From contig VXNZ01000033.1 of the NCBI GenBank assembly GCA_009840355.1, forward strand, positions 14,580 to 78,579: a DNA stretch of 64,000 nucleotides, given 5' to 3'. The translations under genes and the position numbers were made by a program. The number at the start of each line of letters is the position of its first letter. Within the stretch, counting starts at the first letter, position 1. This document shows, piece by piece, positions 1 through 64,000 of the stretch. The notes below the pieces were generated by a model. It saw only the letters and a list, made by a program, of their open reading frames with translations, had not been told where the DNA came from and did not search any database. Source of the DNA: Chloroflexota bacterium. Lineage in GTDB: Bacteria; Chloroflexota; Dehalococcoidia; Lucifugimonadales; JADFKI01.

Positions 1-736
1 CCGCAAGATGCACATGCATCACCACACGCCATTCGTTGCGGTCCATCGTGTTGCCGTGCTCTGCGGCAGTCTCTTCAGCAATCTTCCAGAAATCGGCGAG
101 GTTCGTGGCGATGCTGTCGCCGCGCGTTACGCTGACAGACAGGACGCCCGCGCCGTGCTTTCCTGCCAGCACCATGCCGGACGGGGACTGTGCCGCCGCC
201 ACCGCGATGGGGAAGTGCGGCTTGGTATATGGCCTGAGGTGCAATTGCGCCTCAACCAAGTTGAACCACTCGGAGCGATACGTGATAGGCTCGGTCTCGT
301 TAAGCAGGCGCATAATGAGCGTCATGGACTCGTCCATGCGCCGTCGCTGCTCAAGCGGGTCGATGCCGAGCATCGCCGCGTCGGTGACGAGCGCGCCAGG
401 ACCGACGCCGAGCATCGCACGCCCGCGTGTCAGGTGGTCTAGCAGCACCATGCGGTTGGCAACCATCATCGGGTGGTGGTACGGCAAGCTTATGACGCCC
501 GTGCCGAGCTTGATGTTGCGCGTGCGCTCTGCCGCCGTCGCCATGAACAGCTCCGGCGAGGCGATGATTTCCCAGCCCGCGCTATGGTGTTCGCCAATCC
601 ACGCCTCGTCATAGCCGAGATAGTCGAGCCACTGGATAATCTCAAGATCGCGCTCAAGCGATAAGGTAGGGTTTTCGCCCTTCCAGTGGAACGGCGCCAT
701 GAAGATGCCAAACTTCATTCTTTCGGGGAGTGTCAT
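1..736 (-). CDS. LLM-class (luciferase-like) flavin-dependent oxidoreductase, N-terminal ~245 aa; 3' end lies beyond the window start
   Basis: Hand translation of minus strand from ATG 736..734: MTLPERMKFGIFMAPFHWKGENPTLSLERDLEIIQWLDYLGYDEAWIGEHHSAGWEIIASPELFMATAAERT... open to position 1. Missing from the ORF track because it runs off the edge; track ORFs 8..442 and 36..614 are its antisense shadows. Confidence 0.8.
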   Translation of the reverse strand, partial: MTLPERMKFGIFMAPFHWKGENPTLSLERDLEIIQWLDYLGYDEAWIGEHHSAGWEIIASPELFMATAAERTRNIKLGTGVISLPYHHPMMVANRMVLLDHLTRGRAMLGVGPGALVTDAAMLGIDPLEQRRRMDESMTLIMRLLNETEPITYRSEWFNLVEAQLHLRPYTKPHFPIAVAAAQSPSGMVLAGKHGAGVLSVSVTRGDSIATNLADFWKIAEETAAEHGNTMDRNEWRVVMHVHLA

Positions 737-1116
737 AGGTGCGTCCTTTACCTGTGCCGCCTGACAATGCAGGCGCGGATGAGGCGGCTGTCGCCTCGCA
801 ACGATTTTAGCACGATGCCTATTACAGGGCAATTGCGGCATGTGCGGTCAGCTTCCCCGCTATCCAAGAGTTAGTTTCGATGGACAGGAAAGGAAGGGCT
901 GACAAGGGTATGTACAGGATGTATTCCCTTACCCCTCTGATGGAGGAAGATTAAGATGGGATTAAAGATACACAATATTGCCTAGTCATATCACCATCTC
1001 AGCGCCGCGCAATGGCTGACGCGAACACCACCATGTGATAAACTCGCCCGTGCATATTTCGCGCTACGGCACTGCCATCTAACGCTGCCGCATGACAATC
1101 AAACTAGGAGACGGCA

Positions 1117-3141
1117 ATGGTCCCGCCTGACAGCATTTTCGGAATAATACCCACTTGGGTGGGCGTGTATGTCGCGTCGATAGTCGCGTTCGCCGTCGCG
1201 GGCTATTTCCTGTACCAGCGCGTGTTCCGGCTGGTGCTGCTTGGCAAGCCGGCGGAGCGGTTCGACCAGCCCGTGCGGCGATTTTTCGGCGCGCTGCCGT
1301 TCATCTTCGGGCAGCGCAAGGTTCTGCAGCGCGTTTCATTGCGAGATCGCGCCGGGCTTGCGCACTTCTTCATATTCTGGGGCTTCCTGTCGTTCTCGCT
1401 GAGCTACGCGCTGTTCATCTTTGGCGATTCGCTGTGGCATCCGTTGTCCGGCAAGATACTCACCGAGACGGGCTTGAAGGCGTTCACGATATATCTCGAT
1501 GTGCTCGCGGCGCTGTTCTTGGTCGTGCTGGCGTGGGCGGCGATTAGGCGCTGGGGCTTCACGCCGAGCCGCCTGAAGTTCGACCTAACGCAGAAGAAGG
1601 AATCGGCAATCATCCTCGCGCTAATTGCCATGCTGATGATATTCACGCTGCTAACGGAGGCGTTTTACATCGTTGGCGGTGGAGGTGGTTCACATGCAGC
1701 CGCGCCTGTCGGTGGCGCAATCGCCAACATATTCACCGGAGTAAACGCTGAAGCGGCAGGCGTTCTGCAAGCCTTCTTCTGGTGGGCGCATCTCGCCATA
1801 ATTCTGGGCTTTGCGATATACATCCCGCTGTCCAAGCACATGCACCTCGTCGGCGCGCCCATCAACTTCTACACGCGATCGCTGGAGGCGCGTGGCGCTC
1901 TGCCCACGCCCACCGACTTGGAGACGGCAGAGGTATTTGGTGCGCATCGTGTGCAGGACTTCACGCAGCGGCAACTGCTGGACGGCTACGCCTGCGCCGT
2001 CTGTGGCCGCTGCACTGATGTCTGCCCTGCGAATATCAGCGGCAAAATCCTATCGCCGATGCACATCGTGGAAAATCTTAAAGAGCATACGCTCGAGACG
2101 GCGCCCGGCGTCATAGCCGGCGAAGACCCGCAAGAAGAAAAGCCGCTGATAGGCCGCTGGATTCAGGAAGAGGCGCTGTGGGATTGCCTGACCTGCGGCG
2201 CGTGCGTTGAGGAGTGCCCCGTAGGCGTGGAGCACATCAGCACCATCGTGGACATGCGCCGATATCTCGTAATGGAGCAGGCGGAGATGCCGGAGACGGC
2301 GATGAACGCGCTACTGAGCATGGAACAGCGCGGACACCCCTGGCGCGGCACGACATTCGCGCGCACGGACTGGGCGGAAGGCTTAGACATCCCTCTGCTC
2401 GCCGACCATCCTGAAGCGGAAGTGCTGTTCTGGGTGGGCTGCACTCCCGCGCTAGAGCAGCGCAGCCAAAGTGTCGCGCGCTCTATGGCGTCTGTGTTGA
2501 AGCGCGCCGGCGTGGACTTTGCCATACTGGGCATGGAAGAAGGCTGCACCGGCGATCCGGCGCGGCGCATGGGCAATGAATATCTGTATCAGATTATGGC
2601 GCAGCAGAACATCGACACACTAAACGGCTACGATGTGAAGAAGGTCGTTACCATCTGCCCGCACTGCTTCAACACCATCAAGAATGAGTACCCACACTTG
2701 GGCGGCAATTACGAAGTGATGCACTACAGCGAGTTCGTTTCCGAGCTGATAGCGGACGGACGGATCAAGCCGCTGGTGGAGATGAACACGACGCTCGCCT
2801 TCCACGACCCGTGCTATCTCGGGCGGCAGAACGGCATATTCGACCAGCCACGCGCAATCGCCGAAGCAATACCGGGCTTGGAATTAGTGGAGATGGAGCG
2901 ATCCCGCAGTAAGAGCTTCTGCTGCGGCGCGGGCGGCGGGCACATGTGGGTAGAGGAAAGCCGCGGCAGGCGCGTCAACCATGTGCGCACCGATCATTTC
3001 CTAGATACCGGCGCCGACACGGTTGGCGTATCCTGCCCCTTCTGCCTGCAAATGATGGAAGAGGGCATAGGCACCAAAGGAGCCCAAAACTCCCACCGCG
3101 CGAAGGATTTGCTGGAGATATTGGACGAGAGTTTGGGGTAG
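1117..3141 (+). CDS. Membrane-anchored (Fe-S)-binding oxidoreductase: polytopic N-terminal membrane domain fused to an HdrD/DsrK/GlpC-like domain
   Basis: 674-aa ORF. Ferredoxin motifs CAVCGRCTDVCP and CLTCGACVEECP. CCG-type cysteine motifs (CPHCFNT, CCGAGGG, SCPFCLQMM). Hydrophobic helices in first ~250 aa. AGGAG 6 nt before ATG. Confidence 0.75.
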   Translation: MVPPDSIFGIIPTWVGVYVASIVAFAVAGYFLYQRVFRLVLLGKPAERFDQPVRRFFGALPFIFGQRKVLQRVSLRDRAGLAHFFIFWGFLSFSLSYALFIFGDSLWHPLSGKILTETGLKAFTIYLDVLAALFLVVLAWAAIRRWGFTPSRLKFDLTQKKESAIILALIAMLMIFTLLTEAFYIVGGGGGSHAAAPVGGAIANIFTGVNAEAAGVLQAFFWWAHLAIILGFAIYIPLSKHMHLVGAPINFYTRSLEARGALPTPTDLETAEVFGAHRVQDFTQRQLLDGYACAVCGRCTDVCPANISGKILSPMHIVENLKEHTLETAPGVIAGEDPQEEKPLIGRWIQEEALWDCLTCGACVEECPVGVEHISTIVDMRRYLVMEQAEMPETAMNALLSMEQRGHPWRGTTFARTDWAEGLDIPLLADHPEAEVLFWVGCTPALEQRSQSVARSMASVLKRAGVDFAILGMEEGCTGDPARRMGNEYLYQIMAQQNIDTLNGYDVKKVVTICPHCFNTIKNEYPHLGGNYEVMHYSEFVSELIADGRIKPLVEMNTTLAFHDPCYLGRQNGIFDQPRAIAEAIPGLELVEMERSRSKSFCCGAGGGHMWVEESRGRRVNHVRTDHFLDTGADTVGVSCPFCLQMMEEGIGTKGAQNSHRAKDLLEILDESLG

Positions 3142-3167
3142 TCAAGCAGATGAACCGGAGGGCACAG

Positions 3168-3377
3168 ATGCGAGAGTTCACCGTCATAGTTGAACGGGAC
3201 GAAGTCGGCTGGCTTGTGGGGAGCGTTCCTGCGCTGAGAGGTTGCCACACACAGGCAAGCAACCTAGAGGAACTTCTAGAGAATATCAGAGAAGCTATCC
3301 TACTCTGTCTTGAAGTCGAACACGAAGACGAAATTAACAACCTCACTTTGGTCGGTGTACACAGAGTCGGCGTATGA
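3168..3377 (+). CDS. hicB: Type II antitoxin HicB (UPF0150 fold)
   Basis: MREFTVIVERDEVGWLVGSVPALRGCHTQASNLEELLENIREAILLCLE... is typical HicB. GGAGGG 5 nt upstream of ATG 3168. Stop overlaps the hicA start (ATGA). Confidence 0.8.
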   Translation: MREFTVIVERDEVGWLVGSVPALRGCHTQASNLEELLENIREAILLCLEVEHEDEINNLTLVGVHRVGV

Positions 3378-3598
3378 GTCGGATGCCAAGCCTTGCAGCG
3401 GATGAAGTGCTTCGAGCCTTATCAAGAGCGGGATTCCAGAGAATAAGGCAACGAGGGAGCCACCTGATGATGAGACATCCTGACGGCAGAACAACAGTAG
3501 TGCCAGTTCATCACAGGCAAATTATCGGACCTGGGCTTATGTCGAAAATTCTCCGAGATACAGAGATGACAAGAGAAGAATTTCAGGCACTGCTATGA
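3374..3598 (+). CDS. hicA: Type II toxin HicA (mRNA interferase, YcfA family)
   Basis: 74 aa; LRALSRAGFQRIRQRGSHLMMRHPDGRTTVVPVH motif characteristic of HicA. Confidence 0.85.
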   Translation: MSRMPSLAADEVLRALSRAGFQRIRQRGSHLMMRHPDGRTTVVPVHHRQIIGPGLMSKILRDTEMTREEFQALL

Positions 3599-3645
3599 CG
3601 AGTCAGGGTCGCTCGCACTCCCCATGGCAACTCTAGCTTAAGGAT

Positions 3646-3984
3646 TTACCCATACAGGTCGAACACCTCTTCCATCGCTGCCCACCATTCGTCCGGATTG
3701 GCATCGGGGACGGGAGTCTGGAACTCGCGCATCAGGGCGTCCCACTCTGCTGCGCGTGGGGATGCTTCGATGTAGCGGGGGAAGTCGCGCTCCAAGTCGA
3801 ATTCGTCCGGCGCTTCAAGGTACATGAAAAGCCTGTTGCCGAGCAGGAATATCTTCATCTTGGCAATGCCGAGAGAGCGCAGCCCTTCCAGCACCTCGTC
3901 CCAAACGGCGCGGTGATATTCCTTGTACTGCTCGATTACATCGGCTTCATCGCGCAAATCTAGCGCCATTGCATAAGATTTCAT
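3646..3984 (-). CDS. L-rhamnose mutarotase family protein
   Basis: MKSYAMALDLRDEADVIEQYKEYHRAVWDEVLEGLRSLGIAKMKIFLLGNRLFMYLE... (RhaM/DUF718 pattern). Start taken at the internal Met of track ORF 3646..4008. Confidence 0.8.
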   Translation of the reverse strand: MKSYAMALDLRDEADVIEQYKEYHRAVWDEVLEGLRSLGIAKMKIFLLGNRLFMYLEAPDEFDLERDFPRYIEASPRAAEWDALMREFQTPVPDANPDEWWAAMEEVFDLYG

Positions 3985-4287
3985 GTCTTTGCCTCTCGTC
4001 CGTCGCAATCCGAGTTGCCTAGTTAATCCGGCCTAGCTGGAGCGGGAATCGCCGAAGACTTCGTCCACGAATTCTCTGCCCGGTTGCACGCCGGGTCGGG
4101 TCAAGGCAGCCTCTATATGACGACGCTCCCCTTCCTTGGCTTTTACAAGCACTTCCGCCTTCTTCGCTTGCGGACGCAAGAATCCGGTGCTTGCAAGCGG
4201 CGTTAATATAACAAAGACTGCTACATTTGTGTCTGTGTCAACGCTTCCTAGCATGCACAAATCGACTATGCCCACACCGCAAACTCA

Positions 4288-5271
4288 TTACGGCGTCGGC
4301 GCGTTTTCGGGCAGCAAGCCTTCGTGCCGCAATTCGTTCCACAGGTCGGCGGGGATGGTGTAGCTAACCATGTCGAAGTTTTCCTGCACTTCGGCGGCTG
4401 ATACTGCGCCCGGTATCGTGGCAGCGACGGCCGGATGTGCCAAGCCGAACTGCAGCGCGGCGGCTTTCAGCGGCACATCGTGCCTGTCGCAGACCGCCTT
4501 TATCTTGCGCGCCTGCTCCAGCACTTCGGGCGGCGTGGACTGGTAGAAGTATGTCGTGCCCTCGCCCAAATCGGACGCCAACACGCCGCTGTTGTACGGG
4601 CCGCCTAGGATGATGCTCATCTCGCGCTCTTCACACAATGGCAGCAGGTCGTCCAATCCGGACTGGTCGAGCAGAGTGTATCGCCCGGCGAGCAGGAAGC
4701 AGTCAAAGTCCGCCTCGCGGCCAAACTGCGCCAGCGGCTCACAAAAATTCATGCCCGCCCCTATCGCGCCGATGACGCCCTGCGAGCGAAGTTCCGCCAA
4801 TGCCGGAAATGCCTCATCTACCGCCTGCTGGTGAAAGTCGTCAGGGTCGTGTATCAGCAGTATGTCCACGCGGTCCAGCTCCAGCCGCTTCAAGCTTTCT
4901 TCAAACGAGCGCAGCACTCCGTCGCGGCTGAAATCGAAAGCGACTTCCATCTGCGGCAAGTCGCGGAATATATCCTGTCCGGGCGCGGTGTCCACCGGAT
5001 TCAGCACTCGTCCGACCTTCGTGGACAGCACATACGAATCGCGGTTCACGCCATCAAGTCCCTGCGCGTAATACCGCTCGCTCCTGCCTGCGCCGTAGAA
5101 TGGCGCGGTGTCGAAATACGATATGCCCAGATCCAGCCCCTTACCGATGCTTTCGATGGAACTTCGTTGCGCGTCCTCAATCGGCATTGAGCCGAACGGC
5201 GCGCCGCCCACGCCAAGCCGCGATACCATAACGCTTGTCGAGCCGATTTCTGCCTTATCCAGTGGATTCAT
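4288..5271 (-). CDS. Aldo/keto reductase
   Basis: 327 aa; AKR pattern (LGVGGAPFG, YFDTAPFYG, LLIHDPD). Confidence 0.85.
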   Translation of the reverse strand: MNPLDKAEIGSTSVMVSRLGVGGAPFGSMPIEDAQRSSIESIGKGLDLGISYFDTAPFYGAGRSERYYAQGLDGVNRDSYVLSTKVGRVLNPVDTAPGQDIFRDLPQMEVAFDFSRDGVLRSFEESLKRLELDRVDILLIHDPDDFHQQAVDEAFPALAELRSQGVIGAIGAGMNFCEPLAQFGREADFDCFLLAGRYTLLDQSGLDDLLPLCEEREMSIILGGPYNSGVLASDLGEGTTYFYQSTPPEVLEQARKIKAVCDRHDVPLKAAALQFGLAHPAVAATIPGAVSAAEVQENFDMVSYTIPADLWNELRHEGLLPENAPTP

Positions 5272-5558
5272 GTCGTGCTCCTCTCACTCATTGTCGTCCG
5301 ATACTGAACGCATACTAACGCAAGCCTGCGGATATTCACAGAGCCGCTCGTAATCTCTCGACATGGGAGACAATTCAAGTGTCTTTGCCTTCGTTCTTCG
5401 GAACTCCTGCGAGATTACTCAGGCATAGTTTGACATCGAAGTCCCTTCCTTCTTGATGTAGGAAAGTTAGTCTGAGGGTGAAAGAGCCAGAATTCGCATG
5501 CAAGTGTGCACACAGAGCGACCGGTCGCCTTGTAGGATTTTCTTATGAAATCGCCCCG

Positions 5559-6473
5559 CTACCGGAAGACCGCAAGTATTACCGCTGCGCTGCTTAGCCA
5601 TAGCAGAGCCGTCGCAATTAGCGGTATGTCGCCGAGCAGCAGATCTTCGGGATTTTCGCCGGCGTCGGCACTGTCGCTCAATATCAGGTAGCGGAACAGG
5701 CCGAACGCGACGAATGGAATCGTCAGCATCATCGCACCATTGGCGGGCAGATTAGGCGCGGTGAATGTGTACAGCGAGTAAGCTATCAGCGACGCGGTGG
5801 CAGTTATGACCACCAGCTTATGCAATGATTCGACGCTGTACCCGCTCAGCGACGGGCGTTGGCTCGCAGCGTCCGTGCCGGCAGTCGTGAGTTGGCTGCG
5901 CCGCTTGATGAGCGCCAGCAGCAACGCCGCGAGCGCAGTGCACAGGTAAAGCCATGGCGAAATCGGAACGCCCATGATCGCCGCGCCCGCGACCGCGCGC
6001 AGCACCATACCCCCGCTTATCACGAACACATCGACCAGCACGATGTGCTTGAGCGCCAGCGAGTACGCAATATTCGCCAGCGCGTAAAGCAGCGATATGA
6101 CGCCGAATATCGGATTCAGAGTGAACGCGCCGCCTAGCGCAATGGCAGTGAGCGCAACGGCGGCAATCCACGCAGCAGCTACGGGCAAGCGGCAGGATGC
6201 GATGGGACGATTGCGCTTGCGCGGATGCCGGCGATCGCTGTCCGCGTCTAGGATGTCGTTTAGCAGATAGACGGCGCCGGTGAGCGCGGAGAATATCAGG
6301 AACGCCAACGTGATGACGCCGAACAACTGCAGCGCCGCGCCTATGTCAGCGTCCAGCGACCACGCCTCGTTTATTGTGAAGAAGAACGCGAGGTAGATGA
6401 TCAGGTTCTTGTACCACTGGCGGGGGCGCATGCTGACGAACAGCGCCGCTCCTAGTCTCGCCGCATTCTTCAT
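5559..6473 (-). CDS. UbiA-family prenyltransferase, decaprenyl-phosphate phosphoribosyltransferase-like
   Basis: MRPRQWYKNL...NDILDADSDRRHPRKRNRPIASC motifs; polytopic. Start uncertain: alternatives at 6518 or 6632. 6473 lies 15 aa before RPRQWYKN. Confidence 0.7.
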   Translation of the reverse strand: MKNAARLGAALFVSMRPRQWYKNLIIYLAFFFTINEAWSLDADIGAALQLFGVITLAFLIFSALTGAVYLLNDILDADSDRRHPRKRNRPIASCRLPVAAAWIAAVALTAIALGGAFTLNPIFGVISLLYALANIAYSLALKHIVLVDVFVISGGMVLRAVAGAAIMGVPISPWLYLCTALAALLLALIKRRSQLTTAGTDAASQRPSLSGYSVESLHKLVVITATASLIAYSLYTFTAPNLPANGAMMLTIPFVAFGLFRYLILSDSADAGENPEDLLLGDIPLIATALLWLSSAAVILAVFR

Positions 6474-6781
6474 TCGTTTGATCCTGCCATATCCGGCATT
6501 TCTTTCAAGCGTTCCCATGATGATCCCGGAATGGTGATAGTGGGTGATAGTGATAGCCGCCGTAGCAGGATGATATGGATTGGGAGCGATGCAGGTCAAC
6601 CTAATAGCGGGTAATTGGCGCGAATTTGACACCCAGACGAGGTTGTGCAGCGGATATTTCGCCCCTTCCTAACCTTCCCTCAAAAGCGGCAATAGACTAT
6701 TGTTCATCTTGTCCTCTCTGCTCTTCGTGTTCCTTCTTCATGCGGTGTCAAGCGCGTGGGTAGGGCGTCCGTATAATTCTG

Positions 6782-6811
6782 TTGACAACGCCGCTGCGCC
6801 TTCGCTATATT
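6782..6811 (+). promoter_or_regulatory. sigma70-type promoter of groES-groEL
   Basis: TTGACA (6782-6787), 18-nt spacer, TATATT (6806-6811), immediately followed by CIRCE. Confidence 0.6.
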
Positions 6812-6814
6812 TAT

Positions 6815-6841
6815 TTAGCAGACTATTCTTGAGTCTGCTAA
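6815..6841 (+). promoter_or_regulatory. CIRCE-type HrcA operator (variant arms)
   Basis: Perfect inverted repeat TTAGCAGAC-N9-GTCTGCTAA, 76 nt upstream of groES. Canonical CIRCE is TTAGCACTC-N9-GAGTGCTAA. Confidence 0.8.
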
Positions 6842-6916
6842 TTGGCGTCCCAGACAGCGCAAATTGGCACACGAACCGGCAACAATTCTCAAGCAAATCA
6901 GGAGGAATTGAGGACA

Positions 6917-7222
6917 ATGGCGACAGAAACCCAGGTTACTTTCAACCCGCTCGGCAACCGCGTGGTGGTGAAGCCTTCAGAGGCTGAAGAGTCGATGAGC
7001 GCGGGCGGCATCTACATACCCGACACGGCGAAAGAGAAGCCACAGGAAGGCGAAGTTGTGGCGGTCGGCCCCGGCAGGCTCACCGATGACGGCAACCGCG
7101 TGCCTATGGAACTCACGGTCGGCGATCTGGTCGTGTACTCCAAGTACGCCGGCACCGAGTACAAAGACGGCGACGACGAGTATCTCGTGCTGCGCGAAGA
7201 CGACATTCTGTTCAAGAAGTAA
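6917..7222 (+). CDS. groES: Co-chaperonin GroES
   Basis: [53 protein letters not shown]... Confidence 0.95.
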
Positions 7223-7290
7223 TCGACGCCCTAGCCCACCCAAGACAATCACAATTCTCATAAGTCAACTCTCGTAAGGAGGAAGAAGAA

Positions 7291-8901
7291 ATGCCCAAGC
7301 AGCTCACATTCAGTGAGGAAGCCCGCGCAGCCATGAAGCGCGGCATCGACCAGATGGCAAGCACCGTCGGCGTTACGCTCGGACCGCGCGGACGCAATGT
7401 CGTTCTCGACAAGAAGTTCGGCCCGCCGCAGGTGTGCAGCGACGGCGTAACCATCGCTAAGGAAATCGAGCTTGAAGACCCGTTCGAGAATATGGGCGCG
7501 CAGCTTCTCAAGGAAGCCGCCAGCAAGACCAACGACGTCGCAGGCGACGGCACGACCACCGCGACCGTTCTCGCGCAGGCGATCATCCACGAAGGCTTCA
7601 AGAACATCGCCGCCGGCGCCAATCCTATGGCTCTGAAGCGCGGCATCGAAAAGGGCGTCGTCGCCCTTCGCGATCAGGTCGGCTCTATGTCCACACCGGT
7701 CGAGGGCAAGACGCAGATTGCGCAGGTCGCATCCCTGTCCGCTCACGACGACGACATGGGCGGTCTAATCGCCGATGTTATGGAGCGCGTGGGCAAGGAC
7801 GGCGTCATCACGGTTGACGAGTCCAAGGGCTTGAACTTCGAGCAGGAGTTCGTTGAGGGCATGCAGATTGACCGAGGTTACATCTCGCCCTACTTCATCA
7901 CCGACCAGGACAAGATGGAATCGTCTATCGAAGACCCCTACATCCTCATCACCGACAAGAAGGTTTCAGCAGTCGCCGATGTGTTGCCTGCACTGGAGAA
8001 GATCCTGCAGGTCAGCAAGAACCTCGTCATCATCGCCGAGGACATCGAAGGCGAAGCGCTCGCCACCCTGGTCGTCAACAGGCTGCGCGGCACGCTGAAC
8101 TGCCTCGCCGTCAAGGCTCCCGGCTTCGGTGACAGGCGCAAGGCGATGCTCGAAGACATGGCAATCCTCACGGGCGGTCAGGTCATCAGCGAAGAAGTCG
8201 GCCGCAAGCTCGACTCCGTGGTCGTGGAAGACCTCGGCAGGGCGCGCCGGGTTGTCGCCACCAAGGAAGAGACTATCTTCGTTGACGGCGCAGGCACCGA
8301 TGACAACATCACGGGCCGCATCAACCAGATCAAGGCGCAGATCGACGAGACTACCTCCGACTTCGACCGCGAGAAGCTGCAGGAACGCCTTGCCAAGCTC
8401 TCCGGCGGCGTCGCCATCATCAAGGTTGGCGCAGCGACCGAGGTCGAACTTCGCGAGAAGAAGCAGCGCGTTGAGGACGCCCTGTCCGCAACCCGCGCAG
8501 CAGTCGAAGAGGGCATCGTCCCCGGTGGCGGACTGGCGCTCATTCGCGCGCGAGACGCGCTCGCGGGCGTTGAACTTTCCGGCGACGAGGCTACCGGCGT
8601 CTCTATCCTCCGCAAGTCGCTTGAACAGCCGCTGAAGCTCATCTCCGAGAACACTGGCGTCTCCGGCGAGGTTATCCTCTCCGAGAGCATCAAGGCAGAG
8701 GGCGACTGGGGCTACGACGCAGAAGTCGGCGAGTTTGGCCACCTGCTGGAGCGCGGCATCATGGACCCGGCGAAGGTAACGCGCGCAGCGATCGAGAACG
8801 CCGCCAGCGTCGCATCGATGGTACTCACCACCGAGTCGCTCATCACCGACGTCCCGGAAGAAGCGCCCGCAGCACCGGCAATGCCCCCGATGGACTACTA
8901 G
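7291..8901 (+). CDS. groEL: Chaperonin GroEL
   Basis: 536 aa; [12 protein letters not shown] motif, C-terminal PAMPPMDY tail; AGGAGG upstream. Confidence 0.97.
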
Positions 8902-8960
8902 GCAATTAGTCTAGCACTTGCCACTAGCGCTAGCATGGCATAAGGCATAGGCATAACTAG

Positions 8961-9000
8961 AGCGCCCCGAACAAGCGAAAGTTCGGGGCGCTCTTCTTGT
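8961..9000 (+). terminator. Rho-independent terminator after groEL
   Basis: 12-bp stem AGCGCCCCGAAC / GTTCGGGGCGCT, 8-nt loop, followed by CTTCTTGT. Confidence 0.75.
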
Positions 9001-9166
9001 GCGCAGCTTCATTATCTCCCTCCCCATCCTACCCATTCTGTTACCCTCTTCTGTTGGCAGTCAAACGAAGGTTTTGGAACATGGCAACCATGCCATAACC
9101 GCCACCGCAATCAGCCAAAATCGTCAATTTCTGCGTTCAATTGTGAGGGCATGGACGGTGCCGCAG

Positions 9167-9175
9167 TGCTATAAT
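9167..9175 (+). promoter_or_regulatory. Candidate extended -10 promoter element for dnaE
   Basis: TGCTATAAT 63 nt upstream of the dnaE start; no good -35 seen. Confidence 0.35.
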
Positions 9176-9237
9176 CAGCACATCATAGCAGTGAGAACAA
9201 TTGAACGCCCAACTGAACGATTGAGGTCCGGCTCTTT

Positions 9238-12200
9238 ATGTTCACCCACCTTCATGTCCACACCGAATACAGCATGATTGACGGCCTCAGTCGTATCGAA
9301 GACCTTGTGCTGCGTACCAAAGAACTCGGTATGGACAGCCTCGCCATGACAGACCATGGCGGTATGTACGGCGCAATCGACTTCTATAAGACTGCGAAGA
9401 AGCACGATGTCAAGCCCATTATCGGGTGTGAGGTGTATGTTGCACCGGACAACCGTCACGAGCGCAGCTCCAACAATAGATCGCCGTATCACATGACCAT
9501 ACTGTCTCAGAACGAGCGCGGCTACCACAACCTGCTCAAGCTTGTGTCGAAGTCCAATCTCGAAGGCTTTTACTACAAGCCGCGCATCGACCGCGAACTG
9601 CTGGAAGAGCACAATGAAGGGCTAATCGTGCTGTCCGGCTGTCCCGCCGGCGAAGTGCCGCGCGCGCTAACCAATGGCGATATGGAAAGAGCGCTCGACA
9701 CCGCCGCGTGGTACAAGGAACTGCTGGGTGGGCGATACTTCCTTGAGCTGATGAGCCACAACAATGTCCCCCAACTGCCGCAGATTAACAAGGGATTGAT
9801 GGAACTTCACCGGCAGCTGGACATCCCCTTCGTCGCGACCAACGATTCGCACTATACGCACAAACACGACGCGAAATTTCAGGACATCTTAATCTGCATC
9901 CAGACGAACACGAATGTCGCAGACTCGGGGCGGATGCAGATGGCCGATTCGTATTACTTACGCAGCCCTGAAGAAATGGCAGAGCTCTTTAAGGAACTGC
10001 CGGACGCCATTTCCAACACGCAGCGCATCGCCGAGATGTGTGATCTGAGTTTGGACTTCTCGCAAATGCGCCTGCCCGAATACCCCGTGCCGGACGGGCT
10101 GACCGCCGACGAATACTTGGCGAAGATATGCTACGAAGGCTTGGCAACGCGCATCCCCAACGCCGGCGAAGCAGAGCACGAACGCCTTGCTTACGAACTC
10201 GAAGTCATCCGGCAGACGCAGTTCCCGGACTACTTCCTCGTCGTCTGGGACATAGCCAAGTTCGTGCACCAGCGCGACATATTCTTTGCCGTGCGTGGCA
10301 GCGCGGCAGCAAGCCTTGTGCTGTACTGCCTCGGCGTAACCGATGTCAACCCGCTTCCCTACCAGCTCGTATTCGAGCGTTTCCTGAATGTCGAGCGCAA
10401 GGAAATGCCCGACATCGACATGGACTTCCAGGACGATCGCCGCGAAGAGGTCATCAACTATGTCGTCGAAAAATACGGCAAAGAGCACGTGGCGCAGATA
10501 ATCACCTTCGGCACATTCGGCGCGAAGGGCGGCGTCCGCGATGTCGCGCGCGCGCTCGCAATGCCATACAGTGACGGCGACCGCGTGGCGAAACTCATAC
10601 CCAACCGCCTCAATATCACGCTGAAAGACGCGCTGGAGCAGAGCGCGGAGCTGAAGGAAAAATACGACGCAGACGATGATGTCGCCAAGATAGTGGACAC
10701 CGCGATGGGCTTGGAAGGCTTGACGCGCCACGCAGGAACACATGCAGCCGCGGTGCTAATCTCGCAAGAGCCGCTTGACGAAATCGTGCCGCTGCAGCGT
10801 CCGGCTCGCAGCGCAGACGACGGCAGCGGCGTCGCAGTTACGCAGTATTCCATGGATCCATGCGCCGACCTTGGTCTGCTGAAAATGGACTTCCTCGGTC
10901 TCACCAACCTGACCATTCTCGCCAACGCTCGCGACCTTATCGCCGAGACTAGGGGCATCAATTTCGCGCTAACCGAGATACCGCTTAACGACGGCGCGAC
11001 ATTCGACTTGCTTTCCCGAGGCGAGACAGTCGGCGTTTTCCAATTGGAAGGCGACGGCATGACGCGCTACATCAAGGAGTTGAAGCCCAGCGCGCTGAGC
11101 GATGTAGCCGCCATGATTGCGCTCTATCGCCCAGGTCCGATGGAGCACATTTCCACCTTCATCGACTCCAAGCATGGCCGCGCCGTGCCGCACTATCCTC
11201 ACCCGGCGCTGAAGGACATCTTGGAAGAGACATACGGCGTCATCGTCTATCAGGACCAGGTGCTGCAAATCGCGCGCACATTCGCCGGATATTCGCTCGG
11301 GCAGGCGGACATCGTGCGCAAGGCGATGGGCAAGAAAATCCCCGAGATTATGGCAGAGGAAAAGCAAAATTTCCTGAAGGGCGCGCTCGAACAAGGCTAC
11401 ACGCAGGCGATGGCGGAAGAGATTTTCGCGCTCATTGAACCGTTCGCCGGGTATGCCTTCAATAAGGCGCACAGCGTCAGCTACGGGCTAATCTCATATT
11501 GGACTGCCTATCTCAAGGCGAACTTCCCCATCGAATATATGGCTGCGCTCCTCAACTCGTCCAAAGATAGCTCCGACAAGATTGCGTCCGTAGTCGCGGA
11601 ATGTCGCCGAATGAGCGTCTCTGTCCTGCCACCCAGCGTCAACAAGAGCGAAGTCAACTATTCCATTGATACCGACGCGGACGGCAACGACGCAATTCGC
11701 TGGGGGTTGTCCGCAGTGAAGGGCGTGGGCGAAGGCGCGGTTTTACCGCTGGTCGCCGACCGCAAGGAAGCCGGTGAGTTCTCCTCGATAGAAGACCTTT
11801 GTCAGTCTGTCGATCTCAGTCGCGTGGGCAAGAAGGCGCTCGAAAGCCTAATCCGCGCCGGCGCTCTCGACGAGTTCGGCGATCGCACGGGAATGGACGA
11901 GGCGCTAGACCGCATTATTTCGCTGTCGAAGAGTGAAGCGGGCATGCGCAATTCCCAGCAGGCGTCGATGTTCGACATGATGGGCGCTTCGATGCCCGCC
12001 GAACTAGCCAGCATCGACATTCCCAATCGACACACAACCGATGTGGAGAAAAGCCAATGGGAACGAGAGTTGCTCGGCGTGTCCACATCGAACAGCGCGC
12101 TCTTCGATCTGCTGACGCAAAGAGCCGGACCAAGCGACATCGTAGCGATTGAAGACCTGAAATCCGTCGCGGCGGGCAGGCGCGTGAAAGTAACTGGCAT

Positions 12201-13368
12201 AGTGTCCGGCGTGAACCGCCGCGAGACACGCAAAGGGCAACCATTCGCCATTGTGTCGCTGTCTCTGCTTGACGGCGAGCAGGAAGTGTTCGTCTGGGAA
12301 GATGAGCTGAAAGCCACCGGCCATCTCTGGGAAGATGGCAAGCTGGTTACGGTAACCGGCAACGTGCGCCACCGCGACGACAACATCAGCGTAAGCTGCT
12401 CAGAAGCACACGAAATCGTGCTGTCCGAAACCAACGCCTCAGCCCCCAATGGGGCAGAAAGTGAAGGCGCCTCCAAAAACGGCGCAGCGAACAACGACAT
12501 GGCAGAGAACGGTATTGCAAACGATGTCGTTCCCGTGAATGGTGCATCTGTCAGCGAGGCGAACGGCAACGGAATGTCAACTAACGGTGTGTCGGCGAAT
12601 GACAGCACGGTCAACGACGCAACGCAGACCGGCACGAATGGCAACGGCGCATTTGCATATGGCACATCGGACTACGACGCACCGGCAGATGCAACGGCCG
12701 GCGAGACCGAATCGCGCGACAATGATGAACCGGAGGCACAAGCGGCGGCGGCAAATGGCGCAACTTCACTCTCGCAAGACTGGCAGCCTTCACACGACGC
12801 CGTGACCAACGATCTGCCGGAAGGCACACCAAGCGCCCAGCCCTCTAGTCCTACCGTATCGGAGACTAACGGCACATACAGCGAAAGTGCGCCTAGCAGT
12901 GAGTCGGACGATGCTCCGCCTTGGGATGAGTCTGCGCCGACCAATGATGGGATAAGCGGGACAAACGGGGCAGGCAGCACGACAGATAGCACGAATGTAA
13001 CGAACGGCACCAACGGATACACGCCGCAAAACGACAATGACGCGAGCGATGGAGCAAGCGTCCTTCCTTCCCGACCTGTCGAAGTAAGTACACCAATGCC
13101 TGCCGAAGCCGGACAGCGCTTGCTGCTGCGCCTGACCGAAGGCGAGCCCGAGCATGACAGGCGAATGCTGCAAATCCTGAGCAGCATCCTGATGGACTAC
13201 CAAGGCGAGTGCGAGGTAACGCTCGAAATCGCGACTGCAGGGCACATTGTCGAAATGGACTGGCCCGCCGTACGCGTCCGCGCCAACGACGAACTGATAG
13301 CGCGCCTGAACAACGAAGCTCTGGGCACCGCCGGCGAAGCGCGCCTCATGGAAATCAGTAATGAATGA
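9238..13368 (+). CDS. dnaE: DNA polymerase III alpha subunit with an unusual ~225-aa low-complexity insert before the C-terminal domain
   Basis: 1376 aa. PHP domain start MFTHLHVHTEYSMIDG, polymerase core, OB fold. N/G/S/T/D-rich region at about aa 1063-1288. Confidence 0.95.
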   Translation: MFTHLHVHTEYSMIDGLSRIEDLVLRTKELGMDSLAMTDHGGMYGAIDFYKTAKKHDVKPIIGCEVYVAPDNRHERSSNNRSPYHMTILSQNERGYHNLLKLVSKSNLEGFYYKPRIDRELLEEHNEGLIVLSGCPAGEVPRALTNGDMERALDTAAWYKELLGGRYFLELMSHNNVPQLPQINKGLMELHRQLDIPFVATNDSHYTHKHDAKFQDILICIQTNTNVADSGRMQMADSYYLRSPEEMAELFKELPDAISNTQRIAEMCDLSLDFSQMRLPEYPVPDGLTADEYLAKICYEGLATRIPNAGEAEHERLAYELEVIRQTQFPDYFLVVWDIAKFVHQRDIFFAVRGSAAASLVLYCLGVTDVNPLPYQLVFERFLNVERKEMPDIDMDFQDDRREEVINYVVEKYGKEHVAQIITFGTFGAKGGVRDVARALAMPYSDGDRVAKLIPNRLNITLKDALEQSAELKEKYDADDDVAKIVDTAMGLEGLTRHAGTHAAAVLISQEPLDEIVPLQRPARSADDGSGVAVTQYSMDPCADLGLLKMDFLGLTNLTILANARDLIAETRGINFALTEIPLNDGATFDLLSRGETVGVFQLEGDGMTRYIKELKPSALSDVAAMIALYRPGPMEHISTFIDSKHGRAVPHYPHPALKDILEETYGVIVYQDQVLQIARTFAGYSLGQADIVRKAMGKKIPEIMAEEKQNFLKGALEQGYTQAMAEEIFALIEPFAGYAFNKAHSVSYGLISYWTAYLKANFPIEYMAALLNSSKDSSDKIASVVAECRRMSVSVLPPSVNKSEVNYSIDTDADGNDAIRWGLSAVKGVGEGAVLPLVADRKEAGEFSSIEDLCQSVDLSRVGKKALESLIRAGALDEFGDRTGMDEALDRIISLSKSEAGMRNSQQASMFDMMGASMPAELASIDIPNRHTTDVEKSQWERELLGVSTSNSALFDLLTQRAGPSDIVAIEDLKSVAAGRRVKVTGIVSGVNRRETRKGQPFAIVSLSLLDGEQEVFVWEDELKATGHLWEDGKLVTVTGNVRHRDDNISVSCSEAHEIVLSETNASAPNGAESEGASKNGAANNDMAENGIANDVVPVNGASVSEANGNGMSTNGVSANDSTVNDATQTGTNGNGAFAYGTSDYDAPADATAGETESRDNDEPEAQAAAANGATSLSQDWQPSHDAVTNDLPEGTPSAQPSSPTVSETNGTYSESAPSSESDDAPPWDESAPTNDGISGTNGAGSTTDSTNVTNGTNGYTPQNDNDASDGASVLPSRPVEVSTPMPAEAGQRLLLRLTEGEPEHDRRMLQILSSILMDYQGECEVTLEIATAGHIVEMDWPAVRVRANDELIARLNNEALGTAGEARLMEISNE

Positions 13369-13397
13369 GCGCGTCAAATAAGTGCGCGATCCCTCAA

Positions 13398-13430
13398 CTT
13401 CCTTCCCCTATGTAATGTGTAGGAAGGGAG
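13398..13430. terminator. Hairpin between convergent dnaE and ogt (member of the CCCTTCC/GGAAGGG repeat family)
   Basis: CTTCCTTCC ... GGAAGGGAG, 9 bp including one G-U pair, 15-nt loop. Confidence 0.4.
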
Positions 13431-13479
13431 TGTCTCGTATCCCACTTACGGCTCGACAGCAAGAGTTGCCGCGTAGTCG

Positions 13480-13986
13480 TTAGCCCTCCAAGTCCATCAG
13501 GCGCTGTTTCAGGTCCAACCGCTCCCTGCCTTTGCCGAAGCCGCGCAGGCTGCCGTCGCTTGCGATTACGCGGTGGCAGGGTATGATGATGGCGAGACGG
13601 TTTCGCGCCATCGCTTGGCCGGCGGCTCTTGGCGCAAGCGCATTGCCTGCTTGTTCCGCCAGCCACTTGTAGGTGCGCGTCTCGCCTTTGGGAATTGTGC
13701 GGCATGCGTGCCATGCGGCTTGGTGGAACGGCGATGCGTCATCCACATCGATGGGTTCGTCCGCGAAACTGACATCTTCGCCGCAGAAGTAGCGGGCAAG
13801 TTTTTCCTTGATACCCTCGAAACGCGTTGGCGATGGTGTCGCATCCGTTATCGCGTTGCCCATCTGCTCAATGCAATCTTCAGGGAACGCTTGGGGGAGT
13901 GTGCTTTGCCGCAAGCCTTTGTCGGACGCGACCAAGCCCATCCAACCCGCCGGCGTTTCGAATATGTCATAGTAAGTAGTCGTCAT
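13480..13986 (-). CDS. ogt: Methylated-DNA--protein-cysteine methyltransferase
   Basis: PCHRVIASDGSLRGFG active-site motif. ATG 13986 overlaps the stop of the upstream gene (ATGA). Confidence 0.85.
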   Translation of the reverse strand: MTTTYYDIFETPAGWMGLVASDKGLRQSTLPQAFPEDCIEQMGNAITDATPSPTRFEGIKEKLARYFCGEDVSFADEPIDVDDASPFHQAAWHACRTIPKGETRTYKWLAEQAGNALAPRAAGQAMARNRLAIIIPCHRVIASDGSLRGFGKGRERLDLKQRLMDLEG

Positions 13987-16571
13987 TCTTGACTTCCTCC
14001 GGGCAGCAGGCGCCTGAAGGCGCGCGATACCAGCGCGCCGCGAATGCTCCGCCACGCCTGCTCCATCTCGTCCGTGTCGCTGCTGCCATCGTTGTCGTCT
14101 GCGGTGTCCGGTCGTGCGCCGCTTGTGTAGCGCAGCGCCGCGAACTCGCGACCTATGCTCTGTGCACCCGCGCCGGATTCACCGAGCGCCCGCGCCACCA
14201 TCGCCGAATATTCGTTAGGTGTTTGGTATGCTCTGCGCCGTAAGCCTGCCAGTGTGCCTAGCCTGTTCATGCGCGTGTATGCTCTTTCGACTGTGGACAA
14301 TCTGCGCAGACCTAGATTCCATATCACATACAGCAGCAGCCAGACTGCGCCTGCCGCGCCAACTACGATGCCCGCTCGCGTGCCGATGGCGACGATGTCG
14401 ATGTTCGCGAGGAAATCGCTGCCGAATGTCGCGCCGCTGTTTATGCGCGACAACCCCGGCCCTCCGATGTCGTCGAACGGGTCCAGAAACTCGGACGGGT
14501 CGGCGATGCCGTCGGTGCCGCCGGTGGCAGAAAGCGCCAGTGCTTCCGGCGCCGCCGCGAACTGCCGCTCGTGCTCTGGCCAGCGCGGTGTCGGCTCGAA
14601 GTCAATCCAGCCGTACTCGGGGAAGAACACCTGCACCCAGCCGTGGCTGTCGAAGTCGCGCACCACGCGCACATTGTTCTCCGGGTCGAACTCGCCCGGC
14701 GCGTAACCGGCGGCAAGGCGCGCCGGCACATCCACCGCGCGCAGCATCACGACCATCGACGACGCGAAGTAGTCGCTGTACCCGGTCTTTGTCTCAAAAA
14801 GGAAGTAGTCCACACCGTCCGCGTCTCGCGGCGGCGCTTCGATGTCTTGCGAATAGGTGAATGTTTCGCCGCGGAGATAGTCGGAAATCGCGGCAGCCTT
14901 GTCGTATGGATTGGTCGCGCCTGCCGTCAGCTCTTCAGCCTTGTCCACGACCCGCTGCGGCAGCGACTGCGGCAGCTGCAAGTAGTGATCCGTAATGAAC
15001 GCGGAATAGTCCGTGCTCGCTTCTCGCAGTTCGTCATCGGTCGCAACCGAGACATAAGACACCATCGCATACGGGTGATTTTCCGGCTGGCGTTCGGCGA
15101 ATTCCCACGAAACTATCTCCGGTATTGCGGACGCCTTACGCTCGACGTTCAAAGTCTGCAGCACCATGCCCCCATCGCTGCTGTGCTCATCCGACACGAA
15201 GCCGACGCTGTTCAGCACGAGGTCGTCCGGCAGCATCCGCGAGATATACGACTCCGCGAATCGCTGCGGCGGCTCGCCTGCATCGCGGATAGCCTGCGCG
15301 ACTTCCTGTATGTCCTCCGGCAAATTGGCGTCAGACTCCGGATTGTGCAGGTCAATAGCGAAACTCTTCGGTCGCAGCGTCTCGACTACGGCATCGTGGC
15401 TGAGCCAGTCCAAATTGCCACCGGCGAGGAAACTGTCGCTGTCGAAGGCGAGCTGCACCGTCTGCTCCACATCTTCACGCCGCAGCCATTCCGCGCGCGG
15501 TGGCGCAACCGTATCAGGTCCCACTTCGAGCTTGGTCGTCTCTCCCGCCTTCCAGCCCTGCGATGTGTACTCGCTGTAAGTGTTGGACAGCCAGTATGAC
15601 GGGTATTCCGAGCTCGCCCAGAAGACCGCTTCGCCGCCGAAGGATATGGAGCCGATGAACGGCAGCGTCGTGCCGAAGAACCTGCCCGGCACATTCTTGC
15701 GCGACGGTATGCCCGCCAGCAGCCGCGCCACATCTTCCTCAAAGCTGGAAATGGGGGAGCGCGCGGTGTTCCACCAGTTCGCCAGATCGCGCGACACATA
15801 CACCTTGAGCGGCAGCATCGCGGCGAGCACCATCACCAGCAGCGCGAACCATATCGCCGAGTGCATCGTCAGCCAGCTGTTTACCATTTCAAAGCGAATG
15901 CCGCGCAGCCGCCAGCGCTGTTCGTTCTGCACATCGTTCAACCTGACGACAAGCAGCATCGCCAGCAGCGTGAATATGAAGAATTTTGACGAGAAGTTGA
16001 TGCTTGGCGGCAGGAAGCTCAGGTTGGTGAGGATAGACACGCCGCCTAGCACCACCATCACCCAGGCGTTGGTCGCGCGGAAGACGAAGAACGAACTGAA
16101 ATACCCGATGCACCACGCCATCGTTAGCAGCGCCAGTGTAAATGGCAGCAAGTCGGTCGATATGCCGTCGTTCGTCGCCGCCTCGTACCAGACCGCAAGC
16201 CTGCCCCACATCTCAGGCAGCGATGCGAGTATCGTGCTTTCATCGGAGAGTTCCATCGCGCGCCAGACTATCAACACAGCGCCGATTGCCAATCCGACCG
16301 GATGCAGCAGTATCGCCGGCACGCGCACTTTGGCGAGTCCTAGCCCCGTTATCGCGGATATGATGAGCAGCGATTGCAGTTGCGGCACCGGCACCCACGA
16401 GCCGTCCTGCACCGACAAACCCATAATCATCAGAGCGAGCAGCAGGATTACGAAGCTCGCCCAGCCCTGTACCGGGTGGAACCTGTCGTAGATTTGCAGC
16501 AGTCTATGGCGCTGTTGTTCCGCCTCGGCGCGGCGTGGCGGCAATACCGAAGTGATGGCTTCGCTGCTCAT
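13983..16571 (-). CDS. Transglutaminase-domain membrane protein (TgpA-like, DUF3488 + TGase core)
   Basis: 862 aa; multiple N-terminal TM helices. Motif block DYFASSMVVMLRAVDVPARLAAGY...DSHGWVQVFFPEYGWIDFEPTP. Confidence 0.8.
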   Translation of the reverse strand: MSSEAITSVLPPRRAEAEQQRHRLLQIYDRFHPVQGWASFVILLLALMIMGLSVQDGSWVPVPQLQSLLIISAITGLGLAKVRVPAILLHPVGLAIGAVLIVWRAMELSDESTILASLPEMWGRLAVWYEAATNDGISTDLLPFTLALLTMAWCIGYFSSFFVFRATNAWVMVVLGGVSILTNLSFLPPSINFSSKFFIFTLLAMLLVVRLNDVQNEQRWRLRGIRFEMVNSWLTMHSAIWFALLVMVLAAMLPLKVYVSRDLANWWNTARSPISSFEEDVARLLAGIPSRKNVPGRFFGTTLPFIGSISFGGEAVFWASSEYPSYWLSNTYSEYTSQGWKAGETTKLEVGPDTVAPPRAEWLRREDVEQTVQLAFDSDSFLAGGNLDWLSHDAVVETLRPKSFAIDLHNPESDANLPEDIQEVAQAIRDAGEPPQRFAESYISRMLPDDLVLNSVGFVSDEHSSDGGMVLQTLNVERKASAIPEIVSWEFAERQPENHPYAMVSYVSVATDDELREASTDYSAFITDHYLQLPQSLPQRVVDKAEELTAGATNPYDKAAAISDYLRGETFTYSQDIEAPPRDADGVDYFLFETKTGYSDYFASSMVVMLRAVDVPARLAAGYAPGEFDPENNVRVVRDFDSHGWVQVFFPEYGWIDFEPTPRWPEHERQFAAAPEALALSATGGTDGIADPSEFLDPFDDIGGPGLSRINSGATFGSDFLANIDIVAIGTRAGIVVGAAGAVWLLLYVIWNLGLRRLSTVERAYTRMNRLGTLAGLRRRAYQTPNEYSAMVARALGESGAGAQSIGREFAALRYTSGARPDTADDNDGSSDTDEMEQAWRSIRGALVSRAFRRLLPGGSQE

Positions 16572-17671
16572 ACGCGAACCTCCGTCGCCGCCAATTCTTG
16601 CGCCTGATCCAATTCCGCGCTCGTGAACACGCGGCTCAGCGCCACGGGAATGTCTTCGCCCTTGCGCACCAGATACGGCGGTATGCCCGCCAAGTACAGG
16701 TGCGGTATCACATCGGTCGTGTTGAAGAAGCCATCGAACGATACGCCGTCTAGCAGGACAACAGCCACACGCACCCGCCGCCTCATAAGCTCACGAAGCG
16801 CGGTAACCCAGTCGGGCCTGTTCGACGGCGTAATGACGACAAGCGAGCTGTGATAGCCCCAAAGATGCTCTTCCTGCGCAAGCAGCGATTCGAGCGCGAC
16901 ACTGCCCTCGGACTTGCTCAGTGCGAGGAACTCTAGAATGCGGTCGAACTGTCCGGCGCCGGTATCCGCGGGCAGGAAGTATCGCTGGTCGCCCTGCGCA
17001 ATCAAGCCGACGGGCAGCCCTGCTTCGAGATACTTGCGGCTCAGCGATGCGCCGATGGACACGGCGTATTCGTCCGTGCTTTCATCTAGCTCGCCCGCTT
17101 GCACATCGCGGTGCAGGTCAACCAGCACCCAGACATCGCTAGACTGCCCAAGGTCGAACTCTTTGGACATCAGCTTGCCCAACTTCGCCGTGCTGCCCCA
17201 GTGGACGCGGCTGATGCTATCGCCGAACGCGTACTCGCGCACGCTTGACGCATGCGGCGTAAGGTCGTGCGAGCGCCGCCGGGTGGAACTGTCGCCGGAC
17301 AGGTCCGCCGCGGGTATGGCAAACTCGGGTATGTAGTGCGTGCGCGGATATACGATGAGATCCTCTGTGTCGCAGAAGAACCGCTCGCGCCGGAAAATGC
17401 CGAATGCGTCCGTGTTGGACACACGCACCGGACCGAGCGTATAGACGCCGCGCCTTCGTGCTGGCAATTGCGTGCGCCACGATCGGAAGCCCTTCGTGGG
17501 CAGACTGACCGCCATGCCACTGGAGTAGCCCGGCAGGTCGGTCATGTCTTCCACTTCCAAGGTCGGCTTTGGCATCGTGCTCAGGTTACGGACAGTCAGG
17601 CGCTCTTCGATATCGTCGCCCACGCGGACGCGCCGCGAGCGCCTGTCCACGCTCACTTCGAGCGACTGCAA
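16568..17671 (-). CDS. DUF58 domain protein. Conservative coordinates from the TTG at 17671; the true N-terminus probably lies near 17839 (see findings).
   Basis: VREYAFGDSISRVHWGSTAKLGKLMSKEFD motif. Sits between MoxR and the TGase gene, which is the classic operon arrangement. Confidence 0.8.
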   Translation of the reverse strand: MQSLEVSVDRRSRRVRVGDDIEERLTVRNLSTMPKPTLEVEDMTDLPGYSSGMAVSLPTKGFRSWRTQLPARRRGVYTLGPVRVSNTDAFGIFRRERFFCDTEDLIVYPRTHYIPEFAIPAADLSGDSSTRRRSHDLTPHASSVREYAFGDSISRVHWGSTAKLGKLMSKEFDLGQSSDVWVLVDLHRDVQAGELDESTDEYAVSIGASLSRKYLEAGLPVGLIAQGDQRYFLPADTGAGQFDRILEFLALSKSEGSVALESLLAQEEHLWGYHSSLVVITPSNRPDWVTALRELMRRRVRVAVVLLDGVSFDGFFNTTDVIPHLYLAGIPPYLVRKGEDIPVALSRVFTSAELDQAQELAATEVRV

Positions 17672-17840
17672 GCTGATGTAGTTCCAGATGTAGCCGAAGA
17701 TGAGCGTCAGCCCGAGAATGTAGAACAGGCGGTAAAATAGCCCGAAGCCGGTGGCAGCGCCCGTGACAACAGTCGCGGCGCAGAGCGCAATGATGAGATA
17801 GAACCGCCTCAGCAGGTAAGCCTTTGCCTCGTAAATGATG

Positions 17841-18812
17841 TCAGCTCCTGAACCAGCCCTGCGCCTGAGCGCCGGGGACCGGTATGCTGTCGGCGATTTC
17901 GTTCATGACATTGCCGGGATTGACGCCGCGCATTCGCGCCGCGGCCGACACGATAATCCTATGCCTCATTATGGGCACGATGAGCTCTTTCACATCGTCG
18001 GGCAGCACATAGTCTCTGCCGCGTATGAGCGCCAAAGCCTGCGCGCCTCTGAATAGGAACAGCGACCCGCGCGGAGATGCGCCGAGCGCGATGTCCGCGT
18101 GGTCTCGCGTGGCGGATATGATGGTTACGATGTACTGCTTGATGAGGTCGTCCACATAGACATCGCGGGTGGCGCGCTGCATTTGCTGTATCTCTTCTGC
18201 GGACGCGACCGCCTGCAGCGACTCAATCGGATGCCCGACCTGCTGCCCGTTGATGACCGCGATTTCCTCTTCGATGGACGGGTAGCCGAGCGTAATCATC
18301 ACGAAAAAACGGTCAAGCTGCGCCTCCGGCAGCGGGAATGTGCCTTCATACTCGATGGGGTTCTGCGTCGCCATTACCATGAACGGCGAGGGTACGGTGT
18401 GCGTTACGCCTTCGACGGTTACCTGCCGTTCTTCCATCGCTTCGAGCGTCGAAGACTGCGTTTTCGGCGTTGCGCGGTTGATCTCGTCCGCAAGCACAAT
18501 CTGCGCGATGATCGGTCCCTGCCGGAACTCGAAATCGCCGCTGCGCTGATTGAAGATGGATACGCCCGTAACATCGGTAGGCAGCAGGTCCGGCGTGAAC
18601 TGTATCCGCTTGAAGGAGCAGCCGGCGGATCGGGCGATGCTTCGTGCCAGCATAGTCTTGCCTACGCCCGGCACGTCTTCTATCAGCGCGTGTCCCTCGC
18701 ACATAAGCGCGATAACACCTAGCTCGATTGCCTGATCCTTGCCGATAATCACACGCTTAACATTGTCCACAATCAGTTGGGCGATTCCTCGCGCGGTTTC
18801 AACTTGCTGCAA
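17841..18812 (-). CDS. MoxR-family AAA+ ATPase
   Basis: 323 aa; Walker [10 protein letters not shown], Walker [10 protein letters not shown]; TTG start preceded by GAGGAGAGG. Confidence 0.9.
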
Positions 18813-19005
18813 CAGCCTCTCCTCAAGAAAAGAAATGACGGCGAAATTGCCTAATTCGCCACGAATCGCCGCAGGAACGCTCGGCGCTCACAACTATCAT
18901 AATGGAAAATCGTGTGCGTGTCATATTGGAGGATATTCTCACAGAGATTTCGCAAATCCCTAATGTTGTCATCGGCAGTACTTTTATGTCACCGCATTAT
19001 ATTTG

Positions 19006-19092
19006 TGTCATTCCGAACGCTGTGAGGAATCTGAAATCGTTGAATGCAAACCCGTTTCCGACTTTAGATTTCTCGCTTCGCTCGAAATGACA
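19006..19092. repeat. Palindromic MITE-like repeat (GTCATTCYGAACGC...GCGMTCGAAATGAC), copy 1
   Basis: Termini TGTCATTCCGAACG / CGCTCGAAATGACA and inner arms GTGAGGAATCT / AGATTTCTCGC are inverted. Second copy at 24196..24322. Confidence 0.6.
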
Positions 19093-19223
19093 GACCTAAA
19101 CTGCATTTATGAAATCGTCTCGTACACACCCCAACTTGACATTCAGCCCATATAAACAGAAAATCAGGGCGACTCGGCAGGCGCCGCGAACGACGAACTC
19201 CGCTGCTATTACAGGAGACATTA

Positions 19224-20024
19224 ATGACTACCGTTACGAGCATATTGACAGAGGAAATCATCGAGGTGGCAGGCACGCGCATTGAGATAGCGCGGGGAGG
19301 CGACGGCGATCCGCTGCTGGTGCTGCACGACGAGATGGGGCATCACGGCGCGCTGCGCTGGCACGAAGCGCTTGCCGCGAACAATACGCTGCACATCCCG
19401 TCACATCCGGGCTTTGGCGAATCGCCGCGCATGGAATGGATAATGAACATGCGCGATCTCGCCGGCTGGTATCTGCGCGCCCTAGACGAACTGGGCTTGC
19501 AGGGAGTGAATGTCATCGGGTTCTCGCTCGGCGGCTGGCTCGCCGCGGAGATGGCGACAATGTGCCCGCAGCAATTCAACAAGATGGTGCTCGTAGGCGC
19601 TGCCGGCATCAAGCCCGACATCGGCGAGATATTCGACATATTCCTCGTAACCGCCGAAGAGTACCTTGACACCGTATGCTTGGACAACGCAGCAGTGCCG
19701 GAGTTCGACACGGTTCGCCCGGCAGAGCCTTCGCCGGAATTGGCAGAGGCGTGGGCTGTGGCGCGCGAAGAGGCTTGCCGCCTGAGCTGGAAGCCATACA
19801 TGCACTATCGCGGGCTGCCACAACTGCTAGGTCGATTGCAGGACTTGCCAACGCTGCTGATTTGGGGCGCGCAAGACGGCATGGTGCCGGTGAACGCGGG
19901 CGAGCTTTACCGGCAGTCCATCAAAGGTTCACGCCTAGAAGTCATCGACAATTGCGGACACCGCCCGGAAATCGAGCAGACCGACAAGTTCCTGGCGCTG
20001 GTGCAGGACTTCCTCTCCGGGTAA
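19224..20024 (+). CDS. Alpha/beta-fold hydrolase
   Basis: 266 aa; GFSLGGW nucleophile elbow; C-terminal NCGHRPEIE. Confidence 0.85.
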   Translation: MTTVTSILTEEIIEVAGTRIEIARGGDGDPLLVLHDEMGHHGALRWHEALAANNTLHIPSHPGFGESPRMEWIMNMRDLAGWYLRALDELGLQGVNVIGFSLGGWLAAEMATMCPQQFNKMVLVGAAGIKPDIGEIFDIFLVTAEEYLDTVCLDNAAVPEFDTVRPAEPSPELAEAWAVAREEACRLSWKPYMHYRGLPQLLGRLQDLPTLLIWGAQDGMVPVNAGELYRQSIKGSRLEVIDNCGHRPEIEQTDKFLALVQDFLSG

Positions 20025-20030
20025 TCCTCA

Positions 20031-20950
20031 ATGATCAAAGTAGTAAGTTGGAACATCAACAGACGGCACGCCGCTTGGAAAAAACTGCTGGAAATGGACG
20101 CGGACGTCGCCTTGCTGCAAGAAGCGGGCAACAAACCCACCGGGATGGACGCCTGTTTCAACACCGGCCCGCAGGCGAGTTGGGATTCTCGTATGTGGAA
20201 TGCGGACTACGAAAAGTTATGGGGTAAGGAGAAGCTACGCGAGCGTTGGGGAAGATCAGGGCTATATGACCGCTGGTGTAAAGTCGTAAAACTATCCAAT
20301 CGCGTAGAAGTGGAGTGGTTCAAGCAAATCAGCCCTATCGGAGTAGTGGCGGAAGATGAGATTGCGGTTAGCGGTATTGGGACAATCGCAGCCGCCCGCG
20401 TAACTCCCAAAGCCCCCAGGACGGCGAGCCTTTCATCGTAGTATCGATGTACGCTCGATGGCTGCGATGGCATCCAACCGTAAAGAGCCCGTGGAGCGTA
20501 GGAACTGCTGACGGTTCGGCGCATCGCATAATAACGGACATTTCTGGGTTTATCGGCGATTATGAGCCTTCAACGCATCGCATACTCGCAGCAGGCGACC
20601 TCAATATGATTTACAATCCAGGCGACCCTGAGTGGATTGGATCGAGAGATCACAGTGTTTGGACCAGGATGAACGCGATGGGCTTGGAGTTCATGGGACC
20701 GTGCTACCCTAACGGGCGCAAGGCATTCAATCAGCGAGATTGGCTTGCGCCGGATAGCCGCAACGTGCCTACCTACTACACAACGGGCGAAAAAACGCCC
20801 GAATCTGCCAGCCAGCAACTCGACTACGCATTCGCATCGCGTGGCTTTCACAACGAAGTTAGCGTGCGCGCCATGAACGAAGTGGAAGAATGGGGACCGA
20901 GCGACCATTGCCGTCTGCTAATCGAAGTCGGCGCGTCCGGCGGTAAGTGA
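20031..20950 (+). pseudogene. Endonuclease/exonuclease/phosphatase (EEP) family gene interrupted by a -1 frameshift
   Basis: Track ORFs 20031..20441 (MIKVVSWNINRR...LLQEAG) and 20447..20950 (...WGPSDHCRLLIEV) are two halves of one EEP protein. The second frame is already open from 20372 and reads QDGEPFIVVSMYARW. Confidence 0.7.
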
Positions 20951-21033
20951 AGCGCGTTAGCCCCAAGCAAGCGATTTTGTGGTATAAATACTGATAACCA
21001 TCGGGATTGGGACGACTAGAAGGAAACTGCCAG

Positions 21034-21263
21034 ATGGCAACGATCGGATTCGATACACATGAAGCCGTGAAGGCTCTCACTGAAGCAGGATTCAGCGAAT
21101 CGCAGGCTGAATCTGTCTTTCGGCCATGAGCAATGCGCTCGCTGGCGATGTAGCCACAAAAGCTGACCTGAAAGACCTCGAACTTCGGTTGACACTCAGG
21201 CTCGGCGGCATGATGATTGCAGTCGGCGGGCTGGTAGTCGCGCTCATTAAACTTTTGCCATAG
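21034..21263 (+). pseudogene. DUF1640-like coiled-coil/TM small protein split into 31-aa and 45-aa pieces (1-nt shift at CGGCC, ATGA junction)
   Basis: MATIGFDTHEAVKALTEAGFSESQAESVFRP* then MSNALAGDVATKADLKDLELRLTLRLGGMMIAVGGLVVALIKLLP*. Together they match the single-chain family architecture. Both pieces are below the track cutoff. Confidence 0.5.
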
Positions 21264-21289
21264 CTGTACACTCTTAAAGGAGACCGCCC

Positions 21290-22555
21290 ATGTTCATCGC
21301 ACACTTTACCGAACGCCCTTATCAAGACCCGGCGTCAGGCTACTTCGGCGCGACGGGCAAGTCCATCAAGGATCTGACCCTGAGCAACGAAATCTACGAC
21401 CCTGAGATTGGGGCGAACTTGTACAACCGCTATCTCGACGAAAGGCTGTATGCCGAAGAGATGGGCTTCGACGGGCTGATGCTCAACGAGCACCATAGCA
21501 CGCCCTTCTGCATGGGCGGCGCGATGAACATCGAGGCGGCGATTCTCGCGCGGATGACCAAGCGCGCCAAGATTGTCCTGCTGGGCAACATCATCCCCAT
21601 CTGGGACGACCCGCTTTGGCTTGTGGAGCAGCTCGCCATCATCGATATGATTTCGCACGGCAGGCTGGTCTCCGGCTGGGTGCGCGGCACCGGACGCGAG
21701 AGCGTGGCGCACAACGCGCCGCCACCATACAACTGGGAACGCTTCCAAGAAGCGCACGACTTCATCGTGAAGGCGTGGACGACTCCCGGCCCCTTCCGCT
21801 GGGAAGGCAAACACTACAACTACCGCTATGTGAATCCGTGGGCGCGCCCATACCAGAAGCCGCACCCACCCATCTGGCTGCCCGGCGTAGTCAGCCGCGA
21901 CTCATTGCAGTGGGCGGCGCGCAACCGCATTCCGTACATCATGCTGGCAACGCAGATGGAGCCGACCAAGCAGGCGTTCCAGATTTACCATGAAACCGCC
22001 GAGGAAGAGGGATACGAGTCCGGCTCGCAGAACATCGGTTACCTCTGGAAGGTGCATGTTGACGAGACGGAAGAGCTGGCGGAAGCAACCGCGCGCAAGT
22101 ATGTGCAGGGACCCAGCAACCCGTTCCTTGCGGGCAACGAAGGCACGGCGAACCCTGCGCTGCTGTCGCTGCCCGGACTGACATCGCGCCGTCGCGTCCT
22201 GCCGACTCGCGACTTCGCAACCACCAACCGCGGCGGCAATGTGCTCGCCCGGCCCTTTGAAGAGCAGCAGGAAAACTACACCATCGTAACCGGCACACCC
22301 GACTCCATACTGCCAAAGATTCGACATGTGCTGGAGACACTGCGCCCGGGCAGCGTGATATTCTGGGACGGCGACGGCGCCATGACGCACGAGGACCAGA
22401 TGCGCTCGCTGCGTCTGATGGGCGAATATGTAATCCCCGCAGTCCGCGAGATGGGCAAGGAGCTAGAGCTGAACAGCCCGTTCGAGGTCGATCCCGCGAC
22501 CGGCAAGCCAATCGAGGAAACCGAGACGGCAGAAGCGCAAGCAGTAGCCGACTAG
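21290..22555 (+). CDS. LLM-class flavin-dependent oxidoreductase
   Basis: 421 aa; MFIAHFTERPYQD...MLNEHHSTPFCMG...LLGNIIPIWDDPLWL pattern. Confidence 0.85.
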   Translation: MFIAHFTERPYQDPASGYFGATGKSIKDLTLSNEIYDPEIGANLYNRYLDERLYAEEMGFDGLMLNEHHSTPFCMGGAMNIEAAILARMTKRAKIVLLGNIIPIWDDPLWLVEQLAIIDMISHGRLVSGWVRGTGRESVAHNAPPPYNWERFQEAHDFIVKAWTTPGPFRWEGKHYNYRYVNPWARPYQKPHPPIWLPGVVSRDSLQWAARNRIPYIMLATQMEPTKQAFQIYHETAEEEGYESGSQNIGYLWKVHVDETEELAEATARKYVQGPSNPFLAGNEGTANPALLSLPGLTSRRRVLPTRDFATTNRGGNVLARPFEEQQENYTIVTGTPDSILPKIRHVLETLRPGSVIFWDGDGAMTHEDQMRSLRLMGEYVIPAVREMGKELELNSPFEVDPATGKPIEETETAEAQAVAD

Positions 22556-22566
22556 CCACATTTTCA

Positions 22567-22605
22567 GTCCCTTTCTCCAGTGGGGGAAGGTTAGGTGGGG
22601 GAAGA
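22567..22605. repeat. Dispersed hairpin repeat family B (CCCTTyCCC-loop-GGGGAAGGTTAGG-n-GGGG)
   Basis: Related copies by eye at 924..962, 5441..5482, 6661..6685 (reverse, partial), 13398..13430, 23512..23545, 40361..40398 (inside a CDS), 61797..61836, 63901..63940 (reverse). Confidence 0.6.
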
Positions 22606-22620
22606 ATAACCCCAAAAACT

Positions 22621-22658
22621 AAGGGGATGCGCTCACATCGCTGTGGAGCATCCCCTTA
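22621..22658 (+). terminator. Long hairpin after the LLM gene
   Basis: Perfect 10-bp outer stem AAGGGGATGC / GCATCCCCTT with a further imperfect inner stem. No clear U-tract. Confidence 0.4.
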
Positions 22659-22725
22659 TCCTGTCTATACTCGCCTATCCGGACGTCGTTGCGCGGCAGG
22701 GGGGAGGATGTCTAGGAGGGAAGTG

Positions 22726-22890
22726 TTAGAACCTTCTGGCCCAAACGAGACCTAGCGCCATTCCCACAGGAAACCCTATCCCCACACCGAGGACAGCGTT
22801 GCCGAGCGCAACACCTAGAGCCATACCAACCACGGTTCCGAGCGCGATTCCTACTAGGATTCTTGTGTCCTTTGCCTTTGTGCCCATCAT
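22726..22890 (-). CDS. Small glycine-zipper membrane protein (54 aa)
   Basis: Hand translation MMGTKAKDTRILVGIALGTVVGMALGVALGNAVLGVGIGFPVGMALGLVWARRF. GGAGGG 5 nt upstream. Below the track size cutoff. Confidence 0.5.
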   Translation of the reverse strand: MMGTKAKDTRILVGIALGTVVGMALGVALGNAVLGVGIGFPVGMALGLVWARRF

Positions 22891-22983
22891 TATTACCCTC
22901 CGTTAGATATTATTATCAGGGGAAAGGTTAGGATAGGGCTGAAATCTTATGCACCCCGTCCATCCATGTCAACCCTCGTACCC

Positions 22984-23469
22984 TTACAGGCGCGGATCCC
23001 TGATTGCCTTGTACAGCCCTAACGCGAAAGTCGGTATATTCGCGCCGATGACTGCGCCTACTGTGGTGATGTGGATTTCGGGGATTCCGGGCTTCCAGAT
23101 GGGATGCAGCGCGCCGATATCTATGCCGCGCTGCAAGCCAAACCACGCGCCGCCAAGACCGAACGCCAGCGCGATGACGACCAGCAGCGCCTGAATGCGC
23201 AAGTCGTGGTCCCTGTCCAGCCAAGCGATGTAGCTCCCCACCCCGGCGCCGATACCCGTAGTGCACACCAGCACCGCTATCACGCCGCCGCCATAGCCCC
23301 AGATGGACAGATACAGCGCCTGTATCATCACATACGACCCGAACCCCACAACGGCGGCAACGAACAATGCGAACACGCCCCTAGCGAATACCAATACGAA
23401 CTTCAGCAGCGCGCCAATTGTGGCGAGGAGCTGCATGTGCCTATAGACCGCCGAGCCGATTTTCTGCAT
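22984..23469 (-). CDS. Hypothetical polytopic membrane protein
   Basis: 161 aa with 4-5 hydrophobic helices; no family recognised. Confidence 0.5.
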   Translation of the reverse strand: MQKIGSAVYRHMQLLATIGALLKFVLVFARGVFALFVAAVVGFGSYVMIQALYLSIWGYGGGVIAVLVCTTGIGAGVGSYIAWLDRDHDLRIQALLVVIALAFGLGGAWFGLQRGIDIGALHPIWKPGIPEIHITTVGAVIGANIPTFALGLYKAIRDPRL

Positions 23470-23640
23470 TTACCAATCCCGCACTAGAAACAGAATGCCG
23501 CGCTTCTCAAAGTCCCTTATCCCTACGGGGAAGGTTAAGAATGAGGCCAAAAGCCCCCCAATTGCCATCAAGTTAATCCCATAGCAAACTACCGCCATAG
23601 CATTATCGCATAGTCTCATGATAGCAGACTTGCCGCGCCG

Positions 23641-24171
23641 TCAGCCCGAATGCGTGTAAGTATTGCCGAAGCGTTCGCTATGCGCCACTTCCGACAGTGC
23701 CCGGCGATTGCGCCGCCCGAACTTGCCCATATTCGCGCTCTTGCGATAGCCGAACGGCAAGATGGTCAGCAGCACGAGATGCGCCGGTATGCTCAGCACT
23801 TCCTTGATCGCCGCGTTCTGGTCGGCGTCGCGGATACCGATGAAGCATGTGCCCATGCCCTCTTCCCACGCGACAAGTTCCATGTGCTGTATAGCTCTGC
23901 CCGCGTCCAATGGCGCTCTCGGCGTGTCGTCGGTCACGACGGCGATGGCAAGCGGAGCATCCCCCAGGCACGGTCCCTGCGTCGCCATCTCGCCCAGCCG
24001 CTTTATCGTGGCTGCGTCCCGAATCACGATGAAGTGCCAAGGCTGCAAGTTCTGCGAACTCGGCGAAAGCCTGCCCGCTTCCAAAAGCCTATCAACCACA
24101 TCGTCCGGCACGGCGTCAGGCTTGTACTCCCGCACCGTCAGCCGCGTCAACACCGCATCATTAACATCCAT
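23641..24171 (-). CDS. Nitroreductase family protein
   Basis: 176 aa; RLSPSSQNLQPWHFIVI motif. Confidence 0.85.
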   Translation of the reverse strand: MDVNDAVLTRLTVREYKPDAVPDDVVDRLLEAGRLSPSSQNLQPWHFIVIRDAATIKRLGEMATQGPCLGDAPLAIAVVTDDTPRAPLDAGRAIQHMELVAWEEGMGTCFIGIRDADQNAAIKEVLSIPAHLVLLTILPFGYRKSANMGKFGRRNRRALSEVAHSERFGNTYTHSG

Positions 24172-24195
24172 GATTTACCCTCCACGACAGTCCTT

Positions 24196-24322
24196 TGTCA
24201 TTCTGAACGCATCTCCGTTCATTCTGTCATTCTGAACGCAGCGCAGCGGAGTGAAGAATCCAGAATTATCCGCACTGCCGTCTGATAACGATTTAAGATT
24301 CCTCGCTGCGATCGAAATGACA
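24196..24322. repeat. Palindromic MITE-like repeat, copy 2, with duplicated left terminus
   Basis: TGTCATTCTGAACGC occurs twice (24196 and 24225). Right end is GATTCCTCGCTGCGATCGAAATGACA. Homologous to 19006..19092. Confidence 0.6.
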
Positions 24323-24363
24323 AGAGTCTGATAGACTGACAGACTGATGAACTGACAGACTCT

Positions 24364-24873
24364 CTACACCGGATACCGCCACACTTCGCCCGCCGGCTCT
24401 TCGTCCGACAGCCTGAAGTGCGGCACGGAGAAACCTTCGTCAGTGTCAAGAAACACCACTTCGACGCGCTTGCCGATGCCCACTTCGTCCGGGTCTTCCG
24501 GCTCCATATCATCGTTCAGCAGGTTCGCGGTGATACGCAAGCCATTCTCAGGGTTTGGCTCGCCGCTCTGCTCGTCCAGTTCGACCAGCACGACCGTGTA
24601 CGGCACCCAGTCACGGAACGCTGGCATAATGGCGTGAGTGATGACCTGGTAACTGTAAATCGTGCCTTTGCCGCTGACTTCCTGCCATCCCCAGTTCAGC
24701 GAGCCGCACCACGGACACGCCGCGCCCGGATCACCGCGCAGCATCCCGCAAGTCAGCTCGCTGCACTTCTTCACCACCAGCCTATGCTCCATCGCCGCAT
24801 CGAAGTAGCCCTTGTACTCGCTGTCAAGTTCCGTAATGTTCAATGCCATACCGCGATAATCATATATCGGCAT
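24364..24873 (-). CDS. Zn-ribbon OB-fold protein (DUF35), partner of the thiolase-like protein
   Basis: 169 aa; CxxC...CPWC zinc ribbon (CSELTCGMLRGDPGAACPWCGS). Confidence 0.85.
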   Translation of the reverse strand: MPIYDYRGMALNITELDSEYKGYFDAAMEHRLVVKKCSELTCGMLRGDPGAACPWCGSLNWGWQEVSGKGTIYSYQVITHAIMPAFRDWVPYTVVLVELDEQSGEPNPENGLRITANLLNDDMEPEDPDEVGIGKRVEVVFLDTDEGFSVPHFRLSDEEPAGEVWRYPV

Positions 24874-24966
24874 TACTCTTTTCCCTCCGCAATCGGCGCA
24901 TTAGCCGCTACAGGATGGGTATATTCACATCCAATCCGCCCTACCCATCCTGCACATCGATGTTAT

Positions 24967-26187
24967 TTACTTCCGCATAATAAGCGCGCTGCCCACGCCC
25001 GGCATAGCCCAGCCCATGTTCATAGTGATGTTCACATCCCGCACTTGGCGGCAGCCGCCCTCCGCATAGTCGTAGGAATGCTCACCGTTCTCCCAATGCG
25101 GGCAGTAGTCGTCCACCAAGCCGCGCAGCTGCCGTACATTCTCGATGACCATGTTCATGCCGTGCGTGTAGCCTTCGCACAGATGCCCGCCGCTCGTGTT
25201 GTTCGGACGCCTGCCGCCGAGGTCGGTTATACCGCTCTTCACATACTCCTTGCCCTCGCCCTTCTCGCAGAATCCGTAGTCCTCAAACTGCAAGAGCGTC
25301 GTGTATGTGAAAGCGTCATAGCAGCCGGTAACATCGATGTCATCGTGCGTAATGCCCGCAAGCTCGAACAGACGCGGGCCGATGTAATGCCCCGCCACGC
25401 GCGTAATCGGCGCGTACTGGTAGTGGAAGTCGCCGCCCGGCTTCGATCCTCTGCCCTGCACCGCCATGATGTACGCCGGCGTGTGGCGCAGGTCCTTCGC
25501 GCGTTCTGCCGATGTTACGATGATGCAGGTCGCGTTGTCGGTTTCGAGGCAGCAGTCCAACAAGTGCGCGCACGGCTTGACTATCCAGCGCGAGTTGACC
25601 ACATCATCGACGGTAACGCGCTGCTTCATCAGCGCCTTCGGGTTATTGCTGGCGTGCTTGCTGTGCGTAACCTTGATGTGCGCCAGGTCTTCGCCGGTAA
25701 CGCCGTATTCCATCATGTGCCGCGTGAAAGTAAAGGCAAAGTTTTGCACCGCGCTCGCCACGCCGTAAGTGCGCTTCATCAGGTCGGAGCCGCCGATGGG
25801 CGCAGCCGCGCGCGCCCCCGTGCCGCCTATACGCACCTGCGAATAGCCGTTCATCGCGCGAAATATCGCCACCGTATCGCACATCCCCGCCTCTATCGCG
25901 CCGATGGCAAGCCCAACAAGCGCCTCAGTGCTAGAGCCGCCGCCCGAGCAGTCCATGTAGAAGTTCAGGCGCATACCCAAGTCGTACATCATCGTTGTGG
26001 ACGGCGTGGAATCGCCGCCATGGTAGCTGAGCATCCCGTCCACATCCTGCGGCGTCAGCCCCGCGTCATATATGGCATTGCGAATAGCCTCAACCCCAAG
26101 CGCCCGCGTGCTTCTGCCGGACGCGCGGCTATACTCCGTCTCGCCCACGCCAACGATAGCGTACTTATCCTTCAATCGTCCTTCCAT
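24967..26187 (-). CDS. Thiolase-like protein (SCP-x / lipid-transfer-type)
   Basis: MEGRLKDKYAIVGVGETEYSRASGRS...; GGAGGG 5 nt before ATG 26187. The upstream extension in the track has no support. Confidence 0.85.
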   Translation of the reverse strand: MEGRLKDKYAIVGVGETEYSRASGRSTRALGVEAIRNAIYDAGLTPQDVDGMLSYHGGDSTPSTTMMYDLGMRLNFYMDCSGGGSSTEALVGLAIGAIEAGMCDTVAIFRAMNGYSQVRIGGTGARAAAPIGGSDLMKRTYGVASAVQNFAFTFTRHMMEYGVTGEDLAHIKVTHSKHASNNPKALMKQRVTVDDVVNSRWIVKPCAHLLDCCLETDNATCIIVTSAERAKDLRHTPAYIMAVQGRGSKPGGDFHYQYAPITRVAGHYIGPRLFELAGITHDDIDVTGCYDAFTYTTLLQFEDYGFCEKGEGKEYVKSGITDLGGRRPNNTSGGHLCEGYTHGMNMVIENVRQLRGLVDDYCPHWENGEHSYDYAEGGCRQVRDVNITMNMGWAMPGVGSALIMRK

Positions 26188-26386
26188 GCTAACCCTCCTA
26201 AATTGCAAATACTTGCAGCGCGGTAAGTATCGCCTGTTCAGTAGTGATTGGCAAGTGCGAGCGCATGAAACTGTCCATCTGCTAAACTTGCTATACGGGA
26301 TTTTCTTACACAAACGCAAGTTGCGTGCCGAACATTAGTATCATACAATAGCCACCATCATGTAGGAGGCACACCCAAACCCAAGA

Positions 26387-26789
26387 ATGGCAGATCGAAA
26401 AGCCAAATGGCTCATATACACCGTTCTAGTGGCGCTGATACCGGCAATGGCGCGGATGATAGTATGGCTAATCCCAGAACCCGGACACCGATCTATTCAA
26501 CGCCGTAGATTTCATAATCTTCGGACTGGTACTGCACATATCCAATATCAATGAATTAGAGCACTTCGACGAAAGAGAAGAGTCATGGAAGACAGTCCAG
26601 AACGGCGCATCGGTGTTTCTGCTCATCGTGTACAGCATCTTGTTGACGTCTCACCTGTTCGGTGAAGCAAATCCCGGACTCATAGACACTCAAACTATGA
26701 AAATCGGTGCTATGTTGTTAGGAATTATATCGTTCTTGATAAGTTATTCTGTGTACAACGCGACTTCAAAGTCGGTAGGGGAGAAATAA
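26387..26789 (+). pseudogene. ~133-aa four-TM membrane protein interrupted by a +1 frameshift at a CCC run
   Basis: Frame A reads MADRKAKWLIYTVLVALIPAMARMIVWLIPEPG... Frame B, open from 26472, reads ...DTDLFNAVDFIIFGLVLHISNINELEHFDEREESWKTVQNGASVFLLIVYSILLTSHLFGEANPGLIDTQTMKIGAMLLGIISFLISYSVYNATSKSVGEK*. Lies in the low-GC region. Confidence 0.45.
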
Positions 26790-26927
26790 ATGCTGACAAT
26801 ACCGATAATCGTGCTAACCGCAATCGCCTGCGTGGTAGGACTTAGCGTCGCTGTTTGGTCAATCGTAACTACCGAGAAACGACACCGCGAACGCCTCCGC
26901 AAACAAAAGGAAAGCGTCAGCAACTAG
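26790..26927 (+). CDS. Small single-pass membrane protein (45 aa)
   Basis: MLTIPIIVLTAIACVVGLSVAVWSIVTTEKRHRERLRKQKESVSN. ATG abuts the preceding TAA. Confidence 0.35.
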   Translation: MLTIPIIVLTAIACVVGLSVAVWSIVTTEKRHRERLRKQKESVSN

Positions 26928-27026
26928 GCGCCTCTACAAGGACGAGCGAAAGCGCAGCGTGAGCGAATAGACGATTCACCAGATTCTCGTAACCTAACAT
27001 TTCGGAAGCGTGGGAGACTCGCACCG

Positions 27027-28112
27027 ATGTACAAATTACAAGAACTTCTAGAATCCGCACTACACGAGATTGTGGAAAGTGATGATTGCAATCTGGATGC
27101 CAATCAATTGGAGGACAAGATTTCCAAAATGATTCCAGATGTCTGCGATGAAACAGCAACAGATATGTTGGCCAGTATCAAAGAAGACGCCTTTTCAGGC
27201 GGACTGGAAGAAGCTAGGACGGGAAGACGCGAATTTGAAAGAAGGTTAATGGAGGTTTGGAAAAAGCCGATAGAGCTTCTTGAGTTGTTCGTGTCATTAG
27301 CAACGGAAGCAGGCGTAGATTTCAACAGCGAGTTCGGCAACGAAGCCGTAAGTTCAGACGATTACTTGTTTGAAGCACTCACTAGATTGCATGGCAGAGC
27401 ATGCCAAGTGTCCAATGAAATTCTTGTCCTGTTGCGCTCAGGCTATGCAGATGGAGCACACGCACGCTGGCGGACCTTACACGAGATTGCAGTTATAAGC
27501 TTTTGTCTCAGCGAACCAGAAGAGGACGAGCACAGACAAGAATTAGCTGAAAAGTATTTACTGCATGACACCATACAGCGATATAAATTGGCGTGCCAAT
27601 ATCAGAAGTACGGCGAGAGGCTTGACTTGAAGCCGATTCCACAAGAGGAGTTCGATAATCTCCAGACAGAGTACAACAAGCTCATAGCCCGATTTTGCAA
27701 ACCATTCGAGAAACCCTACGGATGGGCAGCATCACCAAAGAGCCCTACGATGACAGCAATTGAAGAGCGCGTTGAATTGGCTCATTGGCGTCCCTACTAC
27801 AAAATGGCAAGCGATAATGTGCATGCAAATGCACATGGAAGTCACTTTAGACTAGGTTTGGCCCCACTTGACGAGGATATGATTTTGGCGGGACCAAGCA
27901 ACGCGGGATTAGTCGATCCCGGGCATTCAACTGCAATCTCACTCAATCAGATAACCGCAGTCTTGCTCGGAACTAGGTCAAACTTCGACTGCGCGGTCGT
28001 CTTGATGATATTACAGAAATTGGTAAACGAGATTGGGGAAGCATTTCTTGAAGCACACAATTATGTTGAAATGTTATCCAATAGTGAAAATGAGACAGAA
28101 AGCGCGACATGA
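27027..28112 (+). CDS. Hypothetical protein, DUF5677-like (family assignment from memory, not searched)
   Basis: 361 aa, low GC (about 42% in sampled lines). Core RLHGRACQVSNEILVLLRSGYADGAHARWRTLHEIAVISF. Stop overlaps the MTase start (ATGA). Confidence 0.6.
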   Translation: MYKLQELLESALHEIVESDDCNLDANQLEDKISKMIPDVCDETATDMLASIKEDAFSGGLEEARTGRREFERRLMEVWKKPIELLELFVSLATEAGVDFNSEFGNEAVSSDDYLFEALTRLHGRACQVSNEILVLLRSGYADGAHARWRTLHEIAVISFCLSEPEEDEHRQELAEKYLLHDTIQRYKLACQYQKYGERLDLKPIPQEEFDNLQTEYNKLIARFCKPFEKPYGWAASPKSPTMTAIEERVELAHWRPYYKMASDNVHANAHGSHFRLGLAPLDEDMILAGPSNAGLVDPGHSTAISLNQITAVLLGTRSNFDCAVVLMILQKLVNEIGEAFLEAHNYVEMLSNSENETESAT

Positions 28113-29725
28113 TCCCCTCCCCCAACGCCCTCTACTTCGGCGACAACCTCGACATCCTGCGCCAGCACATCCCCGACGAGTCCGTTGACCTCATATACCT
28201 GGACCCGCCGTTTAACTCTAACGCCACCTACAATGTGCTCTTCCGCGAGCGCAGCGGCGAGGAGTCGGCGGCGCAAATCACCGCCTTCGACGACACATGG
28301 CGCTGGAACATCGAATCCGAGCTTGCATATCAGGACGTCGTAACCCAGCAGGGCGGAAAAGTCGGCGAACTGCTCGCAGCCATGCGCGCCTTCCTCGGAC
28401 AGAACGACATGATGGCGTACCTCACCATGATGGCGCAGCGCATGGTCGAACTCCACCGCGTCCTAAAACCCACCGGCAGCATCTACCTCCACTGCGACCC
28501 CACCGCAAGCCACTACCTCAAACTGCTGATGGACGCCGTGTTCGGCCCGGAGAACTTTCAGAGCGAAATCACTTGGCAGCGCACGAGTTCCCACAATGAC
28601 TCAAAGCGATTTGGGCAGGTGAAGGACGCGCTACTTTTCTATTCTAAGTCCAGTAGTCGAAAATGGAATCCCGTATTTGTGCCGCACGACGAAAAGTACG
28701 TGTCGAATTTCTATCGCTATGAAGATGACAAAGGCAAATACAGGCTTCAAGAGATTATACGAACCGCCTCAATGGGTCCTCGACCAAATCTCGCCTATGA
28801 GTACAAAGGTTACACCCCCGAATGGGGATGGCGGATGGAACGGGACAAGCTGGAGTCTCTTGACAATGATGGGCGTCTTGTCTGGTCAAGTACCGGGCGT
28901 CCGTACCGCAAAACGTACCTCTCTCAGGGCAGAGCACCTACAAATCTATGGACAGATATTAAGAACCTGTCAGCGCAAGCCCGTGAACGCCTCGGCTACC
29001 CCACGCAAAAGCCCGAGGCATTGCTCGAACGCATCATCAGCGCGTCCAGCAACGAAGGCGATGTCGTACTCGACCCGTTCTGCGGCTGCGGAACAGCAGT
29101 CGCCGCCGCAGAGCGTCTCAACCGCCGCTGGGTCGGCATAGACATAACCCACCTCGCCATCACCCTCATCCGCCACCGCCTGCACGATACATTCGGCGAA
29201 GACCTGCGCCCCTACGAAGTCGTCGGCGAGCCGAAAGACCTGCCCAGCGCCGAGTCCCTAGCCCTCCACGACCGCTACCAGTTCGAGTGGTGGGCGCTCG
29301 GCTTGGTCGATGCCCGCCCCGCCCGCGACCGCAAGAAGGGCGCAGACGCCGGCATAGACGGCTACATCAGCTTCTTCGACGACAACAGCGGCAAGCCCAA
29401 GCGCATAGTCGTACAGGTCAAGAGCGGCGGCGTGCAGCGCAGCCAGATCGCCACGCTCAAATCTGACATGGAGCGCGAAAAAGCCGACCTCGCCCTGTTC
29501 GTAACCCTCAAGCCGCCCACGCGCCCGATGCAGCAAGAAGCATTGGAAGCCGGCTTCTACGCCCCCGAAGCCTTCCCCGACCACCGCTTCCCCCGCGTGC
29601 AAGTCCTCACCATCGAAGACCTACTCTCCGGCACGCAGCCCCAATACCCCCGCTACGCCCCCGCCGCAACCTTCCCCCGCGCGCCGAGGCGACGGCGGCA
29701 AGGACGGCAAGGGAGACTGGGGTAG
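28109..29725 (+). CDS. Beta-class amino DNA methyltransferase (N6A or N4C) fused to a C-terminal Mrr-like PD-(D/E)xK nuclease-fold domain
   Basis: IYLDPPFNS (motif IV) near the N-terminus, VLDPFCGCGTAV (motif I) about aa 320. C-terminal GADAGIDGYISF...IVVQVKSGG. Confidence 0.85.
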   Translation: MIPSPNALYFGDNLDILRQHIPDESVDLIYLDPPFNSNATYNVLFRERSGEESAAQITAFDDTWRWNIESELAYQDVVTQQGGKVGELLAAMRAFLGQNDMMAYLTMMAQRMVELHRVLKPTGSIYLHCDPTASHYLKLLMDAVFGPENFQSEITWQRTSSHNDSKRFGQVKDALLFYSKSSSRKWNPVFVPHDEKYVSNFYRYEDDKGKYRLQEIIRTASMGPRPNLAYEYKGYTPEWGWRMERDKLESLDNDGRLVWSSTGRPYRKTYLSQGRAPTNLWTDIKNLSAQARERLGYPTQKPEALLERIISASSNEGDVVLDPFCGCGTAVAAAERLNRRWVGIDITHLAITLIRHRLHDTFGEDLRPYEVVGEPKDLPSAESLALHDRYQFEWWALGLVDARPARDRKKGADAGIDGYISFFDDNSGKPKRIVVQVKSGGVQRSQIATLKSDMEREKADLALFVTLKPPTRPMQQEALEAGFYAPEAFPDHRFPRVQVLTIEDLLSGTQPQYPRYAPAATFPRAPRRRRQGRQGRLG

Positions 29726-29806
29726 CGGATAGACTGACTGCGAACTCAGTATGCTAAAATCAGTCTGTCCCGATAATCACTCAGAACTAGCGCCGGAGAT
29801 AACGCA

Positions 29807-29989
29807 ATGAGTGTGTACAAAGCACAACTTGAACGGGAAGAAGACGGCAGGTGGAGCGCGTGGATAGACGAACTCCCCGGCTGCGCCGCTTGGGGATACA
29901 CGCAAAACGAAGCCCTAGACGCCCTCCAAGACGCCGCCGAAGCCTATATCGAGGATATGGTAGAAGCCGGCGAACTGCTCCCTGCGTAA
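29807..29989 (+). CDS. HicB-like antitoxin-fold protein (orphan, no adjacent HicA)
   Basis: MSVYKAQLEREEDGRWSAWIDELPGCAAWGYTQNEALDALQDAAEAYIEDM. GGAG 8 nt upstream. Confidence 0.7.
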   Translation: MSVYKAQLEREEDGRWSAWIDELPGCAAWGYTQNEALDALQDAAEAYIEDMVEAGELLPA

Positions 29990-30993
29990 CCATCCACCGC
30001 TGCCAAGTACCCGTCCCGTTCATCCTCCCCAACCCACGCGCTTCTGAACGCATTGCGCGCTAGTTGCGCGACTTGCCCCCGCGTCAGCCCCACCGCCTGC
30101 TGCGTATTCGCCAGCACCTCACTCATGTAGTAGCTCCGCATATACGCCGGATCGTCCGTGTTCGCCGTAACATTCAGCCCCAGCTCCAGCGCGCGCTTCA
30201 GCTCGGCGGCGCGTCTTGGCGTGGGATTGGTCGGCGTAGCCGTCGTGCAGAATGTCAGGCACACCTGCTGCCGCCTCGCCTCTGCAATCAGCCCCGCGTC
30301 GTCCAGCGCATGGTAGCCGTGGTCGATTCTATCCACGCCGATTACATCGAGACACTGCCGGATATGCTCCACCGAGTTCTCCTGCAGGTGGTCGCAGTGC
30401 ATCGTCAGCATGTAGCCTTCCGCCCGCGCCCGCTCGAATACCTCACGGAACTTCACCGGCGGGTTGTCTTTCTCGTCAGAATCCAGCCCTACGCCGATAA
30501 TCCAGTCCTTATACGGCAGCGAATCGGTGAGCGTCTCCATCGCCGACTCCACGCTCATATCCCGCAAGAAGCCCAGTATCAGCTGAGACCGAATGCCAAG
30601 AGTATCCTGCGCCGCTTCCTGCGCCCTCCGAATACCACTGATGACCGTATCGAACGCGATCCCCCTGCTCGTATGCGCCTGCGGATCAAAGTGCATTTCG
30701 GTATAGACCACATTCTGCGCACGAACCCGCCGCAGATAGGCATAAGTGAGGTCAAAGAAGTCCTGCTCGGTCAACAGCACATCCATGCCGCTGAAATACA
30801 GCGCAAGAAACGATTGCAAGTCCCGGTATTCGTAAGACGCCGCAAGTTCATCCGCAGTCCGATACGGCAGATCGACCCCGTTCCGCCCCGCCAGCCGCAC
30901 ACGCATCTCAGGCTCCAGTGTGCCTTCCAAATGCACATGCAGTTCAGCCTTCGGCAATCCCCGAATAAAAGCGTCTATGCCTATCGCAGACAT
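29944..30993 (-). CDS. add: Adenosine deaminase
   Basis: LPKAELHVHLEGTLEPE start motif; 349 aa. Confidence 0.9.
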   Translation of the reverse strand: MSAIGIDAFIRGLPKAELHVHLEGTLEPEMRVRLAGRNGVDLPYRTADELAASYEYRDLQSFLALYFSGMDVLLTEQDFFDLTYAYLRRVRAQNVVYTEMHFDPQAHTSRGIAFDTVISGIRRAQEAAQDTLGIRSQLILGFLRDMSVESAMETLTDSLPYKDWIIGVGLDSDEKDNPPVKFREVFERARAEGYMLTMHCDHLQENSVEHIRQCLDVIGVDRIDHGYHALDDAGLIAEARRQQVCLTFCTTATPTNPTPRRAAELKRALELGLNVTANTDDPAYMRSYYMSEVLANTQQAVGLTRGQVAQLARNAFRSAWVGEDERDGYLAAVDGYAGSSSPASTISSI

Positions 30994-31056
30994 GACATCC
31001 TCCCCAACCTGTCAGCCCGGACTGACCGACTGATAGACTGAAGTACTGACGAACTA

Positions 31057-31821
31057 CTACTGCGCCGTCAGCCCGCCATCCATCACTAACGGCGTTCCCG
31101 TAACAAATGACGCCTCATCCGACGCCAGGAACAGAGCGCCGTAGGCGATTTCGCGCGGATCGGCGACTCGCTTCATGAAGTTGGACGCGCCCGCCTCCGC
31201 CAAGAATTCTTCCGGGTCGGCGCCTACGAATTGACGGTGTCGCTCCGTAGCGGGCGTTAGGACTGAGCCGGGGCATACGGCATTCACACGGATGTTGTGC
31301 GGCGCGAGGTCCATCGCTAGGCAGCGCGTCAGCTGCATAACCGCGCCCTTGGATGCGTTGTACGGGATAAAGCCGGGCTGCGCGATGAATCCGCTCACCG
31401 ATGCCAGATTCACGATTGCGCCACCGCCGGCAGCTTGCATGTGAGGCAGCACATGCTTCACGCAATACGCCTGACCGACGACATTCACTCCGAACACGCG
31501 CGCCCAATCCGCGTCGCTGATGTCCTGCACTTCGCCGAACACGAAAGCCGCCGCGTCGTTGACCAGAATGTTCACCGCGCCGTATGCGTCGGCTGCGGCT
31601 TGCACCATCGCTTGCACATCCGCCTCCTTGGACACATCCGTCGCCACGAACTGCGCCTCGCCGCCGGCAGCCCTGACACTCGCCAAGGTCTGCTCGCCGC
31701 CATCAGTGTCGATGTCCGCGATGGTCAGCCGCGCGCCTTCCTCGGCGAACAGCTCGCATATCGCGCGCCCAATGCCGGACGCGCCGCCGGTAATTATCGC
31801 AGCCTTGCCCTCAAGCCTCAT
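31057..31821 (-). CDS. SDR-family oxidoreductase
   Basis: TGGASGIGRA cofactor motif, YNASK catalytic motif. Confidence 0.9.
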   Translation of the reverse strand: MRLEGKAAIITGGASGIGRAICELFAEEGARLTIADIDTDGGEQTLASVRAAGGEAQFVATDVSKEADVQAMVQAAADAYGAVNILVNDAAAFVFGEVQDISDADWARVFGVNVVGQAYCVKHVLPHMQAAGGGAIVNLASVSGFIAQPGFIPYNASKGAVMQLTRCLAMDLAPHNIRVNAVCPGSVLTPATERHRQFVGADPEEFLAEAGASNFMKRVADPREIAYGALFLASDEASFVTGTPLVMDGGLTAQ

Positions 31822-31900
31822 GGTAGTCTCCGGTTATCAGGTTTCAGTAGTCAGTGATTGGGAATCAGTCCACTCATACAGCCAGTGAACTGACAACTGA

Positions 31901-32224
31901 TTACTCTAAATGAAATACTTCCTCCAACTCCACCATCATCGCATCAGGATGCGCCCCATCCGGTATCTCAAAAAAGGGCGACATCATGTCCTGCCAGCGC
32001 GTGTTGACATTTTCTTTGGACATGCCTTCCAGCGCGGCGGCGAAGGTATCTTCGGTCTCAAAATATCCGAACATCAAGCCGTCTTCGCGCATGAAGAGCG
32101 AGTAGTTGTGCCAGCCATTGCGCGAGAGCGCGTCCAGCATCTCAGGCCAGACGGCGCGGTGGTGCGCCTTATATTCATCGATTCTGTCCTGCTTCACTTT
32201 CAGCAGAAAGCCTACGCGCTTCAT
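31901..32224 (-). CDS. L-rhamnose mutarotase family protein (second paralog)
   Basis: MKRVGFLLKVKQDRIDEYKAHHRAVWPEMLDALSRNGWHNYSLFMREDGLMFGYFE. Confidence 0.85.
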   Translation of the reverse strand: MKRVGFLLKVKQDRIDEYKAHHRAVWPEMLDALSRNGWHNYSLFMREDGLMFGYFETEDTFAAALEGMSKENVNTRWQDMMSPFFEIPDGAHPDAMMVELEEVFHLE

Positions 32225-32243
32225 TTAAGTGCCCTTCGGTGAA

Positions 32244-32576
32244 TTAACTAATGGGATGGTGCTCGGCTATCCAATCATGGACACGGCTTTCCGACAACTC
32301 CCAGCCGTCCCACGCCAGCCTCATAACAATGTCCTGCTTGAACCAGTGATGGTGGCGCTCGGCGTAGGCGTCGCTGCCGGTGGCGTCCGCGAGTATAGCA
32401 AGCGCGAGCTGCGCCGGACCTCCCATGCCGTATCCCCATTCTAGGTTGACGGAGTGCTCGCGCAGATCAAGGCGCGAGGGTAGCGGGTACTCTTCGTCAT
32501 CCTGCACAACCACCACCGACACGGCGGACTTGGCGCCCTGTCCGGTGCGCTCGCCTGTGTACACCTTGCCGCTCAA
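32244..32576 (-). CDS. Hypothetical protein (EWGYGMGGPAQLALAIL motif; possibly DUF6166-like, unverified)
   Basis: 110-aa ORF on the same strand as its neighbours and tightly packed with them. Confidence 0.5.
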   Translation of the reverse strand: MSGKVYTGERTGQGAKSAVSVVVVQDDEEYPLPSRLDLREHSVNLEWGYGMGGPAQLALAILADATGSDAYAERHHHWFKQDIVMRLAWDGWELSESRVHDWIAEHHPIS

Positions 32577-32700
32577 TGGTGCCTCCGCGTTCTGGGGTGA
32601 TGGTATTATCCGCGTATCAAATGGGCTGTTCGGCTTTCGATTGATAGGGATTGCTCCCGTCCTGGCACTTCTCCCACAGGGTGAATAAGGTGAAGGGAAA

Positions 32701-33615
32701 CTAGCGCCAGTGTTCGGGGAGGATGGCTTCTGCGTAGCCGAATTCTTGGGCTAACCATTCTTCTTGATGCACGCCGTCGCGGTAGCTGGAGCTTTGCGAT
32801 TCGTACACACTGACTTCGCCTTGTATTGAGTCCGATATGGCGGACAGACCATCGGCGTCGAGCGCGCTGCCCGGAGTGCCTGCCATCAGCAGCGTTCTTG
32901 AGGACACATCCGGCGCGAAGCCGCCCAGGTCGAAGTACGACAGCGTTTTGGATACGGCGTCCCGGCGCTGCGGATGCAGGTTCAGATAGTCGTTAATCTC
33001 TTCAAGCGGGTAGTCGCCCGTTTGCGCTGCCCTTGCGAGCGTATTCACGAACACGCCGGGCTGGCATATCACATGCGTCGCGCCGTTGTGCAGCGCGGCG
33101 GTTGCCAGCGCAATGTCGTTGCCGATTGCCACCACGCGCCCCGCGTCCACTTCCGGACGCGTTAGCAGATATTCCAGACCGCGCACGCTGTCCGCAGCGA
33201 CGCCGCGAAATATGTAGCCCTGCGCGTCATCGATGTCGTCCGTAAGCATGCCAGGGAATCCCGCGGAATACGGCTTGTCCGACAGCCGCTGCCCGCGCGA
33301 TCCGAGCGAGAAAACGACAAACCGGCTGCGAAGGCCGTTCGCCGAGCCTTGCGGTATCGGCTCTAGCACGCTCATGTATTTCGGCGCGTAATAGATGGCG
33401 GGATGCGGTCCCTCACCCGAAGGTATGCTCAAGTAGCCGAACAGGCGGTATGACCCGATGCCGGTGAGCCGGACGGTGTACATCGTGGCGAACTCCGTGC
33501 AGCGCATCGGCAGCAGTTCTACTTCAGGCGCAGCAGGATAGCCCGCCAATTCTTCTAGCGTCCGTTCCCAGTACTGTCCGAAATCGTTAGCGATATTCAT
33601 AATGGCTGTGTCCAT
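32701..33615 (-). CDS. AXE1/CE7-family (acetylxylan esterase-like) paralog lacking the GxSxG serine
   Basis: Aligns with the neighbouring paralog, but the nucleophile elbow reads VAIGNDIAL instead of VTGSSQGGGL. Confidence 0.75.
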   Translation of the reverse strand: MDTAIMNIANDFGQYWERTLEELAGYPAAPEVELLPMRCTEFATMYTVRLTGIGSYRLFGYLSIPSGEGPHPAIYYAPKYMSVLEPIPQGSANGLRSRFVVFSLGSRGQRLSDKPYSAGFPGMLTDDIDDAQGYIFRGVAADSVRGLEYLLTRPEVDAGRVVAIGNDIALATAALHNGATHVICQPGVFVNTLARAAQTGDYPLEEINDYLNLHPQRRDAVSKTLSYFDLGGFAPDVSSRTLLMAGTPGSALDADGLSAISDSIQGEVSVYESQSSSYRDGVHQEEWLAQEFGYAEAILPEHWR

Positions 33616-33703
33616 TCGTTTTGACTTATCTGGTGTTTCAATTCAAACATTAGTAGTTAGTTATCAGTTGTCAGTCTTCAAACTCGCACACGTCCTAGCC
33701 TTA

Positions 33704-34627
33704 TTACGGCTGCAGGTGCTTGGCGAAGAACTCGTTTGTTATTGCTGTGTGCTTGTAACGGCCTGCTTCATGGCCGTGCCCGTCGTAGGCGTACAGCTGC
33801 TTGTCGGAACTGGCTATGGCGTTGTGCAAGGCATAGCCGGTCTCAGGCGGGCATACATTGTCCTGCAAACCGATGTTCATGATAATCGGGCACTGTATCC
33901 TGTCGGCGAAGCTGATGCCGTCGAAGTAGGCGAGCGTACGCTCAACATCCTCACGGCTGTCGGGATGCGCTTTCAGATAGTCGTTGATTTCCTGATACGG
34001 ATACGAGCTAGTGAGCGCGATAGCGTCCATGTAGCCACACAGGTACGGCGCACCCGCCGATGCGGCTTTGATTTCAGGGCGCATCGCGGCGGTCGTGATG
34101 GTCAACCCGCCGCCCTGACTGCTGCCCGTAACGCCAATACGATCGGGATCAACTTCATCTCGCGTCAGCAGGTAGTCGATGGTGCGCCACGCATCCACAT
34201 AGAAGCCCCTGTACGAGTATGTGTTACGGTCAATGATGTTATGTGTCAGCAGGTTCGGGTAGCCGGGGTTGAACTGCGCATTGCTGCGGAGCTTGCCGCG
34301 CGGCGCCGCCGTAACCGCAGCGTATCCCTGACGCGCCCATTCCTTCGGTATCGCCGGGTCGCTCTGGTAGCCGGGCATCAACACAACGGCGGGCAGCGGC
34401 CTCTGCCTGTCTCTCGGCACGCAGTACCACGCGGCGACCCGCACGCCGTCGAGACTGTCGTAGGAAATCTCGAATGTCTCCAATTCGTCCGAGCTGCGCA
34501 AGGGAAGAGATACCGTCTCCGGGTTGAGCGGGATATTCGCCGCCTCGTCCAGCACATTGCCCCAGAATTCGTCGAAATCGTCAGGCTTGCTGACACTGCA
34601 CTTGTAATCCGAAATCATGTCGTCCAT
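33704..34627 (-). CDS. Acetylxylan esterase / cephalosporin-C deacetylase family (AXE1, CE7)
   Basis: 307 aa; RIGVTGSSQGGGL nucleophile elbow; C-terminal YDGHGHE. Confidence 0.85.
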   Translation of the reverse strand: MDDMISDYKCSVSKPDDFDEFWGNVLDEAANIPLNPETVSLPLRSSDELETFEISYDSLDGVRVAAWYCVPRDRQRPLPAVVLMPGYQSDPAIPKEWARQGYAAVTAAPRGKLRSNAQFNPGYPNLLTHNIIDRNTYSYRGFYVDAWRTIDYLLTRDEVDPDRIGVTGSSQGGGLTITTAAMRPEIKAASAGAPYLCGYMDAIALTSSYPYQEINDYLKAHPDSREDVERTLAYFDGISFADRIQCPIIMNIGLQDNVCPPETGYALHNAIASSDKQLYAYDGHGHEAGRYKHTAITNEFFAKHLQP

Positions 34628-34653
34628 CCTGAAAGTCTGCTTGTTGTGTTCGT

Positions 34654-34754
34654 GATTGGTTATGTGAGCTGGGATTGTGGCGCTTACAGTGAGTGGTGAT
34701 TGTGATGATTGTGGTGATTGACGATTACGGTAATTGTTAGGTTGATTGCGATTA
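34654..34754. repeat. Degenerate GATTG-containing 7-9-bp tandem array
   Basis: GTGATTGTG ATGATTGTG GTGATTGAC GATTACG GTAATTG .. GTTGATTGC GATTA, just upstream of the minus-strand AXE1 gene. Confidence 0.45.
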
Positions 34755-34860
34755 TTTGGCTAATACGCAATAAATTGCGACTCTCACCCTCATCCTAGCC
34801 TTACCCCCTTCAAGCGGAGGGGACATCGAACTTTCACAATCAGCATACGACCGGCAAAGG

Positions 34861-35685
34861 CTATTCGTCGATCATGTCGCGGATTTGGTCTATTAGGCGC
34901 ATTACGGTGGCACCGTCGGATACGCCCTCGCCGGACGCGACATACGCGCCCAAGTCTTCCAGGGCGTCCTCGTAATTGCCAAGGCGATAGTTTACCACGC
35001 CGCGATCGCGAAACTCAACGGCAGCTTCAGGTTGCAGCGCGATCACGCGGTCGATTGTCGCAAGCACGCGCTCGTAGTTGCGTCTCTGCAAGGACACGAC
35101 CTTCAGGTTGCGCAGCATACGCGCGATGAACTCGCGGCTGCTGACCGGTTCAAGGAATTCAGGACTCCACGCGAGCGAGCCTTGCGTAACTTGCTTCAGG
35201 CGCTCGGCGCATTCGTCTTCGGATAGCAGGATGCCCCCATGGAACGGATCGACGAACACATCGAACTCGTCGCGGTGGCGCACGATGAAATGCCCCGGCA
35301 TGCCAATGCCCAGCAGCGGCACGCCCAACCGCTTGCCAACTTCGAGGTACAGCAGCGACAGCGTGATGGGTATGCCAAGCCGCCGTTCTATAACATCGTT
35401 GAGGAAGCTGTTACGCGGGTCGTGGTAGTTCGTGTGGTTGCCGGCAAACTTCAGCTCATCGAACAGGTACTCGCTGAGCGTGTTGAGCTGGTAGAGCGGC
35501 GCGTCGTCATCCATGCGCCCGGCGACACCCTCAGCAATGCCGTCCAATTTGAACAACTCGCGGTCCAAGTTGAGGCGCGGATATTCGGTGGCGGCAATCA
35601 GCAGCGCGGCTCTCCCCAGATCGATCTCTTCGTCCGGCTCGCCAACTATGCGGTCAAACTGTGTCCAAACTTCGCGCTGCTCCAT
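34861..35685 (-). CDS. SirB1-like transglutaminase-fold/TPR protein
   Basis: MEQREVWTQFDRIVGEPDEEIDLGRAALLIA...RRLGIPITLSLLYLEVGKRLGVPLLGIGMPGHFIVRH. Confidence 0.75.
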   Translation of the reverse strand: MEQREVWTQFDRIVGEPDEEIDLGRAALLIAATEYPRLNLDRELFKLDGIAEGVAGRMDDDAPLYQLNTLSEYLFDELKFAGNHTNYHDPRNSFLNDVIERRLGIPITLSLLYLEVGKRLGVPLLGIGMPGHFIVRHRDEFDVFVDPFHGGILLSEDECAERLKQVTQGSLAWSPEFLEPVSSREFIARMLRNLKVVSLQRRNYERVLATIDRVIALQPEAAVEFRDRGVVNYRLGNYEDALEDLGAYVASGEGVSDGATVMRLIDQIRDMIDE

Positions 35686-35815
35686 GATGGATACAGAATA
35701 CGCATTATATCGGCAACTGGCAAGCGGCTGTCGATCTTGCACATCCTGTAAACGTAACAAAGCCCCGAACCGTTGCCAGTTCGGGGCTTTGTTATTATGG
35801 CAAAAGCGTATGAGC

Positions 35816-36106
35816 TTAGTCAGCGGCGGCAGATGCCCTTACGGAATCCACCCTATCCTTAACGATTGCCTTCAATTCCTTGACTCGGTTAAGGTGCGGG
35901 GTTTCGTTGCCCTCTTCGGCCTTGTCATAGATCTTGTCGCCATCGACATAGACCTGCAACACACCGGAGACACCCGGCCTTACCTCGATAGAAACTGCAT
36001 TACCACCGACATCCACAAACTCGTTGACCATCCAGGCCGCAACACTGTGGTACTGTCAAGGTACGCAGTAGATGATCTCAATGTCCAACAGACCTTCGCC
36101 AGCCAT
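35816..36106 (-). CDS. SelW/Rdx-family selenoprotein (96 aa, in-frame TGA at 36058..36056 read as Sec)
   Basis: AGGAGG-7nt-ATG(36106), then MAGEGLLDIEIIYCVP-U-QYHSVAAWMVNEFVDVGG..VYVDGDKIYDKAEEGNETPHLNRVKELKAIVKDRV. TGA is in frame with track ORF 35816..36031. CxxU sits at the family redox motif. Confidence 0.8.
36023..36043 (-). promoter_or_regulatory. Candidate bacterial SECIS hairpin for the SelW-like gene
   Basis: mRNA GUUGCGGCCUGGAUGGUCAAC starts 12 nt after UGA. GGCC/GGUC stem plus GUU/AAC stem, apical loop UGGAU. Confidence 0.45.
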
Positions 36107-36227
36107 AACTGATCCTCCTGCTAAGATTTAAGCCCATTAGAGAGTGTTTGCTAATCTCTGTACAGGCACTCGCTGATGTTGAATCAGCGTATCACGCCAA
36201 TTCTACACTGTCAACCGGCGTTTACGC

Positions 36228-37304
36228 CTAAAGTATGCGGTTGCCGGGCATGTTGGTCCAGGCGCTCATTTCGTGCGCCGAGGTTACGGCTTCGGCGGGG
36301 CATACATAGCTTGAATCAAGCTGGTCGATGGATGTTACGCCGAGCAGCGCCATCGCCACGATGATTTCGTCTTCGAGCAGTTCCAGCATTCGGACGATGC
36401 CTGCCTGCCCGTCGGCGGCGAGTCCCCAGCCCTGCATCTTGCCGAGCGCCACGGCGCGCGCGCCCATCGCGACGGCTTTCAGGATGTCCGCGCCGCGCTG
36501 AACTCCGCCGTCTAGCACGATGTCCGCCTTGCCGTCAACCGCCTCCACGACTTCGGGCAGCATTGTCATCGTGCCTCTGTCATGGTCGAGCTGCCGTCCG
36601 CCGTGGTTCGACACCCACACAACATCGACTTCGTGCTCTACGGCGATTCTGGCGTCCTCGGCGGTCCCAATGCCTTTCAGCATGAATGGCAGACCGGCGA
36701 TGTTCTTTATCTGGTCAACCATGTCCCAAGTAACCGATGCAGCGTGTCGAGGGTCGGGCCTTGTGCGCTGCGTGGGCGGCGTGTAGCGCGTGAGCATCGG
36801 GCGCTCGCGGCGGCTATAGTGCGCAGTATCCACCGTGATGCACAGCCCGATATAGCCCGCGTCCTTGATGCGTCCGACCATCTCTTCGATCCAGCCCCAG
36901 TCGCCGTGCAGATAAAGCTGGTACACCTTAGGATAGTCCACCGCAGCCGCCGTCTCTTCAAGCGTCGGGTTCGTGACGGAGCTTAGTACATGCATAATGC
37001 CGAACTCTGCCGCCGCCCGAGTGGACGCTGCGCCTGCTTCCGGGTGAAACTCTTGCAGAGATCCGATTGGAGCGAGCAGCGCGGGCATGCGCAAATTATG
37101 CCCCAGGAATGTGGTCGAAGTGTCCACCGACGACACATCGCGCAATACGCGCGGACGGAAGGCGATGCGGTCGAACGCCAGCCGATTGCGCCGCATCGTC
37201 GTCTCCGACTCGGACGCGCCAACGAGGTAGTCCCACGCGCCTTGCGGCAGGTTCTTCCTCGCTCGCTGCACTATCTCTTCGTTGCTCAAAAACTGTGATA
37301 CCAC
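36228..37304 (-). CDS. FMN-dependent alpha-hydroxy-acid dehydrogenase/oxidase (LldD/glycolate oxidase family)
   Basis: 358 aa; SNHGGRQLD motif; GTG start with AGGAG 6 nt upstream. Confidence 0.9.
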   Translation of the reverse strand: MVSQFLSNEEIVQRARKNLPQGAWDYLVGASESETTMRRNRLAFDRIAFRPRVLRDVSSVDTSTTFLGHNLRMPALLAPIGSLQEFHPEAGAASTRAAAEFGIMHVLSSVTNPTLEETAAAVDYPKVYQLYLHGDWGWIEEMVGRIKDAGYIGLCITVDTAHYSRRERPMLTRYTPPTQRTRPDPRHAASVTWDMVDQIKNIAGLPFMLKGIGTAEDARIAVEHEVDVVWVSNHGGRQLDHDRGTMTMLPEVVEAVDGKADIVLDGGVQRGADILKAVAMGARAVALGKMQGWGLAADGQAGIVRMLELLEDEIIVAMALLGVTSIDQLDSSYVCPAEAVTSAHEMSAWTNMPGNRIL

Positions 37305-37371
37305 GCTTTTCTCCTAGTGCTGTTTCTGTGATAATCCCGTGTCTCTATTTCATCCTGATGGATGAGACGAT

Positions 37372-37401
37372 TGTTGAATATCTATCTGTTGAATATCTAT
37401 C
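37372..37401. repeat. Perfect tandem duplication of a 15-bp unit (TGTTGAATATCTATC x2)
   Basis: Read directly from the sequence; 68-97 nt upstream of the minus-strand lldD-like start. Confidence 0.8.
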
Positions 37402-37478
37402 TTCGGTTGGGAATTGGCGATTATTCGTGCCCGATCCACACCGCCCACACTTCAAGGCAAAAGGACTATTGGACGGCG

Positions 37479-38774
37479 TTACCGTTCCCAAACGCCTAGG
37501 TCCATTCCCATGTCCACAACGGCGGTTTGCCTGTTTAGTGTAGTCTCTAAGCCGTCGCGGTATTCGCGCCAGGCTAGTTCTTCGTCTTCCACATTGTCGG
37601 CGGACTTGAGGCTGTCCTGCAAGTTTTCCATCAGGTAGTCTTCCGCGCGGCCCGTGGGCATGCTGAAGAACTCCGTATCGAAGCGCGGCAGCTTGCCCAC
37701 CTCGAAATAGCCCTTGTCCGGCAATTCATACCCTTCGAGATTTTCCGTGCCCTTGCCCAGCACATCGCCGGTCTCGATGTAATGTTCCATCACCGGCTTC
37801 ATGCCGTACTTCTGTATTGGGCAGGTCTTCATGCAGACACCACAGCCGGAATAGCGCGTCATCACGGGGCGACAGCGCTTAGCGATGAGCTTCGCCTTTT
37901 CCACGCCGCGATACCACAGCCGCTGACCTTGAATCGCGCGACCGGGGCAGCGCATAAAGCATACTTGGCATATCTCGCAGAACTTCGGCACGCCGTAGTC
38001 AACGGGACGGTCGTGCGTAACGCGCGCGTCCGTGATGATGATTTGCAGCCGCGCGCGTGAGCCGAAGTGCGGCGACAGCAGCTGCCCGTTCACGCCGAGC
38101 TGCCCCAGACCGGCATCGACGAACATCGGTATCATGGGACCGAACTGCCATGTCGGCCCCGACACCTGCGCCCGATAACCAAGCTCATTGATGTGCGCGA
38201 CTAGGTCTTTCACCAGCGTTGCCTGCCGCCGGTATGTCTCGCCCTGCGCCTCTTCCGCTTGAATGCTTGGCAATGTCTGAGTGGCGGAGTGTTCCTGTTC
38301 GAGCGCGAGGCAGATGGCGTTCGGCAAGCCGCGCCGCACATCGTTCAGCCGCGCCTTGTAGATGTAGCGGCGGTCGAATCGCGTGAACCCAACTTCGCTG
38401 TATCCCAGCGCGCGCGCCTTCTCCCTGATGGACTGAGAAACATCCTCACCGCTCGGCTCGGCAGTCGGTTCCAGGTCGCCGCTCGAGCGAACCCACTTGA
38501 TTTCAGACATCATGTCGTCCTGAAACTCTTCGTACAGCTCTTGAGTTTCAGGCGAAACTTCGCGCCGTATGTCGTCCGCCCATTCGACTGATGCGCTTTG
38601 TTCCAGGGCGAAGCTTTCCAGCGGATACTCGCGCGCGTAGAAGGTTATCTCCTGCTCACGCCGCAGCGAGTCCGGCGCTTTCTCCAAGTCCTTCGCCACC
38701 GGAATGACCACATCCTCGTCGCCGTGCTCTCGTCCGGGTCTCGTAACCGCATGCCCAAATCTGCGTCTTGCCAT
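37479..38774 (-). CDS. 4Fe-4S dicluster protein of the reductive-dehalogenase / QueG-like superfamily
   Basis: 431 aa; IREKARALGYSEVGF, CEICQVCFMRCP and CGVCMKTCP motifs. Confidence 0.55.
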   Translation of the reverse strand: MARRRFGHAVTRPGREHGDEDVVIPVAKDLEKAPDSLRREQEITFYAREYPLESFALEQSASVEWADDIRREVSPETQELYEEFQDDMMSEIKWVRSSGDLEPTAEPSGEDVSQSIREKARALGYSEVGFTRFDRRYIYKARLNDVRRGLPNAICLALEQEHSATQTLPSIQAEEAQGETYRRQATLVKDLVAHINELGYRAQVSGPTWQFGPMIPMFVDAGLGQLGVNGQLLSPHFGSRARLQIIITDARVTHDRPVDYGVPKFCEICQVCFMRCPGRAIQGQRLWYRGVEKAKLIAKRCRPVMTRYSGCGVCMKTCPIQKYGMKPVMEHYIETGDVLGKGTENLEGYELPDKGYFEVGKLPRFDTEFFSMPTGRAEDYLMENLQDSLKSADNVEDEELAWREYRDGLETTLNRQTAVVDMGMDLGVWER

Positions 38775-38797
38775 TTTCTATCCTGTCCTTGCCTCTT

Positions 38798-39079
38798 TCA
38801 GCCATTCATACCCGGGTTTCCGGTTAGCAAACTCCATATCCAGGGCCATGCGGTTACCCCAATTAGTGCAACCACCGCCAATACAATCAGCCACAAGACT
38901 ATCCTGCTGCCGCAGCCCCTCGGTCGCCGAGGCCCCTTACCGTAACTGTCGCGCAATTCGGCGGAGGATTGCTGTGTATAGATAACCGGCGGCACCGATG
39001 GCGGCGGGTCAGAAATAAGCGTTGAAGAAATTTCAAGCCCCAGAATGCTGCAGATCGTATCGCATCCTCGCATCGCCAT
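38798..39079 (-). CDS. Hypothetical small protein with C-terminal TM helix
   Basis: 93-aa ORF ending 24 nt before the downstream gene start. TM segment RIVLWLIVLAVVALIGVTAWPWIW. Weak support. Confidence 0.3.
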   Translation of the reverse strand: MAMRGCDTICSILGLEISSTLISDPPPSVPPVIYTQQSSAELRDSYGKGPRRPRGCGSRIVLWLIVLAVVALIGVTAWPWIWSLLTGNPGMNG

Positions 39080-39327
39080 TTTATGTCCTTACCACCGATA
39101 CCGTGCCCGAAAGCCTTCAGCAGAGTGTGGAACGTCAGGCGGTATATTCGGCGGTATTCGTCGCCATCCTACTCTCCCAATAATGATTGCCAGCAATCAT
39201 ATCGCATCCCCGCGCGGTTGTCAGTCTTATGCGATAGCTAATTGCGTCTTGAAGCAATGTATCCGCCAGCATACAATAAGCCTATGGCAAAACTCCGAAA
39301 CCCATTATAACGGGGGCGGCGCTGGCA

Positions 39328-40053
39328 ATGACAATTACCAAAAATCGGGATCCCTTAGGACACCTGAAGACGCAGGAAGACATAGTCGCTTACTTGGAGG
39401 CGGCGCTGGCAGACGGTGACGGCAAGCTCATAGCCGCCGCGCTCGAAGACATCGCGCGCGCCAGGGGGATAACCTTCACTGCCAGCCGTCCGGATTCAGC
39501 GCCGACGCGCCGACGCTTCACCGTAGCGGAATACTACGCCATGGCAAACATCGGCATCCTGCACGAAAACGACCGCATCGAGCTGCTGGACGGAGACCTG
39601 ATAGTTATGCCGCCCATCGGAGACTGGCACGCCGCCAGCGTTGACAGATTTACCAATATGCTGCCTCCCCGATTGCAGGGACGGGCAATCGTGCGCGTCC
39701 AAAACCCGACACGCCTAAACGACAACAGCGAGCCTCAGCCCGACATTATGCTGCTGCGATGGCGCGATGACTTCTACGGCGCAGGACACCCCGGACCGGC
39801 CGATGTGCTGCTACTCATCGATGTCTCCGATACGAGTGTTGACTACGACCGCAACGACAAGCTGTCAGAATACGCTCGCGCAGGCATTCCGGAAGTGTGG
39901 ATTGCCACTAGGCAAGACCGCCGCATCGAAGCCTACACCGAACCCGTCGAGGGCGAATACTCCAATGTGCGCTATGCCGCTCCCGGCGAAAGCATAGCTC
40001 CGCAGGCGTTCCCGGAAGTGGTTCTCGAAGTCGGCAGTCTCATAGCCGACTGA
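39328..40053 (+). CDS. Fusion protein: N-terminal half of a HigA-type addiction-module antidote protein joined to a Uma2-family (DUF820) endonuclease-fold domain
   Basis: N-terminus LGHLKTQEDIVAYLEAALADGDGKLIAAALEDIARARGI. Then RRFTVAEYYAMANIGILHENDRIELLDGDLIVMPPIG...DVLLLIDVSDTSVDYDRNDKLSEYARAGIPEVWI. Confidence 0.75.
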   Translation: MTITKNRDPLGHLKTQEDIVAYLEAALADGDGKLIAAALEDIARARGITFTASRPDSAPTRRRFTVAEYYAMANIGILHENDRIELLDGDLIVMPPIGDWHAASVDRFTNMLPPRLQGRAIVRVQNPTRLNDNSEPQPDIMLLRWRDDFYGAGHPGPADVLLLIDVSDTSVDYDRNDKLSEYARAGIPEVWIATRQDRRIEAYTEPVEGEYSNVRYAAPGESIAPQAFPEVVLEVGSLIAD

Positions 40054-40087
40054 TTGTCATAGCTAAACACAGATGTCAGCTCTCCCC

Positions 40088-40117
40088 TTGACAACCCCAA
40101 ACATTTGTGTCTATAAT
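40088..40117 (+). promoter_or_regulatory. Near-consensus sigma70 promoter upstream of ORF 40174
   Basis: TTGACA (40088-40093), 18-nt spacer, TATAAT (40112-40117). Confidence 0.6.
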
Positions 40118-40173
40118 AGAACATATAATCCAACCAACCACGCCTATCCATCCTGTACATCGGGTTAGCTTAC

Positions 40174-41340
40174 ATGTGCATTCAGACAACCATACAATCC
40201 AAAATCGCCGAACTCACCAACAACGGCGAGAGCATAGCAGTCTTCTTGGCAGACACCCTGCAAGGTCAATCTGACCCTGCCATCAAGGTCTGCCATCGTC
40301 TTGACGCTGCTCGCATTCTCACCAAGTACGGCATCCCCCAACCCGACAACATCACAAAGTTTCCTTCCCCTTCAATGGAGGAAGGTCAGGATGGTGGTGA
40401 AGAAAATCCTACCCATCCTGTAAGTCCTGTTAACTCCGCGCCCACCCTCAGAGACATCATAGCCTACCCCGTAGCCCGCTACATCCGCGACCGCACCGGC
40501 AACGGAGAAATCCTAATTGACACACTCTGCCGCATAATGAACGGAGGCGACCACCAACCCGACCCGTTCACAGGCAGACCGCAGCAGACCGTCAAGCCCA
40601 GAGAGCGCCTGGCAGCCGCCAAAGAACTGCTGCGCCGCGCATTCGCCGAACACAACCCACCGCAGGCTAACCCCGTTCGTCCTGAGCTTGTCGAAGGACA
40701 AAATATCCCGTCCATCGATGTCGGCTCAGACTCTCTGAACTCAGACCTAGCCAAGCTAGTCCGCGATCGCACCAACAACGGCATCGAATCCGCCGAGTTG
40801 CTCATCCGCATCGCAGAAAACGATACTGAAGAAGGCGACTGGCAGCCGGCGCATCGCCTATCCGCAGCGAAAGAACTTCTGCACCGTGCCTACGACCTCA
40901 ACTACGACGCGGTAACATGGGACCACATAGATGCCTACAACCGCACCAAAGACGCCGATCCACGCGAGCCAATCGACATAGAGAGCGCCCGCATAGAGGA
41001 CACGCGAGCGAAGTTAATCCGCGAGTTCAGCGAGGCTTATGACGCAGGCAACGAAGAAGCAATGCGTAATGTGGAGGACAAGTTCAACGCCTATAATGCC
41101 CGTGTCAACGAAGGCGAAGACCCTGACGAAGCGTTGCGGCATGCCGAGCTAGGTCCCAATGACCCCGACCCTGATATAGACTACTACAACACACCGCTGA
41201 GCGAAGAAGAACAGGCAAAGTTCTACCGCGAAGTCGTTCAGATTCAAGACGACAGTGAGTGCGATTCAGACAACCGCAGCATCGCCAACGCCATCCACAT
41301 CCCCAAGCTCACCATCCCCCTCAACAACCGCAGCCCCTAA
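40174..41340 (+). CDS. Hypothetical acidic protein with three tandem ~50-aa units and repeat-derived linkers
   Basis: Each unit has the form ..R(D/E)RTxNGE..L...I..G......RLxAAKELLxRAx. Consensus promoter upstream. No SD seen. Confidence 0.55.
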   Translation: MCIQTTIQSKIAELTNNGESIAVFLADTLQGQSDPAIKVCHRLDAARILTKYGIPQPDNITKFPSPSMEEGQDGGEENPTHPVSPVNSAPTLRDIIAYPVARYIRDRTGNGEILIDTLCRIMNGGDHQPDPFTGRPQQTVKPRERLAAAKELLRRAFAEHNPPQANPVRPELVEGQNIPSIDVGSDSLNSDLAKLVRDRTNNGIESAELLIRIAENDTEEGDWQPAHRLSAAKELLHRAYDLNYDAVTWDHIDAYNRTKDADPREPIDIESARIEDTRAKLIREFSEAYDAGNEEAMRNVEDKFNAYNARVNEGEDPDEALRHAELGPNDPDPDIDYYNTPLSEEEQAKFYREVVQIQDDSECDSDNRSIANAIHIPKLTIPLNNRSP

Positions 41341-41364
41341 TCATCCCCATCTTGTACATCAATG

Positions 41365-43653
41365 TCAGTTCCCGTCCACGCCAAGAATCGCCTGCAGAAT
41401 CAACTCCGCCACGGCTTTGTTCAGCGGCTCGTTGTTGTTGCCGCACTTGGGCGAGTATATGCAGCCGGGGCAGCCGCTCTCGCACGGGCACTCGCTGACG
41501 ACTTGCAGGGTCGCGCTCCACAGGTTTTCGATGATTTCGTAGCCGTGCTCGGTGATGCCCACGCCGCCGGGTATGCCGTCGTGTATGAACACCTGCGGCC
41601 TGCCCGTGTCCGGATGCAGCGGAGTGGATATGCCGCCGATGTCGTTTCGGTCGCACATGGCGAACAGCGGCAGTACGCCTATCGCGGCATGCTCGATGGC
41701 GTGTAGCCCGCCCATCAGATCGAGTCGGTTGCGCCGTATGTATTCGAGCGTGTCAGGCGGCACATCGAACCAGAGCGCGATGGTGTCGTAGCTTTGCGGC
41801 GGCAGGTCAACATACTCTTCGCCAAGCGGCTCTTCCGTGAACTGCGCCACACGCTTAAAGCCCACAACGCTCGTAGTAACGCTTACCTCACCCAAATACG
41901 CCTGCGTCCTGCCCGCCTTTCGCTGCTTGAACTGCCGCAATACGCGCGTGTCCGTGTAGTCACGCGCCTGCGTATAGTACGGCACATCCGTCTGCACGGC
42001 GTACGCGATGCCCGCTTCCATGTCCAAGTTCGTGATGAGATACTGCTCGCCTTGATGCAGGTATATGCCGCCGGGGTGCAGCTGCATGAACGCGGACATT
42101 TCCTCGACAGATTCCAGAATCACGCCGCTGTCCTGTTCCACAAGCGAGTATTGCCGCGCCGATGCCGAGCGGATGTTCACCTCGCCCGCCGGATAGTCCA
42201 TGTCCGCGCTCAGGTACCAGCGCGAGTTTCGCGTGTGCAACAGTTCGGCGTCCACCAGTTCCTCGGCATGCCACAGCAGTTCCGCGCCGAAGTATTCCGT
42301 GTCCGACATGACGAGCGGAGCTTCGTATGCCGCGCAGAGCAGGTGCGGTTTGAGGATGTACGGGTTGCCCGGCGATACGCGCGCGCTCTCGTGCGGCTTG
42401 CCGAAGAATGCCTCCGGATGGCGCATCAGGTATTGGTCGAGCGGGTTGTCGTGCGCCACCAGCACGCTGAGCGAACGATGCCCGCTGCGTCCGCTTCTGC
42501 CCGCCTGCTGCCACGCGCTCGCGATGGTGCCGGGGTATCCGGTCAGCAGCGTCGCGTCCAAGTCGCCGATGTCAATGCCGAGTTCCATCGCAGTCGTGGT
42601 CGTTACGCCAAGCAAGCGTCCCTGCGCCAAATCGCGTTCTATGGCGCGCCTGTCTTCCGGCAGATAGCTCGCGCGGTAGGGCATCACTCGCTTTGCCACT
42701 TCCGGGTTCGACAGCCGCAGGTTATCGCGCACATAGACATACAGCAGCTCGGCGGCGCGGCGGCTGCGCACGAAGTTCATAGTGCGGACATATCGGCGCA
42801 GCAGCTCGGCGAATAATTGCGCGGACTCGGTGTTGGTGCTGCGACGGCTGCCGGTCGCCAAGTCCAGCATCGGAGGATTCCAGAACAGGAAGTCCTTGCC
42901 GCCGTATGGCGAGCCGTCGTCGTCCACCACCTCAAAGGGTAAGCCGGTCAACCGCTCAGCGTGCTCGCCCGCGTTGGCGATGGTCGCGGAACAGAGCACG
43001 AACTGCGGGTTGCTGCCCAGCCGCTGGCATATTCGCCGCAACCGCCGTATGACATTGGCGACATGCGAACCGAACACGCCGCGGTAGATGTGCGCCTCGT
43101 CGATGACGACATATTTCAGGCTGCGGAGGCGCTGGTACCAGAGTTTGTGGTGTGGCAGGATGCCCACATGCAGCATATCCGGGTTGGTGATTAGCAGCCG
43201 CGAGCTGCGCCGTATGCCGCTGCGTTCGTGGCGTGGCGTGTCACCGTCAAAGATGTCGTATCGCAGCCGCGCGGACTTGGGGATGAGGTGCCCGACTGCC
43301 TTGCGCTGGTCTTGCGCGAGCGCCTTTGTCGGGAATAGATACATCGCGCCGGCAGAGCGGTCTTGCAGCAGCGCCTCAAGCACGGGCAGGTTGTAGCACA
43401 GGCTCTTACCGCTTGCCGTCGCCGTGGACACGATGACATTCTTGCCGCTGCGCAGCGCGTTGATGGCGTCCGTTTGGTGCGTGTATAGTTTATTGATGCC
43501 GGCGTCCGCGAGCGCCGATTCAAGGCGTGGATCAAGCGGCCGGTCCAGTACGCCGTAGCTGGCATCGCGCGCAGGCACATCTTCGCTGTACGCGATCTGT
43601 TCCATGTACCACGGCATTTTCTGTATAGCGTCCAAGAACGCTGCGACATCCAT
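41365..43653 (-). CDS. DEAD/DEAH-box helicase with C-terminal DUF1998 zinc module (MrfA/YprA-like)
   Basis: 762 aa; TASGKSLCY Walker A, VIDEAH box, C-terminal CPCESGCPGCIYSPKCGNNNEPLNK. Confidence 0.9.
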   Translation of the reverse strand: MDVAAFLDAIQKMPWYMEQIAYSEDVPARDASYGVLDRPLDPRLESALADAGINKLYTHQTDAINALRSGKNVIVSTATASGKSLCYNLPVLEALLQDRSAGAMYLFPTKALAQDQRKAVGHLIPKSARLRYDIFDGDTPRHERSGIRRSSRLLITNPDMLHVGILPHHKLWYQRLRSLKYVVIDEAHIYRGVFGSHVANVIRRLRRICQRLGSNPQFVLCSATIANAGEHAERLTGLPFEVVDDDGSPYGGKDFLFWNPPMLDLATGSRRSTNTESAQLFAELLRRYVRTMNFVRSRRAAELLYVYVRDNLRLSNPEVAKRVMPYRASYLPEDRRAIERDLAQGRLLGVTTTTAMELGIDIGDLDATLLTGYPGTIASAWQQAGRSGRSGHRSLSVLVAHDNPLDQYLMRHPEAFFGKPHESARVSPGNPYILKPHLLCAAYEAPLVMSDTEYFGAELLWHAEELVDAELLHTRNSRWYLSADMDYPAGEVNIRSASARQYSLVEQDSGVILESVEEMSAFMQLHPGGIYLHQGEQYLITNLDMEAGIAYAVQTDVPYYTQARDYTDTRVLRQFKQRKAGRTQAYLGEVSVTTSVVGFKRVAQFTEEPLGEEYVDLPPQSYDTIALWFDVPPDTLEYIRRNRLDLMGGLHAIEHAAIGVLPLFAMCDRNDIGGISTPLHPDTGRPQVFIHDGIPGGVGITEHGYEIIENLWSATLQVVSECPCESGCPGCIYSPKCGNNNEPLNKAVAELILQAILGVDGN

Positions 43654-43697
43654 CGGGAATAGATTACTCTCTTCTGACTGGGGAAAAGAACATTACG

Positions 43698-43991
43698 CTA
43701 GAAACCGGAAATGGTTTCCTGCTCAACATCCAGTACTACGACATCCTCGCGGCTGCGTTCGATGTAGGCGATTACATTGTCCAGCACTTCGTCCGCGTGG
43801 CGCACGCTACCGCTGACGCAGGCGATGCCAAGCGTCGCCATCTGCCACGAGTCGTTGTCCGCCACCTCCGCGACCGCGACGCCGAACCGATTGCGTATGC
43901 GCTGCGCCATAGACGCGATGACTCTGCGCTTGCCCTTCAGACTCTGATTCGCAGGTATCTGCAACCGCACCTTGCACACGCCGACATTCAT
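43698..43991 (-). CDS. DUF503 (YlxP-like) protein
   Basis: MNVGVCKVRLQIPANQSLKGKRRVIASMAQRIRNRFGVAVAEV. Confidence 0.85.
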   Translation of the reverse strand: MNVGVCKVRLQIPANQSLKGKRRVIASMAQRIRNRFGVAVAEVADNDSWQMATLGIACVSGSVRHADEVLDNVIAYIERSREDVVVLDVEQETISGF

Positions 43992-44043
43992 TTCGCCTGT
44001 CTCCCTGTCCGCCTACACTTGCCCAACAAACTATGACGCCAAA

Positions 44044-44082
44044 GCCGCATTATAACAGCACAGTCCAATGGTATAATGCGGC
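44044..44082. promoter_or_regulatory. Back-to-back divergent extended -10 promoters (mirror-image TGnTATAATGCGGC)
   Basis: Minus strand reads TGTTATAATGCGGC (44057->44044), plus strand reads TGGTATAATGCGGC (44069->44082). They face the DUF503-helicase operon and hpt respectively. Confidence 0.5.
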
Positions 44083-44169
44083 GGTGTTCTGTTGCGGGTA
44101 TGAGCATATTAAGAGTCGTTCCCGGCGCCGTTTTGCCATGCTGGACCGGAGCGACACAGGAGATGCCCT

Positions 44170-44709
44170 ATGAATAGCGCGGGCAATACGCTGATAACCG
44201 AAGAAGCGATACATCTCCGCGTCAACGATCTTGGCGCAGAAATTGCGCGGGATTATGCAGGCGGTCGGCCGGTGCTGGTTGGTGTGCTGAATGGGGCGCT
44301 GGTGTTTATGGCCGATTTGATGCGCGCGATTGATTTGCCGATTGAATACTACGCTGTGGCGGCTTCGAGTTACGTCGGCACGGAGAGCACGGGCAGAGTG
44401 GAGATTATCAAGCCGTTGGATGCGGATGTCAACGGACGTGATGTGATTGTCGTAGAGGACATTGTGGACACGGGGACTACGCTCGACCGCCTGCTGCAGG
44501 ATTTACGCGCCGCGCAGCCCGCAAGCATCGCGGTCTGTACGCTGCTGAATAAGCCGTCGCGCCGCGTGGTCGATGTGTCGATCAAGTATGTCGGCTTTGA
44601 GATTCCCGACGAGTTCGTGGTCGGGTACGGCTTGGACTACAACCAGCAGTATCGCAATCTGCCGTATGTCGCGGCGCTGGCACCCGAACGGGATGGGCAG
44701 GCCGGATAA
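44170..44709 (+). CDS. hpt: Hypoxanthine phosphoribosyltransferase
   Basis: VIVVEDIVDTGTTL PRPP motif; 179 aa. Confidence 0.9.
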   Translation: MNSAGNTLITEEAIHLRVNDLGAEIARDYAGGRPVLVGVLNGALVFMADLMRAIDLPIEYYAVAASSYVGTESTGRVEIIKPLDADVNGRDVIVVEDIVDTGTTLDRLLQDLRAAQPASIAVCTLLNKPSRRVVDVSIKYVGFEIPDEFVVGYGLDYNQQYRNLPYVAALAPERDGQAG

Positions 44710-44729
44710 ATGGAATGGGCGCCGGCGCT

Positions 44730-46199
44730 TTACGCGCGTTCCATTGCGCCGGCTAGGACGGGGCGCAGGTTGGTGGTGCCCATCAGGTATTGGTCAACGC
44801 CGCGCGCCGCTTCTCTGCCCTCGGCGAGCGCCCAGACTACCAGCGACTGCCCGCGCGCCATATCGCCAGCTGCGAACACGCCATCTACGCTGGTCATCTT
44901 GTTCGTGTCGGTCTGCACATTGCCGCGGCCGTCTAGCGCGACGCCCAGCTGCTCCACGATGCCTTCGCGCTGTGGACTCACGAAGCCCATCGCCAGCAGC
45001 ACGAGGTCGGTGTCTATCACGAACTCGCTGCCCTCTATTCGCTCCATGCTCGGGCGGCCGGATGCGTCGGGCGGGCCCCAGTTGACGCGAACGGCGTGCA
45101 GCTTCTCCACGTTGCCGTTGCTGCCGGAGAAGTGCGTCGTCAGCACATCATAGTCGCGCACACCGCCCTCTTCCTGCGAAGACGATGTGCGCAGGATCAT
45201 AGGCCACTGAGGCCAGGGGTTGTTCTCACCGCGCTCGATCGGCGGCTCGGACAGCAGCTCGCACTGATAGACAATTTCAGCGCCCTGCCGGTGCGATGTG
45301 CCTAGGCAGTCGGAGCCGGTATCGCCTCCGCCCAGTATTACCACGCGCTTGCCCTCGGCACTGATACGCTCATCGTCAGGAATATGCTCGCCGGCGTTCA
45401 AACGATTCTGCTGCGTCAGGAAATCCATCGCGAAATGCACGCCATCCAGCTCGCGGCCGGGAACAGGCAGGTCTCGCGGGATGGTGCAGCCGCCGGTCAG
45501 CACGACCGCGTCGAACTCGCGCGTCAGCTCTTCGCCGGAAATGTCAACGCCCACATTGACTCCGCACTTGAAGATAATACCCTCTGCCGTCATCTGATCG
45601 ACGCGCCGCTGCACGACGGTCTTTTCCAGCTTGAAGTCCGGGATGCCGAGCCGCAGCAGTCCGCCAATGTAGTCGTCGCGCTCGAACACGGTAACCCAGT
45701 GTCCGCAACGATTGATCTGCTGCGCGGCGGCAAGCCCTGCTGGACCCGAACCGACCACGGCGACCTTCTTGCCCGTGCGCTGCGACGGCGATTCAGGGAC
45801 TATCCAGCCTTCTTGCCAGCCTCTGTCCGCGATCGCCTTTTCGATGTACTCGATGGTAACCGGGTCTTGGTTGATGTTCAGCACGCAAGCGGCTTCGCAC
45901 GGCGCGGGACATATTCTGCCGGTGAACTCGGGGAAGTTGTTCGTGGCGTGAAGCTCAGCCAGAGCCTCCTGCCACTTGCCTCGATACACGAGATCGTTAA
46001 AGTCTGGTATCAGGTTTCCCAGCGGACAACCCGTATGGCAGAACGGAACGGCGCAGTTCATGCACCTTGCGCCCTGCTCTTTAGCCTGCTCTTCGCCCCA
46101 ATTGTAGTAGAACTCGCTGAAATGCCGGATTCGGTCGCTAACAGCCTGCTGCGGCGGTCCCTGCCGTCCGTATTCCTTGAAACCCGTTGGCTTTCCCAT
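44730..46199 (-). CDS. gltD: Glutamate synthase small subunit (NADPH)
   Basis: MGKPTGFKEYGRQ conserved N-terminus (start taken at internal Met 46199); VAVVGSGPAGLAAA. Confidence 0.9.
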   Translation of the reverse strand: MGKPTGFKEYGRQGPPQQAVSDRIRHFSEFYYNWGEEQAKEQGARCMNCAVPFCHTGCPLGNLIPDFNDLVYRGKWQEALAELHATNNFPEFTGRICPAPCEAACVLNINQDPVTIEYIEKAIADRGWQEGWIVPESPSQRTGKKVAVVGSGPAGLAAAQQINRCGHWVTVFERDDYIGGLLRLGIPDFKLEKTVVQRRVDQMTAEGIIFKCGVNVGVDISGEELTREFDAVVLTGGCTIPRDLPVPGRELDGVHFAMDFLTQQNRLNAGEHIPDDERISAEGKRVVILGGGDTGSDCLGTSHRQGAEIVYQCELLSEPPIERGENNPWPQWPMILRTSSSQEEGGVRDYDVLTTHFSGSNGNVEKLHAVRVNWGPPDASGRPSMERIEGSEFVIDTDLVLLAMGFVSPQREGIVEQLGVALDGRGNVQTDTNKMTSVDGVFAAGDMARGQSLVVWALAEGREAARGVDQYLMGTTNLRPVLAGAMERA

Positions 46200-46279
46200 G
46201 TATCGGTTCGCCTGCGCTCTCACTCAGCCATTCCTGCGATTGCAGGAATGTCGTGGTTGTAAATGATATGTCGTTCAGA

Positions 46280-49200
46280 TTAGTCCGCGGCAATTGCGGC
46301 TGCGCGCTCCATCAGTATGCGCTTGTAGTCGTGGGGCATCACCTTAACGAACTTGGGCAGCATTGCGTCCCAGTCGTCCAGCACGCGGCGGGCGTTTGCG
46401 CTGCCGGTCTGTTCGTAATGCTCTTCTATCAGGCTGCGCAGTCCGTGTTCGTCTTCGGCGTCTTCCACATTTTCCAAGCCGACCATCTCATGGTTGCAGA
46501 GGGACGCGAAATCGCCGCTCTCGTCCAGCACATACGCCTCGCCGCCGCTCATACCTGCGGCGAAATTGCGCCCGGTCGGTCCAAGCACGACCACCTTGCC
46601 GCGCGTCATGTATTCGCAACCGTGCTCGCCAACGCCTTCTACGACGGTCTCCGCGCCGCTGTTGCGCACTGCGAAGCGCTCGCCCGCGACGCCGCGGATA
46701 AACGCCTTGCCCCCCGTAGCGCCATATAATACTACATTGCCCACGATAATGTTTTCTTCCGGCGTGAAAGACGCTTCCGGCGGCGGTGCGATGACAACCT
46801 TGCCGCCGGACAAGCCCTTGCCAAAGTAGTCGTTGGCGTCGCCGCGCACGCGCATCGTAACGCCCTTCGCGAGGAACGCGGAAAAACTTTGCCCCGCCGA
46901 GCCGCTGAAGTTTATCGTTATCGTATCGTCAGGCAGCGCCTCGATGCCGTGCCGCTTAGCAATCTCGTAACTGAGCGTCGTGCCAACCGTGCGATTGCGA
47001 TTGCTTATCGGCAGGTCGAGCGTCACCGCCTTCTTGGAATCGATGGCGTCCACGCACAACTCGATAAGTTCGTTGTCCAGCGCGCGTTCCAGCCCGTGGT
47101 CTTGCTCTTCACGGCAGTATGTCGCAACCGAGTCCGGCACCTGCGGCATATACAGCAGGTTGGAGAAGTCCAAGCCTTGCGCCTTCCAGTGTGCGACTGC
47201 TTCGCGCGTGTCGAGCCTGTCCATGCGGCCGACCATTTCGTTTATGGTACGGAAGCCCATCTCCGCCATGATCTGCCGCAGTTCTTCGGCGACGAAGAAG
47301 AAGTAGTTGATGACATATTCGGGCTTGCCGGCGAACATCTTGCGCAGTTCGGGGTCTTGCGTGGCGACGCCGACCGAGCAGGTGTTCAGGTGGCATTTGC
47401 GCAGCATAATGCAGCCAAGGCTGATTAGCGGCGCGGTCGCCATGCCGAACTCTTCCGCGCCAAGCAGGCATGCGATTGCCACATCCCTGCCCGTCTTTAG
47501 CTGCCCGTCCGTCTGCACGACGATTCTGCCGCGCAGGTCATTGAGCACCAGCACTTGCTGCGTCTCGGCGACACCGAGCTCCCACGGCAAGCCCGCGTGC
47601 TTGATGGACGATTCCGGCGATGCACCCGTGCCGCCGCTGTCGCCGCTGATTAGCACGACATCGCCGTGCCCCTTGGATACGCCGGCCGCGATAGTGCCGA
47701 CGCCCGCCTCTGCGACGAGTTTGACATGCACTCGCGCGTCGGGATTGGAGTTCTTCAGGTCGTGGATAAGCTGCGCCAAGTCTTCGATTGAGTATATGTC
47801 ATGGTGCGGCGGCGGCGAGATTAGTTCGACGCCGGGCGTGGAGTTGCGCACCCAGCCGATGTACTCGTCTATCTTGTGCCCCGGGAGCTGCCCGCCCTCG
47901 CCGGGCTTGGAGCCTTGCGCCATCTTAATCTGCAAGTCACGCGCGCTGGCGAGGTAGTTGATGGTAACGCCGAAACGTCCGGACGCAACCTGCTTCATGG
48001 CGCTGTTGCGCGAGTCGCCGTTTTCGTCCGGCGTGTAGCGATGGAAGTCTTCGCCGCCCTCGCCGGTGTTGCTACGCGCGCCGATTCGGTTCATCGCTAT
48101 CGCCATCGTCTCGTGCGCCTCGCGGCTAATGGAGCCAAGCGAGATTGCGCCGGTGGCGAAGCGTTTCACGATGTCCGCCGCGGGTTCCACTTCGTCCAAA
48201 GACAGCGGCGTATCCGCCATCTTGAAATCCAGCAATCCTCTGATTGTGCAGAGTTCGCGGCTGAAATTGTTGGCGAAATCCGCGAACTGCTGGTAAGTCT
48301 CGTAATTGTTCGTCTTCGTTGCGAACTGCAGGCGGCTGATAGTGTCCGGATTCCACATGTGGTATTCGCCGTCGCGCCGCCACTGGTAGAAACCGCCGGT
48401 CTGCAAGTTTAGGCTGCTCGTAGGCGAAAGTTGGTGGAATGCCGCTTCGTGGCGCTTGCGGCTTTCCTGCTCTATCTCGTAGATGCCGATGCCGCCGATG
48501 CGCGATGGCGTCCAAGTGAAGTAGTCGTCGATGAATTCGGAGTTCAGCCCCACAGCCTCAAATATCTGCGCGCCGCGATAGCTTTCGATTGTGGATATGC
48601 CCATCTTGGACATAATCTTCAGGATGCCCTTGTCAGCAGCCTTGATGTAATTGTACACGCCGGTCTCGTAATCGACCATGCCCGCTAGCGCGCCGCCATC
48701 TTCCGCCATATCGCGGATTGTCTCGAATGCGAGATATGGATTGACAGCGACCGCGCCGTAGCCAATGAGCACGGCAAGATGCGCGACCTCACGCGGTTCG
48801 CCGGATTCGACGATGAGGCTGACTTTCGTACGCACGCCCTGCCGTATGAGGTGGTGATGCACAGCAGCGACGGCGAGAAGACTGGGAATGGGCGCGTTGT
48901 ACACATCCACGCACCTATCGGACAGGATGATGATTGTGTTGCCCGCTTCGACGGCTTCGTATACTTCGTCGCATATCTGCCGGACCGCGCGTGCGAGTGC
49001 GCCGTCATTCTCGTCTGTGGTGAACAGCGTGCGTATCGTCTTCGCCTTCAAGCCGGGCAGGTCGATTTGGCGTATCTTTTCGAGTTCAGGATTAGACAGC
49101 ACCGGGCGCTTTACGCGCAGTGTGCGGCAATGTTCCGGTGTCTCGGTGAACAGGTTGCGCTCGCTGCCAACGCGCGATTCGAGCGATGTAACGAGTTCTT

Positions 49201-50821
49201 CACGGATCGCGTCCAGCGGCGGGTTGCTGACTTGCGCGAACAGCTGTTTGAAGTAGTTGAAGAGCAACGGGCTTTGTTCCGAAAGAACCGCGAGCGGCGT
49301 GTCGTTGCCCATCGAGCCTATCGGTTCGCTACCCGTTTCCGCCATCGGTTCCATAATCATGCGCATATCTTCGAGCGTGTAGCCAAATGCCACCTGGCGC
49401 GCAGTCAGCCCGCCGTTGGTTAATGTGGGCTGCTCCGGCTCGTCCGGCAGGTCATCCAGGGACACGCGGTTCTCGCGCAGCCATTCGCCGTAGGGCTGCT
49501 GTGCGGCAAGCGAGCTCTTCAGCTCGGCGTCGTCCACGAGGCGGCCATCTTCGGTGTCCAGCATGAACATACGGCCAGGATGGATGCGATCCTTGAACAG
49601 CACATCTTCCGCCGGCACATCCAGCACGCCGGTCTCGGACGCCATCACCAGCAAGTCGTCGGTGGTAACGAGATAGCGGCACGGGCGCAAGCCGTTCCTG
49701 TCGAGCACAGCGCACACCTTCGTGCCATCGGACGCGATGATAAGAGCGGGGCCGTCCCACGGCTCCATCAGGCAGGAATGATACTCGTAGAAGTCCTTCT
49801 TAGCCTGGTCCATCGGCAGATGGTCGCCCCACGCCTCCGGTATCATCATCATCAAGGCATGCGGCAGGGAGCGGCCTGTGGCGAGCAGCAGTTCCAGCGC
49901 GTTGTCGAAGCTGGCAGTGTCGCTCTGCACGCCCTTCGTGACGATGGGCAGCAGCTTATCCAAATCATCGCCGAGCGCATCGGACGCGAACATGCCTTCA
50001 CGCGCCGTCATCCAATTGATGTTGCCTCGCAGGGTGTTTATCTCACCGTTGTGTATCACCATGCGATACGGGTGCGCCAGCCGCCAGGAGCCGAGCGTGT
50101 TCGTGCTAAAGCGCGAGTGCACCAGCGCGAAAGAGGTAACCACACTCTCATCAGCCAGATCGTGGTAGAAATGCTGAAGCTGCGTGGCGTGAATCAGCCC
50201 CTTATACACAATCTTGTTTGGCGATAGGCTGGACACATAGAAGTCATTCCGTTCGTCCAGACCGGACTCCGCAACGGCGTCCTCGAACTGCCTGCGAATG
50301 ACATACAGCTTCATCTCGAAATCGAAGTCAGTCTGCAAGTCTGCGCTGCGTCCGACGAAGAACTGCCGAATAGCAGGCATTACTTCGTATGCTAATGTAC
50401 CAATCTCATTGGGTGATATAGGCACATCACGCCAGCCAAGCAGCGCCTGCCCTTCCTGCTCCACGAAGCTGCGCACTATGCCTTCGACTTGGCGCTGCCT
50501 CGCTTCGTCATGCGGCATGAAAACCATGCCGACCGCGTAATTACCCGGCTGCGGAGGCTCGACGCCAAGTTGCTGCATCTCCTTGCGGAAGAATTCATGC
50601 GGCATTTGTATTAGCACGCCGGCGCCGTCACCCGTCTCCGGGTCAGCGCCCTTCGCACCGCGATGTTCGAGATTGCACAGCACTTCAAGTCCGCGCTTGA
50701 GGATGTCGTGCGATCGCACACCCTTGATATTGGCGACAAGCCCCACACCGCAGGCTTCGTGCTCAAAGCGCGGGTCGTACAGCCCTTGCTTGGTCAAGTT
50801 GGGTATGTATCTCTCGGACAT
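46280..50821 (-). CDS. gltB: Glutamate synthase large subunit
   Basis: 1513 aa; N-terminal amidotransferase starting ...FEHEACGVG; FMN and GXGXG domains. Confidence 0.95.
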
Positions 50822-51024
50822 GTCCGTGCCTCTCGTCGGTTACCTTTTACATCATAGGTGTAGGTAGGTATTGCCCCTTATAGAGGGGGAAATATAATGT
50901 GGGGAAATCGCGGCTCTCCGGTGCATGGTTGCGCGGGGAATTGCGCACTACACGTAGGCGGGAATTAGGATTTGCGAGAGAATCGAAACGCCGCGTCCGT
51001 AGTGCGATTGCCGAGCCGCCGGCG

Positions 51025-52362
51025 TTATAGCACCGGCAAATAGTGCTCTTTCTCGTAGTCCGCCACGCGGCTGTGATAGTTCTCCCACTCTATCTTCTTA
51101 TTCTCTATGAAGCTGTTGAACACAGCCCCTCCCAGCGCGTCTTGCACGAGTTCACTTCGTTCGGTGATGCCAATTGCCTCCCACAGATTGGCAGGCAGCG
51201 CCTCGATGCCAAGTTCGTCGCGTTCCGCTTGCGTCAGGCGAAGGGCGTTCACCTGCGCGGGCTGCGGGAATTCGTAGCGATTCTCGATGCCCTTTAAGCC
51301 AGCCGCCAACATCACGCTGAACGCCAGATACGGATTGCACGCCGGATCGGGCGAGCGAAACTCGATGCGCCGCGATTCTTCCCTGCCCGGCTTGAAGTCG
51401 GGCACACGAATGAGGTCGGCACGGTTGACAGTTGACCATGTAACATAGGTCGGCGCCTCGAACGCTGGCACGAGGCGCTTGTACGAGTTCACCCACTGGT
51501 TAGTTACGGCGGTAATCTCGCGGGCGTGCTTCATCAGCCCTGCGATGAAGAACTTCGCCGTCTCGGACAGATGGTGTTCGTCATCGTCGTCGTAGAAGGC
51601 GTTCCTGTCGCCTTGGAACAGCGACTGGTGCATGTGCATGCCGCTGCCGTTCACGCCGTCCAGCGGCTTGGGCATGAAGGTCGCGTAATAGCCGTTCTGC
51701 CGCGCGACCTCTTTGACCACCAGCCGATAAGTCATAATCGTATCCGCCATGGTGAGGGCGTCTGTGTGGCGCAAATCGATTTCGTGCTGGCTGGGCGCGC
51801 CTTCCTGATGGCTGGATTCGACAGGGATGCCGATGTCTTCGAGCGTCAGGACGGTCTGGCGGCGCAGGTCGGTCGCATCGTCGCCGGCGCCCTGCCCGAA
51901 GTAGCTGCCCCTGTCCTCGGTAACCGTGCCCTTCGCGTCTTTGAAATAGAAGTACTCTATTTCCGGGCCGACATAGTATGTATAGCCGAGTTTCGATGCG
52001 TCCGCGAGGTTGCGCCTGAGCACGGCGCGCGGGTCGCTTTCGAGAGGTTCGTCGTCGGGCGTGATGATGTCGCAGAACATGCGCGCAACGGCGTTCTCGC
52101 GCGGCCGCCATGGCAGCACGTTGAAGGTGTTCGGGTCGGGCAGCGCGTACATATCGCGCTCGTCCGAGCGCACAAAGCCTTCAATCGCGGAACCGTCAAA
52201 GCCCATGCCGCGTGTGAGCGAGTGCTCGAGTTCTTCGACTGTGATGGCGAAGCCCTTCAGATTGCCTAGTATGTCGGCGAACCATAGACGAATAAACTTG
52301 ACATCGTTCTCTCGCGCCTCACGCAGAACGAATTCAGTCGCTTCGTAGTCTCTCGCTAACAT
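51025..52362 (-). CDS. glnA: Glutamine synthetase type I
   Basis: 445 aa; FDGSAIEGF, NGSGMHMHQS motifs. Confidence 0.95.
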   Translation of the reverse strand: MLARDYEATEFVLREARENDVKFIRLWFADILGNLKGFAITVEELEHSLTRGMGFDGSAIEGFVRSDERDMYALPDPNTFNVLPWRPRENAVARMFCDIITPDDEPLESDPRAVLRRNLADASKLGYTYYVGPEIEYFYFKDAKGTVTEDRGSYFGQGAGDDATDLRRQTVLTLEDIGIPVESSHQEGAPSQHEIDLRHTDALTMADTIMTYRLVVKEVARQNGYYATFMPKPLDGVNGSGMHMHQSLFQGDRNAFYDDDDEHHLSETAKFFIAGLMKHAREITAVTNQWVNSYKRLVPAFEAPTYVTWSTVNRADLIRVPDFKPGREESRRIEFRSPDPACNPYLAFSVMLAAGLKGIENRYEFPQPAQVNALRLTQAERDELGIEALPANLWEAIGITERSELVQDALGGAVFNSFIENKKIEWENYHSRVADYEKEHYLPVL

Positions 52363-52485
52363 GTCAGCCTCTTTATGATCGCCACGCTCGCCGATTGCGG
52401 CATGTGGGCATGCACGAATATCAGACAGCCGTGCCTGCGGTGATTGCCATGATACTGCTGCACGCCTGTAATTCGCGGTTGAGAT

Positions 52486-52514
52486 AGTATATCAGTTTGT
52501 GAAAATTGTGTCAA
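52486..52514 (-). promoter_or_regulatory. Near-consensus sigma70 promoter of glnA (long leader, ~120 nt)
   Basis: Minus strand: TTGACA - 17 nt - TATACT. Confidence 0.55.
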
Positions 52515-52697
52515 TCTAATGCGCGGAAGCAAGCGTACATGGGCAGCAGGCACCACATTGCCAGCCTAACTCTTGCTACGACTTCATTTTGACGCGAAAG
52601 AAGCCTGCGCAATTCCATCCCCGGCGCTGCACAGGCTTCGGTTCTTCGGCTATGACAGCCGTCAATTTATCATCATATCGTCAGGAATGCGCCGGCG

Positions 52698-53708
52698 TTA
52701 CGCCGATGCCGCCGAGCCGACGGTGTTGATGATGAGTTCCGTAACCTTGTACGGATCCATGTTGGCGTTGGGTCGCCTGTCCTCGATGTAGCCCTTGCCG
52801 TCGCGGGCGACCTGCCAAGGTATCCGAACGGACGCGCCCCTGTCGGAGACGCCGTATTTGAATTCCTTGTAGGATGCGGTCTCGTGGAGGCCGGTCAGCC
52901 TCTGTTCGATGTCCGCGCCATAGTTGGCGATATGCTCTTCGTGGTTGCCGCCAAGCGCCTCTGCCGCGGCAATGCAGGCATCGTAGTTCTCGCGCATGGC
53001 GTTCGTGGAGAAATTGGTGTGCGCTCCGGCGCCGTTCCAGTCGCCTTTGACGGGCTTGGGATCGAGCGTGGCGGCGACGCTGTGGCTCTCACCGATGCGA
53101 TACAGCAGCCAGCGCGCGATCCAGAGCTGGTCTGCCACTGCGGGCGAGCCGACGGGACCGACCTGGAACTCCCACTGCGCGGGCATAACTTCGGCGTTGA
53201 TACCGGAGATTTCCAAGCCGGCTGCGATGCAGGCGTCTAGATGCTCTTCGACTACCGGGCGGCCGAACACTTCGTCCGAACCGACGCCGCAGTAGTAGCC
53301 GCCCTGCGGTGCGGGGAAGCCATTCTCGGGCCAGCCAAGAGGCTGCGACCTGACGCCGGTGAAGAAGGTGTATTCCTGCTCGATGCCGAACCAGAAGTCC
53401 AGGTCGGCGTACTTCTCGGCGGCAGCTGCGCATGCTGCGCGCGTGTTGGAGGGATGCGGGGTCATGTCCGGCAGCAGCACTTCGCACATCACCAGCACGT
53501 TGTCGCCGCCACGGATCGGGTCAGGGCAGGTGAACACGGGGTTCAGCACGCAGTCCGAGTCCTCGCCGGGCGCCTGGTTAGTACTGGAGCCGTCAAAGCC
53601 CCACACCGGCGGCTCTTCGCCGACGGGCACAACTTTGCCCTTAGAGCGGAGTTTGGCGGTAGGCTCGGTGCCGTCCACCCAGATGTATTCCGCCTTGTAA
53701 ACATTCAT
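52698..53708 (-). CDS. glnII: Glutamine synthetase type II (eukaryote-like GSII)
   Basis: MNVYKAEYIWVDGTEPTAKLRSKGKVV start typical of GSII; 336 aa; AGGAGG upstream. Confidence 0.85.
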   Translation of the reverse strand: MNVYKAEYIWVDGTEPTAKLRSKGKVVPVGEEPPVWGFDGSSTNQAPGEDSDCVLNPVFTCPDPIRGGDNVLVMCEVLLPDMTPHPSNTRAACAAAAEKYADLDFWFGIEQEYTFFTGVRSQPLGWPENGFPAPQGGYYCGVGSDEVFGRPVVEEHLDACIAAGLEISGINAEVMPAQWEFQVGPVGSPAVADQLWIARWLLYRIGESHSVAATLDPKPVKGDWNGAGAHTNFSTNAMRENYDACIAAAEALGGNHEEHIANYGADIEQRLTGLHETASYKEFKYGVSDRGASVRIPWQVARDGKGYIEDRRPNANMDPYKVTELIINTVGSAASA

Positions 53709-53820
53709 TCCTTGCCTCCTGTTGGGACTATATGACTAGAGCGCCTTAACGGATTATCGGTCCGCCATGTCGGGCGGATTGGCGTGTGATACGCTGCCGC
53801 AAATCGGTTTAGACAGCAAA

Positions 53821-53854
53821 CCAGCGAGACTTTCATGTGATAAAGCCTCGCTGG
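53821..53854 (-). terminator. Strong hairpin between the sORF and glnII (possible attenuator or processing site)
   Basis: On the minus-strand RNA: CCAGCGAG-G-CUUU [AUCACAUG] AAAG-U-CUCGCUGG, 13 bp including one G-U. Weak U-tract. Confidence 0.45.
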
Positions 53855-53899
53855 TAATTTTACAAGATTTATGGCTGATTTCCAATTATTCAGCCGGGA

Positions 53900-53992
53900 T
53901 TACTTACTGCGGTTCCTGCGAACCGCGCTGGGAACAACCACCCACAAGGCGAACAACGCGGCGAATGCCACACCTGCTAGCATCAACTCCAT
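53900..53992 (-). CDS. 30-aa hydrophobic sORF upstream of glnII
   Basis: GGGAGG-7nt-ATG; MELMLAGVAFAALFALWVVVPSAVRRNRSK*. Below the track cutoff. Confidence 0.45.
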   Translation of the reverse strand: MELMLAGVAFAALFALWVVVPSAVRRNRSK

Positions 53993-54061
53993 AATAACTG
54001 CCTCCCGTGATAGAAGAATGTGTCTGTTGTGTATGAGTTACAAACCATTTTGCGGCAGGCA

Positions 54062-54100
54062 TGTTTCAAGCGTGTTACGCAATTGTTACATCGATGTTAC
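54062..54100 (-). promoter_or_regulatory. Four 11-bp-phased GTAACA/GAAACA boxes (GlnR-like operator array)
   Basis: Minus strand: GTAACA-tcgat-GTAACA-attgc-GTAACA-cgctt-GAAACA, about 70-105 nt upstream of the sORF start. Confidence 0.55.
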
Positions 54101-54220
54101 ATATTGCCGATTAACCAGCTTGGATACGCAGGATGGACAGGATAGGCTTCGTCGTGCCGTTTCCTGCCCATCCCGTCCCGTTACTTGTCCATTGACGCTA
54201 GCCGGCGTTAGCTTTGTCGA

Positions 54221-55528
54221 TTACTCGGCTACCGGATAGGCGACCGTGCCGTGCTCGTGCTCGTCCAGGCCGTCTTCCTCTTCCTGCTCATCAACGCGCA
54301 AGCCCATAGTCAGGTCTAGCACCTTGAATAGTATGAAGCCGCCGCCGAAGCCCCAGACTATCGCGGCGACGATGCCGACTATCTGCGGAATAATCTGCGT
54401 GAAGTTGCCGACTACCATTCCGGTTACATCGTTATGTCCGGTGGCAAAGATGCCTACCGCGAGCAAGCCCCAAGCGCCGCAGATGCCGTGCACCGTAACT
54501 GCGCCTACCGGGTCGTCCGCCTTCAGCACATTCTTCACGAAGCTGACGCCGAAGATCATTATGATGCCCGCTATCAGACCGATGACGACCGCCCCCCAAG
54601 TATCGACGTATGCGCAGCCGGCGGTGATGCCGACCAGACCGGCGAGCGCGCCGTTCGCCGCCATCTCGATGTCTGCCTTGCCTGTGCGAATCAGCGTTAC
54701 ATATATCGCGGCTGTCGCGCCGGCAGCGCCGGCGAGCAGCGTGTTGACCGCGTTCAAGCCGAGCGTCGCGGAGTTGATGTTGAAGCCGAACCAGCCGAAG
54801 AACAGGATGAAAGTGCCGATGACCACATACGGAACATTGTGACCGCGAATGGTGATGCCCTGCTCCCAGCCCTTGCGAGGACCGACGACCATCGCGCCGG
54901 CGAGCGCAAGGAAGCCGCCAATCATGTGCACGACGCCGGAGCCTGCGTAGTCAGCGAAGCCCATGCTTGCCAGCCAGCCGTGGTCGCTCCATGCCCAGTG
55001 TCCGTAGATTGGGTATATAAGCGCGCCGACGATGAAGCTATACGCGAAGTAGGCGTTGATCTTCGTGCGCTCTGCCATCGCTCCGGCAATAATCGTCGCC
55101 GCCGTGCCAGCGAAGACCATCTGGAAGAACCAGCTCACGAGGTCGCCGTCGTTGAAGTTAGCGAGGAAGAAACCTTCCAAGCCGATGAAACCTGCCGCCG
55201 CGCCGCCGCCGAACATCAGCGCATAGCCGAATGCCCAGAAGCCCAAAGACGCGATGCAGAAGTCCAAGAAGGACTTCGTCATGTAGTTTACGGTGTTCTT
55301 GGCGCGGATGAGTCCGGCGCCGAGGAAGGCAAAGCCTGCCTGCATGAAGAACACCAGCGCCGCCGCGACCACCAGAATCGCGTTGTCCAGCGTGCCCATA
55401 ACCTCTTCGGCGCTCTGTGCGTATGCGATGCCGCCGCCGCCCAGCACGATGCCGACAGCCAGCAGCCCAATCATCAGCAGGCGCATTTTCAAGGTCGTAG
55501 GCTTCAACATAGCCCCCAATAAAGTCAT
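54221..55528 (-). CDS. amtB: Ammonium transporter
   Basis: Amt family, polytopic (AGFAFLGAGLIRAKN, AGSGVVHMIGG). Start taken at MTLLGAML, preceded by a GGAAGGGAAAGAGAG purine tract. Confidence 0.9.
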   Translation of the reverse strand: MTLLGAMLKPTTLKMRLLMIGLLAVGIVLGGGGIAYAQSAEEVMGTLDNAILVVAAALVFFMQAGFAFLGAGLIRAKNTVNYMTKSFLDFCIASLGFWAFGYALMFGGGAAAGFIGLEGFFLANFNDGDLVSWFFQMVFAGTAATIIAGAMAERTKINAYFAYSFIVGALIYPIYGHWAWSDHGWLASMGFADYAGSGVVHMIGGFLALAGAMVVGPRKGWEQGITIRGHNVPYVVIGTFILFFGWFGFNINSATLGLNAVNTLLAGAAGATAAIYVTLIRTGKADIEMAANGALAGLVGITAGCAYVDTWGAVVIGLIAGIIMIFGVSFVKNVLKADDPVGAVTVHGICGAWGLLAVGIFATGHNDVTGMVVGNFTQIIPQIVGIVAAIVWGFGGGFILFKVLDLTMGLRVDEQEEEDGLDEHEHGTVAYPVAE

Positions 55529-55593
55529 CTCTCTTTCCCTTCCTTTCATGTAGTGTATGAGAATGACACGATGGGGAAAATCTACGCCACCAA

Positions 55594-55654
55594 TGTTTCA
55601 TTTATGTTAAGCAAATGTTACATGGTTGTTTCAAGAAAGTTGCAAGTCTGTTAC
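55594..55654 (-). promoter_or_regulatory. Six 11-bp-phased nnAAC boxes upstream of amtB (GlnR-like operator array)
   Basis: Minus strand: GTAAC-agactt-GCAAC-tttctt-GAAAC-aaccat-GTAAC-atttgc-TTAAC-ataaat-GAAAC. Box starts are spaced exactly 11 bp apart. Confidence 0.6.
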
Positions 55655-55736
55655 CCATACCAAACTCCTTTTGTGACGAGCCTTTGGAGCCTGTCGAACG
55701 GTGAACCGTTGGTCTACTGAAAACTCTTTCCCCTTG

Positions 55737-55745
55737 TGCTACAAT
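55737..55745 (+). promoter_or_regulatory. Candidate extended -10 element (TGCTACAAT)
   Basis: 29 nt upstream of ATG 55774. Confidence 0.35.
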
Positions 55746-55773
55746 CAAGCCACGACAAGCATCGATTGTTGGT

Positions 55774-55983
55774 ATGGCAAACCGAGAGCAGCGCATTGCG
55801 CAACTTGAAACCGCTCGGGCGGCGACCGACGAGCGCGTCGATGAGTGCCGAGACGACGTCAAAGCAAGTTTTGAGAAACTCGAAGCCGACATCAGGGAAG
55901 TCAGGAACTGGATTATCGGGCTTATAGGCCTTGCCGCAGGAGTAGGAACGGCCATCGTAGTGGCTCTGATTACAACAGGCTGA
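55774..55983 (+). CDS. Small coiled-coil protein with C-terminal TM anchor (XhlA/DUF1640-like architecture)
   Basis: MANREQRIAQLETARAATDERVDECRDDVKASFEKLEADIREVRNWIIGLIGLAAGVGTAIVVALITTG. Confidence 0.45.
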   Translation: MANREQRIAQLETARAATDERVDECRDDVKASFEKLEADIREVRNWIIGLIGLAAGVGTAIVVALITTG

Positions 55984-56031
55984 ATCGGGCCATCGACTCG
56001 AAGACATCCAAGCCGAAAGGAGACAGGCATT

Positions 56032-56676
56032 ATGGAGAACCTGAAAGTAGAAATTTACGGCGACTATGCTTGACCGTGGGTCTATAATACAGCCGTGTGG
56101 CTGGATAAGGTAAAGAAGGCTTACGGAGACAACCTGAATATCACTTGGAAGAACTTCTCCCTCGAGCAGAACGCTCACAATCTGAAAGAGGGCTTGGATT
56201 CCAACTGGAAAGTCTGGGAGCAGGAAGACGCATCGGAGCGCCGCTCGCTCGTATCGCAGATTGCTGCTGAGGCGGCACGACGACAGGGCGAAGATGCGCA
56301 TGCGAAGTTCCACCTGGCGCTGCTGGTCGCGCGGCACGGCGGCGAAGGCCGCATCTCGCTCAGCGACGAGGACGCGATCCTGGAACTCGCCGAGAGCTTG
56401 GGCTTGGACTCCGCCCAGATGCGCGAGGACATGAAGGACCCGGAACTGCGCCGCAAGATTGGCGAAGAACATGAAGCCGCAATCTCCGAGGGCATATTCG
56501 GCACGCCGACGTATGTGTTCGAGAACGGCAACATGGCATACCTGAAGGCGTTCATCCCCGACGACGAGGACGCGGTAGCATCGTTCGAGCACTACATAGC
56601 GCTCGCCAACCACCGCAACTACTTCGGCGAAATCAAGCGCCCGCAGCCCCCGTGGCCCAAGGGCGTGCTGGGGTAG
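56032..56676 (+). CDS. DsbA/FrnE-like thioredoxin-fold selenoprotein (in-frame TGA 56071..56073 read as Sec)
   Basis: MENLKVEIYGDYA-U-PWVYNTAVWLDKVKKAYG...ITWKNFSLEQ matches the family pattern (I/V)E(I/V)(Y/W)sD..CPWCY....... with U at the first Cys. In frame with track ORF 56095..56676 (GTG). Confidence 0.75.
56087..56106 (+). promoter_or_regulatory. Candidate bacterial SECIS hairpin for the DsbA-like gene
   Basis: CAGCC-GUGU-GGCUG perfect 5-bp stem starting 16 nt after UGA, extendable by AU/AU pairs. Confidence 0.5.
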
Positions 56677-56748
56677 ATTTTTAGTAGTGTAGAGGGGCAT
56701 CCGAATGTGGATGCCCCTTTCACTGCACTATCTCCTATCAACCATCGC

Positions 56749-56787
56749 CAACAACCCAATCCTGTCTATCCTATTCATCGATGTAAG
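56749..56787. repeat. Dispersed repeat family A (AATCCTGTCTATCCT..CATCGATGT type)
   Basis: Related copies by eye at 905..925 (reverse), 22649..22680, 24926..24966, 40127..40167, 40405..40435 (inside a CDS), 41338..41366, 59881..59914, 60598..60642. Confidence 0.6.
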
Positions 56788-56832
56788 TTTCCAGCACCTG
56801 TAAGATATTCGACGTATTCACTGACCATCGCC

Positions 56833-57531
56833 ATGCCCGACACTACACCCACAGACACATTCAAGAAGTCCATCGGCAACTTGCTTGACGAAAGCAGTTT
56901 GCTCACGACCGCGCTGACTCATAGCTCGTACATCAACGAACACGCTGGTAATGGCGCGGAGGACAACGAACGGCTGGAATTCCTGGGCGACGCAGTGCTT
57001 GATATGGCAATCGCGGAAGCGCTCTACGCCCGATTCCCGGAGCAGCAGGAAGGCGCGCTGACTTCTATGCGTTCCAACATCGTTAAGGATGAAACGCTGG
57101 CAGCAGCTGCCCGACGCCTTGAAATCGGGCAGCTGCTGCTTATGGGCGCAGGCGAGTTAGCGAACGGTGGCAGGTCGCGCGATTCCAACTTGGCGGGCGC
57201 GTTCGAGGCAATTGTCGGCGCGATATTCCTCGACAAGGGTTACGATGCGGCGCGCGAATTCTGCGTCAACTCGCTGAATGCCGAGTTAGCGGACGCCACG
57301 CCGCACTCGCAGCACCCGAAGTCCGCGCTGCAGGAGTTGGCGCAAGGCAAGGGTCTCTCCGCGCCGAAATATCGCATCACCGGTGAGTCCGGACAGGACC
57401 ACGCACCGACATTCATTGCGGAAGTTTTGGTCAACGGCGTCGCTATGGGAACAGGTTCTGGGCGCAGCAAGTCGCTTGCAGAGCAAGAAGCCGCAAAGAA
57501 CGCCCTAACCTTCCTGTTGAATAACGGCTGA
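56833..57531 (+). CDS. rnc: Ribonuclease III
   Basis: LLTTALTHSSYINE...NERLEFLGDAVLD signature; C-terminal dsRBD. Confidence 0.9.
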   Translation: MPDTTPTDTFKKSIGNLLDESSLLTTALTHSSYINEHAGNGAEDNERLEFLGDAVLDMAIAEALYARFPEQQEGALTSMRSNIVKDETLAAAARRLEIGQLLLMGAGELANGGRSRDSNLAGAFEAIVGAIFLDKGYDAAREFCVNSLNAELADATPHSQHPKSALQELAQGKGLSAPKYRITGESGQDHAPTFIAEVLVNGVAMGTGSGRSKSLAEQEAAKNALTFLLNNG

Positions 57532-58274
57532 TGCAGACCCTCGACTTCACCCTGAAGGGCATCGCCATCGAAGGCACGATAATCGACGTCGAAACCGTCA
57601 GCCTGTCGCCCAAGCCGAATGGGATGTTCACATTCGGCACGCTCAGCGGCAACGCAATCCGCATCCTGCAAGCCGAGAACGAAGCCGACTGCGAGGCGCT
57701 GGCAGCCGAAGTCAAACGCCTCTGGAACACACTCCCCCGCCCATTCTACGCCTACAATCGCAAGTTCGTTGGCGGCTGGATTGCCGATGCAATCGGCGGC
57801 GAGGCGCACATCGAACACGACACGATGGACGCTTGGCGGTCGGTCGCGGATCAGCAGTCGTTGAAGTGGCCCCGCCTGCGCGAACTCATCCGTCCACCCG
57901 TCTTCTACTACCGCTGGGGCATCGCGGGCTACGACCGCGAGCGTGATTTCAGCACGATGCGGCGGACGATGCGCAGCGCGAAGTCGGTGAACGAGGTCAT
58001 ATCGCGGGAGGCGCTTGGCGGCGCGCCGCATGTCTGGTGGCGGCAGCACCTGGTGATGCTCCAAGATCCGGAAATCAGACGGCAGCTCGCAGGCCCGCCG
58101 ACAGACCCCGCGAACACTAACGCGGACGACCGCACAAGCAGGATATACCGGCTCCCTAATGGCGCGTGGACAACGAATCGCCTCGCGGCAATCGTCTGCC
58201 ACAATATGCTGGACTTGCAATCGCAGGCGTCGCTGCTGCTGTGGCAGTGGGACATTACTTCGGTGTGGCTGTGA
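57531..58274 (+). CDS. Hypothetical protein, possibly RNase H-like/DEDD exonuclease fold (YprB-like), 1-nt overlap with rnc
   Basis: IIDVETVSL (DxE), FYAYNRKF, CHNMLDL motifs. Fold assignment is tentative. Confidence 0.45.
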   Translation: MQTLDFTLKGIAIEGTIIDVETVSLSPKPNGMFTFGTLSGNAIRILQAENEADCEALAAEVKRLWNTLPRPFYAYNRKFVGGWIADAIGGEAHIEHDTMDAWRSVADQQSLKWPRLRELIRPPVFYYRWGIAGYDRERDFSTMRRTMRSAKSVNEVISREALGGAPHVWWRQHLVMLQDPEIRRQLAGPPTDPANTNADDRTSRIYRLPNGAWTTNRLAAIVCHNMLDLQSQASLLLWQWDITSVWL

Positions 58275-58342
58275 TTTGGGTGGAGAATCTTAAACCCGCA
58301 GGATTAACAGGATTTTTGCCATCTTCCGCAAGGGCAGCAAGG

Positions 58343-59578
58343 CTACAAGCCGGGCGCGGGGAAGCGGTCGCAGAGGGACATGGCTTCTTCGCGGACTTGG
58401 CGCTTGGTGGTTTCGCTGGATAGGTTGCCTAACACGCGCAGGATTAGGCGGCCTACCTGACGCGCTTCTTGGACGCCCATTCCTCGGCTGGTAATGGATG
58501 GCGTGCCTAGCCGCAAGCCGCTTGCGGTGCGCGGAGGCTTTTGGTCGAAAGGGATGGCGTTGCGGTTCACCACGATGTTCGCCTCGCCCAGCGCCTCTTC
58601 TGCCTGCCGCCCGGTGATGTCCGCCGGCGTCAGGTCCACCAGCACGATGTGGTTGTCCGTGCCGCCGGATACAAGCCGCAGACCGCCCGCCTGCAATTCG
58701 TCCGCGAGCGCGACCGCGTTAGCGCGGATGCTCTTCTGGTATTCCACGAACTCCGGCTGCATCGCCTCGCCGAAAGCGACCGCCTTTGCCGCGATGATGT
58801 GCTCCAGCGGTCCGCCCTGCATGTTAGGGAACACGGCGCTGTTGATGGCGCGGCGGTGCTCTTCGTCGCACAATATCATGCCGCCTCGCGGTCCGCGCAG
58901 CGTCTTGTGCGTGGTCGTGGTTACGATTTCGGCATGCGGGACGGGCGACGGGTGCTCATCTGCGGCGACAAGCCCTGCGATATGCGCCATGTCAACCATC
59001 AGCTTGGCGCCAACCTCGTCTGCGATGCTGCGGAATCGCGGAAAGTCGATGATGCGGGTATATGCGCTCGCGCCGGTTACTATGATCTTCGGGCGATGCT
59101 CTTTCGCGAGCCGCTCGACCGCGTCGTAGTCTATCTTCTCCAACTCGCGGTCAACGCCATACTGCACGACATCGTAAATCTTCGCGGAAAAGTTCACCGA
59201 TGCGCCGTGCGTCAGATGTCCGCCTTGGTCGAGGCTCATGCCCATGATGGTGTCGCCGGGCTGGACAGTGGCGAAGTACGCCGCCATGTTCGCCTGCGCA
59301 CCGCTGTGTGGCTGCACATTCGCGTGCTCCGCGCCGAACAGCTGCTTAGCGCGACTGATGGCAAGCCGTTCCGCCACATCCACGAACTCACAGCCGCCGT
59401 AGTAGCGCCGCCCCGGGTAGCCCTCTGCGTACTTGTTCGTGAACACCGAACCCTGCGCCTCTAGCACGGCTGAGCTGGCGTAGTTTTCGGACGCTATCAG
59501 GTTGATATTGCTGCGCTGCCGCTCGATTTCGTTCTGAATCGCACGCCCGATTTCGGGATCCTGTGCCATCAGTGACAT
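58343..59578 (-). CDS. glyA: Serine hydroxymethyltransferase
   Basis: [24 protein letters not shown] motifs. Start at MSLMAQ with AAGGAG 6 nt upstream. Confidence 0.95.
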
Positions 59579-59640
59579 TCCATACTCCTTCATTCGCGCA
59601 ATCGCGCGTCAACCCAAGCGAACTTCGTTATCGGCGGCGG

Positions 59641-59916
59641 TTACGACTCCGTGTACCTGCCAGCCCGAAAATTCTCCATCGCCTTCTCAGCGAGCGCGTC
59701 CAGTCTTCCCGCCTTCACATCTTCCTCGAATTCCCTGTCCCATACCTCTGCGTCGAACTCTTCGTACCATTCCCTGAATTCGTTGAGTTCTTCCCTCGAC
59801 AATCGAGACACTGCTAGCTGCACCTCTTCAACTGTTCTGTGCCTAGTCGAGTTCTCTTCGTCTATCGCACCCTCACTACGTCCTATCCTTCCCATCCTGT
59901 TAATCCTGTTACCCAC
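59641..59916 (-). CDS. Small acidic protein, antitoxin-like (LSREELNEFREWYEEFD..WD.EFE.DV.AGRLD.LAEKA pattern); true start probably internal
   Basis: 91-aa ORF. The first ~12 codons are encoded by a dispersed repeat copy. No toxin partner adjacent. Confidence 0.4.
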   Translation of the reverse strand: MGNRINRMGRIGRSEGAIDEENSTRHRTVEEVQLAVSRLSREELNEFREWYEEFDAEVWDREFEEDVKAGRLDALAEKAMENFRAGRYTES

Positions 59917-59921
59917 CGTCC

Positions 59922-60518
59922 CTACGCCGCGTCCGGTTCTATCATCCCATAATCCCCGTCCGCGCGCCTGTACACCACGCTGTACTTGTTCGTCTCCGTG
60001 TTGTGGAACAGGAAGAAGTCATGGTCGAGCAATTCCATCTCCATTATAGCGTCCTCGACGGTCATAGGCTTCATAGCGAACCGCTTCACGCGCACGAGGC
60101 TACCCAATTCCTCCATCGCTTCATCGACCTCATCCTCGATAGCGGCGTCCAGTTCTTCGAGCAATGCTCCCGCGTCCTCGCGCATCGCCTGAGTGCGTGC
60201 CGATCTGCGCGCCTGCGATGTCCTGTACGCCCTGCCCTTGTAGCGGCGAATCTGCTTGTCCATCACATCCGTGACGGCGTCCATTGCCGCGAACAGCGTC
60301 AATCCCGTCTCTTGTCCGCGCAGCGTCGCGCCGCTCGCGCTTATCGTCATCTGTGCCACGAAGCGGTCGGTTTCGGAGCGGCGTGAAGTGCGCCTAAGTT
60401 CCAGCTTCGCGTCCGCCCGTTCGGTCAGATGCCGCTCCAAGCGTGCCACCTTCTTCTGAATGTAATCCTCAGACCTCTCACTAAGCCTCATGTTTCTGGA
60501 AAATATCTGTATCTCCAT
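59922..60518 (-). CDS. hpf: Ribosome hibernation promoting factor (long HPF)
   Basis: MEIQIFSRNMRLSERSEDYIQKKV...; C-terminal KPMTVEDAIMEMELLDHDFFLFHN. Confidence 0.9.
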   Translation of the reverse strand: MEIQIFSRNMRLSERSEDYIQKKVARLERHLTERADAKLELRRTSRRSETDRFVAQMTISASGATLRGQETGLTLFAAMDAVTDVMDKQIRRYKGRAYRTSQARRSARTQAMREDAGALLEELDAAIEDEVDEAMEELGSLVRVKRFAMKPMTVEDAIMEMELLDHDFFLFHNTETNKYSVVYRRADGDYGMIEPDAA

Positions 60519-60663
60519 AAGCGCCCTTCCTTCTTTGCCCAATCGGTGAGCATCCATTGTATTGTCTCCCAACTCCCCTATTCAAGTACGCCACGACAAA
60601 ATCATCCCAATCCCGTCTATCCTCTGTACATGGATGTTAATTTTCGTCTTTCAGGGCGATTTG

Positions 60664-60672
60664 TGTTAAAAT
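60664..60672 (+). promoter_or_regulatory. Candidate extended -10 element (TGTTAAAAT) for thrC
   Basis: 61 nt upstream of ATG 60733. Confidence 0.3.
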
Positions 60673-60732
60673 CAAGCAGTCTGAGCGTCATACGCTAACC
60701 CTGCCAGCCCAGCGCGATTCAAGCGGAGAGAG

Positions 60733-61788
60733 ATGATAAACGGAGTCCTCGAAAGGTATGGGGAATACCTTCCTTTGACCGAAAAAACGCCCATCTTCAC
60801 ACTGGGCGAAGGCGACACGCCTCTCGTCAAGTCCGAGTCGATTGCGGCAGAGGCAGGCTGTGGCGAACTGTATTTCAAACTGGAAATCTGCAACCCGACC
60901 GGCTCGTTCAAGGACAGGGGCATGGTCGTTGCGGTGGCGAAGGCGCTTGAAGAAGGCGGCGACACTATCGTCTGCGCTTCAACCGGCAACACATCGGCTT
61001 CGGCTGCCGCTTACGGCGCGCGTTGCGGCTTGAACACCGTCATCGTGGTGCCGAACAAGTATGTCGCGCGGGGAAAGCTGGCGCAAGCGGTAACCTACGG
61101 TGCGCGTATCATGCTCATCGACGGCGGCTTCGACGACGCGCTTCGCATCGTGCGCGAGCTCGCCGCAAAGCATCCCGTCGTGCTTGTGAACTCGCTCAAC
61201 CCGTATCGCCTGCAAGGTCAGAAGACCGCCGCGTTTGAAATTGTCAACGATCTTGGCACCGCACCGGACCATCTGTTCATTCCCGTTGGCAACGCAGGCA
61301 ACATCACCGCATACTGGATGGGCTTTCAGGAAGCGCATCAGATGGAATGGACGGGGACGCTGCCCAAGATGATGGGCTTCGAAGCGGAAGGCGCGGCAGC
61401 TATCGTCAAGGGGCATCCGATAGAGACACCGGACACCATCGCGTCCGCAATCCGCGTGGGCAACCCGGCGAGCTGGACGAAGGCAGTCCGCGCGCGCGAC
61501 GAATCCGGCGGCGCGATAGACTCCGTTACCGACGACGAAATTATGGAAGCGTACACGCTTATGGCGCGAGAGGAAGGTATCTTCTGCGAACCGGCGTCAG
61601 CTGCCTCAGTTGCGGGGCTGCTGAAGCTGGCTCGCGGCGGCATGCGCCTGGATGACAGCAAGGTCGTCTGCGTCATCACCGGCAGCGGCTTGAAAGACCC
61701 TGATACCGCGGTGAGCGTGGATCCCGTATTCAGGGAAGAGTTCCCCGCCGATACCGCCGCCATCGAAGACGCCATGGGACTTGCATAA
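60733..61788 (+). CDS. thrC: Threonine synthase
   Basis: 351 aa; [13 protein letters not shown]-lysine motif. Confidence 0.92.
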
Positions 61789-61901
61789 TCACATATGTCC
61801 CTTCCCTCTCGATGGGGGAAGGTTAGGGTTGGGGTGGCTGTCTATGAATATCTTCGTTTCCCATCGCAAGCCGAAAAATGCTTTAAGGAGAGTTATCTCT
61901 G

Positions 61902-62105
61902 ATGCCATTTAGACTCGGGCTCTTTGAACTAATCTTGCTCGCACCCTTTATAGCGGCATACTTTATTCCATGCATTATCGCCCTTGTACGGAAACATCAT
62001 CAGATAGTCCCAATATGCTTGATTAACATTTTCTTAGGTTGGACTTTTTTTGCCTGGGTTGTGTGCGTTGCATGGTCATTCAGTCCTGTCAAGAAAGTGG
62101 ATTAG
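61902..62105 (+). CDS. Superinfection-immunity (Imm) family small membrane protein
   Basis: 67 aa; YFIPCIIALVRKHHQ...INIFLGWTFFAWVVCVAW pattern; AAGGAG upstream; local GC clearly lower than flanks. Confidence 0.6.
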   Translation: MPFRLGLFELILLAPFIAAYFIPCIIALVRKHHQIVPICLINIFLGWTFFAWVVCVAWSFSPVKKVD

Positions 62106-62120
62106 AATTAGATATATTAT

Positions 62121-62681
62121 ATGGACTACGCCAAGATACAAGACGCCGTAAGGGAGGTGCTGGTCGCCATTGGCGAAGACCCGCAGCGCGAAGGCTTGGC
62201 GGACACACCCCGCCGCATAGCCGAGATGTACGGCGAACTATTTTGGGGCATCGGCAAGGATGCCGCAAGCGTGCTCACCACCACTTTCGACGAGGGCTAC
62301 GACGAGACGGTCATACTGCGCGACATTCCGTTCCATTCCATCTGCGAGCACCACTTCCTGCCTTTCTTCGGCATCGCGCACATCGCCTACATACCAACGG
62401 GACGCGTAGCAGGCGCATCCAAGCTGGCACGCGCTCTTGATGTACTCTCGAGCAGGCCGCAGATACAAGAACGATTGACAAGCCAACTCGCCGATACGCT
62501 GTACGACACGCTGCAGCCGTCCGGCGCCGCGGTCATAATGAGCGCCGAGCATATGTGCATGTCCATACGCGGCGTGCGCAAGCCGGGCAGCAAGATAGTT
62601 ACCACCGCCGCAAGAGGCAGCGTGAAGACCCAGCCCGAATTGCGTCAGGACATCTTCGCCCTGCTCAGGGAGACTCGATAA
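62121..62681 (+). CDS. folE: GTP cyclohydrolase I
   Basis: FHSICEHHFLPFFG motif; 186 aa. Confidence 0.93.
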   Translation: MDYAKIQDAVREVLVAIGEDPQREGLADTPRRIAEMYGELFWGIGKDAASVLTTTFDEGYDETVILRDIPFHSICEHHFLPFFGIAHIAYIPTGRVAGASKLARALDVLSSRPQIQERLTSQLADTLYDTLQPSGAAVIMSAEHMCMSIRGVRKPGSKIVTTAARGSVKTQPELRQDIFALLRETR

Positions 62682-62855
62682 CGACAATCAGCGTCCCGGA
62701 CATTTCTTGGGCCGGACATTTGGCCCAGACATTTGGCAATGGGGAAACGAAATATCCGGAAACGAATTGCGTGCGTATGGCATTTTGCACCGCGCCCGCG
62801 CCGCCATTGATGGAGCGCCCTTGACGGAGTGCCATAAGTGGAGATAGGGAGATCG

Positions 62856-63839
62856 ATGACAATCAGCGTCCGACAAGAGGATTTCAACAGCATCGCCGAC
62901 GAATGGGAGTGTATTCTACCGCACACCGGCGCCAACACCATTTTCATCACGCCGTGGTGGCAGCAGCTTTGGTGGCGGCGCTACGGAAACGCGGACACCA
63001 GCCTTGAGATATTCTCGGTGCGCGACGGCGATTCGCTGCTGGGCATCGCGCCGCTGATGGTCAAGGGCGACACGCTGTCGTTCCTAGGCGACACAGACCT
63101 GTTCGACTACCACGACCTGCTTGTGCGTGAGGGCTGCGAGGATGACTTCTACGGCGCGATATGGCAGCGCATCGAGGCGATGGACTGGCGCACGATGGAA
63201 CTGAAGTCGCTGCGAGACAGCTCGGAGACGCTGCGCCGCTTCCCCGCGCTGGCGGAGGCTAACGGCTGGTCTGCGGACATATCGGACGAAGATGTATCGC
63301 CGTACACGCACTTGCAGCCGTCTTGGGACGAGTATGTTTCAGGGCTGCGCAAGAAGGACCGCCACGAACTTCGCCGCAAGCTGCGCCGTCTGAACAACGG
63401 CAACGAAGCCACGCAGTACGCCTTCCAAGACGCAGGCGAGATTGCGGACGCGATGCCCGAATTCTTCCGCCTGATGCGCGCGAGCAGACCGGACAAGGAC
63501 GACTTCCTGACCGCAGACCGCGAGCAATTTTTCCGCGAACTCGCGAAGGAGCTCTCGGAGCGGCAGCAGTTCAAGCTATTCTTCCTGGAGCTTAACGATG
63601 TGCGCGTGGCGTCATGCATCTGCTTCGACTACAACGGCGACTACCTGCTGTACAACAGCGGCTACGACCCGGAATACTCCAACCTGAGCGTGGGCTTGCT
63701 GAACAAGGCGCTCTGCATCCAGGACGCGATCGAAAGCGGCAAGAAGACCTTCGACTTCCTGCGCGGCTCGGAGCGCTACAAGTACAACCTCGGCGGTACG
63801 AATCAGACCATCCACGAGCTAGTTATTCAGCGTGCCTAG
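62856..63839 (+). CDS. GNAT-fold acetyltransferase of the CelD/BioF2-like family
   Basis: YLLYNSGYDPEYSNLSVGLLNKALCIQDAIESGKKTFDFLRGSERYKYNLGG. Confidence 0.8.
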   Translation: MTISVRQEDFNSIADEWECILPHTGANTIFITPWWQQLWWRRYGNADTSLEIFSVRDGDSLLGIAPLMVKGDTLSFLGDTDLFDYHDLLVREGCEDDFYGAIWQRIEAMDWRTMELKSLRDSSETLRRFPALAEANGWSADISDEDVSPYTHLQPSWDEYVSGLRKKDRHELRRKLRRLNNGNEATQYAFQDAGEIADAMPEFFRLMRASRPDKDDFLTADREQFFRELAKELSERQQFKLFFLELNDVRVASCICFDYNGDYLLYNSGYDPEYSNLSVGLLNKALCIQDAIESGKKTFDFLRGSERYKYNLGGTNQTIHELVIQRA

Positions 63840-63957
63840 GGCAAGCTTGGTCGACGCTGACCTATTGATGGTCAACCGTGCCAAACATCTCCAGGATATT
63901 CTTCCCATCCTAACCTTCTCCCCATCTTGAGAGAAGGGAGTTTTGCGAATCGTAATA

Positions 63958-64000
63958 TGAGAATCGCGCTGATATGCTTCCACAGCTCGCCCGTTGGTCG
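63958..64000 (+). CDS. 5' end of a probable GT4-type glycosyltransferase (partial)
   Basis: MRIALICFHSSPVG... resembles the GT4/MshA-type N-terminus. Only 14 codons are visible. Confidence 0.35.

Follow-up and report, generated by a model that had tools for sequence, protein, structure and literature searches.

A solitary DNA methyltransferase with a C-terminal Mrr-type domain and a separable DUF5677 gene in a variable locus of a sponge-associated Chloroflexota genome

Described systems and the locus between the thiolase operon and add

Among the closest described systems are the Type IIC/IIG enzymes (MmeI, BpuSI, TstI, Tth111II class), in which a methyltransferase, a recognition region and a PD-(D/E)xK nuclease share a single chain, with neither a separate R or S gene nor a helicase gene, and in which specificity shifts by exchange of the recognition region. 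These enzymes have an N-terminal nuclease and a methyltransferase of the gamma class; in the MmeI-like Type IIG layout the nuclease is of the PD-ExK kind and the recognition region comes last, at the C-terminus. In Type III systems the Mod subunit (EcoP15I Mod, as well as the orphan phase-variable Mods) is a beta-class N6-adenine methyltransferase with a central hypervariable recognition region, the nuclease being part of a Res helicase-nuclease subunit. Type IV Mrr, the MspJI family and Type ISP (LlaGI) have an Mrr-like nuclease of the Mrr_cat fold, for which D..(E/Q)xK is the catalytic pattern; in Type IV Mrr it follows a winged-helix domain (Mrr_N) that reads the modification. The housekeeping orphan methyltransferases Dam and CcrM are well conserved. 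Outside modification enzymes proper, we shall also have to consider the single-gene 'moron' defence genes of prophages and plasmids (Abi-like), and the HicAB toxin-antitoxin pairs.

The locus considered here lies between a thiolase operon and add, in a window of 64,000 nucleotides (the whole stretch of DNA that was analysed) from a sponge-associated Dehalococcoidia-like (Chloroflexota) genome. A sequence-only reading had proposed that its membrane ORFs, a DUF5677-like gene, a methyltransferase fused to an Mrr-like nuclease (hereafter MTase::Mrr) and a HicB gene make up one undescribed system. The ORF positions given there stand (Table 1), the domain assignments have all been borne out by Pfam (DUF5677, N6_N4_Mtase, Mrr_cat, HicB_lk_antitox), and the locus is indeed an insertion of variable, defence-island-like character with housekeeping operons on both sides. 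The single system was not supported: only a few Chloroflexota loci show the pairing, and the genes are separable at this very place. We may take the region at 26.26-29.99 kb as, probably, a hypervariable accessory-gene hot spot holding at least two independently moving cassettes. Cassette A (26258-28108), of low GC, would comprise a frameshifted 134-aa four-TM gene, a 45-aa TM peptide and DUF5677; cassette B (28109-29989) would consist of a short HicB-fold gene and, ahead of it, a solitary DNA methyltransferase (beta-class, N6-adenine) that ends in an Mrr-type nuclease domain.

Table 1. Features of the locus, in window coordinates
Feature	Position	Strand	Evidence or remark
Insertion/deletion unit (membrane genes and DUF5677) relative to syntenic L177	26258..28117	.	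right edge at the methyltransferase start codon
Four-TM membrane protein gene, 134 aa, uncharacterised family	26387..26789	+	split in this strain into ORFs 26387-26554 and 26613-26789
Single-TM ORF, 45 aa	26790..26927	+	conserved after the membrane gene in relatives
DUF5677-family protein, 361 aa, all-alpha	27027..28112	+	Pfam PF18928 E 2e-29; phrog_27456 E 6.5e-60
MTase::Mrr (538 aa, 28109-29725), N-terminal catalytic lobe, aa 1-155, DPPF at 28202-28213	28109..28573	+	Pfam N6_N4_Mtase
MTase::Mrr, central target-recognition region, aa 156-292, hypervariable	28574..28984	+	identity drop among syntenic orthologues
MTase::Mrr, AdoMet-binding lobe, aa 293-365, FCGCGT at 29078-29095	28985..29203	+	Pfam, PDB matches
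MTase::Mrr, C-terminal Mrr-type PD-(D/E)xK domain, aa 366-538: E393, D413, D417, Q436-V-K438 (29414-29422)	29204..29725	+	Pfam
HicB-fold/UPF0150-like ORF, 60 aa	29807..29989	+	Pfam HicB_lk_antitox E 4e-8

The fusion of methyltransferase and nuclease fold is genuine and has conserved nuclease-type residues; as had been suspected, none of the canonical type I-IV layouts corresponds to it. Neither the ORF list nor Pfam and PADLOC profile searches place a helicase, a specificity subunit or a separate nuclease ORF in the block. Both domains being in one polypeptide, without a separate R or S gene, MTase::Mrr has what defines Type IIC/IIG; unlike the MmeI-like enzymes, it has a beta-class methyltransferase, a central recognition region and a C-terminal nuclease, and this difference in domain order and methyltransferase class sets Type IIG aside. 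It resembles Type III Mod proteins in its methyltransferase class and recognition region, matching the PADLOC MTase_III models (E 3e-48) and the PDB entries 4zcf and 6k0w, but the nuclease domain is fused straight to the Mod-like protein. A Type III assignment was rejected, a helicase or Res ORF being absent from the block and from 6 kb on each side, and none being conserved beside the homologues. Finally, it shares the Mrr_cat fold and the D..QxK motif with Type IV Mrr, MspJI and Type ISP enzymes, yet has neither an Mrr_N or SRA reader domain nor an ATPase motor; Type IV Mrr was discarded, as there is no Mrr_N match and the N-terminal 365 aa are a methyltransferase. Since the partner that recognizes DNA is here the methyltransferase, such an enzyme would be blocked by modification, not dependent on it.

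A methyltransferase with a fused Mrr-type domain

The 538-aa protein matches N6_N4_Mtase (PF01555) over aa 26-350 with an E value of 6.4e-44, and its motifs follow the beta-class order noticed in the sequence-only reading, DPPF (aa 32-35) coming first, then the recognition region, then FCGCGT (aa 324-329). PDB matches over the AdoMet-binding lobe are CcrM, M.RsrI and M.MboIIA, the CcrM structure 6pbd being, by sequence, the closest well-studied relative. The C-terminal fold is recognized by Mrr_cat at aa 407-479 (E 1.8e-7, 31.7 bits against a cut-off of 21), and also, over the same residues, by NA-iREase1 (32.4 bits). In an alignment of 87 MTase::Mrr sequences, F324, G326 and G328 are invariant throughout, while the four residues of the first motif (D32, P33, P34, F35) are present in 85-86. 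A motif IV of the form DPPY/F favours N6-adenine, and SPPY/F N4-cytosine, as the methylated base; judged by this motif, DPPF would favour adenine here.

The recognition region is where close relatives part company: among syntenic orthologues it is 32-34% identical, against 86-97% in the flanks (86-90% in the N-terminal catalytic lobe). L002 is without nucleotide homology to the window at 28610-28974, and in strain X8 positions 28559-29078 are swapped for 638 other letters. The gene itself is a very common, solitary and self-contained one. More than 8000 database matches have the same architecture, more than 598 metagenome stretches encode a relative, and no conserved neighbour was found in 83 loci. 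Full-length homologues are carried by plasmids, some of them conjugative, and by temperate Streptomyces and Mycobacterium phages, where they lie beside the integrase.

Taken together with its domain content, MTase::Mrr is probably a one-protein restriction-modification enzyme. The central region would select a short DNA motif, the lobes that bear DPPF and FxGxG would methylate an adenine within it, and the fused Mrr-type domain would cut DNA that lacks the mark; specificity would change through recombinational swap of the recognition region. Such an enzyme would be motor-less, made of one polypeptide, and functionally Type IIC-like. In the literature we found no measured nuclease or methylation activity for any member of the family.

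A possible, if less favoured, account is that the protein is an orphan m6A methyltransferase, the Mrr-fold domain being a non-cutting one, used for DNA binding or dimerisation, and the role being epigenetic regulation or the shielding of mobile DNA from host restriction. Its presence in temperate phages fits an orphan protective methylase equally well, and the homologues on conjugative plasmids, together with the want of a conserved partner nuclease beside the methyltransferase, point the same way. The beta-class CcrM likewise has an extra C-terminal domain. Within the Mrr-type domain, the metal-binding position equivalent to the second acidic residue (436) is Q in 41 and S in 46 of the 87 sequences, never D or E, position 393 is E in 23 and Q in 64, and NA-iREase1, a model named for inactive restriction endonuclease, scores as well as Mrr_cat. 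Against this reading, D413, D417 and K438 are invariant in all 87 sequences despite an overall identity of about 50%, and the Mrr-like MspJI-type enzymes use D..QxK as their active motif (PMC12707154). Moreover, the exchange of a recognition region between near-identical frames of sibling genomes is typical of restriction specificities.

A bolder version of the restriction-modification reading, which we put forward tentatively and hold to be rather unlikely as a whole, is that these proteins form an unrecognised and very abundant class of motor-less, one-polypeptide systems (a Type III-like beta-class Mod plus an Mrr nuclease), diversifying by recognition-region swap and translationally coupled, in some Chloroflexota, to whatever gene fills a variable 'slot' upstream (DUF5677 in the window, a different one in X8), which would modulate or complement restriction. 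If the fused domain does cut DNA, thousands of genes that carry no annotation beyond 'site-specific DNA-methyltransferase' would turn out to be complete restriction-modification systems, spread over bacteria, plasmids and temperate phages and under-counted at present by the type I-IV rules and by defence finders; the enzymes would also be compact and reprogrammable.

Separability of the two genes

The block had been described as differing from its surroundings. In GC this holds for 26500-28000 only, the membrane/DUF5677 part, with 0.46-0.48 against 0.57-0.65 around; in HicB and in the 3' half of the methyltransferase gene the value is 0.62-0.65. The block is therefore compositionally mosaic, and the mosaic coincides with the cassette boundary. 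The overlap of the stop of DUF5677 with the start of the methyltransferase gene is real, consisting of the four nucleotides ATGA at 28109-28112.

Across genomes the pairing of DUF5677 with MTase::Mrr is largely not conserved, each gene being solitary almost everywhere else. A full methyltransferase lies downstream of DUF5677 in only two (L002 and L029) of 82 DUF5677 loci (L001-L082), and a stub of one in L001/L003 and L004; two further pairs (L166, L167) come from beyond these 82. Conversely, DUF5677 was found upstream in none of the 48 methyltransferase loci with at least 1.2 kb of upstream DNA. At the same hot spot, L177 has the order thiolase-MTase::Mrr-HicB-add, without DUF5677 or membrane genes, its MTase::Mrr being 89% identical with the same recognition region; blastn finds homology to the window only at 24329-26257 and 28118-30204, with about 690 unrelated nucleotides between. 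There too, L001/L003 have DUF5677 with a mere 37-codon stub of the methyltransferase. In strains X8/X14, 26936-28108 is replaced by 897 other letters, through which the X8 contig joins 26935 to 28109, and the recognition region is another one as well. As either gene is found without the other in close relatives, the two do not constitute one obligate multi-gene defence system. The locus offers a clean natural case of cassette turnover, with breakpoints in sibling strains at the methyltransferase start codon and at conserved motif blocks.

It is improbable, in our judgement, that the two nevertheless work, in this Chloroflexota lineage, as one true system of two genes, in which the methyltransferase would mark self DNA, DUF5677 would be a co-translated sensor, effector or regulator, and the membrane pair might be an abortive-infection effector. 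The ATGA overlap is shared by the window and L029, with identities between their two proteins of only 55% and 51%; the pair, whole or in remnants, is met in three contexts (the hot spot between thiolase and add, beside Ku in L029, and in the Caldilineaceae locus L004) and in three subclades of the DUF5677 tree, stubs of the methyltransferase being still attached to DUF5677 in four loci. Such tight junctions, in three subclades and three contexts, go beyond a single accident. In addition, transcripts span the membrane genes together with DUF5677 and enter the methyltransferase ORF by at least 78 nt. What weighs against a system is, besides the occurrence of either gene alone at this locus and the counts given above, that the membrane pair is restricted to the nearest clade, that GC differs between the two cassettes, and that the transcript contigs covering DUF5677 lack the body of the methyltransferase gene. 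In the reading that we prefer, that of separately moving cassettes, the ATGA coupling would be a lineage-specific operon fusion of two neighbours, without functional dependence.

DUF5677 and the small genes

The 361-aa protein belongs to DUF5677, as had been proposed from its core sequence (PF18928, 103.2 bits against a cut-off of 27.1, aa 117-273). Its invariant polar residues (alignments A1 and A5) are H122, C126, Q127, D142, R147, R149, H152, E153, N264 and H266. AF2 models (pLDDT 76.5 and 78.5) are predicted to be all-alpha, and Foldseek found no relative of them in PDB or BFVD. The gene is transcribed in sibling strains, according to metatranscriptome contigs.

Prophage moron slots, plasmids and defence islands are the typical settings of DUF5677, which stands alone there much as the Abi-like morons do, with restriction-modification, Abi and toxin-antitoxin genes around it. 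It occupies the moron slot of E. coli lambdoid prophages in 73 of 5426 genomes, and adjoins AbiEii on plasmids. Near neighbours match 264 PADLOC families, about twice the 123 matched by far neighbours, type I S subunits, PsyrA and AAA_21/DUF4276 being among them; no neighbour other than the methyltransferase recurs among the loci compared. In Bacillota the family is enriched beside serine recombinases (PMC12632615). Unlike the Abi-like morons, it has no recognisable catalytic fold, and the one member tested, an Enterococcus ORF, was not among the five reported to give phage defence (PMC12632615). DUF5677 is at most a candidate for a defence role, and its about 4000 clusters at 50% identity, without a fold relative, make it a reasonable target for functional screening. 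HEPN proteins are marked by a four-helix core that bears an Rx4-6H motif. That DUF5677 might be a HEPN-type RNase acting as an abortive-infection effector, as the R147-x4-H152 spacing could suggest, is very improbable: alignments of 28-50 sequences show no change at R147, W148, R149, H152 or E153, the predicted fold is all-helical, its neighbourhoods are those just described and an AbiJ/Abi_C gene shares its island in L166, but a four-residue spacing motif alone is weak evidence, Foldseek with the full and core models matched no HEPN or other structure (best E 0.26 and 0.62), and HEPN Pfam families are absent from the matches even at E up to 1.

Upstream, the 'two small membrane proteins' of the sequence-only reading are membrane-type ORFs, as stated, but number three: two pieces of one broken 134-aa gene, and the 45-aa TM ORF. 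A 2-nt deletion after 26471 breaks the four-TM gene, and the intact 138-aa protein of L002 matches the window by tblastn in two frames (aa 1-32, then 37-130). RNA contigs X3-X5 and DNA contigs X8/X14 have an extra 'TC' after 26471, which restores the 134-aa ORF; at the deletion the window is confirmed by a DNA run (X1, depth 86), which makes the frameshift a genuine one for this strain. No Pfam model covers the family; it counts 442 homologues, one of them (P0241) intact and 92% identical. The 45-aa ORF begins in overlap with the TAA of the membrane gene (TAAATG), is covered by metatranscriptome contigs, and is kept downstream of the 134-138-aa gene in L002, L166 and L167, having become, in L001, a 50-aa ORF.

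At the other end of the block, the 60-aa ORF is HicB-like, as had been noted. Its resemblance to HicAB lies in the N-terminal HicB fold; unlike HicAB, it has no HicA partner gene beside it and no C-terminal DNA-binding domain, only profile positions 1-56 of 123 being matched, and a HicAB toxin-antitoxin system was accordingly set aside. 'UPF0150-like orphan' is the more fitting description. The convergent gene add shares 46 nt with the 3' end of the 60-aa ORF. Judged by position, the other ORFs of at least 40 aa at 29746-30063, which are 42-88 aa long, are out of frame or antisense inside hicB and add. Orthologues occupy the same locus in L177 (81%), L167 (82%) and, in frameshifted form, L002.

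The thiolase-add interval as a mosaic

The block between the thiolase operon and add is a mosaic hot spot. Its components are those named in the sequence-only reading, as the ORF list and Pfam bear out the DUF5677, methyltransferase plus Mrr and HicB assignments together with the stop/start overlap of the 361-aa and 538-aa genes. What finds no support is the proposal that membrane ORFs, DUF5677, MTase::Mrr and HicB make up a single undescribed module. The decisive evidence against a single system comes from comparing what genomes and strains carry in this same interval: DUF5677 without MTase::Mrr, and MTase::Mrr without DUF5677, both occur at the orthologous position.

Coordinates of features in the window and in loci of relatives (L handles)
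Feature	Position	Support or remark
Four-TM membrane gene, frameshifted	26387-26789	134-aa ORF when 'TC' is inserted after 26471; its TAA overlaps the ATG of the 45-aa ORF
DUF5677 protein, 361 aa	27027-28112	ORF list; Pfam DUF5677 E 2e-29, 103 bits against a cut-off of 27
Methyltransferase ORF, 538 aa	28109-29725	ATG overlaps the upstream TGA as ATGA
HicB-like ORF, 60 aa	29807-29989	Pfam HicB_lk_antitox E 4e-8
Overlap of HicB-like ORF with the 3' end of the convergent adenosine deaminase gene	29944-29989	46 nt
Methyltransferase stubs	L001:9110-9220; L002:9071-9247; L004:9098-9253; L166:6103-6273	First 40-59 MTase codons, directly 3' of DUF5677
AAA_21/AAA_15 ATPase and DUF4276 protein	L004:9325-11156	Defence-type pair after DUF5677 and the stub
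Second 138-aa and 40-aa membrane gene pair, then 8xMP gene	L167:7928-9006	
DUF5677 homologue, 341 aa, in E. coli NZ_CP024243.1	L174:12081-13106	36% identity; lambdoid prophage

Gene content between the thiolase operon and add in the window, in relatives (L) and in sibling-strain DNA contigs (X)
Locus	Content
Window	TM (frameshifted)-TM45-DUF5677-MTase-HicB
L177	MTase-HicB only; MTase 89% identical, same recognition region
L001/L003	TM remnant-TM50-DUF5677-methyltransferase stub (aa 4-40) only
L166	TM-TM-DUF5677-stub (aa 3-59)-full MTase with another recognition region-AbiJ/Abi_C
L167	TM-TM-DUF5677-MTase (another recognition region)-second TM pair-8xMP-HicB
L002	TM-TM-DUF5677-stub fused to HATPase_c_4 fragment-full MTase-...-HicB (frameshifted)-DUF4365
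X8/X14	TM (intact)-TM45-897 nt of other sequence-MTase with 638-nt replacement of 28559-29078

The joints of this mosaic are sharp. Homology between the window and L177 ends at 26257 and restarts at 28118, while in X8/X14 the 897-nt segment takes the place of DUF5677 (window 26935-28109) and ends exactly at the methyltransferase ATG; the 30-nt end sequences of this segment in X8 were without match in the DNA searched. The cassette boundary is also a step in GC, which drops to 0.46-0.48 within 26500-28000 only and stands at 0.62-0.65 in HicB and the 3' half of the methyltransferase gene. Searches around the block for flanking repeats or attachment sites returned chance-level matches only, those for sigma-70 promoters and terminators gave signal at the level of shuffled sequence, and a PADLOC scan recognised the methyltransferase alone, through Type II or Type III MTase models. 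The HicB-like protein matches just the first 56 of the 123 positions of its Pfam profile; its orthologue in L167 has 73 aa, so that the 60-aa ORF may be a truncated copy.

The genomes closest to the window are Dehalococcoidia/Chloroflexota MAGs, and the runs in which its sequence is well represented are all sponge metagenomes. Metatranscriptome contigs of a sibling strain span 26305-28187; they take in the membrane genes and DUF5677 and reach 78 nt into the methyltransferase ORF. The methyltransferase body and HicB had no transcript contigs even at 80% likeness, a result to be read with the reservation that contigs cannot prove absence and that the sibling strain may lack this methyltransferase; at that likeness, transcript matches to the methyltransferase were only generic methyltransferase motifs of other genes.

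Association of DUF5677 with the methyltransferase

DUF5677 is a large family (2559 matches in a word-indexed search, 3966 clusters at 50% identity in an exhaustive one), nearly all members of which are single-domain proteins of 340-430 aa; Pfam scans of the long homologues found no informative domain fusion, only a DDE transposase read-through in one locus (L023). Co-occurrence with MTase::Mrr, proposed at the outset as a check, proved rare. In the 82 DUF5677 loci searched, of which 80 come from species-representative genomes and the others are L001 and L002, tblastn placed a full MTase::Mrr directly 3' of DUF5677 in L002 and L029 only, and short N-terminal methyltransferase stubs in L001/L003 and L004; clustering all neighbours of these loci found no other recurrent partner. 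Of four further close relatives, L166 and L167 have the pair, and L168/L169 and L170 (60% identity) lack it. In a neighbour-joining tree of DUF5677 the pair-bearing loci fall into three separate subclades, which implies either one old pairing followed by many losses or several independent pairings. The tight coupling that recurs in a few Chloroflexota, and the leftover stubs, are explained only in part. The stubs are decaying, with a mutated DPPF, and persist at every locus that has lost the methyltransferase or had it replaced; that of L002 is fused in frame to its HATPase_c_4 fragment.

Seen from the other side, DUF5677 occurs in none of the 48 methyltransferase loci with at least 1.2 kb upstream, and no conserved neighbour of MTase::Mrr emerged from the loci examined. 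The two-domain architecture is itself very common, with at least 8000 database matches, relatives encoded on at least 598 metagenome stretches, and the Mrr domain present in 83/83 methyltransferase loci examined. Its surroundings range from plain housekeeping genes (L085) to a downstream HNH gene (L084). Full-length homologues (about 45-48% identity, 94% coverage) are found on rhizobial and actinobacterial plasmids, and others adjoin the serine integrase of temperate Streptomyces and Mycobacterium phages. A fusion 89% identical to that of the window lies on L083, a contig of 25.9 kb that is flagged circular and bears integrases and IS elements, and this element may be a vehicle spreading the methyltransferase; it carries three tyrosine recombinase genes, an IstB fragment and an IS605 OrfB/TnpB gene. 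In the DNA run of the source sample (X1), contigs fragment over window 28130-28530, with alternative flanks and depth spikes of 161 and 188 against about 82-86, which indicates that the conserved N-terminal block of the methyltransferase exists in several contexts in the community.

The methyltransferase-nuclease fusion

The most interesting component of the block is this widespread, uncharacterised fusion, which may represent a new layout of one-protein restriction-modification enzyme. Pfam assigns N6_N4_Mtase to aa 26-350 (E 6e-44), and to aa 407-479 both Mrr_cat (31.7 bits, cut-off 21) and NA-iREase1 (32.4 bits). In an alignment of 87 family members, DPPF is kept in 85-86 and F324, G326 and G328 in all; D413, D417 and K438 of the C-terminal domain are invariant, position 436 being Q or S and position 393 E or Q. 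D..QxK is the catalytic motif of the Mrr-like MspJI enzymes (PMC12707154). Identity among syntenic orthologues is 86-90% for the N lobe, 74-97% for the AdoMet lobe and 92-95% for the Mrr domain, and only 32-34% across aa 156-292: this recognition region is swapped between them, and in strain X8 the breakpoints coincide with conserved motif blocks. Restriction specificities that are under pressure to diversify characteristically show such a pattern.

MTase::Mrr is probably a self-contained, motor-less restriction-modification enzyme. That it should instead be an orphan methylase, the REase-fold domain of which no longer cuts, seems to us rather unlikely; this alternative draws on the presence of the family in phages, on a second acidic residue that is never D or E, and on the equal score of Pfam's 'inactive' model, NA-iREase1, and Mrr_cat. 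Searched alone against PDB, the Mrr-like domain gave no sequence match, and the literature yielded no study on the function of MTase::Mrr or NA-iREase1 fusions.

DUF5677 and the membrane genes

DUF5677 is a mobile-element accessory gene. The window protein belongs to PHROGs phrog_27456 (E 6.5e-60), labelled as of unknown function. Among 5426 complete E. coli genomes, 73 have a homologue in an accessory slot of a lambdoid prophage, always on the chromosome; in the E. coli example tabulated, replication genes lie on one side and hokD/DUF968/RusA/Q on the other. WP_000379313.1 is a prophage homologue from E. coli. Homologues are also found on plasmids, adjoining AbiEii. Neighbours within 2 kb match 264 PADLOC families, whereas control genes at distances above 4.5 kb match 123; the near neighbours include type I S subunits, AbiEii-like AAA_21, Schlafen/AlbA_2 and PsyrA. 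A preprint reports the domain as enriched beside serine recombinases; the one member tested there, in Enterococcus, was outside the five ORFs that protected (PMC12632615).

AF2 models are all-alpha, with pLDDT of 76.5 for the full protein and 78.5 for the core. Foldseek, proposed at the outset as a check on the 361-aa protein, revealed no relative: the full model against PDB and BFVD and the truncated core against PDB gave nothing better than E 0.13, hence no fold assignment, and the family profile against PDB sequences returned noise only. The invariant polar residues (H122, C126, Q127, D142, R147, R149, H152, E153, N264, H266) suggest a putative active site. R147-x4-H152 resembles the HEPN motif; nothing else, and no fold match, supports assignment to HEPN.

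As for the two small membrane proteins initially described, membrane ORFs do exist, in truth as one frameshifted 134-aa four-TM gene followed by a 45-aa ORF. When the intact 138-aa protein of L002 is aligned to the window, its aa 1-32 fall in one frame and aa 37-130 in another. Two further nucleotides, 'TC', follow 26471 in metatranscriptome contigs X3-X5 and likewise in X8 and X14, which are DNA contigs from other sponge samples; sibling strains thus have an intact gene in RNA and DNA runs alike. At 26471-26472 the DNA run X1 (depth 86) reads as the window does, so that the 2-nt deletion is real in the window strain. A slot in which the third gene varies may begin with the membrane pair. As a general partner of DUF5677, a small TM ORF was rejected: it lies upstream in 11 of 71 loci and is homologous only within the window's own clade. 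The 134-aa family is without a Pfam model and has 442 database relatives, the closest of them 92% identical and intact. In L167 the second membrane gene pair is followed by the gene for 8xMP, an octameric membrane protein, and not by DUF5677.

Follow-up and report, generated by a model that had tools for sequence, protein, structure and literature searches.

Selenocysteine (Sec) is very probably inserted at the minus-strand UGA at 36058..36056 by the standard SelB/SECIS route, which would yield a 96-aa thioredoxin-fold oxidoreductase of the SelW-like/Rdx family with a Cys14-Sec17 centre. The gene lies within the 64-kb stretch of DNA analysed here (hereafter the window). The reading frame, the family and fold, the alignment of Sec with Cys, the conservation of the UGA and the constrained hairpin behind it were all computed here. 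The first-pass annotation of this DNA had proposed an unannotated selenoprotein at this site, and the selenoprotein reading is supported by the conservation of the UGA, the Cys alignment, a coding signal upstream of the UGA and the constrained hairpin. As the family is the commonest known marine bacterial selenoprotein family, the gene is a mis-annotated member of a well-known family and the result is an annotation fix, not a discovery. The features of the gene are as follows.

35816..36106, minus strand: SelW-like/Rdx coding sequence, 96 codons and TAA, with proposed Sec at codon 17 (translation, Pfam, PDB homologs, orthologs)
36056..36058, minus strand: in-frame UGA, proposed Sec, U17 of C14-V-P-U17 (TGA in 80/81 orthologs, Cys aligned in structures)
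36114..36119, minus strand: Shine-Dalgarno AGGAGG, 7 nt before ATG1 (read from the sequence)
36026..36038, minus strand: candidate SECIS core, 4-bp stem GGCC/GGUC with loop UGGAU (RNAalifold, frozen synonymous sites)
36013..36050, minus strand: extended hairpin with lower helix CCACAG/UUGUGG, middle UUG/CGA and the core (minimum-free-energy fold)

Reading frame, family and predicted fold

Translation of the minus-strand frame 36106..35816 gives 96 codons and TAA, with one in-frame TGA at codon 17. The frame reads MAGEGLLDIEIIYCVP, the TGA at 36058..36056, QYHSVAAWM(26)VNEF...AAAD and TAA at 35818..35816, the residues after the TGA being QYHSVAAWMVNEF...SAAAD, and the redox motif around the TGA is C14-V-P-U17. 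The ATG at 36106..36104 is preceded by AGGAGG at 36119..36114 with a 7-nt spacer, and a GGAGG-type motif is found at the same place before ATG1 in most of the 80 related loci. All coordinates that had been put forward hold, as do the 7-nt spacing of this ribosome-binding site and the read-through length of 96 aa.

Both the ORF list and the public gene call give solely a 71-aa ORF from Met26, as the first-pass annotation had described for the ORF track. Public entries for the gene are 70-71 aa long, are named 'Rdx family protein' and come from dozens of Dehalococcoidia/SAR202 genomes. Among the protein matches listed, most are such short homologs of 68-71 aa and a few are full-length (91-94 aa), the latter beginning with MAGEGK..EI.YCVPC and not at Met26. 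The ATG of Met26 (36031..36029, minus strand) spans the last two loop bases and the first 3'-arm base of the SECIS core, and since it lies within the invariant UGGAUGG, the same short call recurs in every genome. The word 'unannotated' is thus right for the public gene calls, with their short entries of 70-71 aa, but not for the family, which has long been known.

Scored with Cys in place of U, the 96-residue product covers positions 2-74 of the 74 in the model of the Pfam family Rdx (PF10262) and reaches 51 bits against a cutoff of 22.6 (E 1.7e-13), and its score against the NCBIfam model TIGR02174 (CXXU_selWTH) is 33.6 bits, the curated cutoff being 34.2. In phmmer, it matches six bacterial SelW-related crystal structures (2OKA, 3DEX, 2OJL, 2OBK, 2FA8 and 2P0G) with E values of 1e-7 to 4e-5, and the YCTQCQW of these solved proteins is aligned to the YCVPUQY of the window protein, which places the UGA on the second Cys of CxxC. 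The fold was examined on a Cys-form homolog that is 54% identical to the window protein (P0010), and not on the window protein itself. The AlphaFold model of this homolog (mean pLDDT 89) comprises b1 (7-14), the CxxC loop, a1 (20-37), b2, b3, b4 and a2 (72-88), with b1 ending at C14 and C17 lying in the loop before a1, in agreement with the earlier description, in which a beta-strand ends in a Cys and the stop follows two residues later. The best 22 PDB matches of the model are all SelW-related proteins or mouse SelW (TM 0.7-0.88), and thioredoxins rank far lower. The full-model Rdx match and the fold of the modelled homolog thus bear out the proposed SelW/Rdx membership; the window protein belongs to this family and, as predicted from the homolog, has its thioredoxin-like b1-a1-b2-b3-b4-a2 fold.

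Conservation of the UGA and of the hairpin behind it

The ortholog set consisted of the window and 80 loci from a genome collection with one genome per species, all of the latter from Dehalococcoidia, SAR202 or Chloroflexota metagenome-assembled genomes (MAGs). The window itself falls within an 82-kb metagenome scaffold (ENA ERZ23491722, ENGE20-1_SAMN12347673 scaffold_232). The nearest genome record is from a Chloroflexi MAG (L004) and is 98% identical. One cluster member of the SelW-like homologs is also recorded in an assembly of the sponge Geodia barretti. Codon 17 is TGA in 80 of the 81 orthologs, down to 52% protein identity, and TGC in the remaining one (L061), with the reading frame conserved on both sides of the TGA; judged from the sequences compared, this pattern of TGA retention is far beyond chance. 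In the 13 aligned codons before the TGA, pairwise differences at codon positions 1, 2 and 3 are 0.14, 0.05 and 0.46, and in the coding part after it they are 0.16, 0.18 and 0.53. As the upstream differences fall mainly at third positions, the upstream piece is translated in the same frame and under purifying selection.

For four further Cys forms, all of them from metagenomes, the DNA itself has TGT (L087) or TGC (L088, L089 and L090) at the codon. Together with the CxxC of the six solved proteins, the Cys forms confirm that Cys aligns with the UGA, as had been anticipated for an Rdx protein. The idea that the Cys homologs are TGA codons mistranslated with odd genetic codes proved false for P0009, P0010, P0020 and P0054, all of which have a real TGT or TGC. 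The Cys form L088 (TGC), in which the hairpin is fully intact, and L062 (TGA) are nearly identical otherwise, and their difference reflects a polymorphism within the population or a change from Sec to Cys in the very recent past.

Downstream of the UGA, RNAalifold finds a single consensus element in 61 distinct sequences, a GGCC/GGYC stem closing a UGGAU loop, and all four core pairs are kept in 61 of 61 sequences. The first-pass annotation had placed a hairpin 12 nt downstream of the UGA; the hairpin exists, but the distance is approximate, as the outer helix of the window fold starts 5 nt, the core 17 nt and the loop 21 nt after the UGA. Within the core stretch, third positions never vary in codons +6 (Ala GCG, 72/72), +7 (Ala GCC, 74/74), +10 (Val GTC, 46/46) and +11 (Asn AAC, 52/52), whereas other four-fold sites in the alignment have 1.1-1.9 bits of entropy. 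All four degenerate codons in the core stretch are frozen, compared with one of 55 elsewhere (Fisher p = 1.1e-5), and these frozen synonymous sites are the strongest evidence for a putative SECIS element. Since Cys-type members of the family likewise conserve the residues A-A-W-M, for which the hairpin codes, the conservation of the hairpin is partly a protein constraint.

When folded without constraints, 51 of the 61 sequences have the core in their minimum-free-energy structure, usually inside an interrupted hairpin of 10-18 bp. As the core stem is invariant, it has no covariation to offer. In the clade of the window, the lower-helix pair 16-45 covaries (GC 36, AU 12, GU 12 and one unpaired), and 80.6% of the cells of the extended helix are paired, compared with 21-49% with slid partners. 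Across all clades, the extended helix has this covarying pair only and a shuffle control on the whole structure was undistinctive; in the distant clades the lower helix takes another form and is not conserved. We accordingly claim no conserved long SECIS helix across clades, RNAalifold supporting the 4-bp core alone, and the stability of the hairpin is not unusual in comparison with shuffles (z = -0.21). Among the Cys forms, the hairpin is lost in L087, weakened in L090 and intact in L061, L088 and L089, a distribution over few cases that fits decay after a Sec-to-Cys switch. Taken as a whole, the hairpin is constrained in sequence and is a candidate SECIS element with a UGA-to-loop distance of 21 nt.

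Proposed recoding, competing readings and the capacity for selenocysteine

Under the proposed mechanism, the mRNA hairpin GGCC-UGGAU-GGUC inside the coding region, with its loop 21 nt after the UGA, would act as the SECIS element and would bring SelB-GTP-Sec-tRNA(Sec) to a ribosome that has paused on this codon, so that codon 17 would receive Sec; these steps follow the established bacterial pathway (PMC13326102). Selenium insertion, the binding of SelB to the hairpin and the redox substrate are thus what we infer for this gene. The mature protein would most likely be a small thiol/selenol oxidoreductase cycling through an intramolecular Cys14-Sec17 selenenylsulfide, a redox role that is suggested by the thioredoxin-like fold together with the CxxU motif. 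To our knowledge, there is no bacterial SelW-like protein with a defined substrate.

It is highly unlikely that the UGA is a true stop, with the 71-aa protein from Met26 as the product and the 16 upstream codons as a leader peptide or untranslated sequence. Gene callers and public annotations do give a 70-71-aa product in dozens of genomes, and the 71-aa ORF passes the Pfam Rdx threshold by itself (26.2 bits against 22.6), matching model positions 30-74 only. Such a product, however, would be without strand b1 and the CxxC/U motif, which define the fold and the active site, and its ATG sits inside the conserved hairpin. Moreover, Met26 is preceded by no Shine-Dalgarno motif in the window or in the related loci, whereas AGGAGG precedes ATG1 in the window and likewise in most orthologs; substitutions in the upstream codons are of the coding type and keep the frame of the part downstream, and the Cys forms are continuous proteins of 91-94 aa. 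A pseudogene whose Cys codon TGC/TGT mutated to TGA, or an assembly or sequencing error with the same outcome, is barely conceivable. The change from TGC to TGA is a single-base one, and L088 and L062 exemplify genes that are alike apart from this codon, but the same TGA is found in 80 independent assemblies from different species, including long-read complete chromosomes, and purifying selection acts on the remainder of the gene, so that this explanation is effectively refuted by the comparative data.

We also consider it very improbable that the UGA is read as Trp, Gly or Cys, through a reassigned code or near-cognate read-through and with no Sec involved. At a low level, bacteria do decode UGA with tRNA-Trp or tRNA-Cys, and public versions of the protein exist with W (P0011) and G (P0072) at position 17. 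The DNA of the Trp version (L091:189-464) has TGA at this position, however, so that its Trp comes from an alternative genetic code applied by the gene caller to a short contig. In the window, TGA ends 10 of 40 long open frames, so that it is a working stop codon and is not reassigned in this organism. The position is that of the redox-active residue, for which an exchange of Sec and Cys is a known pattern of the family, and a conserved hairpin at SECIS spacing would have no role under simple read-through. Further, SelA, SelB and SelD have been published for a genome with a 95%-identical ortholog (PMC5649159).

No selA, selB or selD was found in the 64-kb window in a Pfam scan of 20 large ORFs and in the precomputed calls for the middle 20 kb. 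ARAGORN found no tRNA, and thus no tRNA-Sec, in the window and all related loci, and a scan of the window at Rfam gathering thresholds gave no match. Likewise, tblastn with E. coli SelD and SelB as approximate queries had no match in the window and about 0.5 Mb of related flanks. That the organism decodes Sec is indicated by three indirect lines. The genome with the published machinery is SAR202 bin90, the source of L016, for which Table S4 of Slaby et al. 2017 lists SelA 3, SelB 1 and SelD 1 (PMC5649159). BSepDB, which takes in only species with a Sec pathway, includes two MAGs of Dehalococcoidia among the ten bacteria richest in selenoprotein genes, one with 49 and the other with 46 (PMC13326102). 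The third line is a further TGA-containing gene in the window itself.

56032..56676, plus strand: DsbA-like gene, probable selenoprotein (Pfam DSBA, TGA 56071..56073, hairpin 56090..56103)

This gene was found in a codon-usage screen for TGA-interrupted genes and reads MENLKVEIYGDYA-TGA-PWVYNTAVWLD...; it was the only gene found by the screen, which missed the SelW-like gene and is therefore not sensitive. Its product, with U as C, matches Pfam DSBA from residue 6 (E 5e-18), and its motif is A-U-P-W-V, without a second Cys. Full-length DsbA homologs have ACPWVYN, with Cys on the TGA position, and three orthologs (86%, 80% and 63% identity) keep the TGA together with a CAGCC-GUGU-GGCUG hairpin, the loop of which starts 21 nt after the UGA, the same spacing as in the SelW-like gene. 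Public calls for this gene are 193 aa and short of full length. DsbA-like selenoproteins are listed as UxxC in the GOS survey (PMC2398784). A 328-aa ORF on the opposite strand (55714..56700, minus strand), antisense to the DsbA-like gene and without a Pfam match, is most likely a shadow ORF and not a gene.

Genomic setting and relation to known selenoproteins

The surroundings of the SelW-like gene include the following features.

36186..36214, minus strand: possible sigma-70-type promoter TTGACA-17 nt-TACGCT (by eye, in the 120-nt gap after the FMN-dehydrogenase gene)
35751..35790, minus strand: terminator-like hairpin AAAGCCCCGAAC-8 nt-GUUCGGGGCUUU with T-rich tail (by eye, 25 nt after the stop)
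37479..38774, minus strand: reductive-dehalogenase/QueG-like Fe-S protein, 431 aa (TIGR02486, E 2e-31, below cutoff)

The promoter scan did not call TTGACA-17-TACGCT, as its -10 hexamer matches in only 3 of 6 positions, and the terminator scan did not call the hairpin at 35751..35790, a GC-rich stem of 12 bp, as its T run is interrupted. The next called gene downstream starts at 35685 and is SirB1-like (Transglut_core2 and TPR_9). From this arrangement, the SelW-like gene seems to stand alone and would be expressed monocistronically. Upstream, an FMN-dependent 2-hydroxyacid dehydrogenase-like gene comes first, followed by the gene of the 431-aa reductive-dehalogenase-like Fe-S protein, for which no Pfam family scored above threshold.

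A dehalogenase-like gene lies upstream on the same strand, adjacent to or near the SelW-like gene, in 24 of the 80 loci, including those of the window's clade and of the most distant clade, and in the latter about 110 nt separate its end from the start of the SelW-like gene. Such a neighbour was noted for loci L005-L007, L012-L017, L022-L023 and L062-L083. This neighbour is the only hint of a functional partner, and it is rather doubtful that the SelW-like selenoprotein is a dedicated redox partner of the reductive-dehalogenase-like cobalamin/Fe-S protein.

Elsewhere in the window, a defence- or mobile-looking cluster at about 27028..29989 holds genes for a DUF5677 protein, an N6/N4 DNA methyltransferase, an Mrr-type restriction endonuclease and a HicB-like antitoxin, and adjoins the stretch of lowest GC (0.533 at 24001..28000, compared with about 0.58 elsewhere). 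An ordinary-looking nitrogen-assimilation block at 44730..55549 (minus strand) contains the small and large subunits of glutamate synthase, an ammonium transporter and two genes for glutamine synthetase, of which one is short at 336 aa.

SelW-like CxxU proteins are the most abundant marine prokaryotic selenoprotein family (Zhang and Gladyshev; PMC1088965 on the Sargasso Sea, PMC2398784), and in the GOS survey they were the most abundant selenoproteins, with 427 Sec forms against 56 Cys forms (PMC2398784). Sec forms similarly outnumber Cys forms in the genome scan presented here, by 80 to 1. The SelW-like proteins of the ocean metagenomes resemble that of the window in Pfam family, in size and in the CxxU motif with Sec as the second redox residue, and their SECIS elements likewise follow closely on the UGA, inside the coding region, and have a small apical loop that includes a G. 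In contrast to these, the window protein belongs to a subfamily specific to Dehalococcoidia/SAR202, with the signatures MAGEGK..EI.YCVPU and DGDKIYDK, and the putative SECIS core of this subfamily is unusually invariant (GGCC-UGGAU-GGYC).

With the structures of Cys-type Rdx proteins (2OKA, 2FA8, 2OBK, 2OJL, 2P0G and 3DEX), the window protein shares about 30% identity over residues 8-90, the same fold (TM 0.7-0.88 for the modelled homolog) and the placing of the redox motif (CxxC in these structures), behind which a helix begins with AAW(L/M); these proteins carry CTQC and are without UGA or SECIS, whereas the window gene has CVPU with proposed Sec. Mouse SelW (NMR structure 2NPB) has the same fold (TM 0.77/0.81) and the same CxxU motif at only 15% identity. 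In mammalian SelW, the SECIS element is in the 3' UTR and works through SBP2/eEFSec, whereas the bacterial element is in the coding region and works through SelB. SECIS elements of the E. coli fdhF type (model of Zhang and Gladyshev, 2005) are stem-loops directly 3' of the UGA with a small G-containing apical loop at a UGA-to-loop distance of about 20 nt, and these features are shared by the window hairpin. Compared with the fdhF type, the loop of the window hairpin is UGGAU and not GGUC, no conserved bulged U is evident, and the conserved upper stem is only 4 bp long, with lower stems that vary between clades.

The practical value of the result lies in correct annotation, as the public calls for the SelW-like gene are short fragments without the active site, and at least one public record decodes its Sec position as Trp. 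Our knowledge of selenoproteins in general is unchanged by this gene. The points specific to the lineage are the invariant core of the candidate SECIS, the UPWV form of the DsbA-like protein and the dehalogenase-like neighbour. The hairpin is a clean example of a putative SECIS that is visible purely as frozen synonymous sites, and it could serve as a lineage-specific search model. With the SelW-like and the DsbA-like genes, the known selenoproteome of an abundant uncultured lineage from marine and sponge habitats, which is reportedly rich in selenium, gains two probable entries. If the SelW-like protein were indeed the redox partner of the dehalogenase-like protein, this would provide the first physiological context for a bacterial SelW-like protein, and GGCC-UGGAU-GGYC would then be a SECIS variant peculiar to this lineage, with a SelB of the Dehalococcoidia that has co-evolved to recognise it.

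Follow-up and report, generated by a model that had tools for sequence, protein, structure and literature searches.

The stretch of DNA analysed here (hereafter the window) comprises 64,000 nucleotides from an uncultured, sponge-associated member of the Dehalococcoidia (Chloroflexota), recovered from a sponge metagenome on a source scaffold of 82 kb (ENA). Its minus strand harbors the ammonium transporter gene amtB (54221..55528), encoding a protein of 435 aa (Pfam Ammonium_transp, E = 1e-124) from the ATG at 55528; the gene call of the source contig uses this start too, and the longest ORF extends to 55549. This gene is followed on the same strand by one for a 30-aa single-helix membrane peptide, MELMLAGVAFAALFALWVVVPSAVRRNRSK (53900..53992), and downstream of it by one for a short glutamine synthetase of 336 aa (52698..53708; Pfam Gln-synt_N and Gln-synt_C), called glnII-type here by its length only. 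Further along the minus strand lie glnA (51025-52362, 445 aa, identified by Pfam), gltB (46280-50821) and gltD (44730-46223), the last two being assigned from their ORFs and from the Pfam families found for these genes on the source contig and in one relative. Elsewhere in the window there are unrelated genes that are probably of the defence or mobility type, namely a DUF5677 protein and, after it, a fusion of an N6/N4 DNA methylase with an Mrr-like endonuclease domain (27027-29725), and a putative endonuclease of the Uma2 family (39328-40053).

Upstream of amtB, an array of six 5-nt boxes in exact 11-bp register can be read directly from the minus strand (array 1, 55595..55654). In the 5' to 3' direction these boxes are GTAAC (55654-55650), GCAAC (55643-55639), GAAAC (55632-55628), GTAAC (55621-55617), TTAAC (55610-55606) and GAAAC (55599-55595), and they correspond on the plus strand to the hexamers TGTTTC, TGTTAA, TGTTAC, TGTTTC, AGTTGC and TGTTAC, which start at 55594, 55605, 55616, 55627, 55638 and 55649. 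The second array, with four boxes in 11-bp register (array 2, 54063..54100, minus strand), was read from the sequence and from a weight-matrix scan, and it sits between amtB and the 30-aa hydrophobic ORF, which is the first gene downstream of it. Its boxes are GTAAC (54100-54096), GTAAC (54089-54085), GTAAC (54078-54074) and GAAAC (54067-54063), with plus-strand hexamers starting at 54062 (TGTTTC), 54073, 54084 and 54095 (TGTTAC in each case). The trinucleotide AAC is invariant across all ten boxes, which are GTAAC, GAAAC, GCAAC or TTAAC. The original prediction had located the ten hexamers and the minus-strand reading of array 1 at these same coordinates, all of which were reconfirmed; it had placed the end of array 1 about 65 nt before the amtB start, the measured distance to the ATG at 55528 being 66 nt, and it had regarded box type and phasing as common to both arrays, which do agree in type, orientation and 11-bp register. 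A position-weight-matrix scan gave no box array before glnA or gltB/gltD in the window.

Both arrays lie far beyond what chance would produce. Runs of at least three GTT or AAC were counted along both strands of the 64 kb, with the period set to each value from 5 to 20 bp. A period of 11 bp yielded exactly two of them, the 6-box and the 4-box arrays, and only one other run of at least four appeared at any of these periods, a GTT 4-run of period 15 at 34223, inside an unrelated ORF region. A first-order Markov simulation of the whole window gives an expectation of 0.17 runs of at least three and 0.003 runs of at least four. The array region has a GC content of 46%, against 58% for the genome, and when the two AT-richer spacers supplied the composition for the simulations, a run of at least four arose in 0.05% of the trials and a run of at least six in 0 of 20,000. 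The original prediction had named shuffling as a check, in case such periodicity were common in the AT-rich spacers of this genome; in these simulations it is not. A position-weight matrix derived from related arrays gives the eight pairs of neighbouring boxes scores of 14.6-23.8 bits, and the other sites of the window reach at most 11.8.

The arrays also keep a fixed distance to a predicted promoter element. A putative -10 hexamer of the amtB promoter, TAGATT (55579..55584, minus strand), lies 10 nt downstream of the last box of array 1, and the predicted -10 hexamer of the array 2 promoter, CAAAAT (54047..54052, minus strand), follows the last box of its array by the same 10 nt. Of 32 arrays, 27 have the pattern nAnnnT exactly 10 nt downstream of the last box, 18 of them in the form TAnnnT, and at any other offset from 0 to 30 the pattern is found in at most 6 of the 32. 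With a 17-bp spacer, the predicted -35 position of amtB reads ACATAA, which matches TTGACA at one of six positions and overlaps the TTAAC box and its spacer. Since the last box stands at a fixed 10 nt from the -10 hexamer, this spacing would set the proximal box between -35 and -10, and the next box on the poor -35, a predicted geometry that corresponds to the layout of an activator-dependent promoter. A consensus promoter scan did not call the amtB promoter, as expected from its having no usable -35. The same layout is found at an amtB locus labelled as that of an uncultured Actinomycetes bacterium (TTCAC-n6-TAAAC-n6-GAAAC-n6-GAAAC, 10 nt, GAACCT; L021). An Rfam scan of the region from 50.5 to 56.2 kb gave no match, so that no known riboswitch or leader is present there.

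Conservation was assessed in 80 amtB loci, consisting of 20 of the Dehalococcoidia type (246 kb), 8 from other classes of Chloroflexota and 52 from outside the Chloroflexota (563 kb). As scored by the position-weight matrix, most of the 20 Dehalococcoidia-type loci carry between one and four arrays of at least three boxes; the 8 loci of other Chloroflexota classes have none, and the 52 non-Chloroflexota loci gave a single weak 3-box match. The original prediction had pointed to orthologous amtB promoters as a place where the array might be missing, and in the Dehalococcoidia orthologues it is present. In a register-anchored table, the loci with six boxes before amtB are that of the window, L001, L005-L008, L010 and L011, and those with four are L002, L003, L009 and L014; the number of boxes per array among the relatives is 4 or 6, that is, pairs. 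Among 65 units in relatives there are 32 GTAAC, 14 GAAAC, 9 TTAAC and 8 GCAAC boxes. Box position 1 is G in 83% of the units and the base immediately 3' of the box is A in 82%, neither position having been used for box selection; this refines the conserved unit to (t/c)G(T/A/C)AAC-A, the spacer positions being near-random. AmtB of the window is 77-80% identical to that of the nearest Dehalococcoidia MAGs, the next group (SAR202, other Dehalococcoidia and Chloroflexota) lying at about 54-61%, and in-register boxes persist over AmtB identities of 54-80%, with varying spacers. Two close relatives, one of them on a 594-kb contig (L098 and L100), keep the register with diverged spacers, and their upstream boxes have switched between allowed variants (GTAAC to GTAAT, GCAAC to TTAAC, GAAAC to GCAAC, and GTAAC to GTTAC), array 2 being identical in both. 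A register that is kept while boxes swap variants and spacers drift is the pattern to be expected of protein-binding sites under selection.

In most Dehalococcoidia-type amtB loci the first gene after the 4-box (at times 6-box) arrays encodes a membrane peptide of 27-42 aa. These peptides share the motif F-x-x-L-F-x-x-W-V-x-x-P, with invariant F, L, F, W and P, and have a basic tail after it. Searching with a profile retrieved 540 relatives at E <= 1e-3, all of them without names, and the peptide matches no family in Pfam or NCBIfam. Among the relatives the gene is located in L001 (7572), L002 (7651), L003 (7571), L005 (7457), L009 (8379, 8714 and 9096), L012 (1372), L014 (7529), L015 (7912 and 9118), L016 (5680), L017 (4650 and 5104), L022 (2354), L023 (5649) and L027 (5481). 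A cassette of four-box array, -10 hexamer and peptide gene has been tandemly duplicated in some of them, with three copies in L009 (8296-9180) and two each in L015 (7829-9200) and L017 (4539-5215). No PII gene (glnK or glnB) lies beside amtB in the window (53850-56200) or in the Dehalococcoidia-type loci L001-L023; such a gene is found within the locus in 45 of the 52 amtB loci of other phyla, and about 3 kb downstream in L027.

Between the peptide gene and glnII there is a sigma-70-like site, TTGGAA-17-TAAAAT (53885..53857, minus strand), and metatranscriptome depth is 2-10x higher over the glnII leader (53640-53909), where two contigs from related strains end at 53837 and 53846. These observations suggest that glnII also has a proximal promoter of its own. 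Parts of amtB, of the array 2 region and of the glnII leader are represented in sponge metatranscriptome contigs, which are fragmentary, derive from related strains and report transcription, not start sites.

The closest known counterpart of these arrays is the operator of GlnR, the nitrogen regulator of Actinobacteria. [quoted passage not shown] For the DNA-binding domain of S. erythraea GlnR, the crystal structure (8HML/8HIG) has revealed two domains arranged head-to-tail on GTAAC sites 11 bp apart (PMC10235972, PMC10704036). In the transcription activation complex of M. tuberculosis GlnR at the amtB promoter (GlnR-TAC, PDB 8HIH), four protomers are placed around a non-optimal -35, with the b2 site downstream of it; the proximal protomers contact the beta flap and sigma region 4, and the C-terminal domain of the alpha subunit touches the upstream a1 site and its GlnR protomer (PMC10235972). 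The Dehalococcoidia arrays share with this system the 5-nt G(T/A)nAC sites with invariant A4, the 6-nt spacers, the direct orientation, the 4-6 sites per promoter (six at amtB), and the amtB and glutamine synthetase gene targets; at the amtB promoter as predicted from the sequence, the proximal site would likewise lie 3' of a weak -35. They agree with the GlnR cis-element in sequence, spacing, orientation, number, targets and predicted position. The host, in contrast, belongs to the Dehalococcoidia (Chloroflexota) and not to the Actinobacteria, amtB of the window type is not followed by glnK-glnD, and a conserved micropeptide gene belongs to the predicted regulon, as do nifH and modABC in D. 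mccartyi-like genomes. What is found would thus be the known GlnR-box architecture in a new phylum, combined with a putatively divergent regulator.

Other operators were compared in the same way. The pho boxes of PhoB and PhoP resemble the arrays in that a regulator of the OmpR/PhoB family binds them head-to-tail on 11-bp direct repeats which replace a poor -35; their cores, TGTCA in E. coli and GTTCACC in Streptomyces, are however absent here, where the targets are nitrogen and not phosphate genes, and a regular-expression search of both strands found no TGTCA-n6-TGTCA pho box in either promoter. In other phyla, amtB and the genes for glutamine synthetase are also under the control of NtcA, TnrA and MerR-type GlnR, NtrC with sigma54, NrpR and AmtR, but these use palindromes or sigma-54 promoters, whereas the boxes described here are direct repeats. 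When both strands were scanned by regular expressions for GTAN8TAC, TGTNAN7TNACA, GGAAN6TTCC, CTATN6ATAG and the -24/-12 promoter, neither promoter had a motif for the operators of NtcA, TnrA, NrpR, AmtR or NtrC, or a sigma-54 promoter. Another OmpR-family protein, MtrA, is reported at the GlnR boxes of Streptomyces in the control of nitrogen genes, according to a reference listed in PMC10704036. MtrA works together with the kinase MtrB as a classical phosphorylated regulator and acts as a repressor; the Dehalococcoidia regulators described below differ from it in lacking the acidic pocket or the Asp, and most of them have no neighbouring kinase gene.

A gene for an OmpR-family protein was found neither in the window nor in the 82-kb source contig by Pfam scans of 30 ORFs, by tblastn and by inspection of the contig flanks, the tblastn queries being PhoB and the regulator of L023. 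This last protein (P0001, 233 aa) belongs to the OmpR family and is encoded in a locus of the Dehalococcoidales, between a four-box array and a unit of array, peptide gene and amtB. Its best solved relatives are GlnR of S. erythraea (E = 1e-31) and of M. tuberculosis (3.5e-30), followed by RegX3 (6e-22), and its best sequence matches in the PDB are 8HIG, 8HIH and 8HML, all of them GlnR (E = 1e-31 to 6e-28). The DNA-binding domain is 47-48% identical to that of GlnR and 44-46% to that of WalR/VicR, a modest margin, and the recognition helix, TRTVDVHIRRIRAKIG, keeps all four base-contacting residues (R186, V190, R193 and R194 in S. erythraea numbering). PhoB has these four residues as well, and being common to both they are no proof of GlnR specificity. 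The C-terminal Pfam domain Trans_reg_C was found in the candidate, both in P0001 of L023 and in P0009 of D. mccartyi, and P0001, P0006 and P0009 match neither PF21695 (GlnR_1st) nor PF00072 (Response_reg). The match of P0060 to GlnR_1st is weak and stays under the cut-off (P0116, a true GlnR, reaches 141 bits), and no NCBIfam model reaches its cut-off for the regulator, which is thus given no specific family there. An AlphaFold (AF2) model of the regulator shows a predicted (beta-alpha)5 receiver fold and a winged helix at a mean pLDDT of 84.6, with MtrA as the top fold match. The phospho-acceptor Asp is missing in P0001, P0006 and P0009, and the acidic pair in most members. No kinase gene adjoins the regulator gene in L023 or L084; in L085 and L086 a PAS histidine kinase gene adjoins it and is divergently transcribed.

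The genomic context of eight regulator homologues was examined. In D. mccartyi (L084 5952-12720) the regulator gene lies directly upstream of modABC-nifH-PII-PII-nifDK, and in another Dehalococcoidia lineage (L085 and L086 5938-12720) directly upstream of nifH-PII-PII-nifDK. Regulator genes of the D. mccartyi type have their own three-box array, followed after 10 nt by TATCAT, and the nifH promoter of D. mccartyi has five boxes, 10 nt and TAAAGT; among the relatives, arrays are also located before nifH, modA and a second amtB. The arrays are restricted to nitrogen genes. In other lineages a homologue is found upstream or downstream of glnA. No nitrogen genes lie near the homologues P0111 and P0094, and none that are recognisable near P0064. 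Atypical OmpR regulators also occur in apparent operons with glnA, as regulator-glnA or glnA-regulator (L087 5001-7046, L088 5001-7025 and L095 4628-6675); some regulators of this glnA-linked type give weak Pfam GlnR_1st matches. These three loci contain no GTAAC-type arrays, L087 having only a TTTAC-n6-TTTAC pair. Since the regulator gene adjoins array-controlled nitrogen genes, there is a genomic link within the Dehalococcoidia between a GlnR-like family, nitrogen genes and the arrays. The family assignment of the regulator, which we regard as putative, is based on the DNA-binding domain and on genomic context, and the GlnR-like regulator can be viewed as a candidate transcriptional regulator of nitrogen fixation in Dehalococcoides.

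We consider it likely that the arrays are GlnR-type operators for a GlnR-like nitrogen regulator of the OmpR/PhoB family in Dehalococcoidia, which would activate weak promoters under nitrogen limitation. The proposed model is that protomers bind in tandem and head-to-tail, each on a 5-nt site plus its 6-nt spacer and all on one face of the DNA, so that three dimers would assemble at amtB and two at the promoter of the peptide gene and glnII. The bound array would cover the -35 region, with the proximal box between -35 and -10, ending 10 bp before the latter, and the next box overlapping the non-consensus -35. From this position the protomers would reach the alpha subunits as well as the beta flap and sigma region 4, as they do in the actinobacterial GlnR activation complex, and by bending the DNA the regulator would recruit RNA polymerase, when nitrogen is scarce, to promoters that have no usable -35. 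The original prediction of a single regulator that would bind to both arrays, as several dimers on the same face of the DNA, gains support from the common box type, orientation and register, from the 10-nt distance to the -10 hexamer and from the pairing of boxes into 4 or 6. We infer that the organism of the window encodes such a GlnR-like regulator, which binds the boxes and activates transcription from them.

It could be argued that a different response regulator of the OmpR/PhoB type, for instance a classical phosphorylated PhoP-, MtrA- or WalR-like protein, binds the arrays. Direct repeats of 11 bp are generic for this family, the recognition-helix residues of the candidate are widespread, no regulator gene was found in the window or in the 82-kb contig, and MtrA and PhoP have been reported to bind or compete at the GlnR boxes of Streptomyces (PMC10704036, PMC10235972). 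The boxes are nevertheless of the GTAAC/GAAAC type, with no pho box, the targets are solely nitrogen genes, and in three independent Dehalococcoidia loci it is a GlnR-like gene, with its own array, that adjoins the array-controlled nitrogen genes, so that we hold a different regulator of this kind to be unlikely. A further alternative is that the arrays are no specific protein site and reflect intrinsic curvature, an AT phasing resembling UP elements, or chance; the array region is indeed AT-richer than the genome, and 11 bp is near the helical repeat. Such an origin is hardly credible in view of the 6-box run, which never arose in the 20,000 simulations at local composition, of the conservation of G at box position 1 and C at position 5, beyond the A/T positions, and of the persistence of the register over AmtB identities of 54-80% despite the varying spacers.

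The sign of the regulation has to be considered as well, because as repressor operators the arrays would hold a tandem protein that blocks the -35 and the spacer and silences amtB and the peptide gene when nitrogen is plentiful. The overlap of the two promoter-proximal boxes with the -35 position and the spacer is equally compatible with repression, and actinobacterial GlnR represses some of its targets too. According to a reference listed in PMC10704036, MtrA moreover represses nitrogen genes via GlnR boxes. A non-consensus -35 together with a -10 conserved at a fixed distance is, however, typical of activator-dependent promoters, the same geometry is that of an activation complex in the solved GlnR-TAC at the amtB promoter (PMC10235972), and amtB, the glnII region and nifH are normally induced by nitrogen limitation; a repressor function is accordingly regarded as quite improbable, and activation by a GlnR-like regulator is the reading that we prefer.

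In the searchable full-text literature, no paper was found that connects an OmpR-type GlnR with Chloroflexi, Chloroflexota or Dehalococcoides in the sense of nitrogen regulation; GlnR figures there as a regulator of Actinobacteria. How the transcription of nitrogen-assimilation genes is controlled in Chloroflexota and Dehalococcoidia appears to be uncharted, in a class that abounds in sponges, aquifers and the deep ocean and counts the bioremediation organism Dehalococcoides among its members. More speculatively, and in our opinion rather doubtfully, a GlnR-like family independent of phosphorylation might be the master nitrogen regulator of Dehalococcoidia, from sponge symbionts and marine lineages of the SAR202 type to the nif operon of D. 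mccartyi, with the unannotated membrane peptide of 27-42 aa as the most conserved member of its regulon, standing in for the absent GlnK by acting on AmtB or glutamine synthetase as a partner or regulator. The arrays define a testable regulon, which would consist of amtB, the micropeptide gene, the glutamine synthetase region, nifH, modABC and the gene of the regulator itself, and their promoter architecture can be compared with the solved GlnR activation complex. They also provide a candidate regulator for the control of nif in D. mccartyi and, for uncultured Dehalococcoidia, an annotation signature that may serve to recognise nitrogen-responsive promoters: four or six G(T/A/C)AAC boxes at 11 bp, followed after 10 nt by TAnnnT.
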